DNA of 64,000 bases from an uncultured Gaiellaceae bacterium (GTDB taxonomy: Bacteria; Actinomycetota; Thermoleophilia; Gaiellales; Gaiellaceae): contig CAVTBS010000009.1 of NCBI GenBank assembly GCA_963732995.1, positions 64,618 through 128,617 on the forward strand, in the 5' to 3' direction. Of the stretch, positions 1 to 64,000 are shown in pieces. A program made the position numbers and the translations under genes. How positions within the stretch are numbered: the stretch's first letter is position 1; the number at the start of each line of letters is the position of its first letter. The notes under the pieces are model-generated. The model did not search any database. It was not told the DNA's origin and worked only from the letters and a program-made list of their open reading frames with translations.

Positions 1-1
1 C

Positions 2-466
2 GCCGCCAGCGGTCACGCCTATCTCGACTACGCGCCGCTCGCGGTCGCCCTCTGCGTCGCGCTCGCCGGTCTCGGGTTCGCGGCGGCCGTGCTCGACGCC
101 TTCGGCCGCCGCGATCGCAGGCGTGCCGGCGGCCACTTCTTCCTCGTCGCGGCGCTCGCACCGGTGGCGTTCACGCTTCAGGAGCTCGGCGAGCGCTTCG
201 CCCACGACGGGCAACTCCACTGGCAGCTGCTCGTGTCCGGGCCGTTCCTGGTCGGACTCGTGCTCCAGCTCCCGTTCGCGCTGCTCGCGGCGGCGATTGC
301 GTACGCCCTCGCCGGTGCAGCACGCCGGATCGCGGAGGCGCTCGAGTCGCCGCGGTCGCGACGTGTCGGCACGCCTTTCGTGCCTCGCTCGCTCTCGGTC
401 GAGCTTCCGCGCGCGCGGGCGCTCGCCGGCGGCTTCTCGGTCCGCGGTCCGCCGCAGCTCGCCTAG
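2..466 (+). CDS. hypothetical membrane protein, 5' end outside window
   Basis: Frame is open from nt 2 with high GC3. Hydrophobic segments include LAVALCVALAGLGFAAAV and FLVGLVLQLPFALLAAAIAYALAG. The ORF track lists only the 89..466 part. Confidence 0.5.
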   Translation, partial: AASGHAYLDYAPLAVALCVALAGLGFAAAVLDAFGRRDRRRAGGHFFLVAALAPVAFTLQELGERFAHDGQLHWQLLVSGPFLVGLVLQLPFALLAAAIAYALAGAARRIAEALESPRSRRVGTPFVPRSLSVELPRARALAGGFSVRGPPQLA

Positions 467-476
467 CCGACCCAGC

Positions 477-496
477 GCGGCCGCATTCGCGGCCGC
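477..496 (+). terminator. hairpin GCGGCCGC-ATTC-GCGGCCGC after the upstream CDS
   Basis: Perfect 8-bp stem with a 4-nt loop, 11 nt after the stop at 466. There is no U-tract. Confidence 0.35.
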
Positions 497-513
497 CGAT
501 CGAGCGAGGAGAG

Positions 514-2187
514 ATGGACGATCACCCGGGCCGGCGTACGTGCCGTCCGGTGCTCGTCGCGGTCGTCGCCGTCCTGGCGGCGCTCGTGGCGGCTCCACTG
601 GCTGGTGCGCACGCGCGGCTGATCACAACCCAACCTGCCAACGACGCGGTGCTCGCGGAGAGCCCGGACTCCGTGCTGCTCCGGTTCGACGAGCCGGTGG
701 AGACGGCGTTCGGCGCCATCCGCGTCTACGACGCACGGGCACGCCGTGTCGACACGGGCGACGTCGAGCGGCCGAGCGACCGCGAGGTCGAGGTCGCACT
801 CGACCCGCGGCTCGCCCGCGGCACGTACACGGCCACGTGGCGGGCTCTCTCCGGTGACGGTCATCCGGTCTCGGGCGCGTTCGTCTTCCACGTCGGCGCC
901 CCGGGTGCGAACCCTGCGGGGATCGCGGCGCAGGTGCTCGACGACGGGACGCCGGCATCCGTGTCGGTGCTGTTCTCGGTCGTGCGGGCGCTCGACTTCC
1001 TGCTTCTCTTCCTGGTCGGCGGCGGCACGCTGATGCTCGTCGCCGGGCTCGGGCGGGCAGCGGCGGAGACGAGGTGGCGGCTGACGCGGGTGCTCGCTGG
1101 TCTCTCGGTGCTGCTGGCGCTCGTCGCCCTGGCCGGGATCGTGCTCCAGGGTGCGGCGGCCGGTGGCTTCGGCCTCGCCGAGGCGCTGGACCCGGATGTC
1201 GTCTCGGCTGTGATCGGCACGCGGTTCGGGACGGTCTGGCTCGTGCAGGCGGCGCTCGCCGGTGCGACGGCGGCAATGCTCCTCGGCAGCCGGCGCATCC
1301 CGGAGCTCACGCTCTCCGCCGTGACCACGGCCGCGCTGATGCTGCTCACGCCCTCGCTCTCCGGACACGCGAGCGTCTCCGGCGGACTCGCGCTCGTCGC
1401 CGACATGGCCCACCTCCTCGCCGGGGCGGTCTGGGTCGGCGGTCTCGCCGCACTCGTGCTCGCGCTCGTCTGGGCCGGGGCGGAGCGGTGGGAGCTCGCC
1501 GCCGACGCCGTCCCGCGGTTCTCGCTGCTCGCGGTCGGCTCCGTCTCGCTGCTGATCGTCAGCGGCACGGTCAGCGGCTACCTGCAGGTTCGGGCGCTCC
1601 GGGGGCTCTGGGAGACGACCTACGGGCAGCTGCTGCTGCTCAAGCTCGGCCTCGTCCTGCCGCTGCTCGCGCTCGGCCTCTACCACAACCGGCGGGCCGT
1701 GCCCCGGCTCCGTAGCGGGCTCGCCTCGTCCCGCGAGCGGACGCGCTTCCTCCGCACGACCGGGGTGTCGCTGCTGCTGATGGTCGCGGTCGTCAGCGTC
1801 ACGGCCGTGCTCGTGTCGGAGCCGCCGGCGCGGGCGCAGGTCGCTCCCTCCGGGCCGTTCGCGACCACCGCACCGCTCGGCGACCTCGAGCTCAACCTGG
1901 TCGTCGACCCGGCGAAAGCCGGGCGCAATCAGATCCACCTCTATCTGACAAATCAAACGGGACAGCCGGAAGACGTCGACGAGGCCATGGTCTCGGCGAC
2001 GCTCGCGAGCCGTCAGATCGGCCCGTTGCGCTTCGAGGCGCACCGGGCCGGCCCCGGCCACTTCGTCGTCCACGGCGCCCAGCTGGCGCTGGCGGGCGAC
2101 TGGCAGCTTCGCGTCGAGACTCGCCGCGGCGAGTTCGACGCGGCTGAGGCGACCGTCTCCGTCCCGATCGGAAAGGAACCTCACTGA
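514..2187 (+). CDS. copper resistance protein, CopC-CopD fusion (YcnJ-like)
   Basis: Signal peptide, then a CopC-like domain (AHARLITTQPANDAVL...YTATWRALSGDGHPVSGAFVFHV), then a multi-TM CopD-like region. GAGGAGAG SD lies before the ATG. Confidence 0.88.
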   Translation: MDDHPGRRTCRPVLVAVVAVLAALVAAPLAGAHARLITTQPANDAVLAESPDSVLLRFDEPVETAFGAIRVYDARARRVDTGDVERPSDREVEVALDPRLARGTYTATWRALSGDGHPVSGAFVFHVGAPGANPAGIAAQVLDDGTPASVSVLFSVVRALDFLLLFLVGGGTLMLVAGLGRAAAETRWRLTRVLAGLSVLLALVALAGIVLQGAAAGGFGLAEALDPDVVSAVIGTRFGTVWLVQAALAGATAAMLLGSRRIPELTLSAVTTAALMLLTPSLSGHASVSGGLALVADMAHLLAGAVWVGGLAALVLALVWAGAERWELAADAVPRFSLLAVGSVSLLIVSGTVSGYLQVRALRGLWETTYGQLLLLKLGLVLPLLALGLYHNRRAVPRLRSGLASSRERTRFLRTTGVSLLLMVAVVSVTAVLVSEPPARAQVAPSGPFATTAPLGDLELNLVVDPAKAGRNQIHLYLTNQTGQPEDVDEAMVSATLASRQIGPLRFEAHRAGPGHFVVHGAQLALAGDWQLRVETRRGEFDAAEATVSVPIGKEPH

Positions 2188-2843
2188 TGCGTAGAACGCT
2201 CATCCTGCTCACGTTGGGCTCGCTGCTGCTCGTCCCCGCCGCGAGCGCCCATGTCACCGTCAACCCCGGCGAGGTGCCGTCGGACAGCTTCTCGCGGTTC
2301 GCGATCCGCGTTCCCACCGAGCGCGCCGACGCCGACACGACGAAGGTCGTGCTGCAGCTGCCCGAGGGCCTCTTCTTCGTCAGCTTCCAGCCGAAGGAGG
2401 GGTGGACGCGGACGGTGACGACCGAGAAGGTCGACCCGCCGGTCGAGTTGTTCGGCGAGACCTACTCCGAGCGGATCGCGACCGTCACCTGGGAAGGCGG
2501 CAAGATCGCCCCCGGTGAGTTCGACGAGTTCGGCATGAGCGCCAAGGTGCCGGCCGAGGTCGGGACGCTCACGTTCCCGGCGACGCAGACGTACTCGAAC
2601 GGCGAGGTCGTCCGCTGGATCGGCGCCCCCGACTCCGACGCCCCCGCTCCGCAGGTGGAGCTGACCGAAGCGGTGCAGGAGGAGACCGCCGAGCCGCTCC
2701 CGGCCGAGACGACCGCTGCGGCAGCGAGCACCGACGACGACTCCGACCTGGACGGACTCGCGCTCGCGTTCGGGATCGCCGGCCTCGTCGCCGGGCTCGC
2801 AGCGCTCGCCGTGGTGCTCCTGAGGCGGCCGAAGGGCGCATGA
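2187..2843 (+). CDS. ycnI: YcnI family (DUF1775) copper-binding protein with C-terminal TM anchor
   Basis: Signal peptide followed by HVTVNPGEVPSDSFSRFAIRVPTE, typical of DUF1775. TGATG overlap with the copCD stop. Confidence 0.85.
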   Translation: MRRTLILLTLGSLLLVPAASAHVTVNPGEVPSDSFSRFAIRVPTERADADTTKVVLQLPEGLFFVSFQPKEGWTRTVTTEKVDPPVELFGETYSERIATVTWEGGKIAPGEFDEFGMSAKVPAEVGTLTFPATQTYSNGEVVRWIGAPDSDAPAPQVELTEAVQEETAEPLPAETTAAAASTDDDSDLDGLALAFGIAGLVAGLAALAVVLLRRPKGA

Positions 2844-3478
2844 AGCTCCTTGCGGCCGCATTGCTCGCCGGCCTCGTCGTCTGCCCCGTCGCCGCGGGGC
2901 ACGGCGACGGGGCGGCGCGCGGCTTCACCTCGACCGTGACCGCGATCGCCCCCGCGGTGAGCGGTCTCGACGCGCAGGTGCTGCAGGGCGACGACCAGCT
3001 CCGGGTGCGGAACGACAGCGGCCGCGAGGTCGTGATCGAGGGCTACGACGGCGAGCCGTATCTCCGGTTCGAGGCGGACGGGGGCGTCTATCGCAACGCG
3101 GCGTCGCCGGCGACGTACCTGAACCAGGAGCGCTTCGGCGGCGTCGACGTGCCCGAGTCGGCGTCGGCGAAGGCGCCGCCGCGGTGGGAGCGGGTCTCCC
3201 GCGGCCGCTCGTACGACTGGCACGATCACCGGATCCACTGGATGAGCCCGATCGACCCGCCCAAGGTGCGGCAGGCGCCCGACCGCGCGCACCACGTCTT
3301 CGACTGGACCGTGCCGGGATCCGTCGCCGGCGAGCAGCTCGCGATCCGCGGCACGCTCGACTACGAGCCGCCGCCTGCGAGCAGCTTCAATCCCGTCCTG
3401 ATCGCGCCGGTCGCCGCGCTCGCACTCGCGGGCGGGATCTTCTGGTGGGCGCGACGACGGCGGACGGCGGCGTCCTAG
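2840..3478 (+). CDS. hypothetical secreted, C-terminally anchored protein in the copper cluster
   Basis: ATGA overlap with ycnI. Has a signal peptide, a His-rich stretch (YDWHDHRIHW) and a C-terminal TM plus RRRR. No family recognised. Confidence 0.7.
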   Translation: MKLLAAALLAGLVVCPVAAGHGDGAARGFTSTVTAIAPAVSGLDAQVLQGDDQLRVRNDSGREVVIEGYDGEPYLRFEADGGVYRNAASPATYLNQERFGGVDVPESASAKAPPRWERVSRGRSYDWHDHRIHWMSPIDPPKVRQAPDRAHHVFDWTVPGSVAGEQLAIRGTLDYEPPPASSFNPVLIAPVAALALAGGIFWWARRRRTAAS

Positions 3479-4014
3479 TGCCGAAGCAGGCCGTTCTGCT
3501 GCGCGGGATCAACCTCGCCAAGCGCCGGCGGGTCTCGATGCCCGACCTGCGCAAGCTGCTCGAGCAGCACGGCTATGGCGACGTGCGTACGCACCTGCAG
3601 AGCGGCAACGTCATCCTCTCGAGCCCGCTCTCGCCGCGGCAGCTCGAGACCCGGCTGGAGCGAGAGCTCGCGGCCGGGCTCGGCTTCGACGTCGCGGTGC
3701 TCGTCCGCACGCGGTCCGAGCTGGCGAAGGTGGTCGCGCTCGACCCGCTCGGCAAGGTCGCGACGAATCCGTCCCGCTACCTCGTCAGCTTCCTCTCGAA
3801 GAAGCTGCCGGCCGCGGTCGCCCGCGAGCTCGAGTCGACGGACGTCGCACCCGGCCGTGTCGTGGTCGAGGGCCGGGAGCTGTATGCCTGGCACCCGGAG
3901 GGCGTCCAGCGCTCGCCGCTCGTGAAGCTCCTCGACGACAAGCGCCTCGGCGTCGTCTCGACCGCGCGCAACTGGAACACGGTCACGAAGCTGCTCGAGC
4001 TGCTCGACGACTAG
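3478..4014 (+). CDS. DUF1697 family protein
   Basis: In-frame GTG at 3478 overlaps the TAG of the previous gene. VLLRGINLAKRRRVSMPDLRKLLE...QSGNVI resembles the DUF1697 N-terminus. The listed ORF 3184..4014 is over-extended upstream. Confidence 0.75.
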   Translation: MPKQAVLLRGINLAKRRRVSMPDLRKLLEQHGYGDVRTHLQSGNVILSSPLSPRQLETRLERELAAGLGFDVAVLVRTRSELAKVVALDPLGKVATNPSRYLVSFLSKKLPAAVARELESTDVAPGRVVVEGRELYAWHPEGVQRSPLVKLLDDKRLGVVSTARNWNTVTKLLELLDD

Positions 4015-4024
4015 GGTCGCAACC

Positions 4025-5068
4025 ATGCGCTCGCGGCGGATGATCACCGTCGTCGGCTGCCACGCCGGCGGCGAGATCGGCAACGTCGTCGTCGGCGGCG
4101 TCCTGCCTCCGGCCGGGGCGACCGTGTTCGAGCAGATGCAGACGCTCGAGCGGGAGGGCGACGGTCTCCGGAAGCTCCTGCTGCGCGAGCCGCGCGGCAG
4201 CGTCGCCTGCCACGCGAATCTCGTCGTCCCCGCGACGCGGCCGGACTGCGACGCGGGCTTCATCATCATGGAGCCGACCGAGTATCCGGCCATGTCCGGT
4301 TCGAACACGATCTGCACGACCACCGTCCTGCTCGAGACGGGCATGGTCGAGCTGATCGAGCCCGAGACGGTCGTGCGCCTGGAGGCGCCGGGCGGCGTCG
4401 TCGAGGCGCGGGCCAGCTGCCGGGACGGCCGCGTCGAGAGCGTCGAGTTCATGAACGTGCCCTGCTTCGTCGACCGGCTCGACGCGGCGCTCGAGGTCGA
4501 GGGGCTCGGCACGGTGGCGGTCGACGTCGCCTACGGCGGCATGTGGTACGCGATCGCCGACGCGCATGCTCTGGGCTTCGCGATCGAGCCGCAGGAGGCG
4601 CGCGACCTGTCGCTGGCCGGCGAGCGGATCCGCGCCGCCGCGCGCGACCAGCTGTCGTGCGTCCATCCCGAGAACCCGGCGATCGCGGGAGTCAGCATCG
4701 TCCAGCTGGCGGAGCCGTGGCAGGGGATCGGGAAGGTGAGCCGGAACGCCGTCGTCGTCGCGCCGGGGCGGCTCGACCGCTCGGCGACCGGCACCGGGCT
4801 CTCGGCCCGGCTGGCCGTCCTGCACGCGCGCGGCCTGATGCGCGTCGGCGACGCGATGGCGCACGCCTCGGCGATCGGCTCCACCTTCGACGGGAGGATC
4901 GTGGCGGAGACCCGAGTCGGCGACCGCGGCGCGATCGTGCCGGCAATCCGCGGCAGCGCGTGGATCACCGGTGTGACGCAGCTCTACGTCGATCCGGACG
5001 ACCCGTTTCCCGAGGGCTACCTGCTCTCGGACACGTGGGGCGTCAGCGGGCTCGACAGCCAGGCCTGA
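4025..5068 (+). CDS. proline racemase / hydroxyproline epimerase superfamily protein, Ser/Thr variant (probable dehydratase-type)
   Basis: Family motifs are present. The first catalytic position reads AMSGSNT where MCGH is expected. The second reads DRSATGTG where DRSPCGTG is expected. Confidence 0.85.
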   Translation: MRSRRMITVVGCHAGGEIGNVVVGGVLPPAGATVFEQMQTLEREGDGLRKLLLREPRGSVACHANLVVPATRPDCDAGFIIMEPTEYPAMSGSNTICTTTVLLETGMVELIEPETVVRLEAPGGVVEARASCRDGRVESVEFMNVPCFVDRLDAALEVEGLGTVAVDVAYGGMWYAIADAHALGFAIEPQEARDLSLAGERIRAAARDQLSCVHPENPAIAGVSIVQLAEPWQGIGKVSRNAVVVAPGRLDRSATGTGLSARLAVLHARGLMRVGDAMAHASAIGSTFDGRIVAETRVGDRGAIVPAIRGSAWITGVTQLYVDPDDPFPEGYLLSDTWGVSGLDSQA

Positions 5069-5097
5069 CCGGTGGGGCGCAGTCGCCCGCGCCTCAC

Positions 5098-5119
5098 CGC
5101 TCCCCCGCTGAAAGGAGCG
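5098..5119. terminator. hairpin between convergent genes (CGCTCC-N10-GGAGCG)
   Basis: 6-bp stem in the 56-nt gap between the + gene ending at 5068 and ku ending at 5125. Confidence 0.3.
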
Positions 5120-5124
5120 CGTGT

Positions 5125-5967
5125 CTAGCGCTTCGTGCGCCGCTTCCGCGCGGTCGCCTTGCGGCCGGCCGGCGGGCGCTTCGCGCGGACGGAGCCCTTG
5201 CGCTTCTTCGCGGCGTCGACGGAGGCTTTGAGCGCGGCCAGCAGGTCGGCCGGCTCCTCGTCCTCGGCGGCGGGCACGGCGGTGATCGTCTCGCCCTTCT
5301 GCTTCGCCTTGATCAGCTTCAGAAGCGTCTCGCGGTAGGTGTCCTCGTACCGCTCGGGCTCGAAGCTCCCCTTGAACTGGCCGATCAGGGCGGTCGCCAT
5401 CTTCAGCTCCGCCGCGGGCACCTTGGCCTTCCTCGGCGCGATTTCCTTCGCAGGCCGGATCTCGTCGTGGAAGAAGAGCTTCTCGAGCGTGATCACGCCC
5501 GCGCGGATCCGCAGACAGCCCAGGTGTTGCTTGTCGCGCATCACGTACTTGCCGACTGCCGCGAGGCCGGTGTCCTCCATTGCCTGGCGCAGGAGCGAGT
5601 AGACCTTCTCGCTGCCGTCCTGCGGCCCCAGGTAGTAGGTGCGCTCGAAGTAGATCGGGTCGATCTCCTCGTACGGGACGAAGTCGGAGATCTCGATCGA
5701 CTTGACGCCCTCGGTCTTGGCGGCGGCGAAGTCCTCGTCGGTGAGGATGACGAGCTCGTCCTTCTTCACCTCGTACGCCTTCACGATCTCCTCGTCCGGG
5801 ACGGGCTCGTTCTCGGCCTTGCAGACCTTCTGGTAGCCGATCCGGCCGCCGTCCGGCTCGTGGACGAGGTGGAAGCGGAGGTCGGACTCGTCGATCGCGC
5901 TGTACATCCGCACCGGGACGTTGACGAGCCCGAACGAGATCGTGCCGGTCCAGATCGCTCGCGGCAT
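5125..5967 (-). CDS. ku: non-homologous end joining protein Ku
   Basis: MPRAIWTGTISFGLVNVPVRMYSA... is the canonical bacterial Ku N-terminus. The C-terminal tail is basic. Confidence 0.95.
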   Translation of the reverse strand: MPRAIWTGTISFGLVNVPVRMYSAIDESDLRFHLVHEPDGGRIGYQKVCKAENEPVPDEEIVKAYEVKKDELVILTDEDFAAAKTEGVKSIEISDFVPYEEIDPIYFERTYYLGPQDGSEKVYSLLRQAMEDTGLAAVGKYVMRDKQHLGCLRIRAGVITLEKLFFHDEIRPAKEIAPRKAKVPAAELKMATALIGQFKGSFEPERYEDTYRETLLKLIKAKQKGETITAVPAAEDEEPADLLAALKASVDAAKKRKGSVRAKRPPAGRKATARKRRTKR

Positions 5968-6052
5968 GTGATCTCAACGGTGGAGCGATTGATTCGGATT
6001 CGGCACGAAGCCGTTGCGCTCTCGTTGCACATCGCGGCGTAGCGTGGCCGGC

Positions 6053-6334
6053 ATGGGCGGAACGACGAAGGCAGGGACGATCAAGGCAGCGACTCCATGG
6101 GGCCCGGCGACGCTGGTCGAGGAGCTCCGGCTGCCCCAGCAGTCGGGCGGGAAGCGCTTCGCCTCCCTCGTCCAGCTGCTCGAGGACGGAAACGGCGAGC
6201 GGCTCGTTCGCTTCGCCTACGCCACCGACGGAGTCGCGCGGCGCGGTCCGGTGACGCTACGGCTCCGCGACCTCGAGCGGCTCCGCCAGGCGCTCGCCAA
6301 GCATCCCGGGCTCGAGGAGGTGCTGCGGCTGTGA
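6053..6334 (+). CDS. hypothetical protein
   Basis: High GC3 in the frame of ORF 6014..6334. Start taken at ATG 6053 (GTG 6044 is also possible). Divergent from ku. Confidence 0.55.
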   Translation: MGGTTKAGTIKAATPWGPATLVEELRLPQQSGGKRFASLVQLLEDGNGERLVRFAYATDGVARRGPVTLRLRDLERLRQALAKHPGLEEVLRL

Positions 6335-6348
6335 GGCCGGCGACGCGC

Positions 6349-7044
6349 TCAGGCGGCCGCGAGGCTTCGCTCGCGTGCGGCGTCCACGAGTGCAGCGAGC
6401 AGCAGCGCCCCGTCGCCCGAGCCGAGCAGCGGGTCGACCGCGTGCTCCGGATGCGGCATCAGGCCGAACACGTTGCGCGCCTCGTTGCACACACCGGCGA
6501 CGTCGCCGACCGAGCCGTTGCAATCCTCCGCGTAGCGCAGCACCAGCTGGCCTGCGGCCTCCAGGTCGGCGTACAGCTCCTCGTCCGCATACCAGCAACC
6601 TTCGCCGTGCTTCACCGGGATCGTCAGCTCCTGATTCGGCTGACAACGCGCCGTGAACGGCGTGTCGGTCCGCTCGACACGGAGGCGGACGTCCCGACAG
6701 ATGAACTCGAGGTCGCGGTTCTGCCGCAGCACGCCCGGCAGCAGGCCGGCCTCGCAGAGGATCTGGAAGCCGTTGCAGATCCCGAGCACCGGGCCGCCCT
6801 CGGCCGCGAACGCGCGCACCGCGTCCAGCACAGGTGCGAAGCGCGCGATCGCGCCGCACCGGAGGTAGTCGCCGTACGAGAACCCGCCCGGAAGCACGAC
6901 CGCACCGGTGCCGCGGGGCAGCTCGGTCGCGGCGTGCCAGACGAGCTCCGCCTCGGCGCCGAGGGCGCCGAGCGCCCAGGCGGCGTCCCGGTCGTCGTTC
7001 GAGCCCGGGAAGACCAGCACCGCCACCTTCGGCCGGTCGCTCAC
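6349..7044 (-). CDS. purQ: phosphoribosylformylglycinamidine synthase, glutaminase subunit PurQ
   Basis: KVAVLVFPGSNDDRD...GFSYGDYLRCGA...GICNGFQIL (catalytic Cys). GTG 7044 overlaps the purS stop as GTGA. Confidence 0.93.
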   Translation of the reverse strand: MSDRPKVAVLVFPGSNDDRDAAWALGALGAEAELVWHAATELPRGTGAVVLPGGFSYGDYLRCGAIARFAPVLDAVRAFAAEGGPVLGICNGFQILCEAGLLPGVLRQNRDLEFICRDVRLRVERTDTPFTARCQPNQELTIPVKHGEGCWYADEELYADLEAAGQLVLRYAEDCNGSVGDVAGVCNEARNVFGLMPHPEHAVDPLLGSGDGALLLAALVDAARERSLAAA

Positions 7045-7283
7045 GCGCCGTCCACCTCGATCTCGAAGCTCTCGATCAGCGGGTTCGCGAGCAGCTCGTT
7101 GCACATGCGCTCCACCTGGGCTTTCGCCTCCTCCGAGCTGGGGGCGTCGACCTCCAGATCGACGAGCCGGCCCACGCGGGCACCTCCGACGGCGAAACCG
7201 AGCTTGCGCAGCGACCCCTGCACCGCCTCGCCCTGCGGATCGAGGATGCCCTGCTTCGGCCGCACGAGCACGGTCACCTTCAT
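7041..7283 (-). CDS. purS: phosphoribosylformylglycinamidine synthase subunit PurS
   Basis: 80-aa MKVTVLVRPKQGILDPQGEAV... lies between purC and purQ with 4-nt overlaps on both sides. Confidence 0.9.
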   Translation of the reverse strand: MKVTVLVRPKQGILDPQGEAVQGSLRKLGFAVGGARVGRLVDLEVDAPSSEEAKAQVERMCNELLANPLIESFEIEVDGA

Positions 7284-8143
7284 CGCAGCACCACCTGCGG
7301 GTCGGCGAGGTAGGCGTCGAACGCGAGCCCAGTCAACAACTCGAACGCCTCGACGTAGCGGGCACGCGTCCCTGCGACGACGTCTGCGGGCACCTCCGGG
7401 CCGGGATCGGTCTTGTCCCAGCCGAGCGCTTCGCAGTAGTCGCGCACGTACTGCTTGTCGTAGGACGGCTGAGGCCCGCCGGGCGCGTACTCGCTCGCCG
7501 GCCAGAAGCGCGAGGAGTCGGGCGTCAGCGCCTCGTCGCCGAGGACGAGCACGCCGGACTGGTCGAGGCCGAGCTCGAACTTCGTGTCCGCGAGGATGAT
7601 CCCGCGCGCCTCTGCATGATCGGCTGCGAAGGCATAGAGGGCGAGCGCGACGGCCTCGACCTCGGCCCACCGCTCGACACCGACCAGCTCGGCCGCCGTG
7701 CGCGCGTCGATGTTCTCGTCGTGGCCGGAAGCAGCCTTCGTCGCCGGCGTCACGATCGGCTGCGGCAGCCGATCCGACTCGACGAGCCCTGCCGGGAGCG
7801 CGTGCCCGCAGACCGAGCCCGTGGCCCGATAGTCCTTCCAGCCGGAGCCGGACAGGTAGCCGCGGACGACCACCTCGACCGGGAGCATCTGCAGCCGCCG
7901 GCATTCCAGCGAGCGGCCGTCGCCGCGCAGCGCCAGCAGGTGGTTCGGCACGAGCTCACGGGTGAGGCGGAACCAGAACGCGGAGAGGCCGGTGAGCACG
8001 CGACCTTTGTCGGGGATCTCGGTGGGCAGGATCACGTCGAAGGTCGAGATCCGGTCGGACGCGACGAGCAGCAACCGCTCGTCGTCGAGGGCGTAGAGCT
8101 CGCGCACCTTGCCGCTGCCGAGATGAACGGCCGTCTCAGGCAT
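7280..8143 (-). CDS. purC: phosphoribosylaminoimidazole-succinocarboxamide synthase
   Basis: GSGKVRELYALDDERLLLVASDRISTFDVILPTEIPDKGRVLT is a SAICAR synthase signature. Start is ATG 8143. Confidence 0.93.
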   Translation of the reverse strand: MPETAVHLGSGKVRELYALDDERLLLVASDRISTFDVILPTEIPDKGRVLTGLSAFWFRLTRELVPNHLLALRGDGRSLECRRLQMLPVEVVVRGYLSGSGWKDYRATGSVCGHALPAGLVESDRLPQPIVTPATKAASGHDENIDARTAAELVGVERWAEVEAVALALYAFAADHAEARGIILADTKFELGLDQSGVLVLGDEALTPDSSRFWPASEYAPGGPQPSYDKQYVRDYCEALGWDKTDPGPEVPADVVAGTRARYVEAFELLTGLAFDAYLADPQVVLR

Positions 8144-9446
8144 GGACCTGCTCCTCGCGGAGCGCCCGCAGGCGGTCGAAGACGACCCCGGCGTTGCGCG
8201 TGTACGAGCCGAGGTCGAAGACGGTGTCGAGGTCGACTGCGCCGGCGATCTCGGCGTCGGCTCGCACCAGCCCGGGGAAGTCGAGTGCCTCGTCCCAGGC
8301 TCGCATCGCATGGCGCTGCACGAGCCGGTAGGCCCCGTCCCGGGGCAGTCCGGACTCGACGAGCGCGAGCAGCAGGCGCTGGCTGAAGTAGAGACGATGG
8401 CTCGCGTCCAGGTTCTCGCGCATCCGCTCGGTGCGGACGACGAGGCCTTCGAGCAGCCACGCGAAGCGGTCGAGCATGTAGTCGACGGCGAGGAAGGCGT
8501 CGGGCAGGACGACCCGCTCCGCCGAGGAGTGGGAGATGTCCCGCTCGTGCCAGAGCGCGACGTTCTCGAGCCCGACGACCGCGTTTCCGCGGACGACGCG
8601 CGCGAGCCCGCAGATCCGCTCGGAGACGATCGGGTTCCGCTTGTGCGGCATCGCCGACGAGCCCTTCTGCCCGCTGCCGAACGGCTCCTCGATCTCGCGG
8701 ACCTCGGTACGCGCGAGATGCCGGAGCTCGAGCGCGAAGCGCTCCAGCGAGGCCGCGAGCAGCGCGAGCGCGTTCAGCACCTCGGCGTGCCGGTCGCGCT
8801 GGAGGATCTGGGTCGAGCTCGGCGCCGGCTCGAGCCCGAGCCGTTCGCAGGCGATCCGCTCGACCTCGGGATCCGCCGCCGAGTAGGTGCCGACCGCACC
8901 CGAGAGCTTGCCGACGCGCATCCCCTCGAGCGCATGGGCGACCCGATCGCGGTCCCGCTCGAGCGCGAACGCCCAGCCGGCGAGCTTGAGCCCGAACGTC
9001 GTCGGCTCGGCGTGGACGCCGTGCGTCCGTCCGATCGTGATCGTGTCCCGGTGCTCCTCGGCGCGGGCGACGACCGCAGCGAACGCGCGCTCGATCCCGT
9101 CCAGCACGAGCGTCCCGGCTTCGCGGATCTGGAGCGACAGCGCGGTGTCGAGCACGTCCGACGAGGTCAGGCCGTAGTGGAACCAGCGCCCCTCCTCGCC
9201 GAGCTGCTCCGCCACCGCGTCCACGAACGCCGCGACGTCGTGTTGCGTCCGGGCCTCGATCTCGGCCACGCGCTCGGGGCTCGGCGGTACCGCACGTGCG
9301 CGGATTGCGTCGACGGCTTCGTGCGGAACGACACCGGTCTCCGCCCAGCCCTCGAGCGCGGCGAGCTCGACGTCGAGCCAGCGGCGCAGCTTCGCCTCGT
9401 CCGACCAGATCGCCGACATGGCCGGGCGGGAGTAGCGCGAAATCAC
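8136..9446 (-). CDS. purB: adenylosuccinate lyase
   Basis: MISRYSRPAMSAIWSDEAKLRRWLDVELA... and the SSAMPHKRNP signature loop. Confidence 0.95.
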   Translation of the reverse strand: MISRYSRPAMSAIWSDEAKLRRWLDVELAALEGWAETGVVPHEAVDAIRARAVPPSPERVAEIEARTQHDVAAFVDAVAEQLGEEGRWFHYGLTSSDVLDTALSLQIREAGTLVLDGIERAFAAVVARAEEHRDTITIGRTHGVHAEPTTFGLKLAGWAFALERDRDRVAHALEGMRVGKLSGAVGTYSAADPEVERIACERLGLEPAPSSTQILQRDRHAEVLNALALLAASLERFALELRHLARTEVREIEEPFGSGQKGSSAMPHKRNPIVSERICGLARVVRGNAVVGLENVALWHERDISHSSAERVVLPDAFLAVDYMLDRFAWLLEGLVVRTERMRENLDASHRLYFSQRLLLALVESGLPRDGAYRLVQRHAMRAWDEALDFPGLVRADAEIAGAVDLDTVFDLGSYTRNAGVVFDRLRALREEQVHA

Positions 9447-9488
9447 TCGAGCGAGTCTAGCGTCCGTCCCGGCGATCGACCGCCGCGA

Positions 9489-10709
9489 TCAGCCCGGCGC
9501 GGCCGCCGCGTCGCGGGCGATGTCGCGTCGATACTGCGCGCCGTCGAACCGGATCCGCTCGCAGCCCGCATACGCGCGGTCGCGGGCGTCGGCCAGTGTC
9601 GGCCCCGTTGCCGTGACGCCGAGAATCCGGCCGCCGTTCGTCACCAGCCGGTCGCCGCGGAGCGCGGTTCCGGCGTGGAAGACGACCGCGCCGGCGGCCT
9701 CTACGTCCTCGATGCCCTCGATCACCGCTCCGGTGCCCGTGCGCTCGGGGTAGCCGTCGGCGGCCAGGACGACCGTCACCGCCGCGTCCTCCGAGACTGC
9801 GAGCTCGACGCCCGCCAGGTCGCCGCCGGCGGCCGCGGCAAGCGCACCGAGCAGATCGCCGTCCAGCAGCGGCAGAATCGACTGCGTCTCGGGATCGCCG
9901 AAGCGGGCGTTGTACTCGAGCACCTTCGGCCCGGAGTCGGTCAGCATCACGCCGGCGAAGAGGACGCCGACGAACGGCGCCCCGCGCCGGGAGAGCTCCT
10001 CGACCACCGGCCGGTGCAGCTGCTCGACGAGCTCGGCCACCTCGGCCGCCCCGAAGCCGGGGACGGGCGAGAACGAGCCCATCCCGCCGGTGTTCGGGCC
10101 GGTGTCGCCGTCGCCGATCCGCTTGAAGTCCTGCGCCGGCGGCAGCGGGAGCACGTCGCGGCCGTCCGAGAGCGCGAAGATCGAGATCTCGTCCCCGGCG
10201 AGGAGCTCCTCGATCACGATCGGGCCGTCGAACGCGGCTGCGGCGCGGAGGCCCTCGTCGAGCGCCTCCGCGGTCTCGCAGATGAAGACCCCCTTGCCTG
10301 CGGCGAGGCCGTCGACCTTGACGACGCACGGTGGGCGGGCGACGGCGAGCGCCTCGGCCATCGGGACGCCGGCAGCCGCCATCACCTCCTTCGCGAAGGT
10401 CTTCGATCCCTCGATCCGGGCTGCGGCCCGGCCCGGCCCGAAGACCGCGATCCCGTTCTTGCGGAGCGCGTCGGCGACGCCGGCCACGAGCGGCGCCTCC
10501 GGGCCGATCACCGCCAGGTCGGCGTCGAGACTGCGGGCGAGGCCGAGCAGTGCCTCCGCGTCGTCAGCACGGACGGGATGGCAGTCGCCGAGGGCCGCGA
10601 TCCCTGGGTTGCCGGGCGCCGCGTGCAGTCCGGTCAGCCCGGGCGCCTGCGCCAGTTTCCACGCGAGCGCATGCTCGCGGCCTCCGGATCCGACGAGAAG
10701 CACCTTCAC
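9489..10709 (-). CDS. purD: phosphoribosylamine--glycine ligase
   Basis: MKVLLVGSGGREHALAWKL... with ATP-grasp motifs along the full length. Confidence 0.95.
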   Translation of the reverse strand: MKVLLVGSGGREHALAWKLAQAPGLTGLHAAPGNPGIAALGDCHPVRADDAEALLGLARSLDADLAVIGPEAPLVAGVADALRKNGIAVFGPGRAAARIEGSKTFAKEVMAAAGVPMAEALAVARPPCVVKVDGLAAGKGVFICETAEALDEGLRAAAAFDGPIVIEELLAGDEISIFALSDGRDVLPLPPAQDFKRIGDGDTGPNTGGMGSFSPVPGFGAAEVAELVEQLHRPVVEELSRRGAPFVGVLFAGVMLTDSGPKVLEYNARFGDPETQSILPLLDGDLLGALAAAAGGDLAGVELAVSEDAAVTVVLAADGYPERTGTGAVIEGIEDVEAAGAVVFHAGTALRGDRLVTNGGRILGVTATGPTLADARDRAYAGCERIRFDGAQYRRDIARDAAAAPG

Positions 10710-10760
10710 CGCGGGCCGAGTCTACTGTCCGCTCCGGTTGATTTCGTGGCCGCGGGCGAG

Positions 10761-12071
10761 CTAGACGACGCGGGCGAGCGCCTCGACGACAGCCGGGTCG
10801 AAGTGCGTCCCCGAGCAACGGCGCAGTTCCGCGAGCGCCTCCTCGGGCGTGCGACCGGCTCGGTAGGGACGGTCGGTCGTGATCGCGTTGTAGGCGTCAC
10901 AGCAGCAGACGATCCGGGCGACGTACGGGATCTCGACGCCGGCGAGTCCGTCCGGATACCCGCCGCCGTCGTAGCGCTCATGGCACGAGCGGACGAGGTG
11001 GCCGACGTTGCCGAGCACGCCGCCGACCTTGTCGAGCATCTCCTCGCCGATCAGGGTGTGCGTCTCGACGATCGCGCGCTCTTCGGGGGTGAGCGGGCCG
11101 GGCTTGTTGATGATCTCGTTCGGGATGCGGATCTTGCCGACGTCGTGCAGCAGCGCCACGAACTCCGTATCGCGGCGCGCACGGCCGTCGAGCTTCAGCT
11201 CGTCGGCGACCGCGACCGAGAGTGAGACGACGTCGCGGCTGTGGGAGCCGGTGTAGCTGTCGTCGGCCTCGACGACGTCGCCGAGCAGGAGCGCCGTGCC
11301 GCGATAGGCGTGACTGAGCTCGAGCGCGTGGTCGACGCGGCTGCGGCGCTCGCGGGCGAAGGTGCGCAGGAGCGCGACGAGGGGGAGCACGAGCAGGAAC
11401 GCGCCGTCGTGCTCGGTCGCGACCACCGCTGCCAGCAGCGCGACGGGCGCGAGCGCGGCATCGACCATCCAGGCGACCGAGAGAGGTTTGATGAATGCGC
11501 GCGGAGAGAGGCCGAGGGCGACCCGGGTATGCGTCGCGGCGTTGACGAAGTCGGCGCCGAACTGCGCGGCGAGGGCGCCGAGCAGCACAACGGCTCCTGC
11601 CTCCTGCGGGCTCGGATCGCCGGCAGCGAGGAGCACGAGCACCGGGCCGAGCGAGTAGACGGCCTCGCCGAGCCTGCCGAGCACGCGCTCGACGCGGATG
11701 CGGCCGTCGAGCAGCTCGAGCACGTTTCCGAGCATGATCCCGGCGGCGACGCAGAGCGGGACAAGGCCGAGCGGGACGAGAAACAGCATCGGCACGAACA
11801 CGAGCTGCGTCGGGGTGGCGAGCCCAGGGCCGACCTCGAACTCGACGTTGTAGGCGAGCGCGTAGGCGCCGACGAGCGCGACGAGCAGGAGCGGGGACGA
11901 GAGCTCCGTCGCCGAGTCGAGCCGGAATGCGAGCGGAACCGCGACCGCAAGGAAGAGGCCGCCGGTGATGACACTGGCCCACAGCTCGCGGCTGCCGAGC
12001 CGCGCCTGCCGGCGCGCCCGCATGTCCTCGAGTTGGATCTCGGTGGTCGGATCGAGCTCCGCCGTGCTCAC
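10761..12071 (-). CDS. membrane-bound HD-GYP domain phosphodiesterase
   Basis: N-terminal polytopic membrane region. C-terminus has HSRDV...LLHDVGKIRIP...HERYDGGGYPDGL (HD and GYP motifs). Confidence 0.88.
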   Translation of the reverse strand: MSTAELDPTTEIQLEDMRARRQARLGSRELWASVITGGLFLAVAVPLAFRLDSATELSSPLLLVALVGAYALAYNVEFEVGPGLATPTQLVFVPMLFLVPLGLVPLCVAAGIMLGNVLELLDGRIRVERVLGRLGEAVYSLGPVLVLLAAGDPSPQEAGAVVLLGALAAQFGADFVNAATHTRVALGLSPRAFIKPLSVAWMVDAALAPVALLAAVVATEHDGAFLLVLPLVALLRTFARERRSRVDHALELSHAYRGTALLLGDVVEADDSYTGSHSRDVVSLSVAVADELKLDGRARRDTEFVALLHDVGKIRIPNEIINKPGPLTPEERAIVETHTLIGEEMLDKVGGVLGNVGHLVRSCHERYDGGGYPDGLAGVEIPYVARIVCCCDAYNAITTDRPYRAGRTPEEALAELRRCSGTHFDPAVVEALARVV

Positions 12072-12221
12072 AAAGTGGATATCGGAACGAGCTCGGCCCC
12101 GGGTTCACTCCATCGAGGGATTCTGCGACCTAGCCGCTCCTTCACCCCTGCGGGGGATTGTCCGAACGCCGCCCCCGGCGACACTGCGACGGCGGCGGCA
12201 ACAAAAGGGAGAGGGCGAGTG

Positions 12222-12872
12222 ATGAGAGCTGTGGGCACGTTCAAGGGCATCAGGTGCGTAGTGGTGATCGCGGGGGCGCTTGCCGTCCTGGCGGCGGCGA
12301 GCGCATCACCGGCACGCGCGGGCGACGGATCGTTGCTCGGCTGCGGCTACGCGCCCGTCCATCCGTTCCTGCAGTGGCTCGACCCTCTCCCGTATACGTT
12401 GCTCCCGGGCGGCGACTTCGAGTCGGGCGCGGCCGGGTGGACGCTGACGGGCGGCGCACGGGTCGCGGACGGCAACGAGCCGTTCTTCGTCACCAAGCGC
12501 ACCGACTCGCGCTCGCTGCTGCTGCCTCCGGGCAGCTCGGCGACGAGCCCGCCGATGTGCATGGGCCTCCTACTTCCGGTCGTCCGCTACGTCTCCACCG
12601 GCGGCAACCTGCTCTCGTACATGCGGGTCGAGGCGGTCTACAAGGATCCGAGAGGGCGCGAGCGGTCGATCGACCTGCTGCCGCCGGGGCTGCCCAGCAA
12701 GTCCTGGGCGCCGAGTCTGCCGGCGCTCCAGCTGATGGGGCTGCTCAACGTGCTGACGCTGGACGGGCTCACATCCGACATCGCGCTGCGCTTCACCCCG
12801 AAGGGGACGGTCTTCGGCAGCGGCACCTGGCGGGTCGACGACATCTACGTCGATCCCTGGAAGGTCGTCTAG
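12222..12872 (+). CDS. hypothetical secreted protein
   Basis: AAAAGGGAGAGGG SD-like stretch before ATG 12222. Signal peptide ...AAASASPARA. High GC3. The listed ORF 11241..12872 is over-extended. Confidence 0.7.
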   Translation: MRAVGTFKGIRCVVVIAGALAVLAAASASPARAGDGSLLGCGYAPVHPFLQWLDPLPYTLLPGGDFESGAAGWTLTGGARVADGNEPFFVTKRTDSRSLLLPPGSSATSPPMCMGLLLPVVRYVSTGGNLLSYMRVEAVYKDPRGRERSIDLLPPGLPSKSWAPSLPALQLMGLLNVLTLDGLTSDIALRFTPKGTVFGSGTWRVDDIYVDPWKVV

Positions 12873-12875
12873 CCG

Positions 12876-14150
<1,275 letters not shown>

Positions 14151-14171
14151 CCCGCGATCATGCCCGATCTC

Positions 14172-14378
14172 CTACATGCGCAGTCCGGCCGGCTCGTCGA
14201 GTGCCCGAACGACGCTGATCGGGTGCCCGCGCGTGCAGCAGGTCGCCGTGTGGTCGCGCTCGAGCTCCAGCCGTCCCTCCACCCGCGCGCCGAGATACCC
14301 GTGCTCGGCGGCGCACTCCTCGCAGACGACGGTGTACGACGTCGCCCGCGCTGCCAGCCAGATCGTCTGGTCGATCAT
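14172..14378 (-). CDS. small Cys/His-containing hypothetical protein (68 aa)
   Basis: AAGGAG SD 6 nt upstream of ATG 14378. High GC3. Motifs CEEC...CCTRGH. Lies downstream of the loader-like gene. Confidence 0.6.
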   Translation of the reverse strand: MIDQTIWLAARATSYTVVCEECAAEHGYLGARVEGRLELERDHTATCCTRGHPISVVRALDEPAGLRM

Positions 14379-14403
14379 GTCGTGCTCCTTTCGACCCCTG
14401 TTG

Positions 14404-15120
14404 TCATGCTGCACCGAGTGCCCGGTAGTCGTTCGTCGGGGTGAGCCTCACCTCCTGACAGAGCCTGCGGAGGCGGCTTGCGATCGGCTTCCCGACCCGG
14501 TCGTCGAGCTCGCCGAGGGTCAGGTTCGTGGTCACGATCGTCAGCGAGCGGGACGACTCGCGTTCGTTGACGAGGCTGTAGAGCCGCCCCCGCGACCAGT
14601 CGTCCGGCTTCTCGTTGCCGAGATCGTCGAGCACGACGATCTTGAAGCCGCGCGGGAAGCTCCAGTGCAGCTCCTCGCCGTCCAGCTGCTGGCTGCGCAG
14701 GTCGCGCAGGCGCTGCAGCCACGTCGGCACGTTGATGAAGAGGCTCGCCGACTCCTGCATGTACGCCGCCTCGCGCAGGATCGCGATCGCGAGGTGCGTC
14801 TTGCCCGCGCCGGGCGGCCCGTGCAGGAGCAGCCCGCGGCTCGGCCGGCGCCCCTGGCGCACCTCCTTGGACAGGTTCATCGCCTGCGCCAGCGCGTCGC
14901 CCGTGCCGGGCACGCGCTGGAAGGTCGCGAACGAGCAGTCGCGGTAGGCCGGCGGCACGCCCGTACGGGTGAACCTCGCAGCCGCCTGGCTCTCGGCCAG
15001 CTCCACTTCCTCGGCCTGGCGGCAGACCTCGCAGTAGCGGCTGCCGGGGAACGTGAAGTGCAGGACCTTGACCTCGATCGTCTCGAAGTCGCAGCCGCAC
15101 TTGAGGCAGGTCGCCTTCAC
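14404..15120 (-). CDS. DnaC/DnaI/IstB-like AAA+ ATPase with N-terminal zinc-ribbon (putative helicase loader)
   Basis: GTG 15120 overlaps the dnaB stop (GTGA). CLKCGC...CEVC cysteines at the N-terminus. Walker A GPPGAGKTHLA and Walker B VVLDDLG. Confidence 0.8.
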   Translation of the reverse strand: MKATCLKCGCDFETIEVKVLHFTFPGSRYCEVCRQAEEVELAESQAAARFTRTGVPPAYRDCSFATFQRVPGTGDALAQAMNLSKEVRQGRRPSRGLLLHGPPGAGKTHLAIAILREAAYMQESASLFINVPTWLQRLRDLRSQQLDGEELHWSFPRGFKIVVLDDLGNEKPDDWSRGRLYSLVNERESSRSLTIVTTNLTLGELDDRVGKPIASRLRRLCQEVRLTPTNDYRALGAA

Positions 15121-16526
15121 GCGGCGCGGTGGTCGGAGAACTTCGCGTACCGCTTGACGAAGTTGAGCTTGATCGTCTCGGTCGGTCCGTTCCGGTGCTT
15201 GGCGACGTGCACCTCGGCGAGGCCCTGCTGCTCCGACTCCTCGCCGTTGTAGTACTCGTCGCGGTAGATGAACATGACGAGGTCGGCGTCCTGCTCGATG
15301 CTGCCGCTCTCGCGCAGGTCGGAGAGCACCGGCCGCTTGTCGGTGCGCTGCTCGACGGCGCGGGAGAGCTGCGAGAGCGCGATGATCGGCACGTCCAGGT
15401 CCTTGGCGAGCGCCTTCAGGCCGCGGGAGAGCGACGAGACCTCCTGCAGGCGGCTCTCGACGCTGCCGCCCATCGCCATCAGCTGCAGGTAGTCGACGAC
15501 GATCATCCCGAGATCCGGCTTGCGCCGCTTCAGCGTCTGGGCGCGGGAGCGGAGCTCGAAGAGGGTCAGACCGGGCGTGTCGTCGAGGTAGAGCGGCACC
15601 TGCTCGAGCGAGGCGCACGCCTTCGAGAGCCGCGACCAGTCCTCCTCGGCGAGCTTCCCCGTCCTGATCTTGTGCGAGTCGATCTTCCCCTCGAGGCAGA
15701 TCAGGCGCTGCGTCACCTCCTGCTTCGACATCTCGAGCGTGAAGAAGGCGCAGGGCGTGCCCGTGCGGACGACGTTGGCGGCGATGCTGATCCCGAGGGC
15801 GCTCTTCCCCATCGAGGGGCGGGCGGCAAGGATGATCAGGTTCCCGGGCTGGAAGCCGGCCGTCACCGCGTCGAGCTCGGAGAAGCCGCTCGAGACGCCG
15901 GTGACGGAGGCGCCCTGCTCGTAGAGATGGCTGACGCGCTCGAACGTCTCCACCAGGGCCTCCTGGAGCGAGCGGAGCTCGCCCGGGCTGCCGGCCTGGC
16001 TGACCTCGAACAGGACCTGCTCGGCCTTCGAGATCAGGTGGTTCGTCTCGTCGCCCCGGTCGTCGGCGAGCCTCGTGATCTCGCGGCCCGCGTCGGAGAG
16101 GCGGCGGATCAGCGAGTGGTCGCGGACGATCAGCGCGTAGTGGCCGGCGTTACCGGACGCGGACGCCCACGCGGCGATCTCGTGGATCTTGCCGCGCCCG
16201 CCGACGAGCTCGAGCTGGCCCTCCTCCTCGAGCTTCGCCGTGACGGTGATCGCGTCGACCGGCTCGCCGCGCTCGAAGAGCCCGCGGGCGACGTCGAAGA
16301 TGACGCCGTGCGTGCGCCGGTAGAAGTCGGACGCCTTCAGATGCTCGCTCACGGCTGCGATCGCGGTCGGCGCGAGCAGCATCGCGCTCAGCACCGACAT
16401 CTCCGCATCCAGGTCGTGTGAAGGCACGTGGGGAGACTGGGCCCCCACCGGGGGCATGGGTGCGACCTGGGCCATTGCGCCCATTACAGCGGCCGTGGCG
16501 GACGGCCTCAACGGCTGGGGATTCAC
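15117..16526 (-). CDS. dnaB: replicative DNA helicase DnaB
   Basis: DLDAEMSVLSAMLL... N-terminal domain and RecA-like domain (ARPSMGKSALG, VVDYLQLM). No intein-sized insertion. The start may be an internal Met up to about 17 codons downstream. Confidence 0.93.
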   Translation of the reverse strand: MNPQPLRPSATAAVMGAMAQVAPMPPVGAQSPHVPSHDLDAEMSVLSAMLLAPTAIAAVSEHLKASDFYRRTHGVIFDVARGLFERGEPVDAITVTAKLEEEGQLELVGGRGKIHEIAAWASASGNAGHYALIVRDHSLIRRLSDAGREITRLADDRGDETNHLISKAEQVLFEVSQAGSPGELRSLQEALVETFERVSHLYEQGASVTGVSSGFSELDAVTAGFQPGNLIILAARPSMGKSALGISIAANVVRTGTPCAFFTLEMSKQEVTQRLICLEGKIDSHKIRTGKLAEEDWSRLSKACASLEQVPLYLDDTPGLTLFELRSRAQTLKRRKPDLGMIVVDYLQLMAMGGSVESRLQEVSSLSRGLKALAKDLDVPIIALSQLSRAVEQRTDKRPVLSDLRESGSIEQDADLVMFIYRDEYYNGEESEQQGLAEVHVAKHRNGPTETIKLNFVKRYAKFSDHRAA

Positions 16527-16568
16527 AGGCGACTGTGGGAAGTGAAGCCGCCGTCCTGCAGGAGAAAG

Positions 16569-16582
16569 AGAACGCGCGTTCG
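16569..16582. promoter_or_regulatory. SOS-box-like palindrome AGAACGCGCGTTCG upstream of dnaB
   Basis: GAAC-N4-GTTC core, the same architecture as the lexA operator at 48120..48134. These are the only two GAAC-N4-GTTC instances I found. Confidence 0.35.
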
Positions 16583-16586
16583 CGAG

Positions 16587-16688
16587 TTCTCCACAGCAAA
16601 CCGAGCCCCGGTGCCACCACTGTCCACAACAGCCGTGGCCGCTTAGAGCGGGAAGTTCACAGAGCGCTCCACAGGCCTGTGGAGCGCT
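16587..16688. promoter_or_regulatory. cluster of DnaA-box-like motifs in the rplI-dnaB intergenic region
   Basis: TTCTCCACA (16587-95), CTGTCCACA (16620-28), CGCTCCACA (16665-73) and its inverted copy TGTGGAGCG (16678-86), compared with the actinobacterial TT(G/C)TCCACA consensus. Confidence 0.35.
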
Positions 16689-16693
16689 CTGTG
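16658..16693 (-). terminator. 36-bp perfect palindrome, probable terminator of the rpsF-ssb-rpsR-rplI operon
   Basis: CACAGAGCGCTCCACAGG/CCTGTGGAGCGCTCTGTG, verified self-complementary. Begins 5 nt beyond the rplI stop. No U-tract. Confidence 0.5.
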
Positions 16694-16698
16694 CATGA

Positions 16699-17460
16699 CT
16701 ACTGCTGCTCGGCCTCCGCGGCGGGCTCGGGCTCGCCGTCGGCAGCCTCGGGCTCGCCGTCAGCGGCCTCGGCGACCGGCTCAGGCCCGGCTTCCAGGTC
16801 CGCCTCTGCCTCCGGGTCCGCCTCTGCCTCCGCGTCCGGCGCGGTCTCCGCGTCGGCCTCCGGGGCGGCGGCTTCCTCCTCCTCGGCGGCGAGCTCGGCC
16901 TCGACGATCTGCTCGGCCTCGGCCCGGTGCGCCTCCGCCTCGGCCTCCTTCGCGGCCTCGGCCTCGGCCTCGGCGGCCTCCATCGCGGCCAGCTCCTCCT
17001 CGGGCGGCAGCTCGCCGCCCTCGGGGACGACCAGCGTCTTCACGTCGACGGTGACGTCCTCGAAGATCTGGATCGGGATCGCGTAGCGGCCGATCCGCCG
17101 GATCGAGTCGGTGCCGATCTTCTTCCGGTCGACCCGGATCTTGCGCGTGCGCCAGAGCTCGTCGGCGATGTCGGTCGTCGTCACCGAGCCGAAGAGCGCG
17201 CCCGTCGGCCCCGACTTGACGTCGAAGCTGAGCACCGTCTTCCGGAGCACGTCGGCGATCTCGTTCGCCTGCTCGACCGAGCGGGCCTCGTGGCGGGCGC
17301 GCTGGTCGTCGAGCCGCTTCAGCTCGGCGACGCGGCCCGCGGTGGCCGGCTCGGCGAGCCGGCGCGGGAGCAGGAAGTTGCGCGCGTAGCCGCGCGCGAC
17401 GTTCACGACCTCGCCGCGCAGCCCCACCTTGTCGACGTCCGAGAGCAGGATGACTTCCAT
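16699..17460 (-). CDS. rplI: 50S ribosomal protein L9 with about 100-aa acidic Ala/Glu/Pro-rich C-terminal extension
   Basis: [33 protein letters not shown] is a canonical L9 N-terminus. ATG 17460 overlaps the rpsR stop by 1 nt. Confidence 0.92.
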   Translation of the reverse strand: MEVILLSDVDKVGLRGEVVNVARGYARNFLLPRRLAEPATAGRVAELKRLDDQRARHEARSVEQANEIADVLRKTVLSFDVKSGPTGALFGSVTTTDIADELWRTRKIRVDRKKIGTDSIRRIGRYAIPIQIFEDVTVDVKTLVVPEGGELPPEEELAAMEAAEAEAEAAKEAEAEAHRAEAEQIVEAELAAEEEEAAAPEADAETAPDAEAEADPEAEADLEAGPEPVAEAADGEPEAADGEPEPAAEAEQQ

Positions 17461-17726
17461 CAGCGCGGCTCCACGTACGGCAGGAGCGCCATCTCGCGCG
17501 CCCGCTTGACGGCGACCGCGACCTGGCGCTGGTGGCGGCGGCAGGCGCCGGTGATGCGGCGGTTGCGGATCTTCCCCTTCTCCGAGATGTAGCGCCGGAG
17601 CTGGTTCAGGTTCTTGTAGTCGACCTCTTCGACCTTGTCCTTGCAGAAGAGGCAGCTCTTGCGCCGCCCGGGGGCGAGCGACGAGCCGGGACGCTTGCGC
17701 GTCTGCTGGGTTTTCGGCTGTGCCAT
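17460..17726 (-). CDS. rpsR: 30S ribosomal protein S18
   Basis: [36 protein letters not shown] matches S18. Confidence 0.95.
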
Positions 17727-17737
17727 CTGTGTCTCTC

Positions 17738-18172
17738 CTAGAAGGGAATGTCGTCGTCGGCCGCGGCGGCCGGGAAGTCGGGGGACGCGGTCTGCGCGGC
17801 GCCGGCCGGCACGAACTGGCCGCCGGAGCCGTCGCCGCCGTCACGGCCGCCGAGGAACTGGACGTTGTCTGCGACGACCTCGACGGACTGACGCTTCGTC
17901 CCGTCCTGGGCGTCCCACTCGCGCCACGTCAGCTTGCCCTGGACGCCCACGGGGCGGCCCTTGGCGAGGTACTGGGCGCAGTTCTCCGCGGTCCGGCCCC
18001 ACACCGTCACGTCGAAGTAGTAGGCGGCATCCGTCCACTCCTCGCCGCGCTTGACGCGGTCGTTGACGGCGATCCGGAGCGTGGTCACGGCAGTGCCCGA
18101 CGGCGTGTGCCGGAGCTCGGGATCCTTGGTCAGGTTGCCGACGAGGACGACGCTGTTGATGTTCTGGGCCAT
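17738..18172 (-). CDS. ssb: single-stranded DNA-binding protein
   Basis: [26 protein letters not shown]... OB fold, Gly-rich linker and C-terminal DDDIPF tip. Confidence 0.95.
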
Positions 18173-18543
18173 TACTCCTCCTCCAGCGAGCTGTCGATCG
18201 GGTCGGCGACATCCTCGCGCGCGGGGCCGCCCACCGCTACTGGCTGAGTCGAACCCGGCTTGTAGCGACGGGTGGCCAGGTGCCGCATCACGTCGTCGTC
18301 GATCTTGAGCACGCGCGAGATCTCGTCGAGCGTGTCGCCGTCGGCGCTGAACGAGAGCAGGTGGTAGGCGCCGTCGCCCTTCTTGTCGATCTCGTACGCG
18401 AGCTTGCGGCGGCCCCAGGCGTCCTGGCCGTCCCACGTTCCCCCGCCCTTCTCGACGAGGTCGCGCGTGCGCTTGACGATCTCCTCCTGCCGCTCCTCGG
18501 GCAGGTCGGGGTCCAGCATGAGCAGAATCTCGTAGTCGGTCAC
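18172..18543 (-). CDS. rpsF: 30S ribosomal protein S6
   Basis: TDYEILLMLDPDL...RKLAYEI motif. GGAAGGAG SD before GTG 18543. Confidence 0.93.
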   Translation of the reverse strand: MTDYEILLMLDPDLPEERQEEIVKRTRDLVEKGGGTWDGQDAWGRRKLAYEIDKKGDGAYHLLSFSADGDTLDEISRVLKIDDDVMRHLATRRYKPGSTQPVAVGGPAREDVADPIDSSLEEE

Positions 18544-18662
18544 GTTCCCGGTCTCCTTCCGTCGGGCTTCCCCTGGTCTTAGGCGGCCTCGCCGGCAAGC
18601 GTGAGCGGGAACGGCGCACGCGATGACGAGGCAGGAAGCGCCGACAGGTTAGCATCGAGCCC

Positions 18663-19037
18663 ATGGGACGGCTGCTCACCGGGATCGCCGGCGCCCTCGG
18701 GCTGGCCTGGCTCTGGCGCCACCTCCGCAAGGAGCATGCCGGGCAGCAGCCCCGTCCGGACGCCGGTCCCGACCCGGCCGCGGAGCTGCGCGAGAAGCTC
18801 GCGCAGGCGCGCGAGGCCCCCGACGACCGGGACGAGTTCGACTCGGCCGAGGGCCAGCCGGTCGACGAGATCGAACGCCCACCGCCCGCGACGGCCGCGG
18901 CGGAGATCGAGGCGGAGGAGGAGCCCGAGGCCGACTCCGAGGAGTCGGCGCTCTCGCTCGACGAGCGGCGCCGCGCGATCCACGAGAAGGCGCAGCAGGC
19001 GCTCGGCGAGATGAACCGCCCCGGCGCGGACGACTAG
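18663..19037 (+). CDS. hypothetical protein with N-terminal TM and acidic tail
   Basis: Listed ORF with high GC3. N-terminal LLTGIAGALGLAWLW, then a Pro/Glu-rich region. Confidence 0.55.
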   Translation: MGRLLTGIAGALGLAWLWRHLRKEHAGQQPRPDAGPDPAAELREKLAQAREAPDDRDEFDSAEGQPVDEIERPPPATAAAEIEAEEEPEADSEESALSLDERRRAIHEKAQQALGEMNRPGADD

Positions 19038-19097
19038 TCGCCGGACCGTAAAAGCGCCTGAGCAGGCTTCTTCGCTCCGGCGGCATACTTCAGAGGG

Positions 19098-19788
19098 ATG
19101 AGCAAGCTGCCCCGGACGGACGATCTGCCCCGCACGGGCGCGGGGTACGACGCGGCCCGGGTCGAGGAGGCGTTCAGCGCCTTCGCCGACCGCGTGCACG
19201 AGCTGGAGGTCGTCGCGGGCGAGCTCCGCGCCGAGCTGCAGTCGCTCCGCGCCGAGCGGGCAGCCGCCGCCGCGCGTCGACGACGAGCACTGGCCGGTCG
19301 AGCCCGGCGCGCACCCCTCTCCCGACTGGGTCGCCGCCGTCCCGCCGCCCGTCGTCCGCGGAGTCACGGTCCCGCGGCTCGTGCTCGAAGGCGCTTTCCT
19401 GCTCCTCGTCGCTCTCTTCGCGGGGCTTGCCGATCTCTCGACCGAGTGGATCGTGATCGTGATGGTCGCCGCGTGGGCGCTCGTCGCGGTCTCCGAGTGG
19501 GCCGCGGCCGCCAAGCGCGCCCGCTGGCGCCTGGACGAGATCGCGCCGCCGCTCGCGGCCGAGGCCGCCGACACGACCGGGCCGTGGGACATGCCGGTCG
19601 TCCAGGCGACCGTGGTCGAGTCGGCGCCGGACCCGGAGTCGAAGACGATCGTGACGAAGCTGCCGGCGGAGCTCGCGGCCGAGCCGGAGCCCGCGGCCGA
19701 GCCGGAGGAGGCACCGAAGCGCCGCCGCGGTCTGCGGCGTCGGAAGCAGCCCGCCGAGGCAGGCGCCGCCGATCCCTGGGAGGCGTGA
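19098..19788 (+). pseudogene. DivIVA-domain membrane protein, frame-disrupted as assembled (+1 near 19255-19262)
   Basis: Frame 0 gives MSKLPRTDDLPRTGAGYDAARVEEAFSAFADRVHELE...LRAER, then Arg-rich junk. Frame 1 continues as QPPPRVDDEHWPVEPG...LVLEGAFLLLVALFAG (TM) to stop 19788. Frame 1 has no start before GTG 19381. Confidence 0.6.
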
Positions 19789-20776
19789 GCTCCTCGCGGC
19801 CGCAGTCGCGGCCGCCGCACTCGTCGCCGTCCCCGGAGCCTCTGCGCTCCGGCCGGCACCTGCGCTGAAAGTCTGCTGCGGGCTCACCGCCGAGCTCTAC
19901 GCAACCGGCCTGAAGCGTCCGACCGCGCTCGCGTTCGGCCCCGACGGCCTCCTCTACGCGACGCAGGAGACCGGCGAGGTGGTCGCGGTCGGCCGCGGCT
20001 CCTCGAAGCCGCGCGTGCTCGCCCGCGGTTTCGCGACCCCGCTCGGCCTCGCCTGGGTCGGCTCGAACCTGTTCGTGTCGGCGCAGGGCTACGTCAGCCG
20101 CCTCACCGTCCGCGGCCGGCAGGTCGTCTCGCGGCGGAAGATCGTGACGCGGCTCCCCTTCGACCGCCATCAGCAGGACACGATTGCCCTCGGCCCCGAC
20201 GGCAGGCTCTATCTCGGCAGCGGCTCGACGTGCGACGTCTGCCGCGAGCAGGACAGCCGCAGCGGCGCGATCCTGTCCTTCCGGCAGAGCGGCGGCGACC
20301 TGCGGATCGTCGCGCGCGGGTTGCGCAACCCGTTCGGGCTCGTCTTCGACGGCGAGACGCTCTACGTCTCCGACAACGCCCGCGACGACCTCGGCGAGAA
20401 CGAGCCGGCCGAGACGGTCGTCCGGATCGAGCCGGGCGCCGACTACGGCTGGCCGCGGTGCTGGGCGAGCTGGCGGCTGCGCAAGCTGCAGGGCTCCTGC
20501 CGCGGCGTCACGCCGCCGGTGGCCTACCTCGAGCCGCACTCCTCTGCGAACACGCTCGCGCTCTGGGCCGGGACGCTGATCGTCGCCGAGTGGGGCCAGT
20601 ACCTGAGCGAGCGCTGGGGCCGGAAGCTCGTGCAGGTGAACGTGCGCACGGGGCGCTCGTCGACCTTCGCCGACGGGTTCGAGCATCCGCTCGGGCTCGC
20701 GGTCGAGCCAGGCCGCGGCGGCCTTCTCGCCGGCGACTGGAGCCGCGGCGTGATCTACCGGATCAGGAAGCGCTGA
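19772..20776 (+). CDS. PQQ-dependent sugar (sorbosone/glucose) dehydrogenase-like beta-propeller protein, start uncertain
   Basis: GLKRPTALAFGPDGLLYATQETG...LGPDGRLYLGSGSTCD...GLRNPFGLVFDG motifs. A signal-peptide-like ELLAAAVAAAALVAVPGASA lies upstream of the first ATG/GTG/TTG (19979). Confidence 0.7.
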   Translation: MPGRRELLAAAVAAAALVAVPGASALRPAPALKVCCGLTAELYATGLKRPTALAFGPDGLLYATQETGEVVAVGRGSSKPRVLARGFATPLGLAWVGSNLFVSAQGYVSRLTVRGRQVVSRRKIVTRLPFDRHQQDTIALGPDGRLYLGSGSTCDVCREQDSRSGAILSFRQSGGDLRIVARGLRNPFGLVFDGETLYVSDNARDDLGENEPAETVVRIEPGADYGWPRCWASWRLRKLQGSCRGVTPPVAYLEPHSSANTLALWAGTLIVAEWGQYLSERWGRKLVQVNVRTGRSSTFADGFEHPLGLAVEPGRGGLLAGDWSRGVIYRIRKR

Positions 20777-21393
20777 GCCCCCCGGGCGAGCGCGCCCGCG
20801 AGCTTCTGCTGATAGGCGCCGCTGCGCAGGAGCGCGGCCTCGCGCGGGTTGGACATGAAGCCGGTCTCGACGAGCACGACCGGCACGTCGGCCCAGTTGA
20901 AGCCCGTCAGGTCGGCGCGCTCGACGAGGCCGAGATTCCGCGCTCCGGTCGCGGCCACGAGCTCGCTCTGGAGCAGGCGCCCCGCGCGCCCGCTGGCGCC
21001 GTGGACGTCGTCCGTCCAGCCACGGCGAAGCGCCGGCACGAGCGTCGAGATCCCGCGGACGCCAGGATCCGTCGACCCGTCGGCGTGGATCCGGATCATC
21101 AGCGCCGCACCGCGGGCGTTGCAGAAGCGGGCCCGCTCGCGGTTGCCGCCGCGGTAGCCCGTCCCGTCGCGGGTCATCGCGACCCGGTAGCCGCGGGCGC
21201 GGAGGAGCGATCTCGTGCGGCGGGCGATCGCGAGCGCCACCGGCGCCTCACCCGCGGCGCCGCCCGGATCCTTGATCTTCAGCTGCGCGGAGCCCGGGCC
21301 GATCGGCTCGAACCCGCGGCCGACCTCCGGCGCCGTGCCGTGTCCGGGGTCGAGGCACACGAGCGCGGCGGCTGCGGCGAGCTCGGCGAGCAC
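20755..21393 (-). CDS. N-acetylmuramoyl-L-alanine amidase (Amidase_3)
   Basis: VCLDPGHG...MIRIHADG...VLVETGFMSNPREAALL motifs. Start GTG 21393 lies just after the AKR stop. Confidence 0.85.
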   Translation of the reverse strand: MLAELAAAAALVCLDPGHGTAPEVGRGFEPIGPGSAQLKIKDPGGAAGEAPVALAIARRTRSLLRARGYRVAMTRDGTGYRGGNRERARFCNARGAALMIRIHADGSTDPGVRGISTLVPALRRGWTDDVHGASGRAGRLLQSELVAATGARNLGLVERADLTGFNWADVPVVLVETGFMSNPREAALLRSGAYQQKLAGALARGAQRFLIR

Positions 21394-21395
21394 GG

Positions 21396-22307
21396 CTAGA
21401 GCGCGCGCAGCTCCGCGAGCTCGTCCGGGCCCGGCTCCCACGAGCCCGCAGCCGCGTTCGCGCGCACCTGCTCCGGCTTCGTCGCGCCCGCGATCACGGA
21501 GGCGACACCGGGAACGGCGGCGAGGCCGCCGATCGCGACCTCGAGCAGGGAGGCACCGTGCCGCTCGCCGAACGCGCGCACGCGCTCGACCGCGTCCAGG
21601 TCGCTGTCGGCGAGCTCGCGGCCGTGCAGCCGCGTCCCGGGCGGCGGCGGCTCGCCCTTGGCGTACTTGCCGGTCAGGAGGCCGCTCGCGAGCGGGAAGT
21701 AGGGGATGAAGCCGACCCCGTGCCGGTCGCAGGCCGGCAGGAGCTCGTCCTCGGCTCCGCGGCGCAGCCACGAGTACTCGCTCTGCTCGGAGACGAACGG
21801 CGTCAGGCCGCGCTCGGACGCGATCGCGGCGGCCTCCTCGACCATCGCCGGCGTGAAGTTCGACGAGCCGATCGCACGCACCGTCCCCTCCTCGACGAGC
21901 TCGTGCAGCGCCTCGAGCGTCTCCTCGAGCGGCGTGACGCCGTCGGGCCGGTGGTACTGGTAGAGGTCGATCCGGTCGGTCTGGAGCCGTCGCAGCGAGG
22001 CCTCGAGCGCCTTGCGGATGTAGGGCCGGGCGCCGCGGGCGGTCTCGCCGTCGCCGAGATCGTGGCCGAACTTCGTCGCGAGCACGACCTCGTCGCGGCG
22101 TCCGGCGAGGGCGCGGCCGATGATCTCCTCGCTGCCGCCGCGGTTGCCGTAGACGTCGGCCGTGTCGAAGAACGTGACTCCGGCGTCGAGGGCCGCGTCG
22201 ATCACCGCGCGCGACGCCGCTTCGTCGATCCGGCCGCCGAAGTTGTTGCAGCCGAGCCCGACGACGGTCACCTCGAGGTCGGAGCTGCCCAGGCGTCGAG
22301 TGCGCAT
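21396..22307 (-). CDS. aldo/keto reductase
   Basis: LGCNNFGGRID...FFDTADVYG...LATKFGH signature motifs. Confidence 0.92.
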   Translation of the reverse strand: MRTRRLGSSDLEVTVVGLGCNNFGGRIDEAASRAVIDAALDAGVTFFDTADVYGNRGGSEEIIGRALAGRRDEVVLATKFGHDLGDGETARGARPYIRKALEASLRRLQTDRIDLYQYHRPDGVTPLEETLEALHELVEEGTVRAIGSSNFTPAMVEEAAAIASERGLTPFVSEQSEYSWLRRGAEDELLPACDRHGVGFIPYFPLASGLLTGKYAKGEPPPPGTRLHGRELADSDLDAVERVRAFGERHGASLLEVAIGGLAAVPGVASVIAGATKPEQVRANAAAGSWEPGPDELAELRAL

Positions 22308-22327
22308 CCGGGCACACTAGTCGGAGG

Positions 22328-22879
22328 ATGGCCCGAGGAGACGGACGGAAGTCGTTGCACGACGTGCTGCGCGCGCGCCGCGAGGCGCCGTCGCTGCTCA
22401 CGCCCGCCGAGGCGGCGAAGCGGGAGGCCGCAAGGCGTCGGGAAGAGGCCGAGGCCGAGGCGGCGGTGGCGCTCGAGCGCTGGCGCGACGGCCGCTCGCC
22501 GGACGGGGGCGGCAAGCTCTCGGCCGACGCCTACCGGGCGCTCTTCGGTCTCAGCGCCGCCGCGTACGAGGCCACCGGCCACTGGGGACGGCGCGCGAAG
22601 GCGCAGCTCGCGGCGGCGCCCGCGTGCGAGGTCGAGCGCTGCGGCGCCGAGACCGGCGTCCGCGCGCGGCACCTGACGCACGCGACGCTCGGCGCCGAGG
22701 AGCCGGGCCGCGATCTGATCACGCTCTGCGAGGGCTGCCACCGCCGTGCCGAGAAGCTCGGCCGCGAGCTCGGCCGGGTGCCGCGCCGCGAGGAGATCGT
22801 CGGACTCGACCCGCGCCGCCCGCTCTACGAGCCGGCCGACATCGCCGCCCTGAAGGCGAAGTACGCGCGCGAGGCCTGA
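22328..22879 (+). CDS. hypothetical protein with degenerate HNH-like Cys/His motif
   Basis: CEVERCG...ARHLTHATLGAEEPGRDLITLCEGCHRRAE resembles an HNH beta-beta-alpha-metal core. High GC3. Confidence 0.55.
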   Translation: MARGDGRKSLHDVLRARREAPSLLTPAEAAKREAARRREEAEAEAAVALERWRDGRSPDGGGKLSADAYRALFGLSAAAYEATGHWGRRAKAQLAAAPACEVERCGAETGVRARHLTHATLGAEEPGRDLITLCEGCHRRAEKLGRELGRVPRREEIVGLDPRRPLYEPADIAALKAKYAREA

Positions 22880-22893
22880 AAGCGGAAGAGAAG

Positions 22894-22925
22894 AGTGGGG
22901 GGCGCTTTGGCGGCCACCCCCCACT
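22894..22925 (+). terminator. hairpin AGTGGGGGG-N14-CCCCCCACT
   Basis: 9-bp stem 15 nt after the stop at 22879. No clear U-tract. Confidence 0.4.
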
Positions 22926-23222
22926 GCTTCGGAAGGAGCTCTACATGGACAGCTGCGGCACGGCCCACGGAACTCGCTAGTTCTCACCTCATCGGCGCGT
23001 AGGACCCGATGCTTGAGGTCCTAGGACCTGCAGACGTCCCTCGATCGAGTGATTCGTGGCCGAAACACCGTCCTCCGTTCCGTCTCGGCTCGCCGATGGC
23101 GGCCGCGGAGCGCGAGTGGACAGTGCGAGTGCACGGACGCTCGCGTGGAGCCCCGCCAGCGGCGAGAGCGGCCGGCGGAGCCGGGCTTTGCCCGGCGGTA
23201 GCCGACCGCGGCCGAGGCGGAA

Positions 23223-23315
23223 CGGAGCGGCCCCGGAGTCGAACCGAGCAAGCCGTGGGTTGCACGACCGGGCCGATTTTGAAGACCGGCTGGGCCACCG
23301 GGCCCGTGCCGCTCC
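23223..23315 (-). tRNA. selC: tRNA-Sec (anticodon UCA)
   Basis: Hand-folded. 8-bp acceptor GGAGCGGC/GCCGCTCC plus discriminator G. D-arm GGGCC-CGGT-GGCCC. Anticodon stem GCCGGT/ATCGGC with loop CTTCAAA. 6-bp long variable arm GTCGTG-CAACC-CACGGC. 5-bp T-stem CTCGG/CCGGG with loop TTCGACT. This is the 8/5 Sec architecture. CCA is not encoded. Confidence 0.9.
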
Positions 23316-23430
23316 GTCGCGAAACGTAGCGGCGGCGAGTCTGCAAGCGGCGCGTGAGGACGCTGTACGGATTCGGTAAAACCGCGCTCACTGGGCTTTG
23401 CGAGCGCTCTGCGGCGGGGATGCTCCGAGC

Positions 23431-24297
23431 ATGCCACGCATACTCCTCACCCTCGTCACGCTCGTCGCCGCCCTGGTGGCCGTCTCGCCCGCCAGCGCCG
23501 CGACGACCAAGACCGTCTCGATCAAACGGGCGGCTTTCTCTCCGGCCACGGTCAGCATCGTCGCCGGCGACTCGATCCGCTGGCGGAACGACGACACCCA
23601 GAACCACCAGATCGTCTCGGCCACCGGCGCCTTCGCGTCGCCCGTGCTCTCGCGCGGGAAGAGCTACACGTTCAGGTTCGACGTCGCCGGGACCTACCGG
23701 TACCGCGACGCCCTCAACCCGGCCGTCAACGGCACCATCCGGGTGGCCGGCGCTCCGCCGGCGCTCACACTCGCGACCTCGCAGCCGCAGATCTCCTACG
23801 GCGAGCGGGTGACGCTCTCCGGTCAGGTGAACAGCAAGAAGGCCGGCGAGAACGTCCAGCTCACCTATCAGCCCTACGGCCAGCCGTCCGAGGTCGTGCT
23901 CGCGACCGTGATCACCGGTGCCGACGGCACGTACTCCTACGCCGTCGCGCCGAAGATCCTCACCAACTACCGGGCGCGGTGGAAGACCGCCTCGAGCCTC
24001 GTGATCAGCACGGCCGTCGCGCCTTCGATCTCGTTCGGACGCCTGAACGGGTTCCTCGCACGCGTCTACGCGGGCCGCAGCATGGCCCGCAAGCAGATCC
24101 AGCTGCAGCGGCTCTCCGCCTTCGGGCAGTGGGTCACGATCAAGCGCGTCTCGCTCGACCTGAACTCGCGCGCCCGCTTCGAGGCGACGCTCCCCTGTGG
24201 GGCGAACCGCTTGCGGACCGCGATGTCGGTCAACCAGGCAGGTGCGGGCTATCTCGGCGCGTTCAGCCGCGAGATCACGTACAGGCGTGCCTGCTAG
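23431..24297 (+). CDS. secreted cupredoxin-like domain protein lacking obvious Cu ligands, plus Ig-like C-terminal region
   Basis: Signal peptide MPRILLTLVTLVAALVAVSPASA. The plastocyanin-like pattern VSIKRAAFSPATVSIVAGDSIRWRNDD...GTYRYRD...GTIRV lacks the Cys/His/Met ligands. Confidence 0.7.
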   Translation: MPRILLTLVTLVAALVAVSPASAATTKTVSIKRAAFSPATVSIVAGDSIRWRNDDTQNHQIVSATGAFASPVLSRGKSYTFRFDVAGTYRYRDALNPAVNGTIRVAGAPPALTLATSQPQISYGERVTLSGQVNSKKAGENVQLTYQPYGQPSEVVLATVITGADGTYSYAVAPKILTNYRARWKTASSLVISTAVAPSISFGRLNGFLARVYAGRSMARKQIQLQRLSAFGQWVTIKRVSLDLNSRARFEATLPCGANRLRTAMSVNQAGAGYLGAFSREITYRRAC

Positions 24298-24327
24298 CGA
24301 ACCACCCAACGTAGGAAGGGGTCACAC

Positions 24328-25128
24328 ATGAAACGTCGCACGATCGTCCTGGCCACGCTCGCGAGCACGCTCGTCGTGCTCGCGGCCGTCGCCGGCCTCG
24401 CAGAGGTCGCCGACTCGGCGCCTCAGGCGGCGCCCTCGAACCAGTCGCCGCCGACCATCTCCGGCACCGCCGAAGAGGGGAAGACGCTGACCGCGAGCAA
24501 CGGCACCTGGACCGGCACGGCTCCGATCACGTTCGCGTACTCGTGGCGCCGCTGCGACACGAACGGCGGCAGCTGCTCGGCGATCAGCGGGGCGAACCAG
24601 AAGTCGTACGTGCTGAAGCAGGTCGACGTCGGCGACACGATCCGGATCCGCGTCACCGCACGGAACAACGACGGCTCGACGCCCGAGACGTCGGTCCCGA
24701 CCGCGGTCGTCAAGGTCGCCACGGCGCCCGCGACGGGGTGCAACGGCGCCGCGCCGATCCCGATCGCGAACGTCTCGCTGCCGGACCGGCTGAACATCGA
24801 CGGTCAGGCGATCACGCCGTCGGTGGTGGCACGGTCGACGACGTCGATCTCGCTGCGCTTCCGCGTCACCTGCAAGGGCAAGGCCGTCCAGGGCGCGCTC
24901 CTCTACGCCGACGCGGTTCCGTACAACCAGTTCTCGACGCCGGCCGAGACGCCGACGGGTGCGGACGGATTCGCGACGCTGACGATGAACCGCACGACCG
25001 GCTTCCCGGCCACGAACAGCCAGCAACTGCTGGTCGTCTTCGCCCGCGCCCGTAAGGCCGGCGAGGACGTGCTCGGCGGTGTCTCCACGCGCCGTCTCGT
25101 CTCGTTCCCGGTCGACCTTCGCCGCTAG
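24328..25128 (+). CDS. secreted hypothetical protein with Ig-like module
   Basis: AGGAAGGGG SD-like stretch before the ATG, plus a signal peptide. Module PPTISGTAEEGKTLTASNGTWTG...YSWRRCDTNGGSCSAISGA. Confidence 0.7.
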   Translation: MKRRTIVLATLASTLVVLAAVAGLAEVADSAPQAAPSNQSPPTISGTAEEGKTLTASNGTWTGTAPITFAYSWRRCDTNGGSCSAISGANQKSYVLKQVDVGDTIRIRVTARNNDGSTPETSVPTAVVKVATAPATGCNGAAPIPIANVSLPDRLNIDGQAITPSVVARSTTSISLRFRVTCKGKAVQGALLYADAVPYNQFSTPAETPTGADGFATLTMNRTTGFPATNSQQLLVVFARARKAGEDVLGGVSTRRLVSFPVDLRR

Positions 25129-25140
25129 GGGGCAGAGCAG

Positions 25141-25170
25141 GCCCGGGGACGCCGACGCGCTTCCCCGGGC
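25141..25170 (+). terminator. hairpin GCCCGGGGA-N12-TCCCCGGGC
   Basis: 9-bp perfect stem 13 nt after the stop at 25128, preceding the AhpD-like gene. Confidence 0.45.
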
Positions 25171-25195
25171 CGGCTCGAACTGAGAGAATCGCGGC

Positions 25196-25759
25196 GTGGC
25201 TCACCTCCGTCTCACCGACGTCGACGAGGCCACCGGACCGCTGAAGGACGAGTACGACGCGGCGATCGGGCGTGCCGGCAAGGTCTTCAACATCGTCAAG
25301 GCGATGAGCCCGAACCCGGACGTGCTCCACCGCTCGATGGAGCTCTACAAGGGGATCATGTTCGGGCCCTCGAAGCTCTCTCGCCAGGAGCGCGAACTGC
25401 TTGCGACGGTCGTCTCGCGCGAGAACGAGTGTCATTACTGAACGCGGTCGCATGCAGACGACCTCCGTGCCGAGGGCGCCGACGACGAACTGGTGGACCG
25501 GTGCGCCCACGACTACCGCACCGCCGTCCTGCCTGCGCCTGTGCGCGCGCTCTGCGACTACGCGGCCAAGCTCACGCATGTCCCGACCGCCGTCGGCGCG
25601 GCCGACGTGGAGGAGCTACGCGCGCACGGCTGGGACGACGAGGCGATCCACGACGCGATCCAGGTGATCGCCTACTTCAACTACATCAACCGGATCGCCG
25701 AGGCAGTCGGGATCGGCCCGGAGCCGGAGTGGGAGACAACAGAGCGGGAGGAGCGATGA
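25196..25759 (+). CDS. AhpD/carboxymuconolactone-decarboxylase-family peroxidase-related protein, predicted selenoprotein (UGA 25439-25441 read as Sec)
   Basis: Track ORFs 25196..25441 and 25493..25759 share one frame and are separated only by TGA. Read-through gives ...VSRENECHY-U-TRSHADDLRAEG..., the family C-x-x-C-x-x-x-H signature with U at the second Cys. GC3 bias continues across the gap. tRNA-Sec, selA and selB are nearby. Confidence 0.8.
25442..25468 (+). promoter_or_regulatory. candidate bacterial SECIS hairpin immediately 3' of the in-frame UGA
   Basis: ACG-c-GGUCG-CAUGCAGA-CGACC-uc-CGU. It has a 5-bp upper stem, a 3-bp lower stem with bulges, and an 8-nt apical loop containing G residues 13-20 nt from the UGA. 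Confidence 0.45.
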
Positions 25760-26116
25760 GCGGCTTCACGATCGTGCACATGGACGACTTCGAGCGCCCG
25801 TTCCCGAAGTGGGCGCTCGCGCGCCGCTCGCTCGGGCTCCAGTCGTTCGGGATGAACGTCGTCGAGCTGCCGCCCGGGCGAGACGATCCCCGAGCACGAC
25901 GAGACCGGCAGCGATCAGGAGGAGGTCTTCATCGTCCTCGACGGCGAGGCGACGATGGTGATCGACGGCGAGGATCATCCGGCGCCCGCCGGGACGTTCG
26001 CGCGGCTCGACCCGGAGCCGAAGCGGACGGTCGCCAACCGCAGCGGCGCCCAGGCGACGATCCTGATCGTGTCCGCGCCGCGCACGAGCGGCTACACGCC
26101 GATGGACTGGGCGTGA
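25756..26116 (+). pseudogene. cupin-domain protein, frame-disrupted as assembled (+1 in the CCCGGG run at 25873-25878)
   Basis: ATG 25756 overlaps the AhpD-like stop (ATGA). MSGFTIVHMDDFERPF...VELPPG then continues one frame over as ETIPEHDETGSDQEEVFIVLDGEATMVIDGEDHPAPAGTFARL...MDWA. Its stop overlaps the nitrilase GTG (GTGA). Confidence 0.75.
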
Positions 26117-27030
26117 GGGAGACCGTCACCGCCGCGTGCGTCCAGGTCGAGCCGGCGATCTTCGACCGCGCCGGCACGATCGACCGGGTTGCGGAGCGGA
26201 CGGCCGAGGCGGCCGCAGCCGGTGCGCAGCTGGTCGTCTTCCCGGAGACCTTCATCCCCGCCTACCCCTCGTCGGCGTGGGCGAAGGCGCTCGCCGGCTG
26301 GGCCGAGCCGGGGGCGCAGGAGGCGTTCGCGCTGCTCCACCGCGAGTCGCTCGAGCTGCCGAGCCCCGACGCCGACCGCCTCGCCGGGATCGCGCGTGAG
26401 CACGGCGTCTGGCTCGTGCTCGGCGTCAACGAGGCCGACCCGGAGCGAGCCGGCACGCTCTACAACTCGCTCCTCTACTACTCGCCCGCCGGCGAGCTCG
26501 CGCTCCATCACCGCAAGCTCGTGCCGACGAACCACGAGCGGCTCGTCTGGGGCCAGGGCGACGGACGCGGGCTGCGGGCGGTCGAGACGCCGCTGGGGCG
26601 GCTCGGCGGCCTGATCTGCTGGGAGAACTACATGCCGCTCGCGCGCTTCGCGCTCTACGAGTCCGGCGTCGAGATCTACGTCGCCTCGACCGCGGACGAC
26701 GGCGACCGCTGGCAGGCGACGCTGACCCACATCGCGCTCGAGTCGCGCTCGTTCGTGCTCGCGCCCTGCCACTTCCAGCGCGCCGGCTCGTATCCGGACG
26801 ACTTCCCCCTCGCCGCGCTGCTCGAGGGCCGGGACCTCCTCGGCCGCGGCGGCTCGGCGATCCTCGCCCCGGACGGCAGCTATCTCGCGGGGCCGCTCTA
26901 CGACGAGGAGGGAATCCTCTACGCGGAGCTCGACCCCGACGTGCTCCTGCGGGCGCGGCAGCGCTTCGACCCGGCCGGCCACTACCACCGGCCGGACGTG
27001 CTCAGGCTGACCGTCAGCCCGATCGAGTGA
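26113..27030 (+). CDS. nitrilase / carbon-nitrogen hydrolase family protein
   Basis: Catalytic triad contexts VVFPETFIP (Glu), HRKLVPT (Lys) and LICWENYMP (Cys). Confidence 0.9.
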   Translation: MRETVTAACVQVEPAIFDRAGTIDRVAERTAEAAAAGAQLVVFPETFIPAYPSSAWAKALAGWAEPGAQEAFALLHRESLELPSPDADRLAGIAREHGVWLVLGVNEADPERAGTLYNSLLYYSPAGELALHHRKLVPTNHERLVWGQGDGRGLRAVETPLGRLGGLICWENYMPLARFALYESGVEIYVASTADDGDRWQATLTHIALESRSFVLAPCHFQRAGSYPDDFPLAALLEGRDLLGRGGSAILAPDGSYLAGPLYDEEGILYAELDPDVLLRARQRFDPAGHYHRPDVLRLTVSPIE

Positions 27031-27463
27031 TCCGGAGCCGGTCGCCGGCCCTGACGCCCCAGCGGCGGAACGAGCCGGCATTGACCTCGAGCGCCGTCCG
27101 GTAGGCGACCTTCGGGTCGTAGACCCGACACGGATCCCGGCGGCAGGGCTGCATCGTCAGGATCCGGAGGATCTTCCCGCTGCGGTCGGCGAAGGCGATG
27201 TCGAGCGGGATCAGGGTGTTCTTCATCCAGAAGGCGCCGATGTGGTCCTGCGGGTAGACGAAGACCATCCCGGCCTTCGGCCGCAGGGAGCGGCGATTCA
27301 TCAGCCCCTGTGCCCGCGCCGCCGCCGTGCGCGCCAGCTCGACCTGGAGCGTCACCTTCTCGCCGTTCTTGGTCGTCAGGGTGGCGGTGCCGCGCTCGAC
27401 GCCGACCCCCGCGAGTGCCGCGGTGGGAAGCGCGAGCAGGACGGCGAGCAGGGCGATGCGCAC
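27014..27463 (-). CDS. DUF192 domain secreted protein
   Basis: Signal peptide, then ...RAQGLMNRRSL...GMVFVY...FWMKNTLIPLDIAF, typical of DUF192. Confidence 0.85.
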   Translation of the reverse strand: MRIALLAVLLALPTAALAGVGVERGTATLTTKNGEKVTLQVELARTAAARAQGLMNRRSLRPKAGMVFVYPQDHIGAFWMKNTLIPLDIAFADRSGKILRILTMQPCRRDPCRVYDPKVAYRTALEVNAGSFRRWGVRAGDRLRITRSG

Positions 27464-27569
27464 GTCACCAGTGTGGCAGGCAATCGGCTTGTGACGTTCG
27501 ACGCGATTCCCTACTCTGGTTGGAAGCGAAACGGGAGTCGTGCGGCCGGCTCGTTGGAGGTGGATCCTG

Positions 27570-28637
27570 ATGGCCGAGATCGCGCACCCGTACGAGAGCG
27601 CCGCCGAGACGGCCGCCGCTCCGGCTGCGGCACCGCGCCGCAGGGTCTCCTTCTCGGAGCTCGTCGACGCCTGGGCGGTCCGTGAGGGAGGGGACGGCCG
27701 CGAGGAGCGCTACCAGGAGCTGCGCGCGGCGTTCGTCTCGGATCACGGCGAGATCACCGACAGCTACATCTGCGAGAGCGGGCCGATGGCGGTCGTGCTG
27801 ACGGCCGTGCGCCCGAAGCCGCTCGAGCGGAAGCTGTTCCGCTCCAAGGACCGGGTCGAGATGTACAGCGAGACCGAACGGCTCGTGCGGATGCACCCAG
27901 AGGTGGCCCAGGTGCTCCACCGGGCCGAGGTGCAGTACGTCTCGGTGCGGAACGCCCTGCGCGGGCTCAGCCAGCGGCTGCTCGTGAACTGGCTCTTCGT
28001 CTGGATGCGCGACCTGATGCTCGTCTCGATCCCGAACGTCGACGGCACGGTCGTCCCGCTCTCCGCGGAGGAGATCGAGGCGCAGGAGAAGGAGCTCGAC
28101 CGGATCGAGGCCCACTACCAGCAGGCGGCGGCGCGCGAGGCGCAGATCGTCTACCTCGGCGGGATGCTGATGGGCGTGCTCGCCCTCTGCGCGGTCACCG
28201 TTCCCGTCGGGATCCTGCTCGCGGCCAGCAGCGTCCCGGTCAACCTGACCACGTTCTTCGGCTGCCTGATCGCCGGCGCGCTCGGGGCGCTCGTCAGCGT
28301 CGTCACCCGCATGAGCGCCGACAAGTTCCACGTCCGCCACGAGGTCGGGCGCTCGTACGTGCAGCGCGTGGCGGCGTTCCGGCCGTTCATCGGCGGCGTC
28401 TTCGGCCTGCTCGTCTACTTCGCGCTCCAGGGCGGGGTGATCCGGCAGCTCGACGTGCCCGAGGACCCGCGCGACCGCTTCGCGTTCTTCCTCGTCCTCG
28501 CCTTCGCGGCCGGCTTCAGCGAGCGGCTGGTGAAGGAGGTGCTGCGCTCGACGAACGGAGACGACGCCGAGGCTAAGGCGCCGGAGCCGCCGAAGCCCGA
28601 CGCCGCAGCACCCGTGCCTCCCCAACCCGGCGGGTGA
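27570..28637 (+). CDS. hypothetical membrane protein (soluble N-domain plus about 4 C-terminal TM helices)
   Basis: High GC3. Start taken at MAEIAHPYE. TM segments include IVYLGGMLMGVLALCAVTVPVGILLAA and FFGCLIAGALGALVSVV. No family recognised. Confidence 0.6.
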   Translation: MAEIAHPYESAAETAAAPAAAPRRRVSFSELVDAWAVREGGDGREERYQELRAAFVSDHGEITDSYICESGPMAVVLTAVRPKPLERKLFRSKDRVEMYSETERLVRMHPEVAQVLHRAEVQYVSVRNALRGLSQRLLVNWLFVWMRDLMLVSIPNVDGTVVPLSAEEIEAQEKELDRIEAHYQQAAAREAQIVYLGGMLMGVLALCAVTVPVGILLAASSVPVNLTTFFGCLIAGALGALVSVVTRMSADKFHVRHEVGRSYVQRVAAFRPFIGGVFGLLVYFALQGGVIRQLDVPEDPRDRFAFFLVLAFAAGFSERLVKEVLRSTNGDDAEAKAPEPPKPDAAAPVPPQPGG

Positions 28638-30211
28638 CGCCGTCGGCGTCGAGGCGCTCCAGCAGGAGCTGAGCGTCCCGGCGGCCGCAGCCCGCGAGGT
28701 CGCGGAAGCGGGCGAGCGTGATCTGGCCGGCCGCCGCGCACTCCTCGAGCACGAGCGCCCGTGCCCGCTCGTAGGCCGACGCCGAGACCGCCCAGCCGTC
28801 GCCGAGCCGGACGAGCCTGCCCGCGCGCTCGAGGTAGCGGGCCAGCTCCGAATCCTCCGCCCTGGCGGCACCGGGCTCCGCCGCCGCCAGCGCCGCCGCC
28901 AGCTCCTCCGCCTCGGCGGCGCGGTCACCGAGGTCGCCGGTCGTGCCGGGCCGGTAGAGCAGTCGAGCCGCGCCGCTCGAAGGGAAGCCGCGCCAGGACC
29001 TCCTTCGCCCAGGGCTCGGTCGGCGCCGGCGTGCCCGGGTCGAGCGGGTCGGCTCGGTCGATCGCCTGCTCGAGCGCGGCCCGGAGCTCGGCCAGCCACT
29101 CGTCCGAGAAGCGCCACGCGCCGTCGACGAGCGCCGGTGCATGGACACGCGTCTCGCCGCGGCGCGCCTGCTCGAAGCGGGCCGGGTCGGAGTGCCGGAC
29201 GGGGACGGGGTCGAGCACGGTCCCACCGCCGACCGTCGTCTCGTCGCGGAGCACGACCCGGTCGCCGCGCGCGGCGACGACAGGCGCTGCGAGTCGCAGC
29301 TGGGCGAAGCCGCCCGCCCTGACGACGCGGGCGGGCACGGCGGCAGTGCCGTGGTGGACGTGGAGGCGCGCTCCCTCGGCGATCGGTGTCAGCTCCTCCA
29401 GCGTCACGTCCAGGCGGTAGCTCGGCCTGAAGGTTTCGGGGGCGACGAGCACGTCGCCGCGCCGCAGGTCGGTGCGGTCGACCCCCGGCAGCGCGAGCGC
29501 GACGCGCTGCCCCGGCTCCGCCCGCTCGACGGCCCGGTCGTGCACCTGGACGCTCCGGACTCGGACGTCGCGACCGGCGGGCTCGGCGCGAAGCACATCG
29601 CCCTCGCCGACGGTCCCGGACCAGAGCGTCCCGGTCGCGACCGTCCCGATCCCGCGCAGTGAGAAGACCCGGTCGACGTGGAGGCGCGCCGGCTCGGAGA
29701 GATAGTTGCTGTCAGCAACTAAGTCCGCAGCGCGCGTGAGCGCAGCACGGAGCTCGTCGAGCCCGACGCCGGTCTTCGCGCTCACCGGAACGGCCTCGGC
29801 CTCCGGGACGAGCTCCGCCGCCTCCTCGAGCGCCAGCGCGAGCGTCTCCTCGTCGACCGCATCGGACTTCGTCACCGCGACCACGCCGTGCTCGATCCCG
29901 AGCAGGCGGATGATCGCGAGGTGCTCGTGCGTCTGCGGCCGCGCGCCCTCGCCGGCATCGATCACGAGCAGGAAGAGGTCGATCCCCGTCGCCCCGGCGA
30001 CCATGTTGCGGACGAAGCGCTCGTGCCCCGGCACGTCGACCAGCGAGAGCCGCTGCCCGTCCGGCAGGTCGAGCGGGGCGTAGCCGAGGTCGATCGAGAT
30101 CCCGCGCCGCTGCTCCTCGGGGAGTCGGTCGGTGTCCTTCCCGGTCAGTGCCCGCACGAGCCACGTCTTGCCGTGGTCGATGTGCCCGGCGGTTCCTACC
30201 GTAAGCGGCAT
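28573..30211 (-). pseudogene. selB: selenocysteine-specific elongation factor SelB, frame-disrupted as assembled (1 extra nt near 28960-28980)
   Basis: [16 protein letters not shown]...DVPGHERF...TKSD GTPase domain and domains II-III lie in ORF 28925..30322. The winged-helix C-terminus (LLYRPGTTGDL...ITLARFRDLAGCGRRDAQLLLERLDADGVTRRVGE) lies in ORF 28573..29226. Total span is 3n+1 nt. Confidence 0.85.
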
Positions 30212-30363
30212 CTCGCGCCCCTGGCCGGCGCCGGCTCCCGCCGGGCGGAGCCCGGCTCCGCCGGTGCCTGACGCCGCTCGCGGCGCTCCGGCCGCAGGCC
30301 CGTACCGCCGTACTGTTCCCACGGCCTACGCACCGCGAGCGGCGCCCCAGGAACGCGAGACCG

Positions 30364-31638
30364 TCACGCCAATCTGACTCGAGCGACCGCCCGGGCGACC
30401 TCGTCGGCCTCGGCGTCGGTGAGGGTGCGGCAGTCGAGCAGCGTGCGGCCGTCGCGGACGACGGCGATCACCGGCGGGTCATGGGCGCGCAGCGGCGCCG
30501 CCAGCTCCTCGGCGACCGAGCAGGCGAAGCTCGGCAGCTCGGCGAGCGGGAGGGCGCCGCCGCCGACGCGGGCAACCGTCTCCTCGACGGCGCCGTCCGC
30601 CGCCCGCGCAAGGCGCTCCGCGCGGTCCCGGACGGCGTCGACCGGCTCGCGCAGCATCCGCAGCACCGGGATCTCGTCCGGCGAGTCGAGATAGAGGAGC
30701 AGCGTGCCCTCGAGCGCCGCGAGCGTCAGCTTGTCCGAGCGCAGGGCGCGATGGAGCGGGTGCCGGCGCAGCCGCTCGATCAGATCGGCGCGGCCGGCGA
30801 CGATGCCCGCCTGCGGGCCGCCGAGGAGCTTGTCGCCCGAGAAGCAGACGAGGTCGGCGCCCGCCGCGAGGGCGGCAGCAGGCGTCGGCTCGCCGTCGAC
30901 GTCGACGAGCGCGCCGGAGCCGAGGTCGTCGAGGAGCGGCAGCTCGTGGCGGCGCGCGACGGCCGCGAGCTCGTCGAGGCGCGGCTGCTCGGTGAAGCCG
31001 ACGACGCGGAAGTTCGACTGGTGGACGCGCAGGAGCAGCGCCGTGTCCGGCCCGACCGCGTGCTCGTAGTCGGCGGCGCGGGTCCGGTTCGTCGTCCCCA
31101 CCTCGACGAGCCGGGCTCCGGAGCGGACGAGCACGTCGGGGATCCGGAATCCGTCGCCGATCTCGATCAGCTCGCCGCGCGAGACGACGACCTCACGCCC
31201 CTCCGCGAGCGCGGCGAGCGCCAGCAGCATCGCCGCAGCGTTGTTGTTGACGACGATCGCATCCTGTGCGCCCGTGAGCCGGCGCAGCAACGGCGCCAGA
31301 TGGTCCTGGCGGGAGCCGCGTGAGCCCGAGGAGAGGTCGTACTCGAGGTTGGAGTAACCGCTCGTGTCGGCGATCCGTTCGAGCGCGGCCGCGGCGAGCG
31401 GCGCGCGGCCGAGGTTCGTGTGCACGAGCACGCCGGTCGCGTTCAGGACCCGGCGGAGCGCCGGCCGCCGTGCCGTGGCGAGCGCCTGCTCGAGCCGCAC
31501 CCGCAGGTCGCCGGGCTCGGCGCCCGCCCGGATCTCCTCGCGCGCCCGCTCGAGCACGTCCCGGGCGGCCGCGACCGCGAGCGGGTCGGCGGTGCCGCGA
31601 ACGAGCTCGTCGACGGAGGGAAGATCCTGCAATCTCAC
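30364..31638 (-). CDS. selA: L-seryl-tRNA(Sec) selenium transferase SelA
   Basis: LPSVDELV N-terminus, [46 protein letters not shown] and [13 protein letters not shown] (PLP Lys). GTG 31638 is preferred because ATG 31704 would overlap the divergent VanW gene. Confidence 0.92.
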
Positions 31639-31681
31639 GGAAAACGAGTGTAGTCCGGCCGGAGCCGCTACCTTGCCAATC

Positions 31682-33361
31682 GTGAGACGTGTGGGGGTGA
31701 TCACGGCGTCGGTGCTCGCGATCGCGGCCGTTCTGGCCGTCGCCGCGGTGGGTGCGCGCGACGCGTACTACTGGGACCGGCCGCTGCCCGGCGTCGAGCT
31801 GCGCGAGGCCGGCCTGCAGGAGCCCGTGCGCATCGTCGTCGGTGAGCGGGAGTACGACGTCCGGCCGGGCGAGGTCCTCAGCCTCGACAGCACGGCGACC
31901 GAGCAGGCGCTCTGGGACGCCGGCCGCACCAGCTTCACCGGCCGGATCCGGCAGCTCGTCGACCCGAGCCCGCCGAAGCTCGTCGTCGATCCGGTGCTCG
32001 AGACGCGGCCCGGGGCCGACCAGATCGCGGAGGAGATCTCCGCCTCGCTGCCGAAGCCGCGGCGGGCCCAGGTCGTTGCGCGTGACGGCTTCCGCGTGAT
32101 TCCGTCCCGCCCGGGTGACGCGATCGCCCCGACCCAGCTCGCCGACTCGCTCGCGCAGGCCTCGCTGACGGGCGTGCGGACGCTGCGCCCGGCGCTGACC
32201 CACGTCGATCCCGAGCTCACGACTGCCGCCGCCGAAGCCGCCGTCGACGAGGCGGAGGAACTGGTCGACGAGCCGGTGACGCTCGAGTTCAAGGGTGAGG
32301 ACGTCGGCGCGCTGGCTCCCGCGCGGCTCGTCAAGCTGCTCCGGTTCCGGCCCGCCGGCGAGCGCTTCCGCGTCTCCTTCCATCCCGAGCGCATGGCCAA
32401 GGCGGTCGAGCCGATGCTGAAGCCGTGGCGAGCCCGAGCCGTCAATGCCCGCTTCGTCGTCGACGGGAGGCAGGTGCGGATCCGGCCGTCGCGTCCGGGT
32501 CTCGCCGTCGACGGCCGGTGGGTCGCCGACTCCGTCGCGGCCGCCGCGGCCGCGCCGACGCATCGTGCCTCGCTGCGGCTGAAGCAGATCCGCGCCGACC
32601 TGACCACCCGCGAGGCCGAGCGCCTCGGGATCCGCGAGCGCATCTCCACCTTCACGACCGACATGGGCACGTCGTCGTCGAACCGGATCCACAACGTGCA
32701 GCTGATGGCGCAGTACATCGACGGCACGGTGATCAAGCCCGGCGACACGTTCTCGTTCAACGACCGCGTCGGTCCCCGGACGGTCGAGCGAGGCTTCCGC
32801 GAGGGTCAGATGATCATCGGCTCGCTCCTCCTGCCCTCGATCGGCGGCGGCGTTTGCCAGACCGCGACGACGCTCTTCAACAACGCCTTCGAGCTCGGGC
32901 TGCCGATCGTCGAGCGCCACAACCACAGCTTCTACATCTCGCACTACCCGATGGGCCGCGACGCCACCGTCTCGTGGGGCGGGCCGGACTTCGTCTTCAA
33001 GAACGACCTGAAGACCGGGATCCTGATCACGACGAGCTACACCAGCTCGACGCTCACGTTCTCGTTCTTCGGCACCGACCCGGGGCGGCGCATCGTCGCG
33101 ACGACGGGCGAGCGGTCGAACTGGCGCTCGCCGCAGACGACCTACGCGCTCGACCCGTACGCACCGCGCGGATCGGTGCGCACGGTCGCCGGCTCGAACC
33201 AGTCAGGCTTCGACGTCACCGTCACCCGCAAGGTCTTCGAGGACGGGAAGCTGCTGCGCCAGGACGCGACGACGAGCAACTACATCGCCGTCGGCCCGAC
33301 CGCGATCTACGGCCCGGGCCGCTCGATCCCCGGCCCGTACTTCGTCCTGCCGCGGGTCTAG
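31682..33361 (+). CDS. VanW family protein
   Basis: N-terminal TM. C-terminal motifs GTVIKPGDTFSFNDRVGPRTVERGF...GGGVCQTATTLFNA...ERHNHSFYISHYP. Start is GTG 31682. Confidence 0.88.
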   Translation: MRRVGVITASVLAIAAVLAVAAVGARDAYYWDRPLPGVELREAGLQEPVRIVVGEREYDVRPGEVLSLDSTATEQALWDAGRTSFTGRIRQLVDPSPPKLVVDPVLETRPGADQIAEEISASLPKPRRAQVVARDGFRVIPSRPGDAIAPTQLADSLAQASLTGVRTLRPALTHVDPELTTAAAEAAVDEAEELVDEPVTLEFKGEDVGALAPARLVKLLRFRPAGERFRVSFHPERMAKAVEPMLKPWRARAVNARFVVDGRQVRIRPSRPGLAVDGRWVADSVAAAAAAPTHRASLRLKQIRADLTTREAERLGIRERISTFTTDMGTSSSNRIHNVQLMAQYIDGTVIKPGDTFSFNDRVGPRTVERGFREGQMIIGSLLLPSIGGGVCQTATTLFNNAFELGLPIVERHNHSFYISHYPMGRDATVSWGGPDFVFKNDLKTGILITTSYTSSTLTFSFFGTDPGRRIVATTGERSNWRSPQTTYALDPYAPRGSVRTVAGSNQSGFDVTVTRKVFEDGKLLRQDATTSNYIAVGPTAIYGPGRSIPGPYFVLPRV

Positions 33362-33365
33362 TCCG

Positions 33366-34070
33366 TCACTGCGCGTCGGCCTTCTCCGGCGAGGCCGGAG
33401 ATTCCGCGTTCCGCTCGTCGTAGCTCTCGACGACGATCCGGACGGCCTCGGCTGGGTCGTCGGTGACGTGCAGGAGCTCGACGTCCTCGGGCGAGACCAT
33501 CCCGTCCGCGAGCAGTTCGCCGTCGACCCAGGCGAGCAGCTCCCGCCAGTAGTCGGAGTCGAAGAGGACGACGGGGAAGTCGAGCACCTTGCCGGTCTGG
33601 ATCAGCGTCAGCGCCTCGAACGCCTCGTCGAGCGTGCCGAAGCCGCCGGGGAAGATGACGAACCCCTCGGCCGCCTTCACGAACATCGTCTTGCGGGCGT
33701 AGAAGTGCTTGAACGTCATCGAGATGTCGCAGTACGGGTTGACGCCCTGCTCGTGGGGAAGCGTGATGTTGAAGCCGACCGAGAGCCCACCGCCTTCCTT
33801 GCAGCCGCGGTTCGCCGCCTCCATCACGCCCGGGCCGCCGCCGGTGACGACCGCGAAGTGCGCCTCGGCGAAGAGCTTCGCCGTCGCCCGCGCCTGCTCG
33901 TACGGGCGGCTGCTCTCCCCGACGCGGGCCGACCCGAAGATCGAGACGGCCGGCCTGTCGATCTCGAGCACCTTCTGGAAGCCGCCGAGGAACTCGGACG
34001 CGATCACCGCGACGTCGTTCTGGAGGTCGTCGTGCGTCCGCTCCAGCATCCGCCGCTCGTTCGAGGCCAC
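33366..34070 (-). CDS. LOG family (TIGR00730) nucleotide phosphoribohydrolase
   Basis: VSIFGSAR...VVTGGGPGVMEAANRG...PGGFGTLDE motifs. Confidence 0.9.
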   Translation of the reverse strand: MASNERRMLERTHDDLQNDVAVIASEFLGGFQKVLEIDRPAVSIFGSARVGESSRPYEQARATAKLFAEAHFAVVTGGGPGVMEAANRGCKEGGGLSVGFNITLPHEQGVNPYCDISMTFKHFYARKTMFVKAAEGFVIFPGGFGTLDEAFEALTLIQTGKVLDFPVVLFDSDYWRELLAWVDGELLADGMVSPEDVELLHVTDDPAEAVRIVVESYDERNAESPASPEKADAQ

Positions 34071-34074
34071 CCGC

Positions 34075-34911
34075 TTAGATGTCCCGTTCGACGAAGGTGC
34101 CGCTCATCCCCAGGGTCAGGAGCGCGGCGAGCACGATGTAGGAGACCCCGGTGATCCAGCGCTGCGCCGGCGTCACCTGGTAGTACGCCTCGCGTTCAGG
34201 GTCGGCCCGGTGCTGCCAGCGACGCCACGACTCGAGGCCGCCGAGGACGAGGATCAGGATCAGGATCGGGTTCGGCGCCAGGATCGTGAGCCCGACCAGG
34301 AGCAGCAGACCGACGATCCAGAGCGCGGGATGGATCGCGGCGACGATGCGGCCGCCGTCGAGCGGCGAGATCGGCGCCAGGTTGAAGAGGTTGAGGAAGA
34401 AGCCGGTGAAGGCGAGCGCGACCAGCAGGTCGGAGTCGAACCACTCGCCGAGGCCCCAGACGGCGGCCGCGCCGAGACCGCCGAGGATCGGTCCGGCGAT
34501 CGCGACCTTCGCCTCGTTCCACGCGTCGTCGGGGAGCTGCTTGAGCGTGATCAGGGCGCCGAGGAAGGGGATGAACATCGGCGCGGACACCGGCAGCCCC
34601 TGGTGCTTCGCCTCGGCGACGTGGCCCAGCTCGTGGATCAGGATCAGGAGGACGAAGCCGATTGCGAACTGCCAGCCCCAGAAGAGCGCGTAGGCGGCGA
34701 TCGAGACGAGCATCGAGCCGGCGACCGTGAAGAGCTTGAACTTGAAGATCGCCGCGAAGACGAACTTCAGCTTCCAGATCAGGAAGCCGACGGCGGCGAT
34801 CGGCGCCCAGAGCTTGCGCAGGACGTCGCCCACGGTCGTCGGACGCTTGATCGGGGAGTAGTCGTGCGGCGGCTCCTCGGCCTCGCGCGGCGCGTACGGG
34901 TCGTAACTCAC
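34075..34911 (-). CDS. site-2 protease family (M50) membrane metalloprotease
   Basis: Polytopic membrane protein with HELGH and NLFNLAPISPLDGG motifs. Confidence 0.85.
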   Translation of the reverse strand: MSYDPYAPREAEEPPHDYSPIKRPTTVGDVLRKLWAPIAAVGFLIWKLKFVFAAIFKFKLFTVAGSMLVSIAAYALFWGWQFAIGFVLLILIHELGHVAEAKHQGLPVSAPMFIPFLGALITLKQLPDDAWNEAKVAIAGPILGGLGAAAVWGLGEWFDSDLLVALAFTGFFLNLFNLAPISPLDGGRIVAAIHPALWIVGLLLLVGLTILAPNPILILILVLGGLESWRRWQHRADPEREAYYQVTPAQRWITGVSYIVLAALLTLGMSGTFVERDI

Positions 34912-34968
34912 GCGCTCAGAGTACTCATCGCCCTTCCGGTCGCCTCCCCCGGCCGTGCACCCGCCTTC

Positions 34969-34997
34969 TTGAGCGACGCCTGAGTGTTCCTTGAGCG
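34969..34997 (+). promoter_or_regulatory. three direct heptamer repeats at 11-bp spacing (TTGAGCG, CTGAGTG, TTGAGCG), candidate SARP operator
   Basis: Repeat starts are at 34969, 34980 and 34991. They resemble the TCGAGCG-type heptamers bound by SARP activators. They lie 44-72 nt upstream of ATG 35041. Confidence 0.4.
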
Positions 34998-35040
34998 GCG
35001 GGCGTCACCGTGAGCGCATCACTCGGAGAGGAGAGGAGAG

Positions 35041-35223
35041 ATGACCGGACAGTCCAGGATTCGAAGATCGCTCTCGATTGCCGGGGCGACCTGCTTCACC
35101 GCCCTCGCCCTGTTGGCGGTGGGGACTCCGGGGGCCGCCGACGCCTCCGGTGACCGCGGCAACTGCGATCTATACGGGTGGAGCGGCTTCCTGGCCGGAC
35201 ACTGGGGCGGCGACTGTCGGTGA
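35041..35223 (+). CDS. small secreted peptide precursor (60 aa; predicted 25-aa mature peptide with two Cys)
   Basis: GGAGAGGAGAGGAGAG is the strongest SD-like stretch I saw, directly before the ATG. Signal peptide MTGQSRIRRSLSIAGATCFTALALLAVGTPGAADA. Mature SGDRGNCDLYGWSGFLAGHWGGDCR. GC3 is mostly high. The last 54 nt overlap the convergent regulator. Confidence 0.5.
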   Translation: MTGQSRIRRSLSIAGATCFTALALLAVGTPGAADASGDRGNCDLYGWSGFLAGHWGGDCR

Positions 35224-37914
35224 GTTGAGCACCTCCTCGAGGACGTCGTCGGGCGCCGCCTCCCCGGCCGCGAACGCCTCGCCGTAGCCGGCGTCGCCGA
35301 GCGCGGCCCGCAGGCGCCCGGCGAGGTCGTCGAGGAACTCCTGCTCCTGCCAGTCGATCGAGGCGCCCGTCTGCTGCCGGATCCCGGATGCCGCACCGAG
35401 GAGCCGTGTCGCGAGCGCCAGCTCCCCGGCGTGCTCGTGGGCAGGCGCGAGCCACACGCAGCAGGACGCGAGCCGGTCGCGGAAGCCGAGTCGTATGTAG
35501 AGCTCCATGCTCTCTCGCAGCTGCGCGCGGCCGGTGTCGTAGCGGCGGAGGCGCAGGTTCATGTCGCCGAGCCCCAGCAGCGCGCCGGCGAGGTACTCGC
35601 GGTGGTCGGCGCGACGAGCGGATTCGGCGCTCTCCTCGTAGATCGCAGCACCGCCCTCGTAGTCCTCGAGCTCGGCAGCAACCACGCCGAGATTGGAGAG
35701 CGCGAGTGCGAGGTGAGCGTCGTTCCCGAGTGTCCGGGCGAGGTCGGCGCTCTGCTCCCACCACTCGCGCGAGCCCTCCCGGTTGCGGCGGCTGTACTCG
35801 ATGCACCCGAGCAGGATCAGCAGGCGGTAGCGCTCGTCCTCGTCGACCGCTCCTGCGAGTAGCGGCAGGGCGGCCTCGGCTCGCGGGCCCGCGAGGTCGA
35901 AGTCACCCTGGCGCCATTCGAGGGTCGCGAGCTTCCGCAGAACCTGGGCACGCAGCAGCGGCTCGATGTCAGCGGTGGAGGCACTCTCGAGCGTCCCCTC
36001 GAGCCACGCACGGCCCTGCGCGAGATAGCCGCGGACGAGCCAGAAGTGCGCGAGGGCGGCGGCGAGCCGGAAGCGAAGCTCCGTCAGTTCGGCCGCACCG
36101 GCGAACGCGAGGGCCGCTCTGAAGTTGTCGTGCTCGCGCTCGAATGTCGCGTAGGCCTCGTCGACCGCCTCGCCGGGCAAAGCGTCGACGAGCTCGTCCG
36201 CAAGCTCGAGGAAGTGCTCGGCGTGTCGACGCCGCACTTCGTCGGCATCGGCCCGTTCGAGCAGCCTCTCGACCGCGTACTCGCGGATCGTCTGCAGCAT
36301 CCGGAAGCGGCCGTCATCGGCGCGTCGGAGCAGGCTCGCCTCGGCGAGACCGGTCAGCCCCGCGGCTCCGTCGGGTTCGCACACGGCCGCGACGCTGGGG
36401 CCGGTGAAGCCGCCGGCGAACGCGCCGAGCTCGGCAAAGAGTTGCTGTTCGGCCGGAGCGAGCAGGTCGTGGCTCCAGCTGATCGCCGAACGGAGCGTTC
36501 GCTGCCGTTCCGGGAGATCGCGTGCGCCTCGCGACGCGAGCTCGAGCCCGTCGTCGAGCGATTCGAGCAGCTCGGCCGACGTCAGATCGACAGTGCGGGC
36601 GGCCACGAGCTCGATTGCGAGTGGCAGTCCGTCGAGGCGCTCACAGATCTCCGTGACGAGCGCCGCCGAGGGCGGACGGCGTCCGGTGGCAGCGGCGCGT
36701 GTGAGGAAGAGCTCCTCCGCCTCCCCGGCGGGAAGGGGCGGCAGTTGCAGCTCGTGCTCGCCGTACACGTGGAGGCGCGCGCGGCTCGTCGTCAGGACGC
36801 GCAAACGAGGTGCCGTCTGCAGCAGCTCGCCGACGAGCGGGGCTGCGTCGAGCAGCTGCTCGAAGTTGTCCAGGAGCAGCAGCAGCTCGCGGCCGTGGAG
36901 CTCATCGTCCAGCGTCTCCTCGGCGAGCCCGAGCGCCTGAGCGATCGCGGACCGGACGAGTGCGGGATCGACGAGTGCTGCCAGTCCGACGAACCAGACG
37001 CCGTCGGTGAACACCTCGGCGAGCTCGTGCGCGGCTCGGAGCGCGACGCGCGTCTTGCCTACGCCGCCTGGCCCCGTCAGCGTGATCAGCCGACCCTCGC
37101 CGCGGAGCAGCCCGGTGACCGAGTCGACCTCCTCGCGCCGGCCGATGAACGCCGTCGGGGGCGCTGGCAGGTGGCGGCGCTCGCGCAACGACTCCGGCTC
37201 GACATCGAGCGCGGCGTCCTGACGGAGAATCGCGCCCTGGAGCGCACGGAGTTCGGCGCCCGGCTCCAGCCCGAGCTCGTCGAGTGACTCTCGGATTGCG
37301 GTGTACGCGTCGAGCGCCTCGGCCTGCCGGCCGGCGCGGTAGAGCCCGAGCATGAGCAGACCGCGTAGCCGCTCACGCAACGGGTGTTCCCGCACGAGCC
37401 GCTCGAGCTCCGCCAGGTCGACCGCGCGGCCGAGCGCAAGCGCGGAGTCTGCGCGATCCTCGAGCGCGGCCACGCGAAGCTCCTCGAGCCGTTCTCGTTC
37501 GGTCGCCGTTGCGAGGCTGTCGTCGAGCCCGGCGAGAGCCGGACCTCGCCAGAGCGCAAGCCCCGCTTCGAGCGAGGCCAACGCGTCCTCGTGGCGGCCC
37601 GATCCACGCTGTGAACGCGCGCTTTCGACGAGCTGCTCGAACTCGTCCGCGTCGACCTGCTCGGGGAGCAGCCGGTAGCCGTCGCCCTCCCGTTCGACTG
37701 CCAGCCCGGCCTTGCGCAGCTCCGAGACGTACACCTGCAGCGCGTGTGACGCGCTCGCGGGTGGCCGGTCGGCCCAGACCGCGTCCTGCAGCTGTTCGGC
37801 CGACACCGCCGAGCCGCGCGCGAGGAGCAGCGAGATCAGGAGCGCCCGCGGCTTCGCCCCGCCGCTGAACGGCTGCCCGCGAACCTCGAGCGTTCCGAGT
37901 ATCCGGAACTCCAC
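35170..37914 (-). CDS. AfsR/SARP-family regulator (OmpR-type winged helix, BTAD, NB-ARC ATPase, TPR)
   Basis: MEFRILGTLEVRG...ALQVYVSELRK..., a BTAD region, the P-loop GPGGVGKTRVA and a long TPR-like C-terminus. AGGAGGAGG SD precedes the GTG start. Confidence 0.9.
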   Translation of the reverse strand: MEFRILGTLEVRGQPFSGGAKPRALLISLLLARGSAVSAEQLQDAVWADRPPASASHALQVYVSELRKAGLAVEREGDGYRLLPEQVDADEFEQLVESARSQRGSGRHEDALASLEAGLALWRGPALAGLDDSLATATERERLEELRVAALEDRADSALALGRAVDLAELERLVREHPLRERLRGLLMLGLYRAGRQAEALDAYTAIRESLDELGLEPGAELRALQGAILRQDAALDVEPESLRERRHLPAPPTAFIGRREEVDSVTGLLRGEGRLITLTGPGGVGKTRVALRAAHELAEVFTDGVWFVGLAALVDPALVRSAIAQALGLAEETLDDELHGRELLLLLDNFEQLLDAAPLVGELLQTAPRLRVLTTSRARLHVYGEHELQLPPLPAGEAEELFLTRAAATGRRPPSAALVTEICERLDGLPLAIELVAARTVDLTSAELLESLDDGLELASRGARDLPERQRTLRSAISWSHDLLAPAEQQLFAELGAFAGGFTGPSVAAVCEPDGAAGLTGLAEASLLRRADDGRFRMLQTIREYAVERLLERADADEVRRRHAEHFLELADELVDALPGEAVDEAYATFEREHDNFRAALAFAGAAELTELRFRLAAALAHFWLVRGYLAQGRAWLEGTLESASTADIEPLLRAQVLRKLATLEWRQGDFDLAGPRAEAALPLLAGAVDEDERYRLLILLGCIEYSRRNREGSREWWEQSADLARTLGNDAHLALALSNLGVVAAELEDYEGGAAIYEESAESARRADHREYLAGALLGLGDMNLRLRRYDTGRAQLRESMELYIRLGFRDRLASCCVWLAPAHEHAGELALATRLLGAASGIRQQTGASIDWQEQEFLDDLAGRLRAALGDAGYGEAFAAGEAAPDDVLEEVLNSPTVAAPVSGQEAAPPV

Positions 37915-37980
37915 GACCCCTCCTCCTGAGCGTTCGTTCAGCCCATCTTGCGCCTTCCGCGACGCGGTTTCACGTAGAGC

Positions 37981-38619
37981 TCAGGAGCCCTGCCCGATCC
38001 ATTCTTCGCCGCCCTCGTAGACCTCCTTCTTCCAGAGCGGCACCGTCCCCTTGAGCGTGTCGATCGCTTCCTTGCACGCGGCGAGCGCGGCAGCCCGGTG
38101 CGGCGAGGAGACGGCGATCGCGACGCTCGGCTCGCCGATCTCGACCCTGCCGACGCGATGATGGATCGCGACCGCGAGCAGCTCGTGGCGCTCGGACAGC
38201 TCGCGCGCCAGGTCGGCCATGGACTGCTCCGCCATCCCCTCGTAGGCCTCGTACTCGAGGTAGAGGACGGCCCGGTCGCGCGAGCGGCTGCGAACCGTGC
38301 CGAGGAACGTCGCGACGGCGCCGGCCTCGTCGCTCTGGACTTCGCGGACGACCGCGTCGAGCGAGAGCGGCTCCGCGGTCACGCGGAAGTCGCCGCCGGA
38401 CACGGGCGGGATCAGCGCCACCTCGTCGCCCTCCGCGAGGGCCGTGGCGCTGTTCGCGTAGCGCTTGTTGACCGCGTAGAGGAGCCCGTCGGGCTCGTCG
38501 CCGAGAGCGAGTGCAGACCAGACGTCGCCGAGCGTGGCGCCGTCGGGAAGCGCGAGAGTGCGGGCGCCGGTGCCGGCGCGCTCACGCAGGCCGGCGAAGA
38601 GGCGGATGCTCACCTGCAT
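37981..38619 (-). CDS. molybdopterin synthase MoaD-MoaE fusion protein
   Basis: The N-terminal MoaD-like domain ends in ...ALIPPVSGG, followed directly by the MoaE domain (...ATFLGTVR...LEYEAY...VPLWKKE). Confidence 0.88.
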
Positions 38620-38683
38620 CGAGGGGAGCGTAGCCGCGCGTCCCCGGGTTGCCTCGCGGCACGTGTCATGTTACGTATGCCGC

Positions 38684-39343
38684 ATGCCGGTCTCAGCGCC
38701 CGCCCGGACGAACCTGAACGACCGCGTCTACGAGACCCTGAAGACGCGGCTCGTGCGCCGCGAGCTCGGCCCGGGCGAGAAGCTGAGCCTGCACGAGCTG
38801 GCAGCGACGCTCGGCGTCTCGCGCAGCCCGGTCCACCACGCGCTGACGCGGCTCGTCGCCGAAGGGCTGCTGACCGTGAAGTCGCGGCGCGGCTACTACG
38901 TGAACGCGCTGACCGAGGCCGCGATCGGCGACGGCTACGACGTCCGGCTCGCCCTCGAGCTGCAGGCGGCGGAAGGCGCCGTCGGCCGCGTCTCTCCGGA
39001 CGACCTGCGCCGGTTCCGCGAGCTGCACGGGGCGACCGCCGAGGCGGTCTCGCACACCGAGTGGGACTCCGCGAACGCGGCGTTCCACGAGTTCCAGGTC
39101 GACCTCGCCCACAACGCGCTCCTCTCGCGCTTCTATCGCGACCTTTCGATCAACCTGATGATGCAGGTGATCCGCGGCGGCAAGCTCGAGGGCGGGTCGT
39201 ACCTCCCGGAGGAGCACGGCGCGATCGTCGACGCGTACGAGGCCGCCGATCTCGAGGCGGCGCGCGCGGCGATCCGGGCGCACATCGCCACCGGGAGGCG
39301 GATCGCGCTCGACGCGATCGAGGCGGCGCACGGCGTCCTCTAG
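38684..39343 (+). CDS. GntR family (FadR/FCD-type) transcriptional regulator
   Basis: Winged HTH ([30 protein letters not shown]) plus a helical FCD-like C-domain. Start is ATG 38684. Confidence 0.88.
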
Positions 39344-39369
39344 TCACCTTCACCCGTAGCATCCGCTCC

Positions 39370-40914
<1,545 letters not shown>

Positions 40915-41020
40915 TCACCGACCAGCGCACCGGAACTTCACCTCCCCGCAGCCCATCGGCGGGCGCCGCGGACTGACACTCGGCTCGCAAGCACGTCGAG
41001 ACGAAACCAATGGGGAGAGG

Positions 41021-42431
41021 ATGCAAGTGCGGAACATCAGCTTCGGGTCGCGCCTGTTCGCCGGGACGGTGGTGACCGTCGCGCTGGCGGTCGTCGTGGG
41101 CGCGGCAGTCGCGGGCGACGCGGTGATCGGACGCTCGAGCGTCGAGAAGGCGATCAAGGGCGGGAAGGCGAAGAACGTGATCCTGCTGATCGGCGACGGG
41201 ATGGGCGACTCGGAGATCACGCTCGCCCGGAACTACACCGTCGGCGCGGCAGGCCGCCTCGCGCTGGACGAGCTTGCCGCTCACGGGCCAGATGACGACG
41301 TACTCCGTGCGCGAGGACAACCCGTCGAAGCCGGACTACACATCCGAGTCGGCGTCGACCGCGACCGCGTGGTCGACCGGCGTCAAGACCTCGGACGGCC
41401 GCATCTCGACGACTCCGGGCACCGACCAGGACCTCGAGACGATCCTGGAGCTCGCGCAGGAGCGCGGGCTGACGACCGGCAACGTCACGACCTCCGAGCT
41501 GACCGATGCGACCCCGGCCGCGCCGATGTCGCACGTGCGGCTGCGCGGCTGCCAGGGGCCGCAGAACATGGGCACGCTGCGCCGCAGGACAAGAAGTCGG
41601 CCGGCGGCCCTGGCTCGATCGCGGAGCAGTCGGTCGACAAGGGCGTCGACGTGCTGCTCGGCGGCGGCAAAGGCCGCTACGACCAGCTGATCGACGGCGG
41701 CCCAGACGCGGGCAAGACGGTGATCCAGTCCGCCGATGCGCCAGGGCTACCAGGTCGTCACCAGACCGCGCTGAGCTCCTGGCGGCGCAACCCGGGCAGA
41801 AGCTGCTCGGCCTCTTCCACTCGGGGAACCTCAGCGTCGAGTGGACCGGCCTGCCTCGCTGCGAGGCCGGCCAGCGGGCCGCAGCGATGCGTCGAGAACC
41901 AGCGGCCGGCGAACGAGCCGAGCCTCGACGAGATGACGGCGAGGGCGATCGAGTTCCTGACTGGCAAGCCAGCAAGAGGAACCGAGGAAGGGCTTCTTCC
42001 TGCAGGTGGAGAGCGCCTCGATCGACAAGCGCGACCACGTCTCGCAGCCGTGCGAGCAGATCGGTGAGACGGTCAACTTCGACCGGGCCGTGCGGGTGGC
42101 GCTCGACTTCGCGGCGAGGAATCGAAGGACACGCTCGTGATCGTCACCGGCGACCACGCGCACACGAGCCAGATCGTGGAGGCGGACGCGACGGTCGCCG
42201 GCTTCGGCAGCCTGCTCACCACCGACGAGGGCGAGGTCCTGCAGGTCAGCTACGGCACCGGCGTCGCGCCGGCGACGCAGGAGCACACCGGCTCGCAGAT
42301 CCGGGTCGCGGCGAAGGGGCCGCAAGGCGGCGAACGTGGTCGGACTGATCGACCAGACCGACCTCTTCCGGATCATGGCGCGGGCGATCGGATCCGACGA
42401 GGGCGGCATCGTCGGGGGCGGCGACGACTGA
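41021..42431 (+). pseudogene. phoA: alkaline phosphatase PhoA-like gene carrying about 8 single-nt frame disruptions
   Basis: Signal peptide and [16 protein letters not shown]. Segments then alternate frames: [11 protein letters not shown]...[12 protein letters not shown]..., [15 protein letters not shown]..., [29 protein letters not shown]..., [34 protein letters not shown]..., [18 protein letters not shown]... and AANVVGLIDQTDLFRIM...GGGDD-stop. Confidence 0.85.
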
Positions 42432-42479
42432 GCCGTCAGCCGCGGCGAGGCTCCGGCGCGCGTGGGGGCGCGCCGGAGC

Positions 42480-43266
42480 TCACGCCGATGCGCCCGAGTA
42501 GCGGCGGAGGCCGAAGTGCCACCACCAGCGCGTGAACGACGAAGAGCACCGCGGCGAAGCCGACGGCGATGCCGACGGTCGACCACTCGAGCCGTGATGT
42601 GATCGCCTCCGCGGGCACGGTGATCGCGAAGGCGAGCGGGAAGATGAAGGTGACGCCGAAACGCAGCCAGCCCGGGAAGATCGACGTCGGCCAGCGGCCG
42701 GCCTGGTAGATGCCGTCGAAGAGCTCGATGATCTCCCAGACGTTGACGATCCAGAACGCCAGCGTCGCGATCACGAGCCAGAAGCAGTAGATCGTGACCG
42801 CGCCGAGCAGCAACAGGCCGAGGAACAGGAGCACGTTGTCGATCCCGACGCTCGTCTCCAGCCCGTTGATCCCGTACGCCAGCACGGCGGCGCCCGCGAT
42901 CACGTCGACCGCGCGCCAGATCTGGACGTTGCGAATGCTGACCAGCACCTGCGAGTCCTCCGGCTTCGTCAGGGCGAAGTCGAGCCTGCCGTCGCGCACG
43001 TCCTCCATCAGCCGCTGCATGTTCGGCTGGATCGTCGTCCGGATCACGCCGCCGAGCAGGATCTGGATCCCGAGCACGATCATCAGCTCGGACTCGTCCC
43101 AGCCGTTCAGCTCAGTGGTCTGCGAGTAGACGAGCGTCAGGACGACGAGCGCGACGCCGACCGAGACCGCCGACTGCAGCAGCTGGATGAAGAAGTTCGC
43201 GCGGTACTGGAGCTCGTTCAGCGAGCCGACCTTGAAGAAGAGCCAGGCGAGGCGGGCGATTCGCAC
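42480..43266 (-). pseudogene. ABC-2 type transporter permease, frame-disrupted near the 3' end as assembled (extra nt about 42528)
   Basis: Polytopic permease. The listed frame runs on to 42436. The alternate frame gives ...WWWHFGLRRYSGASA-stop at 42480, matching the paralogue's end ...VVWRFAVRRYSAVGN. Confidence 0.75.
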
Positions 43267-44105
43267 TAGTTCCCCACCGCGGAGTAGCGCCGGACCGCGA
43301 ACCGCCAGACGACGAGGAAGAGCCCGGTCAGGGCGACGATCCAGAGCATCTGGATCCCGAGCCCTTCCAGCAGCTCCCGGTTCGTCAGGTCGCCGACGAG
43401 CGTCTCGATCGGGAAGTAGAACGACCATTTGAACGGGAGCACGTTGGCGACGTCCTCGGCCCAGTCGGGCATCAGCGGCAGCGGCACGAGCCGGCCGGAG
43501 AGGAGCAGCTCCAGCCCGATCGCGAGCTCGAAGAGCGCGCTCACACGCGTCGTCCAGAACGTCACCATCCCTAGCGCGGACAGGAACATCGTCCGGATCA
43601 GGTACGCGCCCCAGATCGCGACGCAGAACGCGGCGATCTCGGCCGCGCGGATGTCGATCGTGGGGTCGAAGGCGATCCAGAGCACGGCCGCGATCGGCAG
43701 CCAGAGGATGATCGTGACCACCTTCCAGCCGGCGAAGCCCGCGATGTCCTCGTGGATCGGGTGCAGCGGGCGCAGGAGCGCGGCCGAGAGCTCGCCCTCG
43801 CGGATCCGCCACTCCCAGCCGTAGGGCGTGAAGACGATGTTCATGTTCCGAACGAGCGTCCAGACGATGTAGTACGCGGCGAACTGGCCGGTCGTGATCC
43901 CCTGCACGGAGCCGCCCTGCTGCTCGGAGATGGTCGTCCAGACGACGAGGTAGACGATCGGCTCCGCCAGCATCCCGACCAGCCACATGTAGGTGGCCAC
44001 GCGGTACTGGAAGTTCGACTGGATCTGGACTCGCGCGCGGGTCAGGTAGTAGTCGAGGTAGGAGCGGAAGCGCCCCTCCTCGACAGCGCCCGCGTCGGTG
44101 CTCAC
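43266..44105 (-). CDS. ABC-2 type transporter permease
   Basis: Polytopic protein paralogous to the downstream permease. GTG 44105 overlaps the ATPase stop (GTGA). Confidence 0.85.
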   Translation of the reverse strand: MSTDAGAVEEGRFRSYLDYYLTRARVQIQSNFQYRVATYMWLVGMLAEPIVYLVVWTTISEQQGGSVQGITTGQFAAYYIVWTLVRNMNIVFTPYGWEWRIREGELSAALLRPLHPIHEDIAGFAGWKVVTIILWLPIAAVLWIAFDPTIDIRAAEIAAFCVAIWGAYLIRTMFLSALGMVTFWTTRVSALFELAIGLELLLSGRLVPLPLMPDWAEDVANVLPFKWSFYFPIETLVGDLTNRELLEGLGIQMLWIVALTGLFLVVWRFAVRRYSAVGN

Positions 44106-45085
44106 TCGGGCCGCTCCTGCGCGAAGACGAGCTCGATCACATCCTCGATCGGCGGGTCCTCGACGGTCAGGTCGGCAATGTCGCGCTCCGCGAGCAGCCG
44201 TGCCGTCACGCGAGCGGTCTCTGCCTTCGGGACCCGAAGCTTCACGCGCCCGTCCCCGCGCTCGAGAACGTCGCCGTAGCCCGAGAGATCGACCGAGGGA
44301 TCCTCGAGCTCGACGGAGAGGGTCTTGAAAGCCTCGAACTGGTCGCCGATCCGCGCGAGCGGGCCGTCGAAGAGGATCTTGCCGTGGTGGATGACGACGA
44401 CGCGCTTGCAGAGCGCCTCGACGTCGGCCATGTAGTGGCTCGTCAGGAGGACGGTCGCGTCGTAGCGGCGGTTGTACTCCGCCACGAACGAGCGGATCCG
44501 CTTCTGCATCGTCACGTCGAGCCCGATCGTCGGCTCGTCGAGGAAGAGCACCTGCGGCCGGTGCAGCAGCGAGCCGACCACCTCGACCTTCATCCGCTCG
44601 CCGAGCGAGAGGTTCCGCACCGGCTTGCGGACGAGGTCGCCGACGTCGAGCAACTCGATCAGCTCGTCGCGCAGTGCCGTGAAGTCCGCGCGCGGGATCC
44701 GGTAGATCGCCCGGTTCAGCTCGTACGAGTCGAGCGCGGGCAGGTCCCACTGGAGCTGGTTGCGGTTCCCCATCACGAGCGTGATCCGGCTGAGGAAGTC
44801 GCGCTCGCGCTTCGACGGGACGTGGCCGAGGACGCGGGCCTCGCCCGAGGTGGGGTAGAGGAGCCCGGAGAGCATCTTCAGCGAGGTCGTCTTGCCGGCG
44901 CCGTTCGGCCCGAGGAAGCCGACGATCTCGCCCTGTCCGACCTCGAAGGTGATCTCGTCGACCGCGCGCACCTCACGGTGCTTGCGGCGGACGAGGCTGC
45001 GCATCGCCGCGCGGAGCCCCGCGTCGCGCTCGGGGACGAGGAAGGTCTTGTTCAGATCGTCGACTCGGACTGCGGGCTCGGCCAC
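44102..45085 (-). CDS. ABC transporter ATP-binding protein
   Basis: Walker A GPNGAGKTT, signature LSLGERMKV and Walker B LFLDEPT. Confidence 0.93.
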   Translation of the reverse strand: MAEPAVRVDDLNKTFLVPERDAGLRAAMRSLVRRKHREVRAVDEITFEVGQGEIVGFLGPNGAGKTTSLKMLSGLLYPTSGEARVLGHVPSKRERDFLSRITLVMGNRNQLQWDLPALDSYELNRAIYRIPRADFTALRDELIELLDVGDLVRKPVRNLSLGERMKVEVVGSLLHRPQVLFLDEPTIGLDVTMQKRIRSFVAEYNRRYDATVLLTSHYMADVEALCKRVVVIHHGKILFDGPLARIGDQFEAFKTLSVELEDPSVDLSGYGDVLERGDGRVKLRVPKAETARVTARLLAERDIADLTVEDPPIEDVIELVFAQERPE

Positions 45086-45109
45086 GCCCAGAACCTAGAT
45101 GATGGATCG

Positions 45110-46118
45110 GTGCGCATCCTCCTCGTCTCCCAGATGTATCCCTCGGCCGCGGCGCCCGATTTCGGGGTCTTCGTCCAGGGGCTGGAGCGGGCGCTGGCTG
45201 CGCGCGGGCACGCGATCGAGCGGGTCGTGCTCGACCGGCGCGGCGGCGGCAAGCTGCGCCACGCGCGACTCGCCGCCCGCGCCGTCCGCGCTGCGCGGCG
45301 CTTCCGCCCAGATGTCGTCTACGCGCACTTCCTCTTCCCGACCGGCCTCGCCGGGCTGCTCGCGGCTCGCGCCTCGCGGTCGCCGCTCGTCGTCACCGCG
45401 CACGGCCAGGACGTCGCCAACCTGACCGAGTACCCGTTCGTCCGCTCGCCGGCGCGGCGCGTCGTCGGCGGGGCGGCGGCGGTGGTCGCCGTCTCCGACT
45501 GGCTGCGCGAACGGCTCGTCGCCGCGATCCCCGCCGCGGCGGCCAAGACCGAGGTCGTCGACTGCGGCGTCGACCTGGAGCGGTTCCGGCTGCTCGACCG
45601 TGCCCCCGGCCCCAGCCCGGCGTTCGTCTGCGTCGGCTCGCTGATCGAGCGGAAGAACGTCGTCCGGCTCGCAGGCGCGTTCGGCCGGCTCGGCGAGGGC
45701 ACGCTGACGTTCGTCGGCGACGGCCCGCTTCGGCCGCAGCTCGAAGGCCGGCCGGGCGTCACGGTCACCGGCTACCTCCCGCACGACGCCGTCCCGCTCC
45801 ACATCGCCGCGGCCGACGTCCTCTGTCAGCCGAGCCTCGCCGAGCCCTTCGGCCAGGCGGCGCTCGAGGCGCTGGCGTGTGGCCGCAGCTGTGGTCGCGA
45901 CACGGGTCGGAGGTCCGCCGGAGTTCGTCCCGGCGGGAGCCGGGGTGCTCGTCGACCCGCTCGACGAGGAGGCGCTCGCGGCTGCGCTCCGTGAGGCGGC
46001 CGCGCTGCCGGTGCCCAACCCCGCCGCACGCGCGGCGGCCGAGCTGCACGACGTCAGGCTGCAGGCGGAACGGGTGGAGGCGATTCTCGAGCGAGCCGTT
46101 CGAGATCGGCGAGCCTGA
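45110..46118 (+). pseudogene. GT4-family glycosyltransferase, frame-disrupted as assembled (extra nt about 45884)
   Basis: VRILLVSQMYPS... N-domain. ...EPFGQAALEALACG then continues one frame over as AAVVATRVGGPPEFVPAGAGVLVDP (track ORF 45879..46118). Confidence 0.75.
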
Positions 46119-46290
46119 TCTCGACGAGCGGCCGCACCGCCTCCTCGATCCCGGCTTCGCGCGCCAGCTCGAGCGCCTGCTCGTAGCTCTCGCGCGCCTT
46201 CTCGGGCGCGACGCCCTGCTTCAGCCGGTTGTCGCCCGTGACCAGCAGGCGCTGAATCTTGGCGCGGGTCTCATCGCCGGGAGGGGTCAT
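46054..46290 (-). CDS. small hypothetical protein (78 aa)
   Basis: Listed ORF with high GC3 and helical character (KARESYEQALELAREAGIEEA). Its 3' end overlaps the glycosyltransferase tail. Confidence 0.45.
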   Translation of the reverse strand: MTPPGDETRAKIQRLLVTGDNRLKQGVAPEKARESYEQALELAREAGIEEAVRPLVEIRLADLERLARESPPPVPPAA

Positions 46291-46329
46291 ACGCGTAGCC
46301 TAACGAGGCACGATTCCGTTGTTTCCAGA

Positions 46330-46701
46330 ATGCCGCAGCCCGTTCGAGTCCTGATCGCCGACGACCATCGCCTCTTCGCCGAGGCGCTCGAAGCCGTGCT
46401 CGCAACGGAGGAGCGGATCGAGGTCGTCGGCCGGGCCGCCGACGGGGAGGAGGCCGTCGCGCTCGCCCGCAGCCTGCAACCCGACGTCGTCGCGCTCGAC
46501 ATCAGCATGCCCGTGATGGACGGCTTCGAGGCGGCGGCGGCGCTGGAGCTGCTCGACCGGCCGCCGGCCGTGCTGATGCTGACCGGCTCGAACGCGCCGG
46601 AGGACGTCGACCGGGCGCGCCGAGTCGGCGCGAGGGGTTACATCACCAAGGACGCGATCGCTGCCAGCCTCGTCGAGGCAATCCTCGCCGCAGCGCGTTA
46701 G
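46330..46701 (+). CDS. stand-alone response regulator receiver (CheY-like) protein
   Basis: VRVLIADDHRLF...DVVALDISMPVMDG...MLTG...ITKD. No output domain. Start is ATG 46330. Confidence 0.85.
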   Translation: MPQPVRVLIADDHRLFAEALEAVLATEERIEVVGRAADGEEAVALARSLQPDVVALDISMPVMDGFEAAAALELLDRPPAVLMLTGSNAPEDVDRARRVGARGYITKDAIAASLVEAILAAAR

Positions 46702-46730
46702 TCGCCCGCGCGTTCGCTACCCTTCCGGCC

Positions 46731-46952
46731 GTGCTTGCCGTCGCAGCAGTCTTCCAGGTGCTGGTCTCCGTGGCGCTCCTCGCGCTCATCCTCATGCACT
46801 CCGGCCGTGACGCCGGCCTCGGCGGCATGGGCTTCACGCCCGCCTCGCAGGGCGGCACCCACATCGTCGAGCGGAACCTGACGCGGCTGACCGTCGTCGT
46901 CGCGACGGTGTTCTTCCTCAACAGCGTCATCCTGTACCGCCTCCTCGCCTAG
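46731..46952 (+). CDS. secG: preprotein translocase subunit SecG
   Basis: 73 aa with two TM segments and central ...HSGRDAGLGGMG..., typical of SecG. Confidence 0.85.
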   Translation: MLAVAAVFQVLVSVALLALILMHSGRDAGLGGMGFTPASQGGTHIVERNLTRLTVVVATVFFLNSVILYRLLA

Positions 46953-46981
46953 CGCGGGCCGCGGCTACACTGCACCTCCCC

Positions 46982-47065
<84 letters not shown>

Positions 47066-47101
47066 TGCGGGCGAACGGCCCCGACGAGGGGGCCGTTTCT
47101 C

Positions 47102-48061
47102 TCATGCGTAGAGAGCGGCGAGCTGGGCGGGGCTGATGTTGCCGCCGCTCGCCACCAGCGCGATTCGCCGTCCCCGCAAGCGGTCGACGAGCTTCAGCGC
47201 GGCCGCCAGCGGCGCAGCTCCGGCCGGCTCGACGAGATTGCGCGTGTGCTCGATCATCAGCCGCGTCGCCTCTCGGATCTCGTCCTCGGAGACGAGGACG
47301 AAGTCGTCCAGGTGCTCCCAGAGGATCCGCTGCGGGAGCTCGAACGGGACCCGGGTCGCGAGTCCTTCCGCGTGCGTCGAGTTCTCGCCGTCGAGCATCG
47401 CCCGCGCCTGCCAGGAGCGGTAGGCGGCCGGCGCCGCCTCCGACTGGACGCCGATCACCTCGATCTCGGGCCGGATCGCCTTCGCGACGACGCACGCTCC
47501 GGCGGCGCCGCTGCCGCCGCCGATCGGGACGATCACGGCGTCGATGTCGGGACGCGCCTCGAGGATCTCGAGCGTCTCCGTGCCGACGCCTGCGATCAGG
47601 TGCGGCTCGTTGCCGGAGTGGACGTAGCGGTAGCCGTGCTCGGCCGCCAGGCGCTCGCAGTGCTCGCGGGCCGCGTCGAAGTCCATGCCGTGCTCGATCA
47701 GCTCCGCTCCCTGCGCGCGGATCGCCGTCACCTTCACCGGGTTGGCGTTCTCGGGGACACAGACGCGGGCGGTGACACCGAAGAGGCGCGCGGCGTAGGC
47801 GACCGATTGCCCGTGGTTGCCCGTCGAGGCGGTGATGAGACCGCGCCGCCGCTCACCCTCGTCGAGTTGCGAGACGAGGTTGACGCCGCCGCGGACCTTG
47901 AAGGCGCCGACCGGCTGGTGGTTCTCGTGCTTGACCCAGACCTCGGCGCCGAGCAGCTCGTCCAGCCCGGCGTAGGGGTACAGCGGCGTCGGCCGCAGGT
48001 GGGGCGTGATCCGCCGCTTCGCTTCGAGGACGTCGGCGAGCGTGATCGTCGGCCACTCCAT
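47102..48061 (-). CDS. threonine/serine dehydratase-like PLP-dependent enzyme (no ACT domain)
   Basis: HENHQPVGAFKVRGG (PLP Lys), ASTGNHGQSVAYAA and PIGGGSGAAG motifs. Confidence 0.9.
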   Translation of the reverse strand: MEWPTITLADVLEAKRRITPHLRPTPLYPYAGLDELLGAEVWVKHENHQPVGAFKVRGGVNLVSQLDEGERRRGLITASTGNHGQSVAYAARLFGVTARVCVPENANPVKVTAIRAQGAELIEHGMDFDAAREHCERLAAEHGYRYVHSGNEPHLIAGVGTETLEILEARPDIDAVIVPIGGGSGAAGACVVAKAIRPEIEVIGVQSEAAPAAYRSWQARAMLDGENSTHAEGLATRVPFELPQRILWEHLDDFVLVSEDEIREATRLMIEHTRNLVEPAGAAPLAAALKLVDRLRGRRIALVASGGNISPAQLAALYA

Positions 48062-48084
48062 CCCGATCGAGTCTCTCAGCTTCC

Positions 48085-48113
48085 TTGACGACGTCCGGAA
48101 GGATCTCTACGCT
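48085..48113 (+). promoter_or_regulatory. candidate lexA promoter (-35 TTGACG, 17-bp spacer, -10 TACGCT)
   Basis: Hexamers at 48085-90 and 48108-13. The SOS box starts 7 nt downstream of the -10. Confidence 0.45.
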
Positions 48114-48119
48114 TCGGAG

Positions 48120-48134
48120 CGAACACACGTTCGA
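48120..48134 (+). promoter_or_regulatory. LexA operator (SOS box) CGAACACACGTTCGA
   Basis: Matches the Gram-positive/actinobacterial GAAC-N4-GTTC palindrome. Lies 21 nt upstream of the lexA ATG. Confidence 0.75.
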
Positions 48135-48154
48135 CAACCATCCTCGGAGGCACA

Positions 48155-48796
48155 ATGTCGTCTGCACCCCAGCTCACCGCGCGGCAACAGGAGATCTGGC
48201 AGTTCCTCGTCGACTACGTCGACCGGCACGGCTATCCCCCGACCGTGCGTGAGATCGGGGAGGCCGTCGGCCTCGCCTCGCCGTCGACCGTGCACGCGCA
48301 TCTCGCGAACCTCGAGCGCGCCGGGCTGCTCCGGCGCGACCCGACCAAGCCGCGGGCGCTCGACCTGATCGGCCACCGGCGCGAGTCGCGCGCCGAGGAG
48401 GCGCCGCCGGAGCTGCAGAAGCTGCCGCTGCTCGGCCAGATCGCGGCCGGCGGGCCGCTCCTCGCCGAGGAGAACGTCGAGGACGAGATCGCCGTTCCGG
48501 AGCCGCTCGGCCGCCGCGCCGACTTCCTGCTCAGGGTCAAGGGAGAGTCGATGATCGACGCGGGGATCCTCGACGGCGACATCCTCGTCGTCCAGCGCGC
48601 CCAGGACGCGCGCAACGGCGAGATCGTGGTCGCCCTGGCGGGCGACGACGAGTCGGCCGACGAGGCGACGGTGAAGACGTTCTACCGAGAGAACGGCCGC
48701 GTCCGCCTCCAACCTGAGAACGAGAGCCTCGAGCCGATCTACGCCGACCACGTCCAGATCCTCGGCCGCGTGACGGGAGTCTTCAGGAGCCTCTGA
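48155..48796 (+). CDS. lexA: LexA repressor
   Basis: LTARQQEIWQFLVDYVDRHGYPPTVREIGEAVGL..., a QIAAG cleavage-site region, and S24 peptidase motifs GESM...VVA...KT. Confidence 0.95.
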   Translation: MSSAPQLTARQQEIWQFLVDYVDRHGYPPTVREIGEAVGLASPSTVHAHLANLERAGLLRRDPTKPRALDLIGHRRESRAEEAPPELQKLPLLGQIAAGGPLLAEENVEDEIAVPEPLGRRADFLLRVKGESMIDAGILDGDILVVQRAQDARNGEIVVALAGDDESADEATVKTFYRENGRVRLQPENESLEPIYADHVQILGRVTGVFRSL

Positions 48797-48983
48797 TGGG
48801 CGTCGCCTCCTTCAACCGCACCCTCGACCAGGAGCTGGCGGCGATCGCGCGCGGCGCCAGCTACGAGTGCCTCGTCTGCGGCGAGTTCCTGCTCCGCCGG
48901 CCGGTCGCCCACGCGTGCCTGGAATGCGGGACGCTGCTCTGCGACGGCCTGCAGATCCCGGAATCCGAGCTAGAATTCGTCTC

Positions 48984-48996
<13 letters not shown>
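48796..48996 (+). CDS. small zinc-ribbon-like protein translationally coupled to lexA (66 aa)
   Basis: The start ATG overlaps the lexA TGA stop by one base (TGATG). High GC3. CLVCG...CLECG...C cysteine pairs. The last 13 nt or so overlap the predicted rnpB 5' end. Confidence 0.55.
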
Positions 48997-49333
<337 letters not shown>

Positions 49334-49429
49334 TGACGGAGAGCCCCGCACCGCGGGGCTCTCCCATTTCCGCGACCGTGAGGGCGGGTCGACGAGCGCC
49401 GCAAGGGCGAATCGCGCGAAAGTGTGCGC

Positions 49430-50195
49430 ATGGACGCGCGCGCGAAGCCTCCGCAGTTCCGGATCGGGCTGCAGCTCTGGACGGTGCGGGAGGACTGCGC
49501 CCGCGACTTCGAGGCGACGCTGCGCGAGGTGGCCGCGATCGGCTACGAGGGCGTCGAGCTCTACGACCTCCACGGCCACGAGCCGGATGTGGTCGCCGCA
49601 TGGCTCGCCGACACCGGGCTCGTCGCGTGCGGCACGGCACGCCCGGCTCGAGGCGATCGAGTCGCAGCTGCCCGCCCTCGCGGCAGAGGCGCGCGCGCTC
49701 GGCTGGCGCCGCGTGAGCGTCAGCTGGGTCGATCCGGCCGAGCTCGGGCCTGAGCTCCTGCGCCGGCTCGCGGCCGCCGCCGACGCCGCAGCGGCCCACG
49801 GGCTCGAGCTCGGCTTCCACAACCACGACCCGGAGGCAGCAGAGCGCGACGGCGGCGGCAGCTTTCTGGACGACCTGCTGGCCGAGGAGTCCGTGTTCCT
49901 CGAGCTCGATCTCGGCTGGGTCTGGGTCGCGGGCGCGGACCCCCTCGACCTCCTCGCTCGCGCCCGGGGCCGCTGCCCACTCGTGCACGTGAAGGACTTC
50001 CACCGCCGCGATGCCGAGGCGTTCACGGCCGTCGGCGACGGTGCCGTCGGCTACGAGCAGGTTGCGCCCGCAGCCGTCGCGGCGGGCGCCGAGTGGCTGC
50101 TCGTGGAGCAGGACGAGACCGACGGGCCGGCTCTGGACGCCGCCCGGCGCTCGTTCGTTGCGCTCACCGCGATGGTCGCCGAGGTCGCTGCGTGA
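49430..50195 (+). pseudogene. sugar phosphate isomerase/epimerase (xylose isomerase-like TIM barrel), frame-disrupted as assembled (extra nt about 49637)
   Basis: MDARAKPPQFRIGLQLWTVRED...GYEGVELYDL...LVACG(T), then one frame over HARLEAIESQL...ELGFHNHD...LELDLGW...VHVKDF... Confidence 0.75.
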
Positions 50196-51277
50196 ACTCG
50201 CCGGCACGCGTCGGCGTCGTCGGCTGCGGCGTGATCAGCCGCGAGTACGCTACGAACGCGAAGGCGTTCGACTCGTACGAGCTCGTTGCCTGCGCCGACG
50301 TCGACGAGTCGCAGGCACGGGCGCTCGGCGAGACGCACGACCTTGCCGTCGCGACCGTGGACGAGCTGATCGGCGATCCGGCGATCGACATCGTCCTCAA
50401 CCTGACGCCGCCGGTCGCTCACGCGGACGTGATCAACGCGTCGCTTGCGGCCGGGAAGCACGTCTACACGGAGAAGCCGCTCGCATCGACGACCGCCGAA
50501 GCGAGCGCGCTCGTGGCCGAGGCCGCCCGGCTCGGGCTCCGGATCGGATGCGCTCCCGACACGTTTCTCGGCAGCGGGTATCAAGCCGGGCGCGGCCTGC
50601 TCGACAGCGGCGCGATCGGCGAGCCGTTGTCGGTGAGCGCCGCCATGATCGTCGGCGGCCAGGAGACCTGGCATCCGAACCCGGACATCTTCTACGCGGA
50701 CGGCGCCGGTCCGCTGCTCGACATGGGCCCGTACTACCTGACCGCGATCGTCTCGCTGCTCGGCCCGGTCGCGCGCGTGGCCGGGTTCGCGTCCACCCGC
50801 ACCCGGCAGCGCACGATCGAGATCGGCTCCCGTGTCGGCGAGCGGTTCGACGTCGTCACCCCGTCGCACACGACCGCCGCGATCGAGCTCGAGAGCGGTG
50901 TCACGGCGACGCTGATCGCCAGCTTCGAGGCGCAGGGCCAGTCGATCTACGACTTCCAGCTCCACGGCACGGAAGGAATGATCGCGTTCCCGGATCCGAA
51001 CTCGTTCGCCGGCCGGGTTCGCATGCGCCGTGGCAGAGAGGGCTGGCAGGAGGTTCCATACGCGGAGCGCGGAGATCGCGACAGCCGCGGCATCGGGCTC
51101 GACGAGCTCGTTGCCGCGATCGCCGCGGATCGTCCCGAGCGCGCCTCGGCAGTCCTCGGCCTGCACGTCGTCGACGTCGCGCGCGGGATCCTGACCGCGG
51201 CGGCCGAGAGCCGGATCGTGGAGATCGAGTCGCGCGCGCCGCAGCCGGCCGCCATGCCCGTCGAGACCGCGGCCTGA
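50192..51277 (+). CDS. Gfo/Idh/MocA family oxidoreductase
   Basis: ARVGVVGCGVISREY Rossmann N-terminus and GKHVYTEKPLA motif. GTG 50192 overlaps the upstream stop (GTGA). Confidence 0.9.
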   Translation: MNSPARVGVVGCGVISREYATNAKAFDSYELVACADVDESQARALGETHDLAVATVDELIGDPAIDIVLNLTPPVAHADVINASLAAGKHVYTEKPLASTTAEASALVAEAARLGLRIGCAPDTFLGSGYQAGRGLLDSGAIGEPLSVSAAMIVGGQETWHPNPDIFYADGAGPLLDMGPYYLTAIVSLLGPVARVAGFASTRTRQRTIEIGSRVGERFDVVTPSHTTAAIELESGVTATLIASFEAQGQSIYDFQLHGTEGMIAFPDPNSFAGRVRMRRGREGWQEVPYAERGDRDSRGIGLDELVAAIAADRPERASAVLGLHVVDVARGILTAAAESRIVEIESRAPQPAAMPVETAA

Positions 51278-51290
51278 TCGCTGCCGGCGT

Positions 51291-52859
51291 TCAGTCTCGA
51301 GCGTGCAGCGGCAGCGTGGCCGTGATCACCGTCCCGCGCCCCGGCGGGCTGACGATCACGAGCGTGCCGCCCTCCGCCTCGGCGCGGTCGCGAAGGCCGA
51401 GCAGTCCCGTCCCCTTGGTCGTGTCCACGCCGCCGCCGCCGTCGTCGGTGATCTCGAGTCGGAGCACTCCGTCGCGCAGCTCGACCGTCACAAGTGCGCG
51501 AGACGCACCCGCATGCTTGACGACGTTCGTCAGGCCCTCCGAGACGATGAAGTACGCCGTCGCCTCGACATGCCTGTCGAGTCGTCCCTCCGGGACGTCG
51601 ACCTGGACGTCCAGCGGCAGCCGCTCCTCGAAGAGCGACAGAGCCCCGCGAAGGCCGTGCTCGATCAGCGCGCCGGGATGGAGCCCGCGTGCGAGCTCCC
51701 GCAGCTCCTCGAGGCCGGCGTCGAGCTCGCCGCCCGCTTCCTGCAGCAGCGTCGCGGCCGAAGCCGGATCCGCCTCCAGCCGGGATTGAGCGAGCCGCAG
51801 CAGCAGCGTCGCTGCGACGAGCCGCTGCTGGGCGCCGTCGTGGAGGTTGCGCTCGAGCCGTCGGCGCTGCTCGTCGCCGGCCCGGACGATCCGGGCGCGG
51901 GAGCTCTGCAGGTCCTCGCGGGCCTGTGCGCTCGAGACCGCGAGTGAGACCAGGTCGCAGAACGCGGCAAGCCGCATCTCCGTGTTCGGCGGCAGCGGGT
52001 CGGGGCTGCCCACGGTGGCGGCGCCCCAGAGCGTGCCGGCGACGATGATCGGCGCGGTCGCCGTCGAGCGGTAGCCGCTGCGCACGAGGATCTCGGCCAG
52101 CTCGCCCTCGGCGGTGCCCCAGTCGTCGACCCGGGCGGGGACCCCGGTCTCGCGAACACGCCCGATCGACGTCGTCTCGTCGACGTACAGCCGCGTCCCG
52201 ATCGGAAACGGGTCGATCCCGTCGCGGTTGTGCCGTCCGACGATCGTCGCGGTGTCGTCGCCCTCGTAGCGCCAGACCGCCGACGTCGTCACGCCGAGTA
52301 CCCGAGCGCACTCGTCCGAGACCGCCGTGAAGACGCGCTCCGGGCTCGCCTCGGACGCCACCAGCGTCGCCACCCGGCGCAGCGCACGCTGCTCCTGCGC
52401 CAGTTGGCCGATCTCGGCGAGCTTGGCCTCCGCGTCGTCCGCGAGCGCCGGCTCGTCCGGCATCCGGGCCCGCTCGGTCAGGTCGAGGCCGGTGGTGACG
52501 AGGTAGCCGCGCGACGTCGCGGTCGCCGGCACCGGCTTGTTCGACCAGGCGATCAGCCGGCGGCCGCCGTCTTTCGTCAGCCAGTGACCGACCTGCGGGC
52601 TCGGATGCTCCGTCTTCCAGATGAACGCGAGCACCTCGTGGAACGCCTCCCGCTCCTCGACGGGGACCAGGATCTCGGCCAGCTCACGCCCGATCACCTC
52701 GTCCCGGGAGAAGCCCGTGGCCCGCTCGCACGCATCGTTGAAGAGCAGCACGTGGCCCTCTTCGTCCAGCACGCAGACGAGCGACTGCGTCGTCTCCGCG
52801 AGCACGCGGGCGAACTCGTCGCCGAGTTGGAAGTCGCTTGTCAGCCGCTCGTCGCTCAT
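51291..52859 (-). CDS. cytoplasmic PAS-GAF sensor histidine kinase (HisKA_3 / HATPase_c)
   Basis: PAS (LVCVLDEEGHVLLFNDACERATGFSRDEVIG), a GAF-like middle region, the H-box RRLERNLHDGAQQRL and the ATPase region EGLTNVVKHAGA...GLLGLRDRAEA. Confidence 0.9.
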   Translation of the reverse strand: MSDERLTSDFQLGDEFARVLAETTQSLVCVLDEEGHVLLFNDACERATGFSRDEVIGRELAEILVPVEEREAFHEVLAFIWKTEHPSPQVGHWLTKDGGRRLIAWSNKPVPATATSRGYLVTTGLDLTERARMPDEPALADDAEAKLAEIGQLAQEQRALRRVATLVASEASPERVFTAVSDECARVLGVTTSAVWRYEGDDTATIVGRHNRDGIDPFPIGTRLYVDETTSIGRVRETGVPARVDDWGTAEGELAEILVRSGYRSTATAPIIVAGTLWGAATVGSPDPLPPNTEMRLAAFCDLVSLAVSSAQAREDLQSSRARIVRAGDEQRRRLERNLHDGAQQRLVAATLLLRLAQSRLEADPASAATLLQEAGGELDAGLEELRELARGLHPGALIEHGLRGALSLFEERLPLDVQVDVPEGRLDRHVEATAYFIVSEGLTNVVKHAGASRALVTVELRDGVLRLEITDDGGGGVDTTKGTGLLGLRDRAEAEGGTLVIVSPPGRGTVITATLPLHARD

Positions 52860-52933
52860 CGTCCGACGTTGAGCCTAGCGATAGATTTTTGCAAGTTCCT
52901 GACATCTGTCCGAGTAGCGTTCCGGGCGTGCGG

Positions 52934-53383
52934 ATGCTCCTGATCGCGATCTCGCTCGCTCTCGCAGCGCCCGCGCTTGCGGCCGACGACCCGTCGGCGT
53001 ACGGCATGGCTCAGCGCGGCAGCTTCAAGGTGGTCAGCAACGTGCTGCTGAGCCCGGCCGGCGGCGAGATGAAAGGTGTCTGGCTCGACGGGAAGCGCGG
53101 CTGCCGCGACACGCGCCCGCTCCGGGTCTCGATCCAGATCGACCTCGTCTCCGCGGCCGGGAAGACGACGCGGGTCAAGCGCTCACGGCAGGCCGCCGTC
53201 GACAACTGCGCCGAGGGCGGCCCCAACTTCGGGTTCGACCTGGCGCCGAAGGCCTACAAGATGGCGTGCGCCAACGGCCGCTGGAAGCCGGGCCGCTACT
53301 CGCTCGTCACGCGGACGCTCGACATCCGCTCGGGCATCTCCGCCCAGGCGAGCCTGTACCACCAGGTCACGCGACGCTGCTAG
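52934..53383 (+). CDS. hypothetical secreted protein
   Basis: Signal peptide MLLIAISLALAAPALAA. Four Cys. High GC3. Confidence 0.6.
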   Translation: MLLIAISLALAAPALAADDPSAYGMAQRGSFKVVSNVLLSPAGGEMKGVWLDGKRGCRDTRPLRVSIQIDLVSAAGKTTRVKRSRQAAVDNCAEGGPNFGFDLAPKAYKMACANGRWKPGRYSLVTRTLDIRSGISAQASLYHQVTRRC

Positions 53384-53386
53384 CGG

Positions 53387-54772
53387 CTAGGCGCGAAGGA
53401 CGACCTCGAGCGCGGTGCCGCGCCCGGGGCGTGAGCGGAGCTTGAAGCCGCCGTCGATCGTCTTCGCGCGCAGGCGCATGTTCTTCAGACCCTGGCCGGC
53501 GGCTGCGTCGTCGCCGTCGAAGCCGACGCCGTCGTCGCGGACGCTGACGATCCGCCGGCCGAGCCGCTGGCCGATCCACACCTCGGCCCGCTGGGCGCCG
53601 GCGTGCTTGCGCACGTTCGCAAGGCCTTCCTGGACGATCCTGAACACCTCGATCTGCTCGTCGGGCGCGAGCAGGATCTGCGGGTCGATCTCGACGTCGA
53701 CCTCGAGCACGCCGTCGGCGGTGAGGAACTCGACGTAGCGTCGCAGCGCGGCGTCGAACGGAGCACTTCCGCTGGCCGACGAGAGTGCGAGCACGGCGAA
53801 GCGCGCCTCCTGCTGGGCGGCGGCCGCCGCTTCCTTCAGCTTCGGCAGCGTCTGCTCCAGCGACGCCCCCGCCTCGAGCATGCTCGCGTGCGTCGAGACG
53901 GCGAAGAGGTACTGCGCGAGGCCGTCGTGGATCTCGCGCGCCACCCGGGCGCGCTCCTCTGCGACCGCGCGGCCGAACTCGGCGAAGCTGATCGCCCGCC
54001 ACACGCCGACGAGCAGCAGGCCGTACGCGAGCAGGCGGAGAAAGTCGCCCTGAGAGATGAAGTCGCTCGAGACGTGGGGCGTCAGGACGTAGTGGAGCTC
54101 GGCGAAGAGCGTCAGCGTCGCGCCGAGCGCGAGCCAGCTGTCGAGATCCTCGCCCCGGGCCCGGTAGCGGATCCCGAAGCCCAGCACCGCGAAGAGCGCG
54201 AGCAGCGCCAGGAAGGAGGTGGCGACCGTGAGCTCGACGGCGCGGGCGCCGTCACCCGAGGCGTCGAGCAGGCTCAGGCGCGCGCCGAAGCCGCGGAGGG
54301 GCAGCCAGAGGGCGATGAGCGCGGCGATGAGGACGACCATCCCGAACAGGAGCACGCGCTTGCGGGCGATGATCCGCGGGGCGGGCACGAGCGGCGCGAG
54401 CGCGATCAGCGTCGCCGCGAGCACGCGGGCGGCGATCGCGGCCCAGGCCTCCGGTGCGTCCTGGTTCGAGCCTCCGAGCACGGGCACGACCGAGAACGCG
54501 AGCGTGCCGGCGCCGGCGACGAAGAACCCGGCTGCGAGCAGCAGGTCGAGCACGCGCCCTTCGACCGAGAAGCGGACGCCCGCGAGGATCGCGACGATCG
54601 TCGCCGCGAGCACGACCGCGGTGTCGAGCACGAGCCGGCCCTCCGGCAGCTCGTAGGTGTTCCGGAGCGCCGGATTCGTCAGGAAGAGCGCGGTCGCCGA
54701 CCCGAGCAGGGCGACGAGCAGCATCTCACCGACGAGCCAGCTCTCGAACGTGTCCTTGGCGTTTCTCTGCAC
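53387..54772 (-). CDS. membrane sensor histidine kinase (HisKA_3 type)
   Basis: About 7 TM segments, then VAREIHDGLAQYLF (H-box) and QEGLANVRKHAGA...GLKNMRLRA. Confidence 0.9.
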   Translation of the reverse strand: MQRNAKDTFESWLVGEMLLVALLGSATALFLTNPALRNTYELPEGRLVLDTAVVLAATIVAILAGVRFSVEGRVLDLLLAAGFFVAGAGTLAFSVVPVLGGSNQDAPEAWAAIAARVLAATLIALAPLVPAPRIIARKRVLLFGMVVLIAALIALWLPLRGFGARLSLLDASGDGARAVELTVATSFLALLALFAVLGFGIRYRARGEDLDSWLALGATLTLFAELHYVLTPHVSSDFISQGDFLRLLAYGLLLVGVWRAISFAEFGRAVAEERARVAREIHDGLAQYLFAVSTHASMLEAGASLEQTLPKLKEAAAAAQQEARFAVLALSSASGSAPFDAALRRYVEFLTADGVLEVDVEIDPQILLAPDEQIEVFRIVQEGLANVRKHAGAQRAEVWIGQRLGRRIVSVRDDGVGFDGDDAAAGQGLKNMRLRAKTIDGGFKLRSRPGRGTALEVVLRA

Positions 54773-54814
54773 ATGCCCCTAATCGGCAGCGAGCGCGCTG
54801 CCGATGAGTAGGAC

Positions 54815-55459
54815 ATGGCGGAGCGGATCCTCGTCGTCGACGACCATCCCCTGACGCGCGACGCGCTCGCGTCGCTGTTGGCGCAGGGCGGCTTCGACGT
54901 GGTCGGCGAGGCGGCTGACGGCGCCGAGGCGCTCGGCCTCGCGGCGGAGCTCCAGCCCGATCTCGTCCTGCTCGATCTCTCCATGCCGGGCCTCGACGGA
55001 CTGGCTGCGCTGCCCCGGCTGCGCGCCGCGGCTCCCGGCTGCGAGGTCGTCGTGCTGACCGCGTCCGGGACCGAGGAGAACCTGCTCGGCGCGATCCGCG
55101 CGGGTGCGGCCGGCTACCTGCTGAAGAGCGAGCCGCCGGAGCGGATCGTCTCGTTCCTCCGAGGCGTCGCCAACGGTGAGGCTGCGCTCTCGGGCGAGGT
55201 GGCCCGACGGCTGCTCGATCAGCTGCGCAGCGGCGGCCGGATCGGCGGCGGCGTCCCCGACGACATCGCCGGGACGCTCTCGGCCCGCGAGGTCGAGGTG
55301 CTGCTCCTGCTCGACGAGCACCTCTCCACGGACGACATCGCCAAGCGCCTCTTCATCTCCGAGCACACCGTCCGCTCGCACGTCAAGAGCATGCTCCGGA
55401 AGCTCGGCGTCTCGTCGCGCCGGGACGCGCTCGAGCAGCTCGCGCTCGCCCGACGCTGA
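54815..55459 (+). CDS. NarL/LuxR-family response regulator
   Basis: Receiver domain (ILVVDDHPL...DLVLLDLSMPGLDG) plus LuxR HTH (LSAREVEVLLLLDEHLSTDDIAKRLFISEHTVRSH). Divergent from the kinase. Confidence 0.93.
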   Translation: MAERILVVDDHPLTRDALASLLAQGGFDVVGEAADGAEALGLAAELQPDLVLLDLSMPGLDGLAALPRLRAAAPGCEVVVLTASGTEENLLGAIRAGAAGYLLKSEPPERIVSFLRGVANGEAALSGEVARRLLDQLRSGGRIGGGVPDDIAGTLSAREVEVLLLLDEHLSTDDIAKRLFISEHTVRSHVKSMLRKLGVSSRRDALEQLALARR

Positions 55460-55470
55460 CTCCGGGAAGC

Positions 55471-55487
55471 TCCCCCGCCGCGGGGGA
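55471..55487 (+). terminator. hairpin TCCCCCG-CCG-CGGGGGA after the response regulator
   Basis: 7-bp stem with a 3-nt loop, 12 nt after the stop. Confidence 0.4.
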
Positions 55488-55528
55488 TGCGATTCCCAAA
55501 CGACGGGTGTTGAAGGTTCCGGCAGGTT

Positions 55529-55553
55529 CGCTGATGCTTGGAATCAGCGTTTT
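55529..55553 (+). terminator. canonical intrinsic terminator CGCTGAT-N7-ATCAGCG followed by TTTT
   Basis: 7-bp stem, 7-nt loop and a T4 tract. It sits in a relatively AT-rich 160-nt intergenic region. Confidence 0.55.
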
Positions 55554-55618
55554 CCTACCAGGAGCGCTGCGGCGGCGAGAAGGACAAGAACGGTCGGCGG
55601 GAGCCGGCCGTTCCCGTG

Positions 55619-56500
55619 CTAGGAGGCGGTGAAGCCGCGGTGGGCGGCGGCGACGAGCCCCGGCAGCGTCTCGAGGTTGTAGCCGCCCTCGAGCACGGCG
55701 GCGACGCGCGGACCGAGGGCTGCGCAGCGTTCGGCGAGCTCACGGAAACCCGCTTCCGTCACCTCCATCTCCGCGAGCGGGTCGTCGTGGTGGGCGTCGA
55801 AGCCGGCGGAGACGAGGACGAGGTCCGGGTCGAACGCCCCCACGCCCGGCTCCACGATCTGCTCGAAGACGGCGCGGTACTCGTCGTCGCCGCAGCCGGC
55901 CGGAAGCGGCACGTTCACGGTCGACGCGTCGTTCGTGTCCGGCCCGCCCGTCCCCGGCCAGAACGGCCACTGGTGGAGCGAGACGAAGAAGACGGTGTCG
56001 TCGCCCCGGAAGAGCGCTTCCGTGCCGTTGCCGTGATGGACGTCGAAGTCGACGATCGCGATCCGCTCGAGCCCGAGCTCCGCCTGCGCGTAGCGGGCGG
56101 CGACGGCGACGTTGTTCACGAGGCAGAAGCCCATCGCCCGTGCGGCGAGCGCGTGGTGCCCGGGAGGCCGGACGAGTGCGAAGCCGCCCCGGTCGACCGC
56201 CTCCAGGGTGATCCCGGCGGCGAGCGTCGCGGCGCGCCAGGACGACTCCGAGCAGACGGTGTCGGCGTCGAGCTGGGTCGGCTGGGCGACGGCCTCGAGC
56301 TGGTCGAGGTAGGCGGGCTCGTGGACGCGGGCGAGCTGCTCGCGTGTCGCTTCCCGCTCGACCGTCTCGCCGCTGAGCACGCGCAGCCGGGCCTGCTGCT
56401 CGGGATGGTGGGCTCCCGTCGGATGCAGGTCGGCGAGCGCCGGATTCGTCAGGAGCTCGACAGCGCCTCCAGTCGGCCCGAGAGCCGCCCCAGACCCCAT
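55619..56500 (-). CDS. histone deacetylase-family (acetoin utilisation / acetylpolyamine amidohydrolase-like) protein
   Basis: RPPGHHA, DFDVHHGNGT and EGGY motifs. The only in-frame start, ATG 56500, overlaps the upstream gene by 52 nt. Confidence 0.85.
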   Translation of the reverse strand: MGSGAALGPTGGAVELLTNPALADLHPTGAHHPEQQARLRVLSGETVEREATREQLARVHEPAYLDQLEAVAQPTQLDADTVCSESSWRAATLAAGITLEAVDRGGFALVRPPGHHALAARAMGFCLVNNVAVAARYAQAELGLERIAIVDFDVHHGNGTEALFRGDDTVFFVSLHQWPFWPGTGGPDTNDASTVNVPLPAGCGDDEYRAVFEQIVEPGVGAFDPDLVLVSAGFDAHHDDPLAEMEVTEAGFRELAERCAALGPRVAAVLEGGYNLETLPGLVAAAHRGFTAS

Positions 56501-57282
56501 TCGCGCGCGAGGCCTGCCGCGCGGTCCCACGTCGGCTCCTGGTCGTCGAGCGCCGGCAGCGGCGCGTCGCGGTCCATCGTCGCGATGTGCCGGTACAGCC
56601 GGAGCGCGTCGGCCTCGGCGGCGAACCGTCCCTGCTCCAGCGCCGCCTCGAGCGTGCCGTACTGGGCGAGCACGGACGCCGCCGTCTTGGCGCCGACGCC
56701 GCGGGCGCCGGGAATCTTGTCCGACGGATCGCCGCGCAACGCGATGAAGTCCGGCACCTGCGCCGGCTCGACGCCGTAGCGCTCGCGCACCTCGGCCGGC
56801 CCGATCCGCGCCAGCGGCCCGCCGCCGATCTGCGGCTGCAGCACGGTCGTCCGCTCGCCCACGAGCTGGAACGTGTCGCGGTCGCCGCTCGCAACGAGCG
56901 CGGAGCCTCCTCGCTCCTCCTCGAACGCGACCCCGGCTGCGAGGAAGTCGTCGGCCTCGTAGCCTTCGGCCTTCGCGGGCGCGAACCCCATCGCCTCGAC
57001 GAGCTGCGGCATCAGGTCGAGCTGGTCGAGCAGCTCCCGGTCGAACTGGCGCCCCGACTGGTACGCGGGCAGCGCCGTGTGCCGGTAGGTGGGCACGGTC
57101 AGCGTGTCCCACGCGATGAGCGCGGCGCGCGGCGTCTCCTCCTCCCAGAGCCGGATCAGGAGCCCGCCGACCCCGTCGATCAGGTTGCCGCCGCCGCCGT
57201 CGGCGCGCCGGATCGACTTCGGCAGCGCGTGGTAGTAGCGGTGGGCGAACGAGTCGCCGTCGACGATCAGGAGCGGTCGCAC
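56449..57282 (-). CDS. stand-alone 5'-3' exonuclease (FEN / Pol I N-terminal-like)
   Basis: LLIVDGDSFAHRYYHAL..., YEADD, SGDRDTFQL and an H3TH region IPGARGVGAKTA. Start is GTG 57282. Confidence 0.9.
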   Translation of the reverse strand: MRPLLIVDGDSFAHRYYHALPKSIRRADGGGGNLIDGVGGLLIRLWEEETPRAALIAWDTLTVPTYRHTALPAYQSGRQFDRELLDQLDLMPQLVEAMGFAPAKAEGYEADDFLAAGVAFEEERGGSALVASGDRDTFQLVGERTTVLQPQIGGGPLARIGPAEVRERYGVEPAQVPDFIALRGDPSDKIPGARGVGAKTAASVLAQYGTLEAALEQGRFAAEADALRLYRHIATMDRDAPLPALDDQEPTWDRAAGLAREWGLGRLSGRLEALSSS

Positions 57283-57287
57283 GGCGC

Positions 57288-57809
57288 TCAATGGACCGCG
57301 ATCTTGAGCCCGACGAGAACCAGCCCGAAGAGCCCGTTCACGGCTCCGACGGCGAGCGCTGGCGGCCAGCGGTCGTAGCTCCGCCGTCCGACGAGGATGC
57401 CCCAGCCGAAGAGCTGGAGCACGGCGAGCGTGAGCGCGATCGCCGCACCGGCGGTCGTCGACCAGAGGCCGGCCCACGCGAGCGCGAGGGCCGCGCCCGG
57501 GACGAAGCCGGCCTCCACCAGCGGCCACTCGCGCCGGGTCAGCTCGAGCAGTCGCGTCAGGAGCGACCCGTGGCCGAAGGCAATCCGCTCGCTCACCGCC
57601 TCGGACCACGCATGTGCGATCGCGAAGACGATCGTGGTCGAGAGCAGCGACAACGTCATCTCCTGCGCCGAGGCCTCGGTCGCGTCGAGCGCGCCCACGA
57701 GCGCAGCCGTGAGGATCGAGCCGTAGATCGCGGCGCTGAACGTTCTCTCGTCGAAGTCGTGCGTGGACTCGCCCGAGACTGCGCGGACGGCCGAGCGGTG
57801 TGGGATCAC
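57288..57809 (-). CDS. hypothetical membrane protein
   Basis: GTG 57809 overlaps the plsC-like stop (GTGA). Several TM helices. The remaining roughly 880 codons of listed ORF 57288..60443 are antisense to topA and spurious. Confidence 0.6.
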   Translation of the reverse strand: MIPHRSAVRAVSGESTHDFDERTFSAAIYGSILTAALVGALDATEASAQEMTLSLLSTTIVFAIAHAWSEAVSERIAFGHGSLLTRLLELTRREWPLVEAGFVPGAALALAWAGLWSTTAGAAIALTLAVLQLFGWGILVGRRSYDRWPPALAVGAVNGLFGLVLVGLKIAVH

Positions 57810-58417
57810 GCGGACCGCTCGAGCTCGCCGATCGCCGCCATCAGCCGCTCGGTCGCGACCTGCGGCGCGTCCTCGCGGCCGGCGAGGTCGTCGAGCGGGA
57901 TCGGGGGGCCGTAGGCGACACGCAGGCGTCCCAGCCGTCCGAGCCTGTCCGTGCCGGAGATCCCCGCAGGAACGAGCGGGACTCCGGCCTCGAGCGCGAT
58001 CCGGGCCGCTCCCGTGTGCGCCCGCGCCTCGTACTTCTTCCGCAGCCCTTTCTTCCGGCGCGTTCCCTCGGGGAACATGACGACGATGTGCCCCTCGCGG
58101 CAGAGCTGCGTGGCCGTCTCGAGCGCGGCGGTGTCGTGCTCGCCGCGCCGCACCGGGAACGCGCCCGCGGCGAACGCGAACTGCTTGAACGGCGTCCAGA
58201 AGAGCTCCGACTTGGCCATGAAGCGCAGGTGGCGCTTCGGGAAGAGCGGCAGTCCGAGCGGCCAGGGGTCGAAATTCGAGTTGTGGTTCGCGGCGAGCAC
58301 GTAGCCCCCGCCGGGGAGGTGCTCGCGGCCGCGCGCCCGCAGCCGGTAGAGCCCGTAGACCAGCGGCCAGCTGAGCGCTGCCACGAGGATGTAGACCGGG
58401 CTCGGCCGGGGCGCCAT
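57806..58417 (-). CDS. plsC: 1-acyl-sn-glycerol-3-phosphate acyltransferase
   Basis: ANHNSNFD (HX4D motif) and FPEGTR motifs. Start is ATG 58417 (ATG 58438 is also possible). Confidence 0.88.
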   Translation of the reverse strand: MAPRPSPVYILVAALSWPLVYGLYRLRARGREHLPGGGYVLAANHNSNFDPWPLGLPLFPKRHLRFMAKSELFWTPFKQFAFAAGAFPVRRGEHDTAALETATQLCREGHIVVMFPEGTRRKKGLRKKYEARAHTGAARIALEAGVPLVPAGISGTDRLGRLGRLRVAYGPPIPLDDLAGREDAPQVATERLMAAIGELERSA

Positions 58418-58457
58418 ACGAGGAGTATCCCAATGCATAGCTAACGTGTCCCGCGCC

Positions 58458-61034
58458 ATGTCGAAGAAGCTGGTGATCGTCGAGAGCCCCGCGAAGGCGA
58501 AGACCATCGCGGGCTATCTGGGCGCCGGATACGACGTCGAGTCGAGCATCGGCCACATCCGCGACCTCCCGAATCGGGCCAGCGACGTGCCCAAGGAGCA
58601 GCGCGCGAAGTACGGGACGATGGGGGTTGCGATCGACGCCGACTTCGAGCCGCTCTACATCGTCGACGCGGACAAGAAGGCCAAGGTCAGCGAGCTGAAG
58701 AAGAAGCTCAAGGACGCGGACGAGCTGCTGCTCGCGACGGACGAGGACCGCGAGGGCGAGGCGATCGCCTGGCATCTGCTCCAGGAGCTGAAGCCGAAGG
58801 TCCCGGTACGCCGGATGGTCTTCCACGAGATCACCCGCGATGCGATCCAGCGCGCCCTCGGCGAGACCCGCGACGTCGACCAGCGGCTCGTCGACGCGCA
58901 GGAGACGCGGCGGATCCTCGACCGGCTCTACGGCTACGAGGTCTCGCCGGTGCTCTGGAAGAAGGTCATGCAGGGCCTGTCCGCCGGACGTGTGCAGTCG
59001 GTCGCCGTGCGCCTCGTCGTCGAGCGCGAGCGCGAGCGTCGCGCGTTCGTCAGCGCCGGCTACTGGGACATCGACGGCATCTTCGACCCCGGCTCGTTCG
59101 AGGCCAGGCTCGCCGCCGTCGACGGCAAGCGCGTGGCGCAGGGACGCGACTTCACCCAGCAGGGCGAGCTGAAGTCGGACGACCTGGCGCGACTGGACGA
59201 GGCGCAGGCGCGCAGCCTCGCCGCCGAGCTCGAGGGGCTCACCTTCGCCGTCCGCTCCGCGGACGAGAAGCCGTACACCCGCCGGCCGGCGGCGCCGTTC
59301 ATGACCTCGACCCTGCAGCAGGAGGCGGGCCGGAAGCTCCGCTACAGCTCGCAGACGACGATGCGCGTCGCCCAGCGCCTGTACGAGAACGGCTACATCA
59401 CCTACATGCGCACCGACTCGACGACGCTGTCGGAGTCCGCGCTGACCGCCGCGCGGCGGCAGGCCGTCGAGCTCTACGGCGCCGACTCGATCCCGGATGC
59501 GCCGCGCCAGTACACGCGCAAGGTGAAGAACGCGCAGGAGGCCCACGAGGCGATCCGCCCCGCCGGCGACTCCTTCCGGACGCCGAAGCAGCTCGAGCGC
59601 GAGCTCAACCGCGACGAGCTCGCCCTCTACGACCTGATCTGGAAGCGGACGCTCGCCTCGCAGATGGCCGACGCGCGCGGGCTGACCGTCTCGCTCCGCC
59701 TCGGGACGACCACGCCGAACGGCCGCGACGCCGAGTTCGCGGCGTCGGGAACCGTGATCACGTTCCGCGGCTTCCTCGCGGCCTACGAGGAGAGCCGTGA
59801 CGACGACACGGAGAAGGAGGAGGAGCGCCCGCTGCCGCACCTCAAGCCCGGTGACGAGCTGAAGGCGCTCACGCTCGAGCCGGAAGGGCACGCGACGACG
59901 CCGCCGGCGCGCTTCACCGAGGCGAGCCTCGTCCAGGCGCTCGAGGAACGCGGGATCGGCCGGCCGTCCACGTACGCCTCGATCATCGGCACGATCCTCG
60001 ACCGCGGCTACGTCTTCAAGCGCGGCACGGCGCTCGTGCCGTCCTTCCTCGCGTTCGCCGTCACCGGGCTGCTCGAGCAGCACTTCGGCCGCCTCGTCGA
60101 CTACTCGTTCACCGCGCAGATGGAGGACGATCTCGACCGGATCGCGGCCGGGGAGCAGGAGCGGGTCGACTGGCTCCGGCACTTCTACTTCGGCGGCGAT
60201 GACGGCGACGCCGGCCTGCACGCCCTGGTCTCGGACCTCTCGGAGATCGATGCGCGCGCGGTCAACTCGCTGCCGCTCGGCGACAGCGGGATCGTGCTCC
60301 GGGTCGGCCGCTACGGGCCCTACGTCGAGCGCGGCGAGGAGCGCGCGAGCGTGCCTGAGGACATGGCGCCCGACGAGCTGACGGTCGAGAAGGCGGAGGA
60401 GCTGCTCTCGGCGCCCTCGGCCGACCGTGTGCTCGGCACGCATCCGGAGTGGGGGACCGAGATCGCGGCCAAGGCCGGCCGCTACGGCCCGTACGTGACG
60501 GAGGTACTGCCGGAGGGCGCGACCGAGAAGCCGCGGACCGCATCGCTCTTCAAGTCGATGGCGCCCGAGACGGTGACGCTGGAGGAGGCGGCGCAGCTGC
60601 TCTCGCTGCCGCGGGTGCTCGGCGCCGATCCTGCCGACGGCGTCGAGATCACGGCGCAGAACGGCCGCTACGGCCCGTACGTCAAGAAGGACACCGAATC
60701 GCGGTCGCTCGAGAGCGAGGAGCAGCTGTTCTCGATCTCGCTCGAGGAGGCCCTCGCGCTGCTCGCCAAGCCGAAGGAGCGGCGCGGCCGCGGCCAGGCG
60801 AAGCCGCCGCTGCGCGAGCTCGGCCCCGATCCCGTCAGCGAGAAGCCGGTGGTGCTCAAGGAAGGGCGCTTCGGCCCCTACGTGACCGACGGTGAGACCA
60901 ACGCGAGCCTGCGTCGCGGCGACGATCCGGAGACGGTCACGATCGAGCGGGCGGCCGAGTTGCTCGCCGACAGACGCTCGAAAGGCCCTGCGCCGAAGCG
61001 GAAGCGCAGCGGCGGCAAGCGCTCTGCAGCGTAG
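58458..61034 (+). CDS. topA: DNA topoisomerase I
   Basis: MSKKLVIVESPAKAKTI... Toprim domain, LLATDEDREGEAI, GYITYMRTDS (catalytic Tyr) and a basic Lys/Arg-rich C-terminal tail. Confidence 0.95.
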   Translation: MSKKLVIVESPAKAKTIAGYLGAGYDVESSIGHIRDLPNRASDVPKEQRAKYGTMGVAIDADFEPLYIVDADKKAKVSELKKKLKDADELLLATDEDREGEAIAWHLLQELKPKVPVRRMVFHEITRDAIQRALGETRDVDQRLVDAQETRRILDRLYGYEVSPVLWKKVMQGLSAGRVQSVAVRLVVERERERRAFVSAGYWDIDGIFDPGSFEARLAAVDGKRVAQGRDFTQQGELKSDDLARLDEAQARSLAAELEGLTFAVRSADEKPYTRRPAAPFMTSTLQQEAGRKLRYSSQTTMRVAQRLYENGYITYMRTDSTTLSESALTAARRQAVELYGADSIPDAPRQYTRKVKNAQEAHEAIRPAGDSFRTPKQLERELNRDELALYDLIWKRTLASQMADARGLTVSLRLGTTTPNGRDAEFAASGTVITFRGFLAAYEESRDDDTEKEEERPLPHLKPGDELKALTLEPEGHATTPPARFTEASLVQALEERGIGRPSTYASIIGTILDRGYVFKRGTALVPSFLAFAVTGLLEQHFGRLVDYSFTAQMEDDLDRIAAGEQERVDWLRHFYFGGDDGDAGLHALVSDLSEIDARAVNSLPLGDSGIVLRVGRYGPYVERGEERASVPEDMAPDELTVEKAEELLSAPSADRVLGTHPEWGTEIAAKAGRYGPYVTEVLPEGATEKPRTASLFKSMAPETVTLEEAAQLLSLPRVLGADPADGVEITAQNGRYGPYVKKDTESRSLESEEQLFSISLEEALALLAKPKERRGRGQAKPPLRELGPDPVSEKPVVLKEGRFGPYVTDGETNASLRRGDDPETVTIERAAELLADRRSKGPAPKRKRSGGKRSAA

Positions 61035-61272
61035 GTCCTACCAACCCGCAAACTTTCCGTTCCAACCGGCGTCTCCCTCTATGAGGGCGCGATCAGACGC
61101 GCTAGCGTGCTACGCGCGAAAACCGATTTCCGCCGCTTACCGGAATACTTAACAAGGGCTCGCCGTTTGAGCTTGTGACAGGTTCGCCGTCCCGATACCC
61201 CTGGCAAAAGCAGGACTGACAGCATATGGTGCGTAAGTTTGTAGCTTCCAGACAAAGCATCGCCGGAAAGGG

Positions 61273-62367
61273 TTGACCGCCGCTTTGACGCAGAACCAGC
61301 TGATCGAACTGATTGAGTCGGACCAGGTCAAGGCGCTCGTCGAGCGCTCGGAGGAGCGCGGGGTGATCGAGCCCACCGAGCTCGAGGCCTTCGTGCTCGA
61401 GCATGACCTGAACGAAGAGGAAACGGAGCAGCTCACGCGCGAGCTGGAGACGCTCGGCCTGGAGGTCGGGCAGTCGCGCGCCGCCAAGGACAAGGCCGAG
61501 AAGGAGAAGGAGAAGGAGGAGGTCGAGCCTGCGCCCGTCACCGTCGCCACCGGCGCCGCCGACAGCCTGCAGCTCTTCCTCGCCGACGTCGGCCGCCACA
61601 AGCTGCTGAACGCCGCGCAGGAGGTGCAGCTCGCGAAGCTGATCGAGCGGGGCGACCCGGTCGCGAAGCGCACGATGATCGAGTCGAACCTCCGGCTCGT
61701 CGTCTCGATCGCGAAGGGCTACCGCGGCCTCGGGGTGCCGTTCCTGGACCTGATCCAGGAGGGCACGCTCGGCCTGAACCGTGCCGTCGAGAAGTTCGAC
61801 TGGCGCCGTGGCTTCAAGTTCTCCACCTACGCCACCTGGTGGATCCGCCAGTCGGTGCAGCGCGCCGTCGCGAACCACGCGCGGACGATCCGCGTCCCCG
61901 TCCACGTCGTCGAGCGGCAGCAGAAGCTGTCGCGCGCCGCACGCCGGCTCGAGGTCGAGCTCGGCCGCGAGGCGACGAAGGAGGAGCTCGCGGAGGCCAC
62001 CGGCCTGCCGATCCAGCACGTCGACGAGGCGCTCGGCGCCGCCCACGCATCCGTCTCGCTGAACCAGACGGTCGGTGCGGACGACGAGGGCGAGCTGGGA
62101 GACCTGTTCGCCGACCGCGAGGCCGCCGACCCGTTCGACGAGGCGGAGGAGTCGCTGCGCAAGCAGGGCGTCCGCCGCGCGCTCGACGCGCTTCCGGAGC
62201 GGGAGCGGCGGATTCTCGAGCTGCGGTTCGGCTTCGAGGGCGAGCCGTGGACGCTCGAGGCGATCGGGCACGAGCTCGATCTCACCCGCGAGCGCGTCCG
62301 CCAGCTCGAGGGCCAGGCGCTCTCGCGGCTCGCGGCGCTGCGCGACCTCGCTTCGCTCGCCGCGTAA
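61273..62367 (+). CDS. RpoD-family (group 1/2) RNA polymerase sigma-70 factor
   Basis: Regions 1.2 to 4.2 are present (DSLQLFLADVGRHKLL, LRLVVSIAKGY, IQEGTLGLNRAVEKFD, YATWWIRQ, LTRERVRQLE). TTG 61273 or the in-frame TTG 61285 (better spaced from GGAAAGGG). Confidence 0.92.
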   Translation: MTAALTQNQLIELIESDQVKALVERSEERGVIEPTELEAFVLEHDLNEEETEQLTRELETLGLEVGQSRAAKDKAEKEKEKEEVEPAPVTVATGAADSLQLFLADVGRHKLLNAAQEVQLAKLIERGDPVAKRTMIESNLRLVVSIAKGYRGLGVPFLDLIQEGTLGLNRAVEKFDWRRGFKFSTYATWWIRQSVQRAVANHARTIRVPVHVVERQQKLSRAARRLEVELGREATKEELAEATGLPIQHVDEALGAAHASVSLNQTVGADDEGELGDLFADREAADPFDEAEESLRKQGVRRALDALPERERRILELRFGFEGEPWTLEAIGHELDLTRERVRQLEGQALSRLAALRDLASLAA

Positions 62368-62393
62368 GCGGAAGCGGATCCGAAACGAACGTC

Positions 62394-62425
62394 GTAGGGC
62401 GGCTCCGGCCGCCCTACTTCGTTTT
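62394..62425 (+). terminator. intrinsic terminator GTAGGGCGGC-TCCG-GCCGCCCTAC followed by TTCGTTTT
   Basis: 10-bp perfect stem with a T-rich tail, 27 nt after the sigma factor stop. Confidence 0.75.
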
Positions 62426-62515
62426 GGTTAAGGAGCCGCGTTCGATTTGCGTCCGGCAGCGTGACTCCTGGATACTCCCGCTGAACCCGGGGCTGCCGGA
62501 TTGAAAGGAGACACT

Positions 62516-64000
62516 TTGAGAATCAAGTGGCACAGGCTCGTGATGCTGCTCGTGGTGGCGATGCTCGCCTTCGCTGCGGGCTGCGGCGGTGACGACGACG
62601 AAGCGAGCGGTGACGGAACGACCACAGGGGCGTCCGGTGGCACGGAAGGCGGGACGCTCGTCTTCGCCGGTGCCACCGATCCCGTTCTGCTCGACGGCGC
62701 GCTCGTCTCGGACGGCGAGTCGCTGCGCGTGATCACGCAGATCTTCGAGACGCTCGTTGCGCTCAAGCCCGGCACGACCGAGCCCGAGCCCGGACTCGCC
62801 GAGAGCTGGGAGGCGAACGACGACGGCACCGTCTGGACGTTCAAGATCCGGCAGGGCGTCACCTTCCATGACGGCGAGACGCTCGACGCCGAGGCGGTCT
62901 GCTTCAACTTCGACCGCTGGTTCAACTTCAAGGGAGCGCTGGCCAACCCGGCCGCGAGCTACTACTGGCAGGTCGTGTTCGGCGGCTTCGCCGAGTTCGA
63001 TCCGGACAGCGGTGCTCCGGAGGAGAGCCTCTACAAGAGCTGCGAGGCGACCGACGAGTCGACGGCCGTGTTGACGCTGACGAAGCCGTCGGCCACGTTC
63101 ATCCCGGCGCTGTCGCAGCAGTCGTTCTCGATCGCGAGCCCGAAGGCGCTGCAGGACTACGACGCCGATGCGGGCACGATCGACGCCGAGGGCGTCTTCA
63201 CCTCTTCGGGCACGTTCGGGACCGAGCATCCGATCGGGACCGGCCCGTTCAAGTTCGACTCGTGGGTGCGGAACGACCGGCTGACGCTGTCGCGCTACGA
63301 CGACTACTGGGGCGACAAGGCGAAGCTCGACACGCTGATCATCCGCCCGATCGCCGACAACGCCGCCCGGCTGCAGGCACTCCAGACGGGCGAGATCCAG
63401 GGCTACGACCTGGTCGAGCCGCAGGACATCGCCACGATCGAAGGCGACGAGGCCCTGCAGATCATCGACCGGCCGGCGTTCAACGTCGCCTACGTCGGCT
63501 TCAACATCGCGAAGAAGCCGACCGACGACCCGAAGGTGCGCGAGGCGATCGCGTACGGCCTCGACCGTGAGGCCGTCGTGGAGAACTTCTACTCCGGCCG
63601 CGGCGCCGTCGCGACGCAGTTCATGCCGCCGGAGGTCGTCGGCTATGCCGACGACGTGCCGACGTACTCGTACGACCCGGAGAAGGCGAAGCAGATCCTG
63701 ACGGACGCCGGCTACACGCTCCCGGTCCCGCTCGAGTTCTGGTACCCGACGGACGTCTCGCGTCCGTACATGCCGGATCCGAAGCGGAACTTCGAGGCGT
63801 TCGCCGCCAGCCTGAACAAGTCGGGCTTCAAGGTGACGCCGAAGAGCGCTCCGTGGAACCCCGACTACCTCGGCCGTGTCGACGCAGGGAACGCGGGGAA
63901 CGCCCGCCTGCTCGGCTGGACCGGTGACTACGGCGACGCCGACAACTTCATCGGCACGTTCTTCCAGACCCCGCAGAAGGCCTGGGGGACGACGACGACG
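62516..64000 (+). CDS. ABC transporter family-5 (peptide/nickel) substrate-binding lipoprotein, 3' end outside window
   Basis: AAAGGAG SD 5 nt before TTG 62516. Lipobox LAFAAGC. I translated the frame by hand and it stays open to 64000. It is absent from the ORF track because there is no stop in the window. Confidence 0.88.
   Translation, partial: MRIKWHRLVMLLVVAMLAFAAGCGGDDDEASGDGTTTGASGGTEGGTLVFAGATDPVLLDGALVSDGESLRVITQIFETLVALKPGTTEPEPGLAESWEANDDGTVWTFKIRQGVTFHDGETLDAEAVCFNFDRWFNFKGALANPAASYYWQVVFGGFAEFDPDSGAPEESLYKSCEATDESTAVLTLTKPSATFIPALSQQSFSIASPKALQDYDADAGTIDAEGVFTSSGTFGTEHPIGTGPFKFDSWVRNDRLTLSRYDDYWGDKAKLDTLIIRPIADNAARLQALQTGEIQGYDLVEPQDIATIEGDEALQIIDRPAFNVAYVGFNIAKKPTDDPKVREAIAYGLDREAVVENFYSGRGAVATQFMPPEVVGYADDVPTYSYDPEKAKQILTDAGYTLPVPLEFWYPTDVSRPYMPDPKRNFEAFAASLNKSGFKVTPKSAPWNPDYLGRVDAGNAGNARLLGWTGDYGDADNFIGTFFQTPQKAWGTTTT

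Follow-up and report, generated by a model that had tools for sequence, protein, structure and literature searches.

The gene at 25196-25759 of the window, i.e. of the whole stretch of 64,000 nucleotides that was analysed, most probably encodes a selenocysteine-containing AhpD-like protein of the COG2128/TIGR01926 type, with a predicted activity as a thiol-selenol oxidoreductase. We assign this reading a probability of roughly 85%. An earlier note on the same DNA had proposed an unannotated selenoprotein of the AhpD/CMD family at this place, and the proposal gains support from the conservation of the in-frame TGA, from a hairpin downstream of it and from the adjacent genes for tRNA-Sec, SelA and SelB.

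The reading frame across the UGA codon

25196-25759 (+): gene for the predicted AhpD-like (TIGR01926 peroxidase-related) selenoprotein; GTG start, 187 codons, terminal stop TGA
25394-25396 (+): codon for Glu67, the putative relay glutamate 12 residues before Cys79
25430-25432 (+): codon for Cys79, first Cys of the motif
25439-25441 (+): UGA, predicted to be read as selenocysteine (Sec), residue 82, in the motif C79-H-Y-U82-T-R-S-H86
25451-25453 (+): codon for His86, four residues after U82

The ORF listing of this locus consists of two pieces, 25196..25441 and 25493..25759. Both belong to the same forward frame, which is interrupted only once, by the TGA at 25439-25441, just as the earlier note had described, and translation through this codon yields the 187-aa product it had predicted, reading ...SRENECHY*TRSHADDLRAEG... 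around the interruption. The high GC content at third codon positions, which was also said to persist past the TGA, amounts to 0.88 in the 40 codons 5' of it and to 0.85 in the 40 codons 3' of it. Within the 64 kb, one further in-frame TGA has coding signal on both flanks (32808, minus strand). It runs antisense to a VanW gene and is not credible as a second recoded codon.

Related loci were searched in one genome per GTDB species; 80 loci were returned, 79 of which could be typed at the UGA column. The closest come from Gaiellaceae and other Thermoleophilia MAGs with identities of up to 78%, the others from Acidimicrobiia, Acidobacteriota, Planctomycetota, Chloroflexota, Gemmatimonadota, Latescibacterota and further groups, so that at least eight phyla are represented. 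A TGA is present at exactly this codon column in 78 of the 79 typed loci; in the remaining one the codon is TGC and the first Cys is lost. Neither TAA nor TAG was found at the column in any of the 79, a pattern far beyond chance. The case that the earlier note had named against its own proposal, an ordinary stop in close relatives, is thus absent from these loci, and the comparison of Sec and Cys orthologues which it had recommended gives TGA throughout this set save for the one locus and Cys in more distant homologues.

These data bear on the simplest alternative, namely that the TGA is an ordinary stop codon or a nonsense mutation and that the locus consists of two small independent genes or of a pseudogene. 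Standard ORF calling does give two fragments, the second of which could begin at the GTG at 25493. However, TGA, and never TAA or TAG, recurs in the same column of 78 loci across phyla; the 17 codons between the TGA and position 25493 are conserved both as protein and as RNA; the homologues are single proteins of 180-190 aa; and the modelled fold described below requires both halves. We consider this alternative to have next to no probability. Judged by its sequence, the locus is a single gene and not two.

The position of the UGA within the protein was assessed in an alignment of the query and 21 homologues. Full-length proteins at a greater distance have Cys in the UGA column (as CHYC, CGYC, CYYC or CLYC), for instance P0022, P0024, P0038, P0046, P0076 and others, and so do the relatives of known structure in the PDB; otherwise the column holds X, or W in closer, JGI-predicted proteins whose TGA was translated with another code table. 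Glu67 and His86 are invariant in the alignment. The UGA hence occupies the place of the second Cys of the CxxC motif and the downstream His is retained, both as the earlier note had suggested. Ser is present at the Sec column in homologues P0026 and P0049 and Arg in P0031. In locus L056 and in proteins P0022, P0024, P0027 and P0033 the motif reads S-T-R-Y-C, with Thr replacing the first Cys of CxxC; Cys-bearing close relatives that lack the first Cys are therefore single-Cys variants and not simple Sec-to-Cys exchanges.

The W entries could also be taken to mean that UGA is reassigned in this organism to Trp or Gly (genetic codes 4 or 25). Against this, TGA terminates 9 of the 21 well-supported genes of the window, including the gene under study at its own end; it is thus an ordinary terminator here, which excludes a reassigned code. 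The W entries stem from contigs of only about 1 kb, and genes for tRNA-Sec, SelA and SelB lie beside the gene. Reassignment is accordingly a reading to which we give virtually no weight. Among the JGI proteins, P0001-P0020 are full-length homologues from such contigs of about 1 kb whose deposited sequences show Trp where Sec is expected. Apparently, the gene caller chose a code table with UGA = Trp for these short contigs, by which selenoproteins become hidden as ordinary proteins. Other public protein sets hold N-terminal pieces that end in ...CHY and C-terminal pieces that begin right after the UGA, and one 103-aa NCBI MAG entry among the homologues is labelled 'peroxidase-related enzyme'. 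That gene callers would split such copies had been foreseen, and it is reflected in these many fragment entries.

Profile searches were run on the read-through product with Cys put at the stop position. The product matches TIGR01926 with 155.9 bits (cutoff 81.8), residues 3-178 of the protein corresponding to positions 2-178 of the 178 positions of the model, and PF02627 (CMD) with an E-value of 1.9e-13. The HMM check proposed by the earlier note thereby places the protein in the AhpD/CMD family. AhpD sensu stricto (TIGR00777) is matched with only 22.8 bits, far below its cutoff of 191.95. Among solved structures, 2pfx (2.8e-29) and 6k40 (1.3e-26) are the closest in sequence, both with Cys opposite the UGA. 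AlphaFold models the read-through product with confidence as one all-helical domain (pLDDT 94.4, pTM 0.89) that superposes on 2pfx, 6k40, 2oyo and 2prr with TM scores of 0.87-0.88 over about 178 residues. In this model the fold is a single AhpD-like domain which spans both sides of the UGA; since the UGA falls in mid-domain, an 81-aa product would be without most of the predicted fold. All features of TIGR01926/COG2128 membership that could be tested are present: the score, the catalytic set of residues and the predicted fold.

In Pseudomonas aeruginosa PA0269 a proton relay comprises Glu36, Cys48, Tyr50, Cys51 and His55, and in Mycobacterium tuberculosis AhpD it comprises Glu118, Cys130, (His132), Cys133 and His137 (PMC3141380). 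The spacing of Glu67, Cys79, Tyr81, Sec82 and His86 equals that of both relays. In the M. tuberculosis enzyme the cross-link to AhpC is formed by Cys133, Cys130 being partly buried (PMC6626918). Since the attack on AhpC comes from the second Cys in this protein, the predicted Sec82 takes the position of the nucleophile and not that of the resolving Cys, to which the earlier note had assigned it.

The hairpin downstream of the UGA codon

25459-25478 (+): SECIS-like hairpin, 17 nt after the UGA, with one A x G mismatch (25461/25476)
25459-25465 (+): 5' arm CGACCUC
25466-25471 (+): loop CGUGCC; 24 nt between the UGA and the loop
25472-25478 (+): 3' arm GAGGGCG

The prototype bacterial SECIS is that of Escherichia coli fdhF. 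In the present gene the candidate for such an element is a hairpin at 25459-25478, in which, numbered from the U of the UGA, C20-C26 pair with G33-G39. Codons 88-94 (GAC GAC CTC CGT GCN GAG GGC) are without any synonymous change in 28 Gaiellales-type sequences that share just 62-78% protein identity, the third base of Ala92 being the only variable base. Leu is encoded by CTC and Arg by CGT in 28/28 of these sequences, and CGT is otherwise rare in the same genes. The A x G mismatch between 25461 and 25476 is typical of the Gaiellales-type clade.

Across the 79 sequences 87.5% of cells pair in this hairpin, compared with 27-45% in slid controls in which the partner was shifted by 1-3 columns. 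Compensatory changes are present in five of the seven pairs, e.g. C-G to U-A in 8 sequences, and none of 500 shuffles matched the observed pairing and covariation. For the Gaiellales subset the hairpin is the sole consensus structure predicted by RNAalifold. By these comparisons the hairpin at 25459-25478 is under selection at the RNA level, and its identification as the recoding signal (SECIS) is supported.

According to published rules, a bacterial SECIS has a loop of 3-9 nt with G in loop position 1 or 2 followed by G or U, an upper stem of at least 4 bp, a distance of 16-37 nt between UGA and loop, and an energy limit of -7.5 kcal/mol (PMC13188914). The hairpin conforms to these rules in loop size, in the order G then U of the loop, in a stem of at least 4 bp and in its 24-nt spacing. 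It resembles the consensus of the bSECISearch model in being an in-ORF hairpin just after the UGA with a 6-nt loop and G at position 2 followed by U; it differs in the energy of its core, which at -6.5 kcal/mol is weaker than the limit of -7.5 kcal/mol. A value of -12.7 kcal/mol is reached when the non-conserved lower stem is included and the core is enforced. In the window sequence the core energy is no better than that of shuffles, and the unconstrained minimum-energy fold favours other pairings. Folding of single sequences is uninformative for DNA of 71% GC (z-scores of +0.5 to -0.9). No SECIS family of Rfam was matched within 25350-25600 at E-values up to 10; Rfam apparently holds no general bacterial SECIS model. 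When the rest of the window was scanned with the pattern of the hairpin core, only matches with one mismatch were obtained, none of them beside an in-frame TGA.

The unconstrained fold leads to a different candidate. The earlier note had pointed to a stem-loop at 25442-25468, directly behind the UGA; this structure does form (-8.1 kcal/mol), but it is no better than shuffles and it is not conserved. The corresponding alternative is that the working SECIS is the stem immediately after the UGA, with 25446-25450 pairing with 25459-25463. At -7.3 to -8.1 kcal/mol this stem is slightly more stable than the core of the conserved hairpin, and it belongs to the unconstrained minimum-energy fold. Yet only 55.9% of its cells pair, all five pairs are complete in just 2 of 79 sequences, and it lies outside the bSECIS model, with a loop that starts 9 nt from the UGA and has no G in its first two positions. 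Its 3' arm and the 5' arm of the conserved hairpin share bases, so that only one of the two structures can form at a time. The stem next to the UGA is hence rejected as the SECIS, and we regard it as a quite improbable alternative to the hairpin at 25459-25478.

A third hairpin, at +12..+30, was considered as a general element and dismissed, as 59% of its cells pair, no better than in shuffles. In a subclade of Acidobacteriota/Terriglobia, comprising loci L028, L035, L050, L057, L069, L074 and L080 with the motif U-x-E-A-H-G-E-D-L-R, the 3' arm of the common hairpin is lost. The same seven loci have a hairpin of 7-8 bp at +12..+30, CACGGRGA[GGA]UCUCCGUG, which re-uses the UCUCCGUG segment and would put the SECIS about 7 nt nearer to the UGA. 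That seven loci which lose the one hairpin gain another from the same segment argues for selection on the structure and not on the peptide alone.

Selenocysteine genes of the neighbourhood and the selB frameshift

23223-23315 (-): tRNA-Sec gene (selC), anticodon UCA; found by ARAGORN, Rfam RF01852 55.6 bits (gathering threshold 47)
25756-26116 (+): cupin gene, with a Cupin_2 domain in the frame of 25856-26116
28573-30211 (-): selB, Sec-specific elongation factor; TIGR00475 341.5 bits; begins about 3.1 kb downstream of the selenoprotein gene
30364-31704 (-): selA, selenocysteine synthase; PF03841 5.3e-128, TIGR00474 507.9 bits (cutoff 267.9)

The genes for tRNA-Sec, SelA and SelB, which the earlier note had placed in the vicinity, were all located at the positions listed, on the minus strand. 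The tRNA-Sec gene occupies the same relative place, upstream, in 10 Gaiellales-type loci, and selB-selA follow downstream in 13. The order tRNA-Sec ... ahpD-like(U) ... selB-selA was recorded for L001-L005, L007, L008, L010-L012, L014, L017 and L020, and in the planctomycete locus L040 selB adjoins the ahpD-like gene, too. The ATG of the cupin gene overlaps the stop codon of the selenoprotein gene (ATGA, 25756-25759), which suggests that the two probably form one operon. No ahpC was identified among the neighbouring genes scanned, so that the context lends no support to a role in the reduction of AhpC. Convergent with selB lies an ORF of 380 aa (27495-28637, plus strand) with a GC3 of 0.93 and a strong coding signal; it has no Pfam or NCBIfam match and is conserved in L001 and L002 with about 65% identity. 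Elsewhere in the window, a bacterial class A RNase P RNA is present at 48981-49340 (+; 276.8 bits) and a tRNA-Leu(GAG) at 46982-47065 (+).

In the window, a one-base insertion near 28961 breaks selB into two frames, a defect that the earlier note does not mention. The frame 30211..28925 encodes domains I-III of SelB and stops after '...LPFERRGS', and the C-terminal winged-helix part that binds the SECIS continues in the next frame at about 28959..28573. The TIGR00475 match accordingly covers only positions 2-344 of the 581 of the model. Orthologues run 123-131 aa past the stop of the window and are contiguous in L001, L002, L003, L011, L014 and others; searches by tblastn with SelB of L001, L002 and L003 place the frame switch between 28964 and 28959, and DNA alignment reveals one extra base in the selB of the window, outside homopolymer runs. 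The repaired SelB has 545 aa with SelB-wing_3 at residues 491-535 (48.8 bits). A naturally short form of SelB is ruled out, as the missing C-terminus is present in the next frame and is contiguous in orthologues.

If the frameshift in selB is real, UGA82 is undecodable in this organism. The locus would then be a selenoprotein gene by descent in which Sec decoding is dead, only the 81-aa fragment would be made, and the lineage would be just beginning to lose the Sec trait. The insertion separates SelB-wing_3 from domains I-III and does not lie in a homopolymer run, and selD was not seen in the window, as would fit such a loss. On the other hand, the cupin gene next to the selenoprotein gene, 3 kb from selB, is frameshifted as well, near 25874-25878, where its CCCGGG run holds one base more than that of L001, L002 and L003, whose cupin ORFs align to the window in two frames; and the loci of related long-read MAGs give split matches of selB, selA and nitrilase. 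Both observations are typical of assembly indels, which we judge to be the likelier cause on their account. Moreover, the selenoprotein gene, the hairpin, the tRNA-Sec gene and selA are free of decay, and both halves of selB are well conserved (65-79% identity to orthologues). The selB frameshift is thus probably an assembly indel and dead decoding is unlikely, although the window might additionally capture a lineage with a freshly broken selB. As to selD, neither the window nor the related loci gave a match by tblastn with an approximate E. coli SelD query; the gene may lie elsewhere in the genome. Separately, the alignment of an L003 ORF to 19095-19656 of the window changes frame between 19247 and 19282, which may point to a third indel; DNA alignment of 19250-19280 did not place it.

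Proposed mechanism and relation to known selenoproteins

With an intact SelB, synthesis and action of the predicted selenoprotein can be pictured as follows. SelB carrying Sec-tRNA(Sec) would bind the apical part of the hairpin at 25459-25478 via its C-terminal winged helix and would compete with release factor 2 to insert Sec at UGA82. Once the protein is complete, a relay of Glu67, His86 and a water molecule would activate Sec82, which could then attack a peroxide or, alternatively, a partner peroxiredoxin at its oxidised Cys. The intermediate would be resolved by Cys79 under formation of a selenenylsulfide, and this would be recycled by a cellular reductant. Sec in place of Cys would provide a nucleophile that is more reactive and resistant to over-oxidation.

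AhpD-like selenoproteins were known before, as the earlier note had remarked. An AhpD-like protein (COG2128) with a CxxU motif was described by Zhang, Fomenko and Gladyshev in 2005 as a new selenoprotein family with 27 sequences from the Sargasso Sea (PMC1088965); in the GOS data of 2008, AhpD-like 1 was the fourth most abundant selenoprotein family with 299 sequences (PMC2398784); and a 2026 review tabulates the family under TIGR01926, with CxxU as its motif (PMC13188914). The protein of the window shares with this family (COG2128 YciW/TIGR01926) the full-length HMM match, CxxU with Sec in second place, a putative SECIS within the coding region and widespread Cys homologues. It differs in its origin from a high-GC, Gaiellales-like soil actinobacterium and not from marine plankton, and in its location inside a sel gene cluster; neither difference is categorical. 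The accounts of the family cited here, including that of PMC13188914, do not name the Gaiellales-type lineage.

Deinococcus radiodurans has an AhpD-like protein of the same COG (COG2128), DR1765 (PDB 6K40). It is matched with 1.3e-26 over residues 9-181, has the motif C-x-Y-C-x-x-x-H and carries Cys at the position where the window protein has its predicted Sec; its fold and the model of the window protein agree with a TM score of 0.88, an rmsd of 1.9 A and 37% identity. A DR1765 mutant is sensitive to H2O2, and complementation needs the CxxC motif (PMC8945050). AhpD of M. tuberculosis (Rv2429) has the same Glu / Cys-x-x-Cys / His relay with identical spacing (PMC3141380) but differs from the window protein in chain topology and size. 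Finally, the NF041238 family (AhpD_rel_CFYUT (seleno)protein) also belongs to the AhpD superfamily, and its motif C-F-Y-U-T resembles the C-H-Y-U-T of the window; its model, however, has 357 positions, of which the window protein matches only 157-342, i.e. the C-terminal half. With 68.6 bits against a cutoff of 175, the window protein is not a member of this family.

The gene of the window is therefore a further copy of the known AhpD-like selenoprotein family and does not change what is known of selenoproteins. Its main value lies in annotation, since this gene, like dozens of its orthologues in public MAGs, is recorded either in two fragments or with W in place of Sec. The redox inventories of Gaiellales, Acidimicrobiia, Acidobacteriota and Planctomycetota consequently under-count a widespread selenoenzyme. 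Further members of the family could be recovered by means of the signature GACCUC-CGKGNN-GAGGUC, which begins 20 nt from the U of the UGA. Note that in the Gaiellales type the Sec machinery (tRNA-Sec, selB and selA) is physically grouped around the AhpD-like gene. From this grouping we tentatively raise the idea, doubtful as it is, that the enzyme may be the main or even the only reason why the Sec trait is kept in these aerobic soil bacteria. If true, such a role of an AhpD-like enzyme would differ from the published view, which ascribes maintenance of the trait to FdhA or SelD (PMC1794560).

Follow-up and report, generated by a model that had tools for sequence, protein, structure and literature searches.

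In an uncultured Gaiellaceae bacterium, selB lies in two reading frames, as if divided by one base too many. The gene sits in a 64,000-nucleotide stretch of contig CAVTBS010000009.1 (GenBank assembly GCA_963732995.1; hereafter the window), and the question it raises is whether the organism has lost the end of SelB or whether the deposited sequence is at fault. A preliminary description had left open the choice between a selenocysteine (Sec) system caught in decay and an assembly error. Near-identical strains, the error load of the assembly and the constraint acting on the gene all speak for the error, and the split is very probably a consensus artefact of an error-rich metagenome assembly rather than a mutation of the organism; the Sec decay is not borne out.

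selB is encoded on the minus strand and spans 1639 nt (28573-30211), a length of 3n+1. The first frame opens with the ATG at 30211, runs to ...LARLPFERRGS and ends in ...LARLPFERRGSTALPARHDRRPR at a stop codon (28925-28927) placed exactly 13 codons past RRG. The protein resumes in the +1 frame as LLYRPGTTGDL...VLRRRASAAPAP, up to a stop at 28573-28575, and a stretch of this frame reads ...LLYRPGTTGDLGDRAAEAEEL...ITLARFRDLAGCGRRDAQLLLERLDADGVTRRVGEARVLRRRASAAPAP (also given as LLYRPGTTGDLGDRAAEAEEL...RFRDLAGCGRRDAQLLLERLDADGVTRRVGEARVLRRRASAAPAP). The single extra nucleotide, the stop 13 codons after RRG and the resumption of the C-terminus in the +1 frame had all been described before, and hold: the alignments place exactly one surplus base in the gene. 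It aligns as plus-strand G 28962 against same-genus relatives, and as plus-strand C 28964 against two strains at least 99% identical (GCAGT[C]GAGCC). At this site, where the sequence is not a homopolymer, the window reads GCAGTCGAGCC, and the two nearest assemblies, ERZ25039591 and ERZ25039565, both read GCAGT-GAGCC.

Both pieces belong to SelB. The first comprises an EF-Tu-like GTPase domain and, after it, domains II and III (Pfam GTP_EFTU 3e-31, GTP_EFTU_D2 1e-12 and Beta-barrel_SelB 1e-13), and its residues 4-336 match solved SelB structures (phmmer against the PDB: 4zu9 4e-70, 5lzb 4e-66). The second, in the +1 frame, carries a winged-helix extension that is predicted to bind the SECIS hairpin and that, in all relatives, follows the N-terminal part without interruption; its last winged helix aligns to residues 564-606 of E. 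coli SelB. The break had been placed between the EF-Tu-like part and the winged-helix domains, which needs correction. Domains I-III finish near residue 337-340 and the break falls at codon 416 of 545, about 78 residues further on, inside the C-terminal winged-helix region and before the last winged helix. In its GTPase, domains II and III and C-terminal winged helix, the protein resembles the bacterial SelB of E. coli (5lzb) and Aquifex aeolicus (4zu9), and as in other bacterial SelB systems a selA-selB operon lies near tRNA-Sec and a UGA-containing gene. The intact SelB of the genus is, however, about 70 residues shorter than that of E. coli (540-547 versus 614 aa), with about 205 residues after domain III instead of about 270, in which Pfam detects one winged-helix model. 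Table 1 gives the positions of these features, together with those of the private indels discussed below.

Table 1. Components of the Sec system in the window and private indels of the three near-identical assemblies (window coordinates).
Feature	Position	Strand	Gene or region	Basis
selB 5' part, frame A, codons 1-416: GTPase, domains II and III, ~78 residues of the C-terminal region	28964..30211	-	selB	Pfam, PDB matches
Single frame-shifting surplus base	28962..28964	-	selB	Alignments; no counterpart in 11 same-genus relatives or 2 assemblies at least 99% identical
selB 3' part, frame B (+1): C-terminal winged-helix region, predicted SECIS-binding last winged helix, stop	28573..28961	-	selB	Pfam SelB-wing_3, E 2e-14; E. 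coli alignment; dN/dS 0.135 vs G005
selA (L-seryl-tRNA(Sec) selenium transferase), intact, directly upstream of selB	30364..31704	-	selA	Pfam SelA 5e-128, positions 1-366 of 367
tRNA-Sec, anticodon UCA	23223..23315	-	selC	ARAGORN; Rfam RF01852, 55.6 bits vs gathering score 47
AhpD-like (CMD family) putative selenoprotein gene, in-frame TGA 25439-25441, motif ...ENECHY-U-TRSH	25196..25759	+	AhpD-like gene	Sequence
Window, private lack of 2 nt	19260		Gene for 230-aa protein	vs sister assemblies
Window, private extra base	25872		Cupin gene	vs sister assemblies
Window, private extra base	28964		selB	vs sister assemblies
Window, private indel	39344		Intergenic	vs sister assemblies
Window, private extra base	42538		ABC-2 permease tail	vs sister assemblies
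Window, private extra base	45887		Glycosyltransferase	vs sister assemblies
Window, private extra bases, 19 sites	40920-42328 (1.4 kb)		phoA	vs ERZ25039591
ERZ25039565, private extra base	29482		selB	Sister-assembly alignment
ERZ25039565, private extra base	32776		VanW, split	Sister-assembly alignment
ERZ25039565, private extra base	36701		SARP regulator, split	Sister-assembly alignment
ERZ25039591, private extra base	33043		VanW	Sister-assembly alignment

The surplus base is found in this assembly only. Comparison with selB of close relatives had been proposed as a check, and none carries the base: in all 11 same-genus relatives (ten aligned together and an eleventh, G008, added later) the site lies in one continuous frame, ...RRGS(M/K/L)LYRPG.... 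A protein search returned the window's own truncated SelB of 428 aa together with an intact one of 545 aa (P0002), which reads ...RRGSLLYRPGTTGDL... (...RRGSLLYRPG...) and differs from codons 1-416 of the window gene by two residues, both in the N-terminal part; over the same codons, the window is 100% identical to P0001. P0002 is encoded by the nearest strain, on contig_54250 of the ENA assembly ERZ25039591, which aligns with window positions 18575-40211 (21.6 kb) at 99.58% identity, with 84 mismatches and 6 indel sites. A second ENA assembly, ERZ25039565, aligns through its contig_22160 with positions 28683-47065 at 99.1-99.6% identity and also has no surplus base at 28964. Its selB is broken elsewhere, by a private extra G at about codon 244, between ALALPG and VERTDL. 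The window and these two sister assemblies represent different strains, with 0.4-0.9% divergence and a real substitution pattern. The 84 substitutions that separate the window from ERZ25039591 comprise 58 synonymous, 19 nonsynonymous and 7 intergenic changes, so that 58 of the 77 genic ones are synonymous, and 56 of the 77 fall at third codon positions; the two are real strains under purifying selection.

A check of other frame breaks in the contig had been proposed as well, and private 1-nt insertions do abound in conserved genes of both the window and the genome bin. None of the six indel sites that separate the window from ERZ25039591 has a length of 3n, and the sister assemblies carry private extra bases of their own, in other genes (Table 1). 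Within one population, the broken conserved genes differ among the three assemblies, which fits random consensus error and not shared biology. The load was estimated from 131 ORFs of the relative G017 (intact, coding-like and 200 aa or longer), drawn from 460 kb of its sequence and each with an orthologue in the bin. Frame breaks affected 28 of them in the bin; the total was 39 over 165 kb of aligned coding sequence, five of them in a single gene. In the reverse control, the bin's intact ORFs compared with G017 gave 10 breaks in 160 kb, which is an upper bound on the noise of the method. Conserved genes unrelated to selB thus hold more private frame-breaking indels in the same assembly than the control would account for. 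The excess is about one break per 5-6 kb, from which about 0.3 artefactual breaks would be expected in a gene of 1.64 kb.

Two scans of the window for further breaks, one based on ORFs and one on tiled alignments, were both noisy, and several of their candidates were set aside. The candidate at 34070 falls in the intergenic sequence that separates the M50 peptidase gene from the LOG gene, and positions 9472 and 18639 lie upstream of the purB and rpsF starts. The gene for alkaline phosphatase, phoA, is intact in ERZ25039591 (462 aa, on a contig 99.4% identical) and missing from ERZ25039565; in the window, an HMM search finds it scattered over several frames. The region concerned (40920-42540) is a strain-variable insert, probably with low or mixed coverage in the sample.

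The pattern has a precedent in long-read sequencing. The consensus of long-read assemblies carries indels that become frameshifts at gene calling (PMC9262707), and in long-read metagenome assemblies such errors have been measured with the IDEEL test and corrected with proovframe (PMC9262707; bioRxiv 10.1101/2021.08.23.457338). As in those cases, private single-base indels break conserved genes genome-wide, here at about one per 5 kb, they are missing from other assemblies of the same population, and marker-based completeness is lowered. The bin comprises 2.48 Mb in 11 contigs with a marker-gene completeness of 62.6%, and so low a value despite so few contigs fits broken marker genes. From this contiguity and from the error pattern, we infer that the assembly is a long-read one. 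By contrast with the long-read indel errors of the literature, in which homopolymers are stressed, the errors found here are mostly insertions outside homopolymers, several of which hold both alleles of a SNP.

These paired alleles point to a cause. The two sisters differ at 42538 (G in one, A in the other), where the window reads GA, and again at 45887 (A and C), where it reads CA. At 25872, ERZ25039591 has C, the relatives G and the window GC. The same arrangement occurs in a sister assembly at 33043, where the window and ERZ25039565 have C, the relatives G and ERZ25039591 CG. In selB itself (28964), T in the sisters (a TCA serine codon on the coding strand) stands against C in the relatives (TCG), and the window has TC. 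Surplus bases thus tend to coincide with synonymous SNPs between strains, with both alleles present in tandem, which suggests that reads of co-existing strains were merged into one consensus; such a consensus would also account for the predominance of insertions and for their position outside homopolymers. For selB, reads of co-existing strains would have differed at the synonymous Ser site, with TCA as in the nearest strains or TCG as in the relatives, and the consensus would have kept both alleles in tandem as TCGA, a one-base insertion that splits the gene in a long-read-style metagenome assembly. Tandem alleles at strain SNPs may be a general mark of mixed-strain consensus, and we found no description of this signature in the literature on frameshift indels in long-read assemblies.

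The constraint on selB was compared on either side of the break. Against G005, the upstream part has a dN/dS of 0.11 and the downstream part one of 0.135; between intact relatives, values range from 0.14 to 0.23. The downstream part is as constrained as the upstream one, and a real break could only have arisen extremely recently.

The other components of the Sec system in the window are likewise intact (Table 1). selA was also called intact in both sister assemblies. The AhpD-like gene would be a client of the Sec machinery, judging from its in-frame TGA; this codon and the next ~40 nt are conserved in all seven relatives aligned. The nucleotides that follow the UGA (25442-25480, gcagacgacctccgtgc.gagggcgc) are nearly invariant among eight genomes whose overall identity is 79-88%, as expected for a putative SECIS element, and in a single-sequence fold the region was no more stable than shuffled sequences (z -0.09). 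Near the 3' end of the same gene, position 25738 had been another candidate break. It is a 1-nt difference from all more distant relatives, within the last few codons, and since it is shared with the 99.6% identical sister contig, it is not an error of this assembly but probably a genuine, lineage-specific alteration of the C-terminal tail of the AhpD-like protein.

The remaining component, selD, was not found in the 62.6%-complete bin. In the genus, it is present in 52 of 57 genomes, among them 16 of the 16 of high quality, and the five bins that lack it are 62-72% complete: the present one (G000), G003, G054, and G005 and G015, which represent the closest species. At least 40 kb around selD in G010 and G017 have no orthologous match in the bin, and this gap fits unbinned sequence better than a clean deletion. 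A follow-up synteny search located the nearest matching block at C3:150.5-153.4 kb of the bin, beyond which the sequence has no counterpart in four relatives. For a stretch of about 18 kb (G000:C3:132000-150600), four relatives, the two closest among them, have almost no orthologous sequence. This stretch contains proC and genes for proline dehydrogenase, an aldolase and a GAF histidine kinase with its response regulator; it may be a variable island, or else be mis-binned or chimeric.

How do these observations weigh on the possible explanations of the split? The surplus base does stand in the deposited sequence, and real substitutions set the strain apart from the nearest relatives sequenced, so private mutations exist. 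A strain-private mutation is therefore conceivable, and the difference in strain between the window and the sister assemblies counts to that extent against an artefact. Homopolymers are the classic place of long-read indels, and that the selB site is not one counts against it too. A genuine frameshift would cut SelB after residue 416 and 13 out-of-frame residues, with the loss of the SECIS-binding winged helices; the UGA of the AhpD-like gene would no longer be recoded, and the Sec system would stand at the first step of decay. The missing selD, taken alone, would fit such a decay, and its absence from G005 and G015, the two closest relatives at species level, points the same way. These two nevertheless retain an intact and conserved selB, selD is missing only from incomplete bins, and in the present bin it is missing along with its surroundings. 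The base itself is absent from both nearest strains, the downstream part of selB shows no relaxation of constraint, and selA, tRNA-Sec, the UGA and the conserved element 3' of it are all intact. Moreover, dozens of equally private 1-nt insertions lie in unrelated conserved genes of the same assembly, and not all of them can be mutations that the organism tolerates, since the genic substitutions between the strains are for the most part synonymous. For these reasons, a frameshift that is genuine and very recent is very unlikely.

That the two frames serve a purpose is more improbable still, and hardly worth entertaining. Both pieces are open and conserved, which is the one point in favour of a programmed +1 ribosomal frameshift leading to full-length SelB, or of two separately made pieces that cooperate. 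Programmed frameshift sites are conserved among relatives, but this arrangement occurs in none of the 11 relatives and in neither of the two near-identical strains, in all of which the gene is continuous at the site, and it is unique to one assembly. In addition, the only upstream start of the second frame is a GTG at 29226, deep within the first one. Programmed frameshifting and a two-piece SelB were rejected on this lack of conservation. An artefact of the consensus, by contrast, is supported by near-identical strains without the base, by the private insertions of the assembly and by the unrelaxed constraint downstream of the break.

Such an error rate has consequences for the use of these genomes. 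Where a consensus error breaks the frame about once in every 5 kb of coding DNA, as in this bin, any interpretation in terms of pseudogenes, split genes or decaying pathways is suspect until reads or sister assemblies have been checked, and the same caution applies to several sister bins of the genus that are of long-read style. If tandem strain-SNP alleles prove to be general, they would form a recognisable signature of mixed-strain consensus that polishing tools could use. Were the base real after all, a soil Gaiellaceae lineage would have just lost the SECIS-binding end of its SelB, and perhaps selD, with the UGA still in the AhpD-like gene, an outcome that we consider highly improbable. 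The same slender chance attaches to what it would offer, namely a snapshot, within a single species, of the first step in the loss of the selenocysteine trait.

On the evidence gathered here, there is no sign of decay of the selenocysteine system. If the split is an assembly error, the living population would have an ordinary SelB of 545 residues, in which the GTPase and domains II and III are followed by a short C-terminus of winged-helix type for binding the SECIS hairpin. Together with the adjacent selA and the nearby tRNA-Sec, it would decode the UGA of the AhpD-like gene as selenocysteine. In a survey of this trait, selD is not scorable from the bin, and selA, selB, selC and the putative AhpD-like client of this Gaiellaceae lineage should be scored as intact.

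Follow-up and report, generated by a model that had tools for sequence, protein, structure and literature searches.

A lineage-specific small peptide gene with a predicted SARP-type promoter next to an AfsR-like regulator gene in an uncultured Gaiellaceae bacterium

Within a window of 64,000 nucleotides from an uncultured soil actinobacterium of the Gaiellaceae, the gene of a large AfsR-like SARP regulator and that of a 60-aa pre-peptide converge and overlap by 54 nt (35170-35223), with the gene for an M50 membrane metalloprotease reading away from the peptide gene on its other side (Table 1). The original prediction, made from the sequence alone, had singled out a 914-aa SARP-BTAD-NB-ARC-TPR regulator ending convergently on a 60-aa ORF with a conspicuous SD-like stretch. 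To the ORF it had ascribed a signal peptide with a RIRR n-region and an AxA site, a mature part bracketed by two Cys, no match to any family and, upstream, three heptamers exactly 11 bp apart that resemble SARP direct repeats. ORF, SD-like stretch, regulator domains and heptamers are all where it had put them, and the searches and comparisons described below bear out the remainder, the signal peptide as a predicted one. The conserved neighbours at related loci are SelB, SelA, VanW, LOG, M50, SARP, MoaE/ThiS, GntR and MCM; neither RiPP tailoring enzymes (radical-SAM, YcaO, lanthipeptide, lasso) nor a peptide importer is among them.

Table 1. Features of the locus, with positions counted from the first nucleotide of the window
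Feature	Position	Strand	Basis or remark
M50 (site-2-protease family) membrane metalloprotease gene, divergent neighbour	34075..34911	-	Pfam; syntenic in most loci
Predicted SARP box, 11-bp phase: TTGAGCG 34969-34975, CTGAGTG 34980-34986, TTGAGCG 34991-34997	34969..34997	+	Sequence
Predicted weak -10 hexamer CACCGT	35006..35011	+	8 bp (34998-35005) after third heptamer
Shine-Dalgarno stretch GGAGAGGAGAGGAGAG	35025-35040	+	Read in sequence; abuts ATG of small ORF
Small gene, 60-aa pre-peptide MTGQSRIRRSLSIAGATCFTALALLAVGTPGAADASGDRGNCDLYGWSGFLAGHWGGDCR	35041..35223	+	Translation; homologues; selection tests
Predicted Sec-type signal peptide, residues 1-35: n-region MTGQSRIRR, hydrophobic core, ADA/S (site between A and S)	35041..35145	+	Heuristic scan
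Predicted mature 25-aa peptide SGDRGNCDLYGWSGFLAGHWGGDCR, Cys42-x16-Cys59 loop	35146..35220	+	Family alignment core
Dual-use trinucleotide: CTA (Leu44 of peptide) on +, TAG (SARP stop codon) on -	35170..35172	.	CTA in 10/11 loci
AfsR-like large SARP regulator gene, 914 aa (winged helix, BTAD, NB-ARC/NOD, TPR)	35170..37914	-	Pfam, NCBIfam, PDB AfsR
Decayed second SARP box remnant (CTGAGCG, TTCAGCC, TTGCGCC, 8 bp, CGCGGT)	37926..37968	+	Points away from SARP start codon

The ORF is the founding member of an unnamed family that numbers 36 sequences when the window's own copy is included. The 35 homologues, of 50-72 aa, come from metagenomes, and gene callers had predicted them independently in many assemblies; searches of Pfam, NCBIfam, PADLOC and PDB with the peptide yielded no match to any. 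Of the 15 loci examined, 14 keep the ORF open and one, L012, has it broken by two frameshifts. Across the orthologous loci its ATG is conserved, nearly always with a GGAGG-like Shine-Dalgarno a few nt 5' of it (in L083 and L087 it is GAGGAG). The 14 further loci examined all have the peptide gene adjoining the 3' end of the corresponding AfsR-like SARP-NOD-TPR gene, while L067 has kept the SARP and M50 genes and lacks the peptide gene. Since all loci compared are of one Gaiellaceae lineage with conserved synteny, this co-occurrence of peptide and SARP may stem from descent and not from function. The GC3 of the small ORF is 0.80, as against about 0.93 in neighbouring genes.

Among the six frames, that of the small ORF is the only one free of stop codons and has the lowest pN/pS, 0.57 (bootstrap 0.45-0.71), the others ranging from 0.69 to 1.45. 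Purifying selection on it is moderate only, with pN/pS about 0.5-0.6. Because the homologues were called independently, because both ATG and Shine-Dalgarno are conserved and because the stop-free frame is the one with the lowest pN/pS, the small ORF is a real, conserved gene, found only in one lineage. Could it be a mere side effect of the regulator's C-terminus? The opposite is the case: the conserved part of the SARP stops at ...EEVL, just outside the small ORF, and the last 17 residues, which are encoded opposite the peptide gene, are neutral in their own frame. Over the 54 shared nt pN/pS is 0.50 in the peptide frame versus 1.00 in the SARP frame, with the opposite ordering in 211 of 5000 resamples of a paired bootstrap. 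Within the overlap one trinucleotide serves on both strands, being the SARP stop codon on one and a Leu codon on the other; over 11 confident genes of the window Leu is encoded by CTA in only 0.8% of cases, yet this codon is present at Leu44 in all but one of the 11 loci.

Features of n-, h- and c-regions were found in every one of the 36 members of the family by a heuristic scan. The n-region charge is +1 to +4, the hydrophobic 15-mer has a mean Kyte-Doolittle value of 1.6-3.1, and there is at least one site fitting the (-3,-1) rule, though the position of that site is not fixed across the family. The hydrophobic stretch is of 17-19 residues, AlphaFold2 gives a helix at residues 3-27, and the n-region, MNRQS.I, varies unusually little by the standards of signal peptides. 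For the core of the peptide AlphaFold2 gives no confident fold (pLDDT about 55). The predicted mature part is the more conserved part, with pN/pS 0.50, and its family core reads C-x3-4-W-...-C-R at the C-terminus; the two Cys are separated by 15-17 residues in 35/36 members, and 33 of the 36 end in CR. The features of its N-terminus suggest that the peptide is probably exported, and with so variable a site the product could, instead of being cleaved, stay anchored in the membrane. Two further export classes were considered and rejected. A lipoprotein would call for a lipobox, and L-[AS]-[GA]-C is not present: Cys18 is in the middle of the hydrophobic stretch, mostly follows Thr and is missing in 4 members. 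As to a Tat substrate (S/T-R-R-x-F-L-K), the RR pair is found only in the window's copy, relatives having IRA, IPS or IGT there.

Upstream of the peptide gene no sigma-70 consensus promoter was found. What is there is the tripartite heptamer pattern, matched once in the window where 0.24 matches are expected at up to 3 mismatches; a triple box of at least 19/21 with NANNNT 8 bp downstream arose in none of 100 Markov-shuffled windows. The triple box is conserved in 15 loci (the window and 14 further ones), the most divergent members included, with the consensus cTTGAGCG-N4-nnGAGCG-N4-cTTGAGCGG, and L088 has three perfect TTGAGCG repeats. Being unique in the window, not reproduced by shuffling and conserved in 15 loci, the box is more than chance. 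Its 11-bp phase is kept in 14 of them, the spacing being disturbed in L083, and A2 and T6 of the NANNNT hexamer stand 8 bp after the box in 14, the hexamer of the frameshift-ridden L012 being one base nearer. In L001 an inserted second SARP gene parts the M50 gene from the peptide gene and the box remains with the latter; loci in which a SARP gene takes M50's place as the divergent neighbour have the box too. In published SARP promoters the repeats recur at 11 bp (or 22 bp), and 8 bp separate the 3'-most one from the -10 (PMC10936776; PMC10972967); the afsS promoter has CACTGT as its -10 (PMC10936776). By this comparison the predicted promoter of the peptide gene has the published SARP layout and resembles that of afsS. 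Transcription would start near 35016-35020. The CACCGT hexamer is an addition to the original prediction.

The regulator has Pfam matches to Trans_reg_C (residues 14-68, 30.5 bits with a cut-off of 26.2), BTAD (residues 87-230, E = 2.8e-40) and NB-ARC (residues 262-482, 27.7 bits, cut-off 23.5), with AAA_16 also matched and TPR_12 (residues 736-806) slightly below its cut-off at 29.2 bits versus 30.1. It aligns continuously with full-length AfsR (PDB 8k60) over residues 13-830 at E = 1.4e-39, and its N-terminus with the AfsR SARP domain (8hvr) and with EmbR (2fez). Orthology to AfsR was rejected: against the NCBIfam equivalog NF053617 the score is 186.8 bits with a cut-off of 1430, that is, the architecture is the same and the protein is not the Streptomyces AfsR orthologue. 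A sub-threshold match to NF041717 (TPR protein, cyclophane RiPP biosynthesis; 69 bits, cut-off 1125) is explained by the generic STAND/TPR architecture.

Is it this regulator that acts at the box? In related loci a matching triple box is found beside the SARP start codon and is followed by a gene for a secreted collagen-like protein. The window contains no such collagen-like gene: it has been lost there, and its box has decayed. In L090 both boxes have shifted to TTAAGCG-type heptamers, and the recognition helix differs too (AGAAQALQVYASGLRR versus ASAAHALQVYVSELRK), one differing position corresponding to R92, a base-contact residue of AfsR; this covariation comes from a single lineage. When 79 large-SARP loci were scanned de novo, 22 triple-box promoters emerged, as against 1-4 in shuffles; most boxes directly adjoin the SARP gene and the heptamer is specific to each subgroup. 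The adjacent boxed targets of other large SARPs are a cupin-like protein, secreted proteins of about 155 aa and a 372-aa protein, so that a large SARP with an adjacent, putatively controlled target is a layout recurring across related loci. A second SARP paralogue is nearby in L001, L088 and L089, and there either SARP may be the binder of the box. Given the adjacency in 14/14 loci, the second matching box, the covariation in L090, the retention of the box in L001 and the de novo scan, the activator of the peptide promoter is most likely the adjacent AfsR-like SARP.

The reading that we favour, and hold to be fairly probable, is of a real lineage-specific peptide gene that is SARP-switched by its AfsR-like neighbour and has a product acting outside the cytoplasm, a new small-protein family, in other words, under a known kind of switch. 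A pre-peptide of ~60 aa with a Sec-type signal peptide would be made from the small ORF, and its functional part would be the C-terminal ~20-25 residues, which would form a loop rich in Trp and Gly between two Cys (C-x15-17-C-R) presumably joined in a disulfide; this segment probably acts outside the cytoplasm, whether released or membrane-held, and may serve in signalling or as an antimicrobial, as the original prediction had suggested. The promoter would be activator-dependent and without a usable -35, in place of which it would have the three TTGAGCG-type heptamers. With their 11-bp phase these would all face the same side of the helix, and 8 bp lie between the last of them and the weak CACCGT, a geometry that fits SARP proteins lying side by side on the DNA and recruiting RNA polymerase. 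We infer that the boxes are bound by the convergent SARP-NOD-TPR protein, whose ATPase and TPR modules would gate activation upon an input. Because a second matching box precedes the secreted collagen-like gene in related genomes, the ancestral unit would have been a switch acting locally on a small regulon of secreted or cell-surface products, and of that regulon the window keeps the peptide arm only.

How the product might act after synthesis admits other readings. With the helix left uncleaved it would be a signal-anchored single-pass protein, N-in/C-out, with an external loop of 25 residues modulating a membrane partner such as the M50 protease, an orientation that matches an M50 substrate or regulator. 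The length of the hydrophobic stretch, the single long helix predicted, the shifting (-3,-1) site and the well conserved n-region all suit this, as does the placing of the peptide gene divergent from M50 in most loci. There is a further likeness to MgrB, a small regulator-induced membrane peptide with periplasmic Cys that is a feedback inhibitor of PhoQ: in either case a product of ~50-60 aa has a single hydrophobic helix at the N-terminus and conserved Cys in a short external C-terminal part, and is expressed under a dedicated regulator, here a putative one. The two differ in that there is no sequence similarity, and the regulator here is cytoplasmic and without a membrane sensor partner. Anchoring is nonetheless a minority reading, unlikely if not negligibly so: every member has at least one Ala/Gly/Ser-rich cleavable site after a Pro-containing c-region, as is typical of cleaved actinobacterial signal peptides, and the link to M50 can be broken, the protease gene being displaced in L001 and kept without the peptide gene in L067; moreover, the M50 protein at this locus exists in two forms that share just 44% identity, and the peptide does not change along with them. 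A rather improbable reading has the exported peptide, whole or in part, as the ligand of the regulator's TPR sensor, with positive feedback through the SARP-activated promoter, the peptide being re-imported or else sensed after processing in which the neighbouring M50 protease might take part. Eep, which matures SHP and pheromone peptides, is of the M50 family. As in the RRNPPA quorum-sensing cassettes of Firmicutes (PlcR-PapR, NprR-NprX, Rap-Phr, Rgg-SHP; PMC9765709, PMC2441798, PMC7564271), a cytoplasmic TPR regulator is beside a gene for a small exported pro-peptide which, judged by the regulator-type box in its promoter, appears regulator-activated, the extreme C-terminus is the conserved part as in PapR and Phr peptides, and an M50 protease is nearby. 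The likeness is one of layout only. By Pfam and the AfsR alignment the regulator is a SARP/STAND protein, and its OmpR-type winged helix, BTAD and STAND ATPase are unrelated to the RRNPPA receptors, in which an HTH or phosphatase module is combined with TPR and a re-imported peptide is bound, so that membership of the locus in that group was rejected. Also against such a loop, the conserved neighbourhood has no importer gene, the peptide is longer and its two conserved Cys point to a structure that is stable outside the cell, M50 is separable and seems to be transcribed from a conserved leaderless-type promoter of its own, and large SARPs of the same layout adjoin targets that are ordinary proteins, which suggests a plain relation of regulator to target; in related loci the same SARP would drive the collagen-like protein as well.

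Two other readings have very little to recommend them. One is that of a RiPP precursor, its N-terminal leader followed by a Trp/His/Cys-rich core that enzymes from genes at other places in the genome would modify. The gene is short and precursor-like, its conserved C-terminal core is rich in Trp, His, Gly and Cys, and there is the weak NF041717 similarity of the SARP dealt with above; membership in a RiPP biosynthetic locus was rejected, given conserved neighbours that include no tailoring enzyme, and the N-terminus resembles a Sec signal peptide and not a RiPP leader. Equally remote is that the ORF is non-functional, an accident of the SARP 3' end and intergenic region, with the repeats serving the divergent M50-LOG operon or another regulator. 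Its low GC3, the moderate selection, the frameshifts in L012 and the absence from L067 could be so read, and the repeats are 58-86 bp upstream of the M50 start codon. They face the small ORF, however, at the canonical 8 bp from the -10, and stay with it when M50 is displaced or replaced by a SARP gene, while the ORF itself is open nearly throughout, was called independently 35 times with its start signals conserved, and is under selection in its own frame where the SARP tail is neutral.

The favoured reading, of an exported peptide switched by its SARP neighbour, has its closest known counterpart in AfsR-afsS of Streptomyces coelicolor, which the original prediction had invoked. As an analogy of layout the comparison stands; as homology, with the equivalog score given above, it does not. 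Shared are a SARP-NOD-TPR regulator (with an alignment of ~820 residues to AfsR), an adjacent gene of ~60 codons as direct target (here a predicted one), and 11-bp-phased direct repeats over the -35 region with a weak -10 8 bp on, CACCGT here and CACTGT in afsS. The differences are several: three TTGAGCG-type heptamers in place of the two 11-bp repeats of the afs box, a small gene that converges on the regulator's 3' end and overlaps the regulator gene, and a host of the class Thermoleophilia in place of Streptomyces. AfsS is cytoplasmic and lacks a signal peptide; the product here has a signal-peptide-like N-terminus and a two-Cys loop and gave no hit to any Pfam or NCBIfam model, and we claim no place for it among AfsS-type proteins. 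With the pathway-specific SARPs ActII-ORF4, DnrI and PimR the locus shares triple heptamers, TTGAGCG being one base off the TCGAGCG type that is classical for SARPs. Those regulators belong to gene clusters for antibiotic biosynthesis, whose operons they drive, whereas the neighbourhood here is housekeeping (SelA/SelB, LOG, MoaE, MCM) and the regulator would act on a small peptide gene, joined in relatives by the gene for a secreted collagen-like protein.

The small ORF, its Shine-Dalgarno stretch (GGAGAGGAGAGGAGAG at 35025-35040) and the heptamers at 34969, 34980 and 34991 all lie exactly where the original prediction had placed them, in a window of 71% G+C whose closest relatives are MAGs labelled Gaiellaceae (Thermoleophilia, Actinomycetota). 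The peptide gene and the gene for the adjoining large SARP regulator are convergent, with a 54-nt overlap. In the table, as in what follows, L numbers denote related large-SARP loci.

Positions of genes in the window and of heptamer boxes at related large-SARP loci
Feature	Position	Strand	Remark
SelB	28925-30322	-	
SelA	30364-31704	-	
VanW-like	31364-33361	+	
LOG-family protein	33366-34070	-	
M50 metalloprotease	34075-34911	-	
Small ORF (peptide gene)	35041-35223	+	
Regulator (large SARP)	35170-37914	-	
MoaE/ThiS fusion	37981-38619	-	
GntR regulator	listed ORF 38534-39343	+	overlaps moaE start; real start probably later
Methylmalonyl-CoA mutase	within ORF 38098-40914	+	
Intact second box, L087	4248-4290		
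Intact second box, L086	8888-8930		
Intact second box, L090	3847-3889		
Intact second box, L012 and L001	about 5946-5988	-	
Boxes beside related SARPs, L006, L008-L011, L017, L024	about 5972	-	
Boxes beside related SARPs, L015, L021	5288; 5265		
Boxes beside related SARPs, L022	5836	-	
Boxes beside related SARPs, L063, L066, L070	about 5800	-	

Is so short an ORF a gene? A single-sequence protein search returned only the peptide itself, and Pfam, NCBIfam, PADLOC and PDB profile searches were all blank, in keeping with the initial failure to assign it to any family. A related ORF is present at the same place in 4/4 syntenic SARP loci (L001, L002, L019 and L012, 76-79% identity), and a profile built from these four copies retrieved 33 further metagenome-assembly proteins of 50-72 aa, none with a Pfam domain or an informative name. 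Searched exhaustively with an HMM, 1.84 billion representative proteins gave three more divergent members only (P0037, also returned, is a spurious repeat protein), and a scan of JGI metagenomes with the peptide alignment gave one additional locus. The family, with the consensus MNRQSRIRxSLAVAxATCLAALAVLVPGAPGAxxxxDPGDCRLPAWTHVLTGHWGG(G)DCR, is genuine yet narrow. In codon alignments of 11 loci read in six frames, that of the peptide is the sole one free of stops and has the lowest pN/pS, 0.57 (bootstrap 0.45-0.71), with 0.69-1.45 for the remainder, so that the ORF is both conserved in relatives and under purifying selection; its strength is moderate, which is common where a signal peptide is joined to a short core. 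The initiator is ATG in every locus compared and is preceded in nearly every one by a GGAGG-type Shine-Dalgarno. GC3 of the peptide ORF is 0.80, the highest of its three codon positions and below the approximately 0.93 of neighbouring genes. Rfam gave nothing credible for 33000-39000.

At L012 (8688-8870, -) two frameshifts seem to interrupt the peptide ORF, with the conserved residues readable in the shifted frames; long-read indel errors or else recent decay would account for them, and in several of these assemblies the SARP and M50 genes are fragmented too, only about six loci having intact full-length SARP genes. The syntenic L067 (8400-8700; SARP 51% and window-type M50 84% identical) lacks the peptide gene, the 3' end of its SARP gene abutting the M50 start, and represents either loss of the gene or a state preceding its gain.

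The overlap raises the possibility, recognized at the outset, that the small ORF is a by-product of a SARP C-terminus that needs the opposing frame. SARP conservation stops at ...AAGEAAPDDVLEEVL, whose codons sit just outside the small ORF, and the 17 residues that follow to the end of the regulator differ among loci. Within the overlap pN/pS is 0.50 for the peptide frame versus 1.00 for the in-register SARP frame (in only 211/5000 paired bootstrap resamples was the peptide frame not the lower), and many substitutions change the SARP tail yet are silent for the peptide. Conservation of the SARP tail as the cause of the ORF is thereby ruled out. One codon serves both genes: Leu44 of the peptide is CTA in 10/11 loci (35170-35172 in the window), though CTA makes up just 0.8% of the Leu codons in 11 confident window genes, and its reverse complement is the TAG stop of the SARP gene. 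The three nucleotides are thus under double constraint, as a rare Leu codon and as a neighbour's stop codon at a convergent overlap, of which the locus provides a clean example; were this TAG absent, the SARP frame would continue through the remainder of the peptide gene.

The features of a signal peptide, at first noted for the window product alone, recur throughout the family, with an n-region of charge +1 to +4, a 17-19-residue hydrophobic segment and a Pro/Ala/Gly-rich c-region containing at least one (-3,-1)-compatible site (ADA|S in the window), each in 36/36 members. The conserved core, C-x3-4-W-...-C-R, is at the extreme C-terminus, with a Cys-Cys spacing of 15-17 in 35/36 members and a terminal CR in 33/36; the most divergent members have lost the GHW motif and kept both cysteines and the first Trp. 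AlphaFold2 with 33 sequences (mean pLDDT 64.9, core about 55) gives an N-terminal helix, residues 3-27, and a core without a confident fold. Lipoprotein and Tat export are ruled out on motifs, and there is no RiPP tailoring enzyme among the conserved neighbours. On these grounds, together with the signal-peptide features and the two-Cys core, we read the product as a putative Sec-exported peptide of some 25 residues that a disulfide would close; the main alternative is that the hydrophobic segment is retained and the product remains membrane-anchored. The predicted mature peptide would be roughly neutral rather than cationic, which makes a classical antimicrobial peptide slightly less likely.

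Large SARPs such as AfsR have been studied almost exclusively in Streptomyces, as switches of antibiotic production. The present regulator, of 914 residues, has the Pfam domains Trans_reg_C, BTAD, NB-ARC/AAA_16 and TPR_12, and its residues 13-830 align continuously with Streptomyces AfsR (PDB 8k60; E = 1.4e-39). It scores 186.8 against the 1430 cut-off of the NCBIfam AfsR equivalog, and is therefore an AfsR-like large SARP and not an AfsR orthologue. The likeness to afsR-afsS drawn in the original prediction accordingly holds for layout and regulator architecture and fails for orthology. As the closest known system, AfsR-afsS also has an adjacent small direct target and shares the promoter logic, but here the box is different, the genes are convergent and overlapping, and the product is apparently exported and unrelated.

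For the promoter, upstream regions of 12 loci were aligned and those of three more divergent loci read separately. The common architecture is cTTGAGCG-N4-nnGAGCG-N4-cTTGAGCGG, 8 bp, a NANNNT hexamer (CACCGT in the window), approximately 25 nt, GGAGG and ATG. The hexamer's A2 and T6 are kept in 14/15 loci, that of the frameshift-ridden L012 being offset by one base; the repeats are three perfect TTGAGCG in L088 and TTGAGTG, TTGAGCG and TTCAGCG in L089. The triple box occurs once in the window and its score is reached in 0/100 Markov-shuffled windows. A promoter scan found no sigma-70-type -35/-10 pair at the peptide gene. In SARP-dependent promoters the direct repeats are spaced at 11 or 22 bp and the one on the 3' side lies 8 bp from the -10; afsS, the target of AfsR, has a weak -10, CACTGT, and a poor -35 (PMC10936776); many SARP sites consist of three heptamers with 4-nt spacers (PMC10972967). 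Judged by its sequence, then, the region upstream of the peptide gene carries the published signature of a SARP-dependent promoter, which upholds the SARP-type reading of the heptamers and extends it to the orthologous loci.

The heptamers also lie upstream of the divergent M50 gene, and might be thought to serve it instead. Their canonical spacing faces the small ORF, however, and M50 has a hexamer of its own, TACTCT at 34918-34923 (-), conserved in nearly all loci 6 nt upstream of the GTG start and suggestive of a leaderless transcript; further, in L001 a 2.8-kb insertion containing a second SARP gene lies between M50 and the peptide gene, the repeats having stayed next to the latter. They are therefore assigned to the peptide gene. 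M50 itself occurs at this syntenic position in two forms some 44-54% identical, of 278 aa (window type) and 233 aa (L002 type; L002 8988-9689), with forms noted also at L019, L012, L080 and L082-L084. For the flanking LOG gene identity stays at 80-90% in most of them, and both M50 forms share roughly their first ten residues, which suggests allelic replacement or recombination; the peptide has no change matching the M50 form.

Which SARP acts at the box? In 14/14 further loci the peptide gene likewise sits at the SARP 3' end. Scanning for TTGAGCG-type repeats revealed a second triple box in most of the related loci extending as far as the SARP start. Starting some 12 bp past the start codon, this box points away from that codon, with a hexamer (GACGGT or GACGTT) 8 bp downstream; next come a conserved leader, a Shine-Dalgarno and the gene for a secreted collagen-triple-helix protein (N-terminus ...AIPSSSGAVNGCYEKxTGILRVIDxDAGKxC). 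In the window just 66 bp are left from SARP start to moaE stop, the second box (37926-37968) has decayed to CTGAGCG, TTCAGCC and TTGCGCC with its -10 lost, and there is no collagen-like gene. A shift of both boxes to heptamers of the TTAAGCG type is seen only in L090, whose SARP recognition helix is also the most divergent (AGAAQALQVYASGLRR versus ASAAHALQVYVSELRK), including at the position aligned with the AfsR base-contact residue R92; this being a single lineage, the covariation is suggestive and not conclusive. In L001, L088 and L089 the peptide gene is between two SARP genes, either paralogue being a candidate for the box. On this indirect evidence, and that of the wider scan below, the neighbouring SARP is most likely the activator of the peptide promoter.

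The second SARP-NOD-TPR paralogue, divergent from the peptide gene, is at L001 8896-11685 (+), L088 1-76 and L089 3-404. The collagen-like gene is deleted in L002, L082 and L086, where its Shine-Dalgarno is followed by a 34-codon ORF (MQWRYRRRRR...; L002 about 5800-5900, -; L086 8960-9064) running antisense into the moaE 3' end, probably a remnant. The peptide is not homologous to the two-Cys N-terminal segment of the collagen-like protein (hhalign probability 0.4%).

The arrangement is not peculiar to this family. A motif-free scan of 79 large-SARP loci for three similar heptamers in 11-bp phase with a NANNNT hexamer 8 bp downstream gave 22 matches versus 1-4 in shuffles, most directly adjoining the SARP gene ahead of a gene with a strong Shine-Dalgarno. 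Pairing of a large SARP with a boxed target next to it is therefore general, and the window peptide promoter is one case. Boxes of related SARPs are mostly divergent from the SARP start, ahead of one adjacent target gene, and the heptamer is specific to each SARP subgroup: GTAAGCG beside a cupin-like protein of 192 aa, TCTAGCG and TTTAGTC beside secreted proteins, GACAGCG beside a 372-aa protein in Pseudonocardia.

In the mechanism that we think likeliest, the SARP-NOD-TPR protein would respond to some input via its ATPase and TPR modules, and protomers bound side by side on the three heptamers would substitute for the absent -35 contact and recruit RNA polymerase. The mRNA, with a leader of about 22 nt, would be efficiently translated from its strong Shine-Dalgarno and the product then exported. 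Ancestrally the same switch would also have induced the collagen-like surface protein, pointing to a regulon of the cell surface or exterior. Since a terminator scan found none on the peptide strand after the ORF, activated transcription may, speculatively, continue into the 3' end of the SARP gene in antisense orientation, dampening the regulator.

Could the peptide be the regulator's own input? The layout calls to mind RRNPPA quorum-sensing cassettes, in having a TPR-containing regulator beside the gene for a small pro-peptide that is probably exported and conserved C-terminally, with an Eep-family protease nearby, and the cassette might by analogy be a cell-cell signalling module on a STAND/SARP scaffold, with the two-Cys peptide or a fragment of it as ligand of the TPR sensor. 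The M50 protease would help release the fragment, the box before the peptide gene would give positive feedback, and the second box would tie the signal to production of the collagen-like surface protein. We think this improbable: the regulator is not an RRNPPA member, and where other large SARPs have this layout their targets are ordinary proteins. If it were true, RRNPPA-like logic would have evolved independently outside Firmicutes, in a deep-branching and largely uncultured actinobacterial class, and a large-SARP TPR domain would have its first ligand.

Our literature searches turned up neither this peptide family nor SARPs in Gaiellales/Gaiella, and nothing relevant on a SARP-linked secreted peptide. 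That the peptide founds a new small-protein family, and the locus a new form of the SARP-plus-small-target theme, has solid computational support. Should the peptide be a signal or extracellular effector, SARP biology would reach beyond secondary metabolism and take in surface proteins and secreted peptides. More generally, related large SARPs in Thermoleophilia have subgroup-specific triple-heptamer boxes beside their genes, each fronting one or two targets, which allows simple prediction of regulator-operator-target triplets in uncultured Actinomycetota.

In L018 (5667-5880), from the same MAG as L012, a box GTGAGCG/TTGAGGG/GTGAGCG with GATCCT after it precedes an ORF of 40 codons, hydrophobic at its N-terminus (MSRLIGIITTLSIAAAALAPIASP...), and a strong hairpin, the whole set lying immediately ahead of the gene for a SARP paralogue; this may be another SARP-small-peptide pair.
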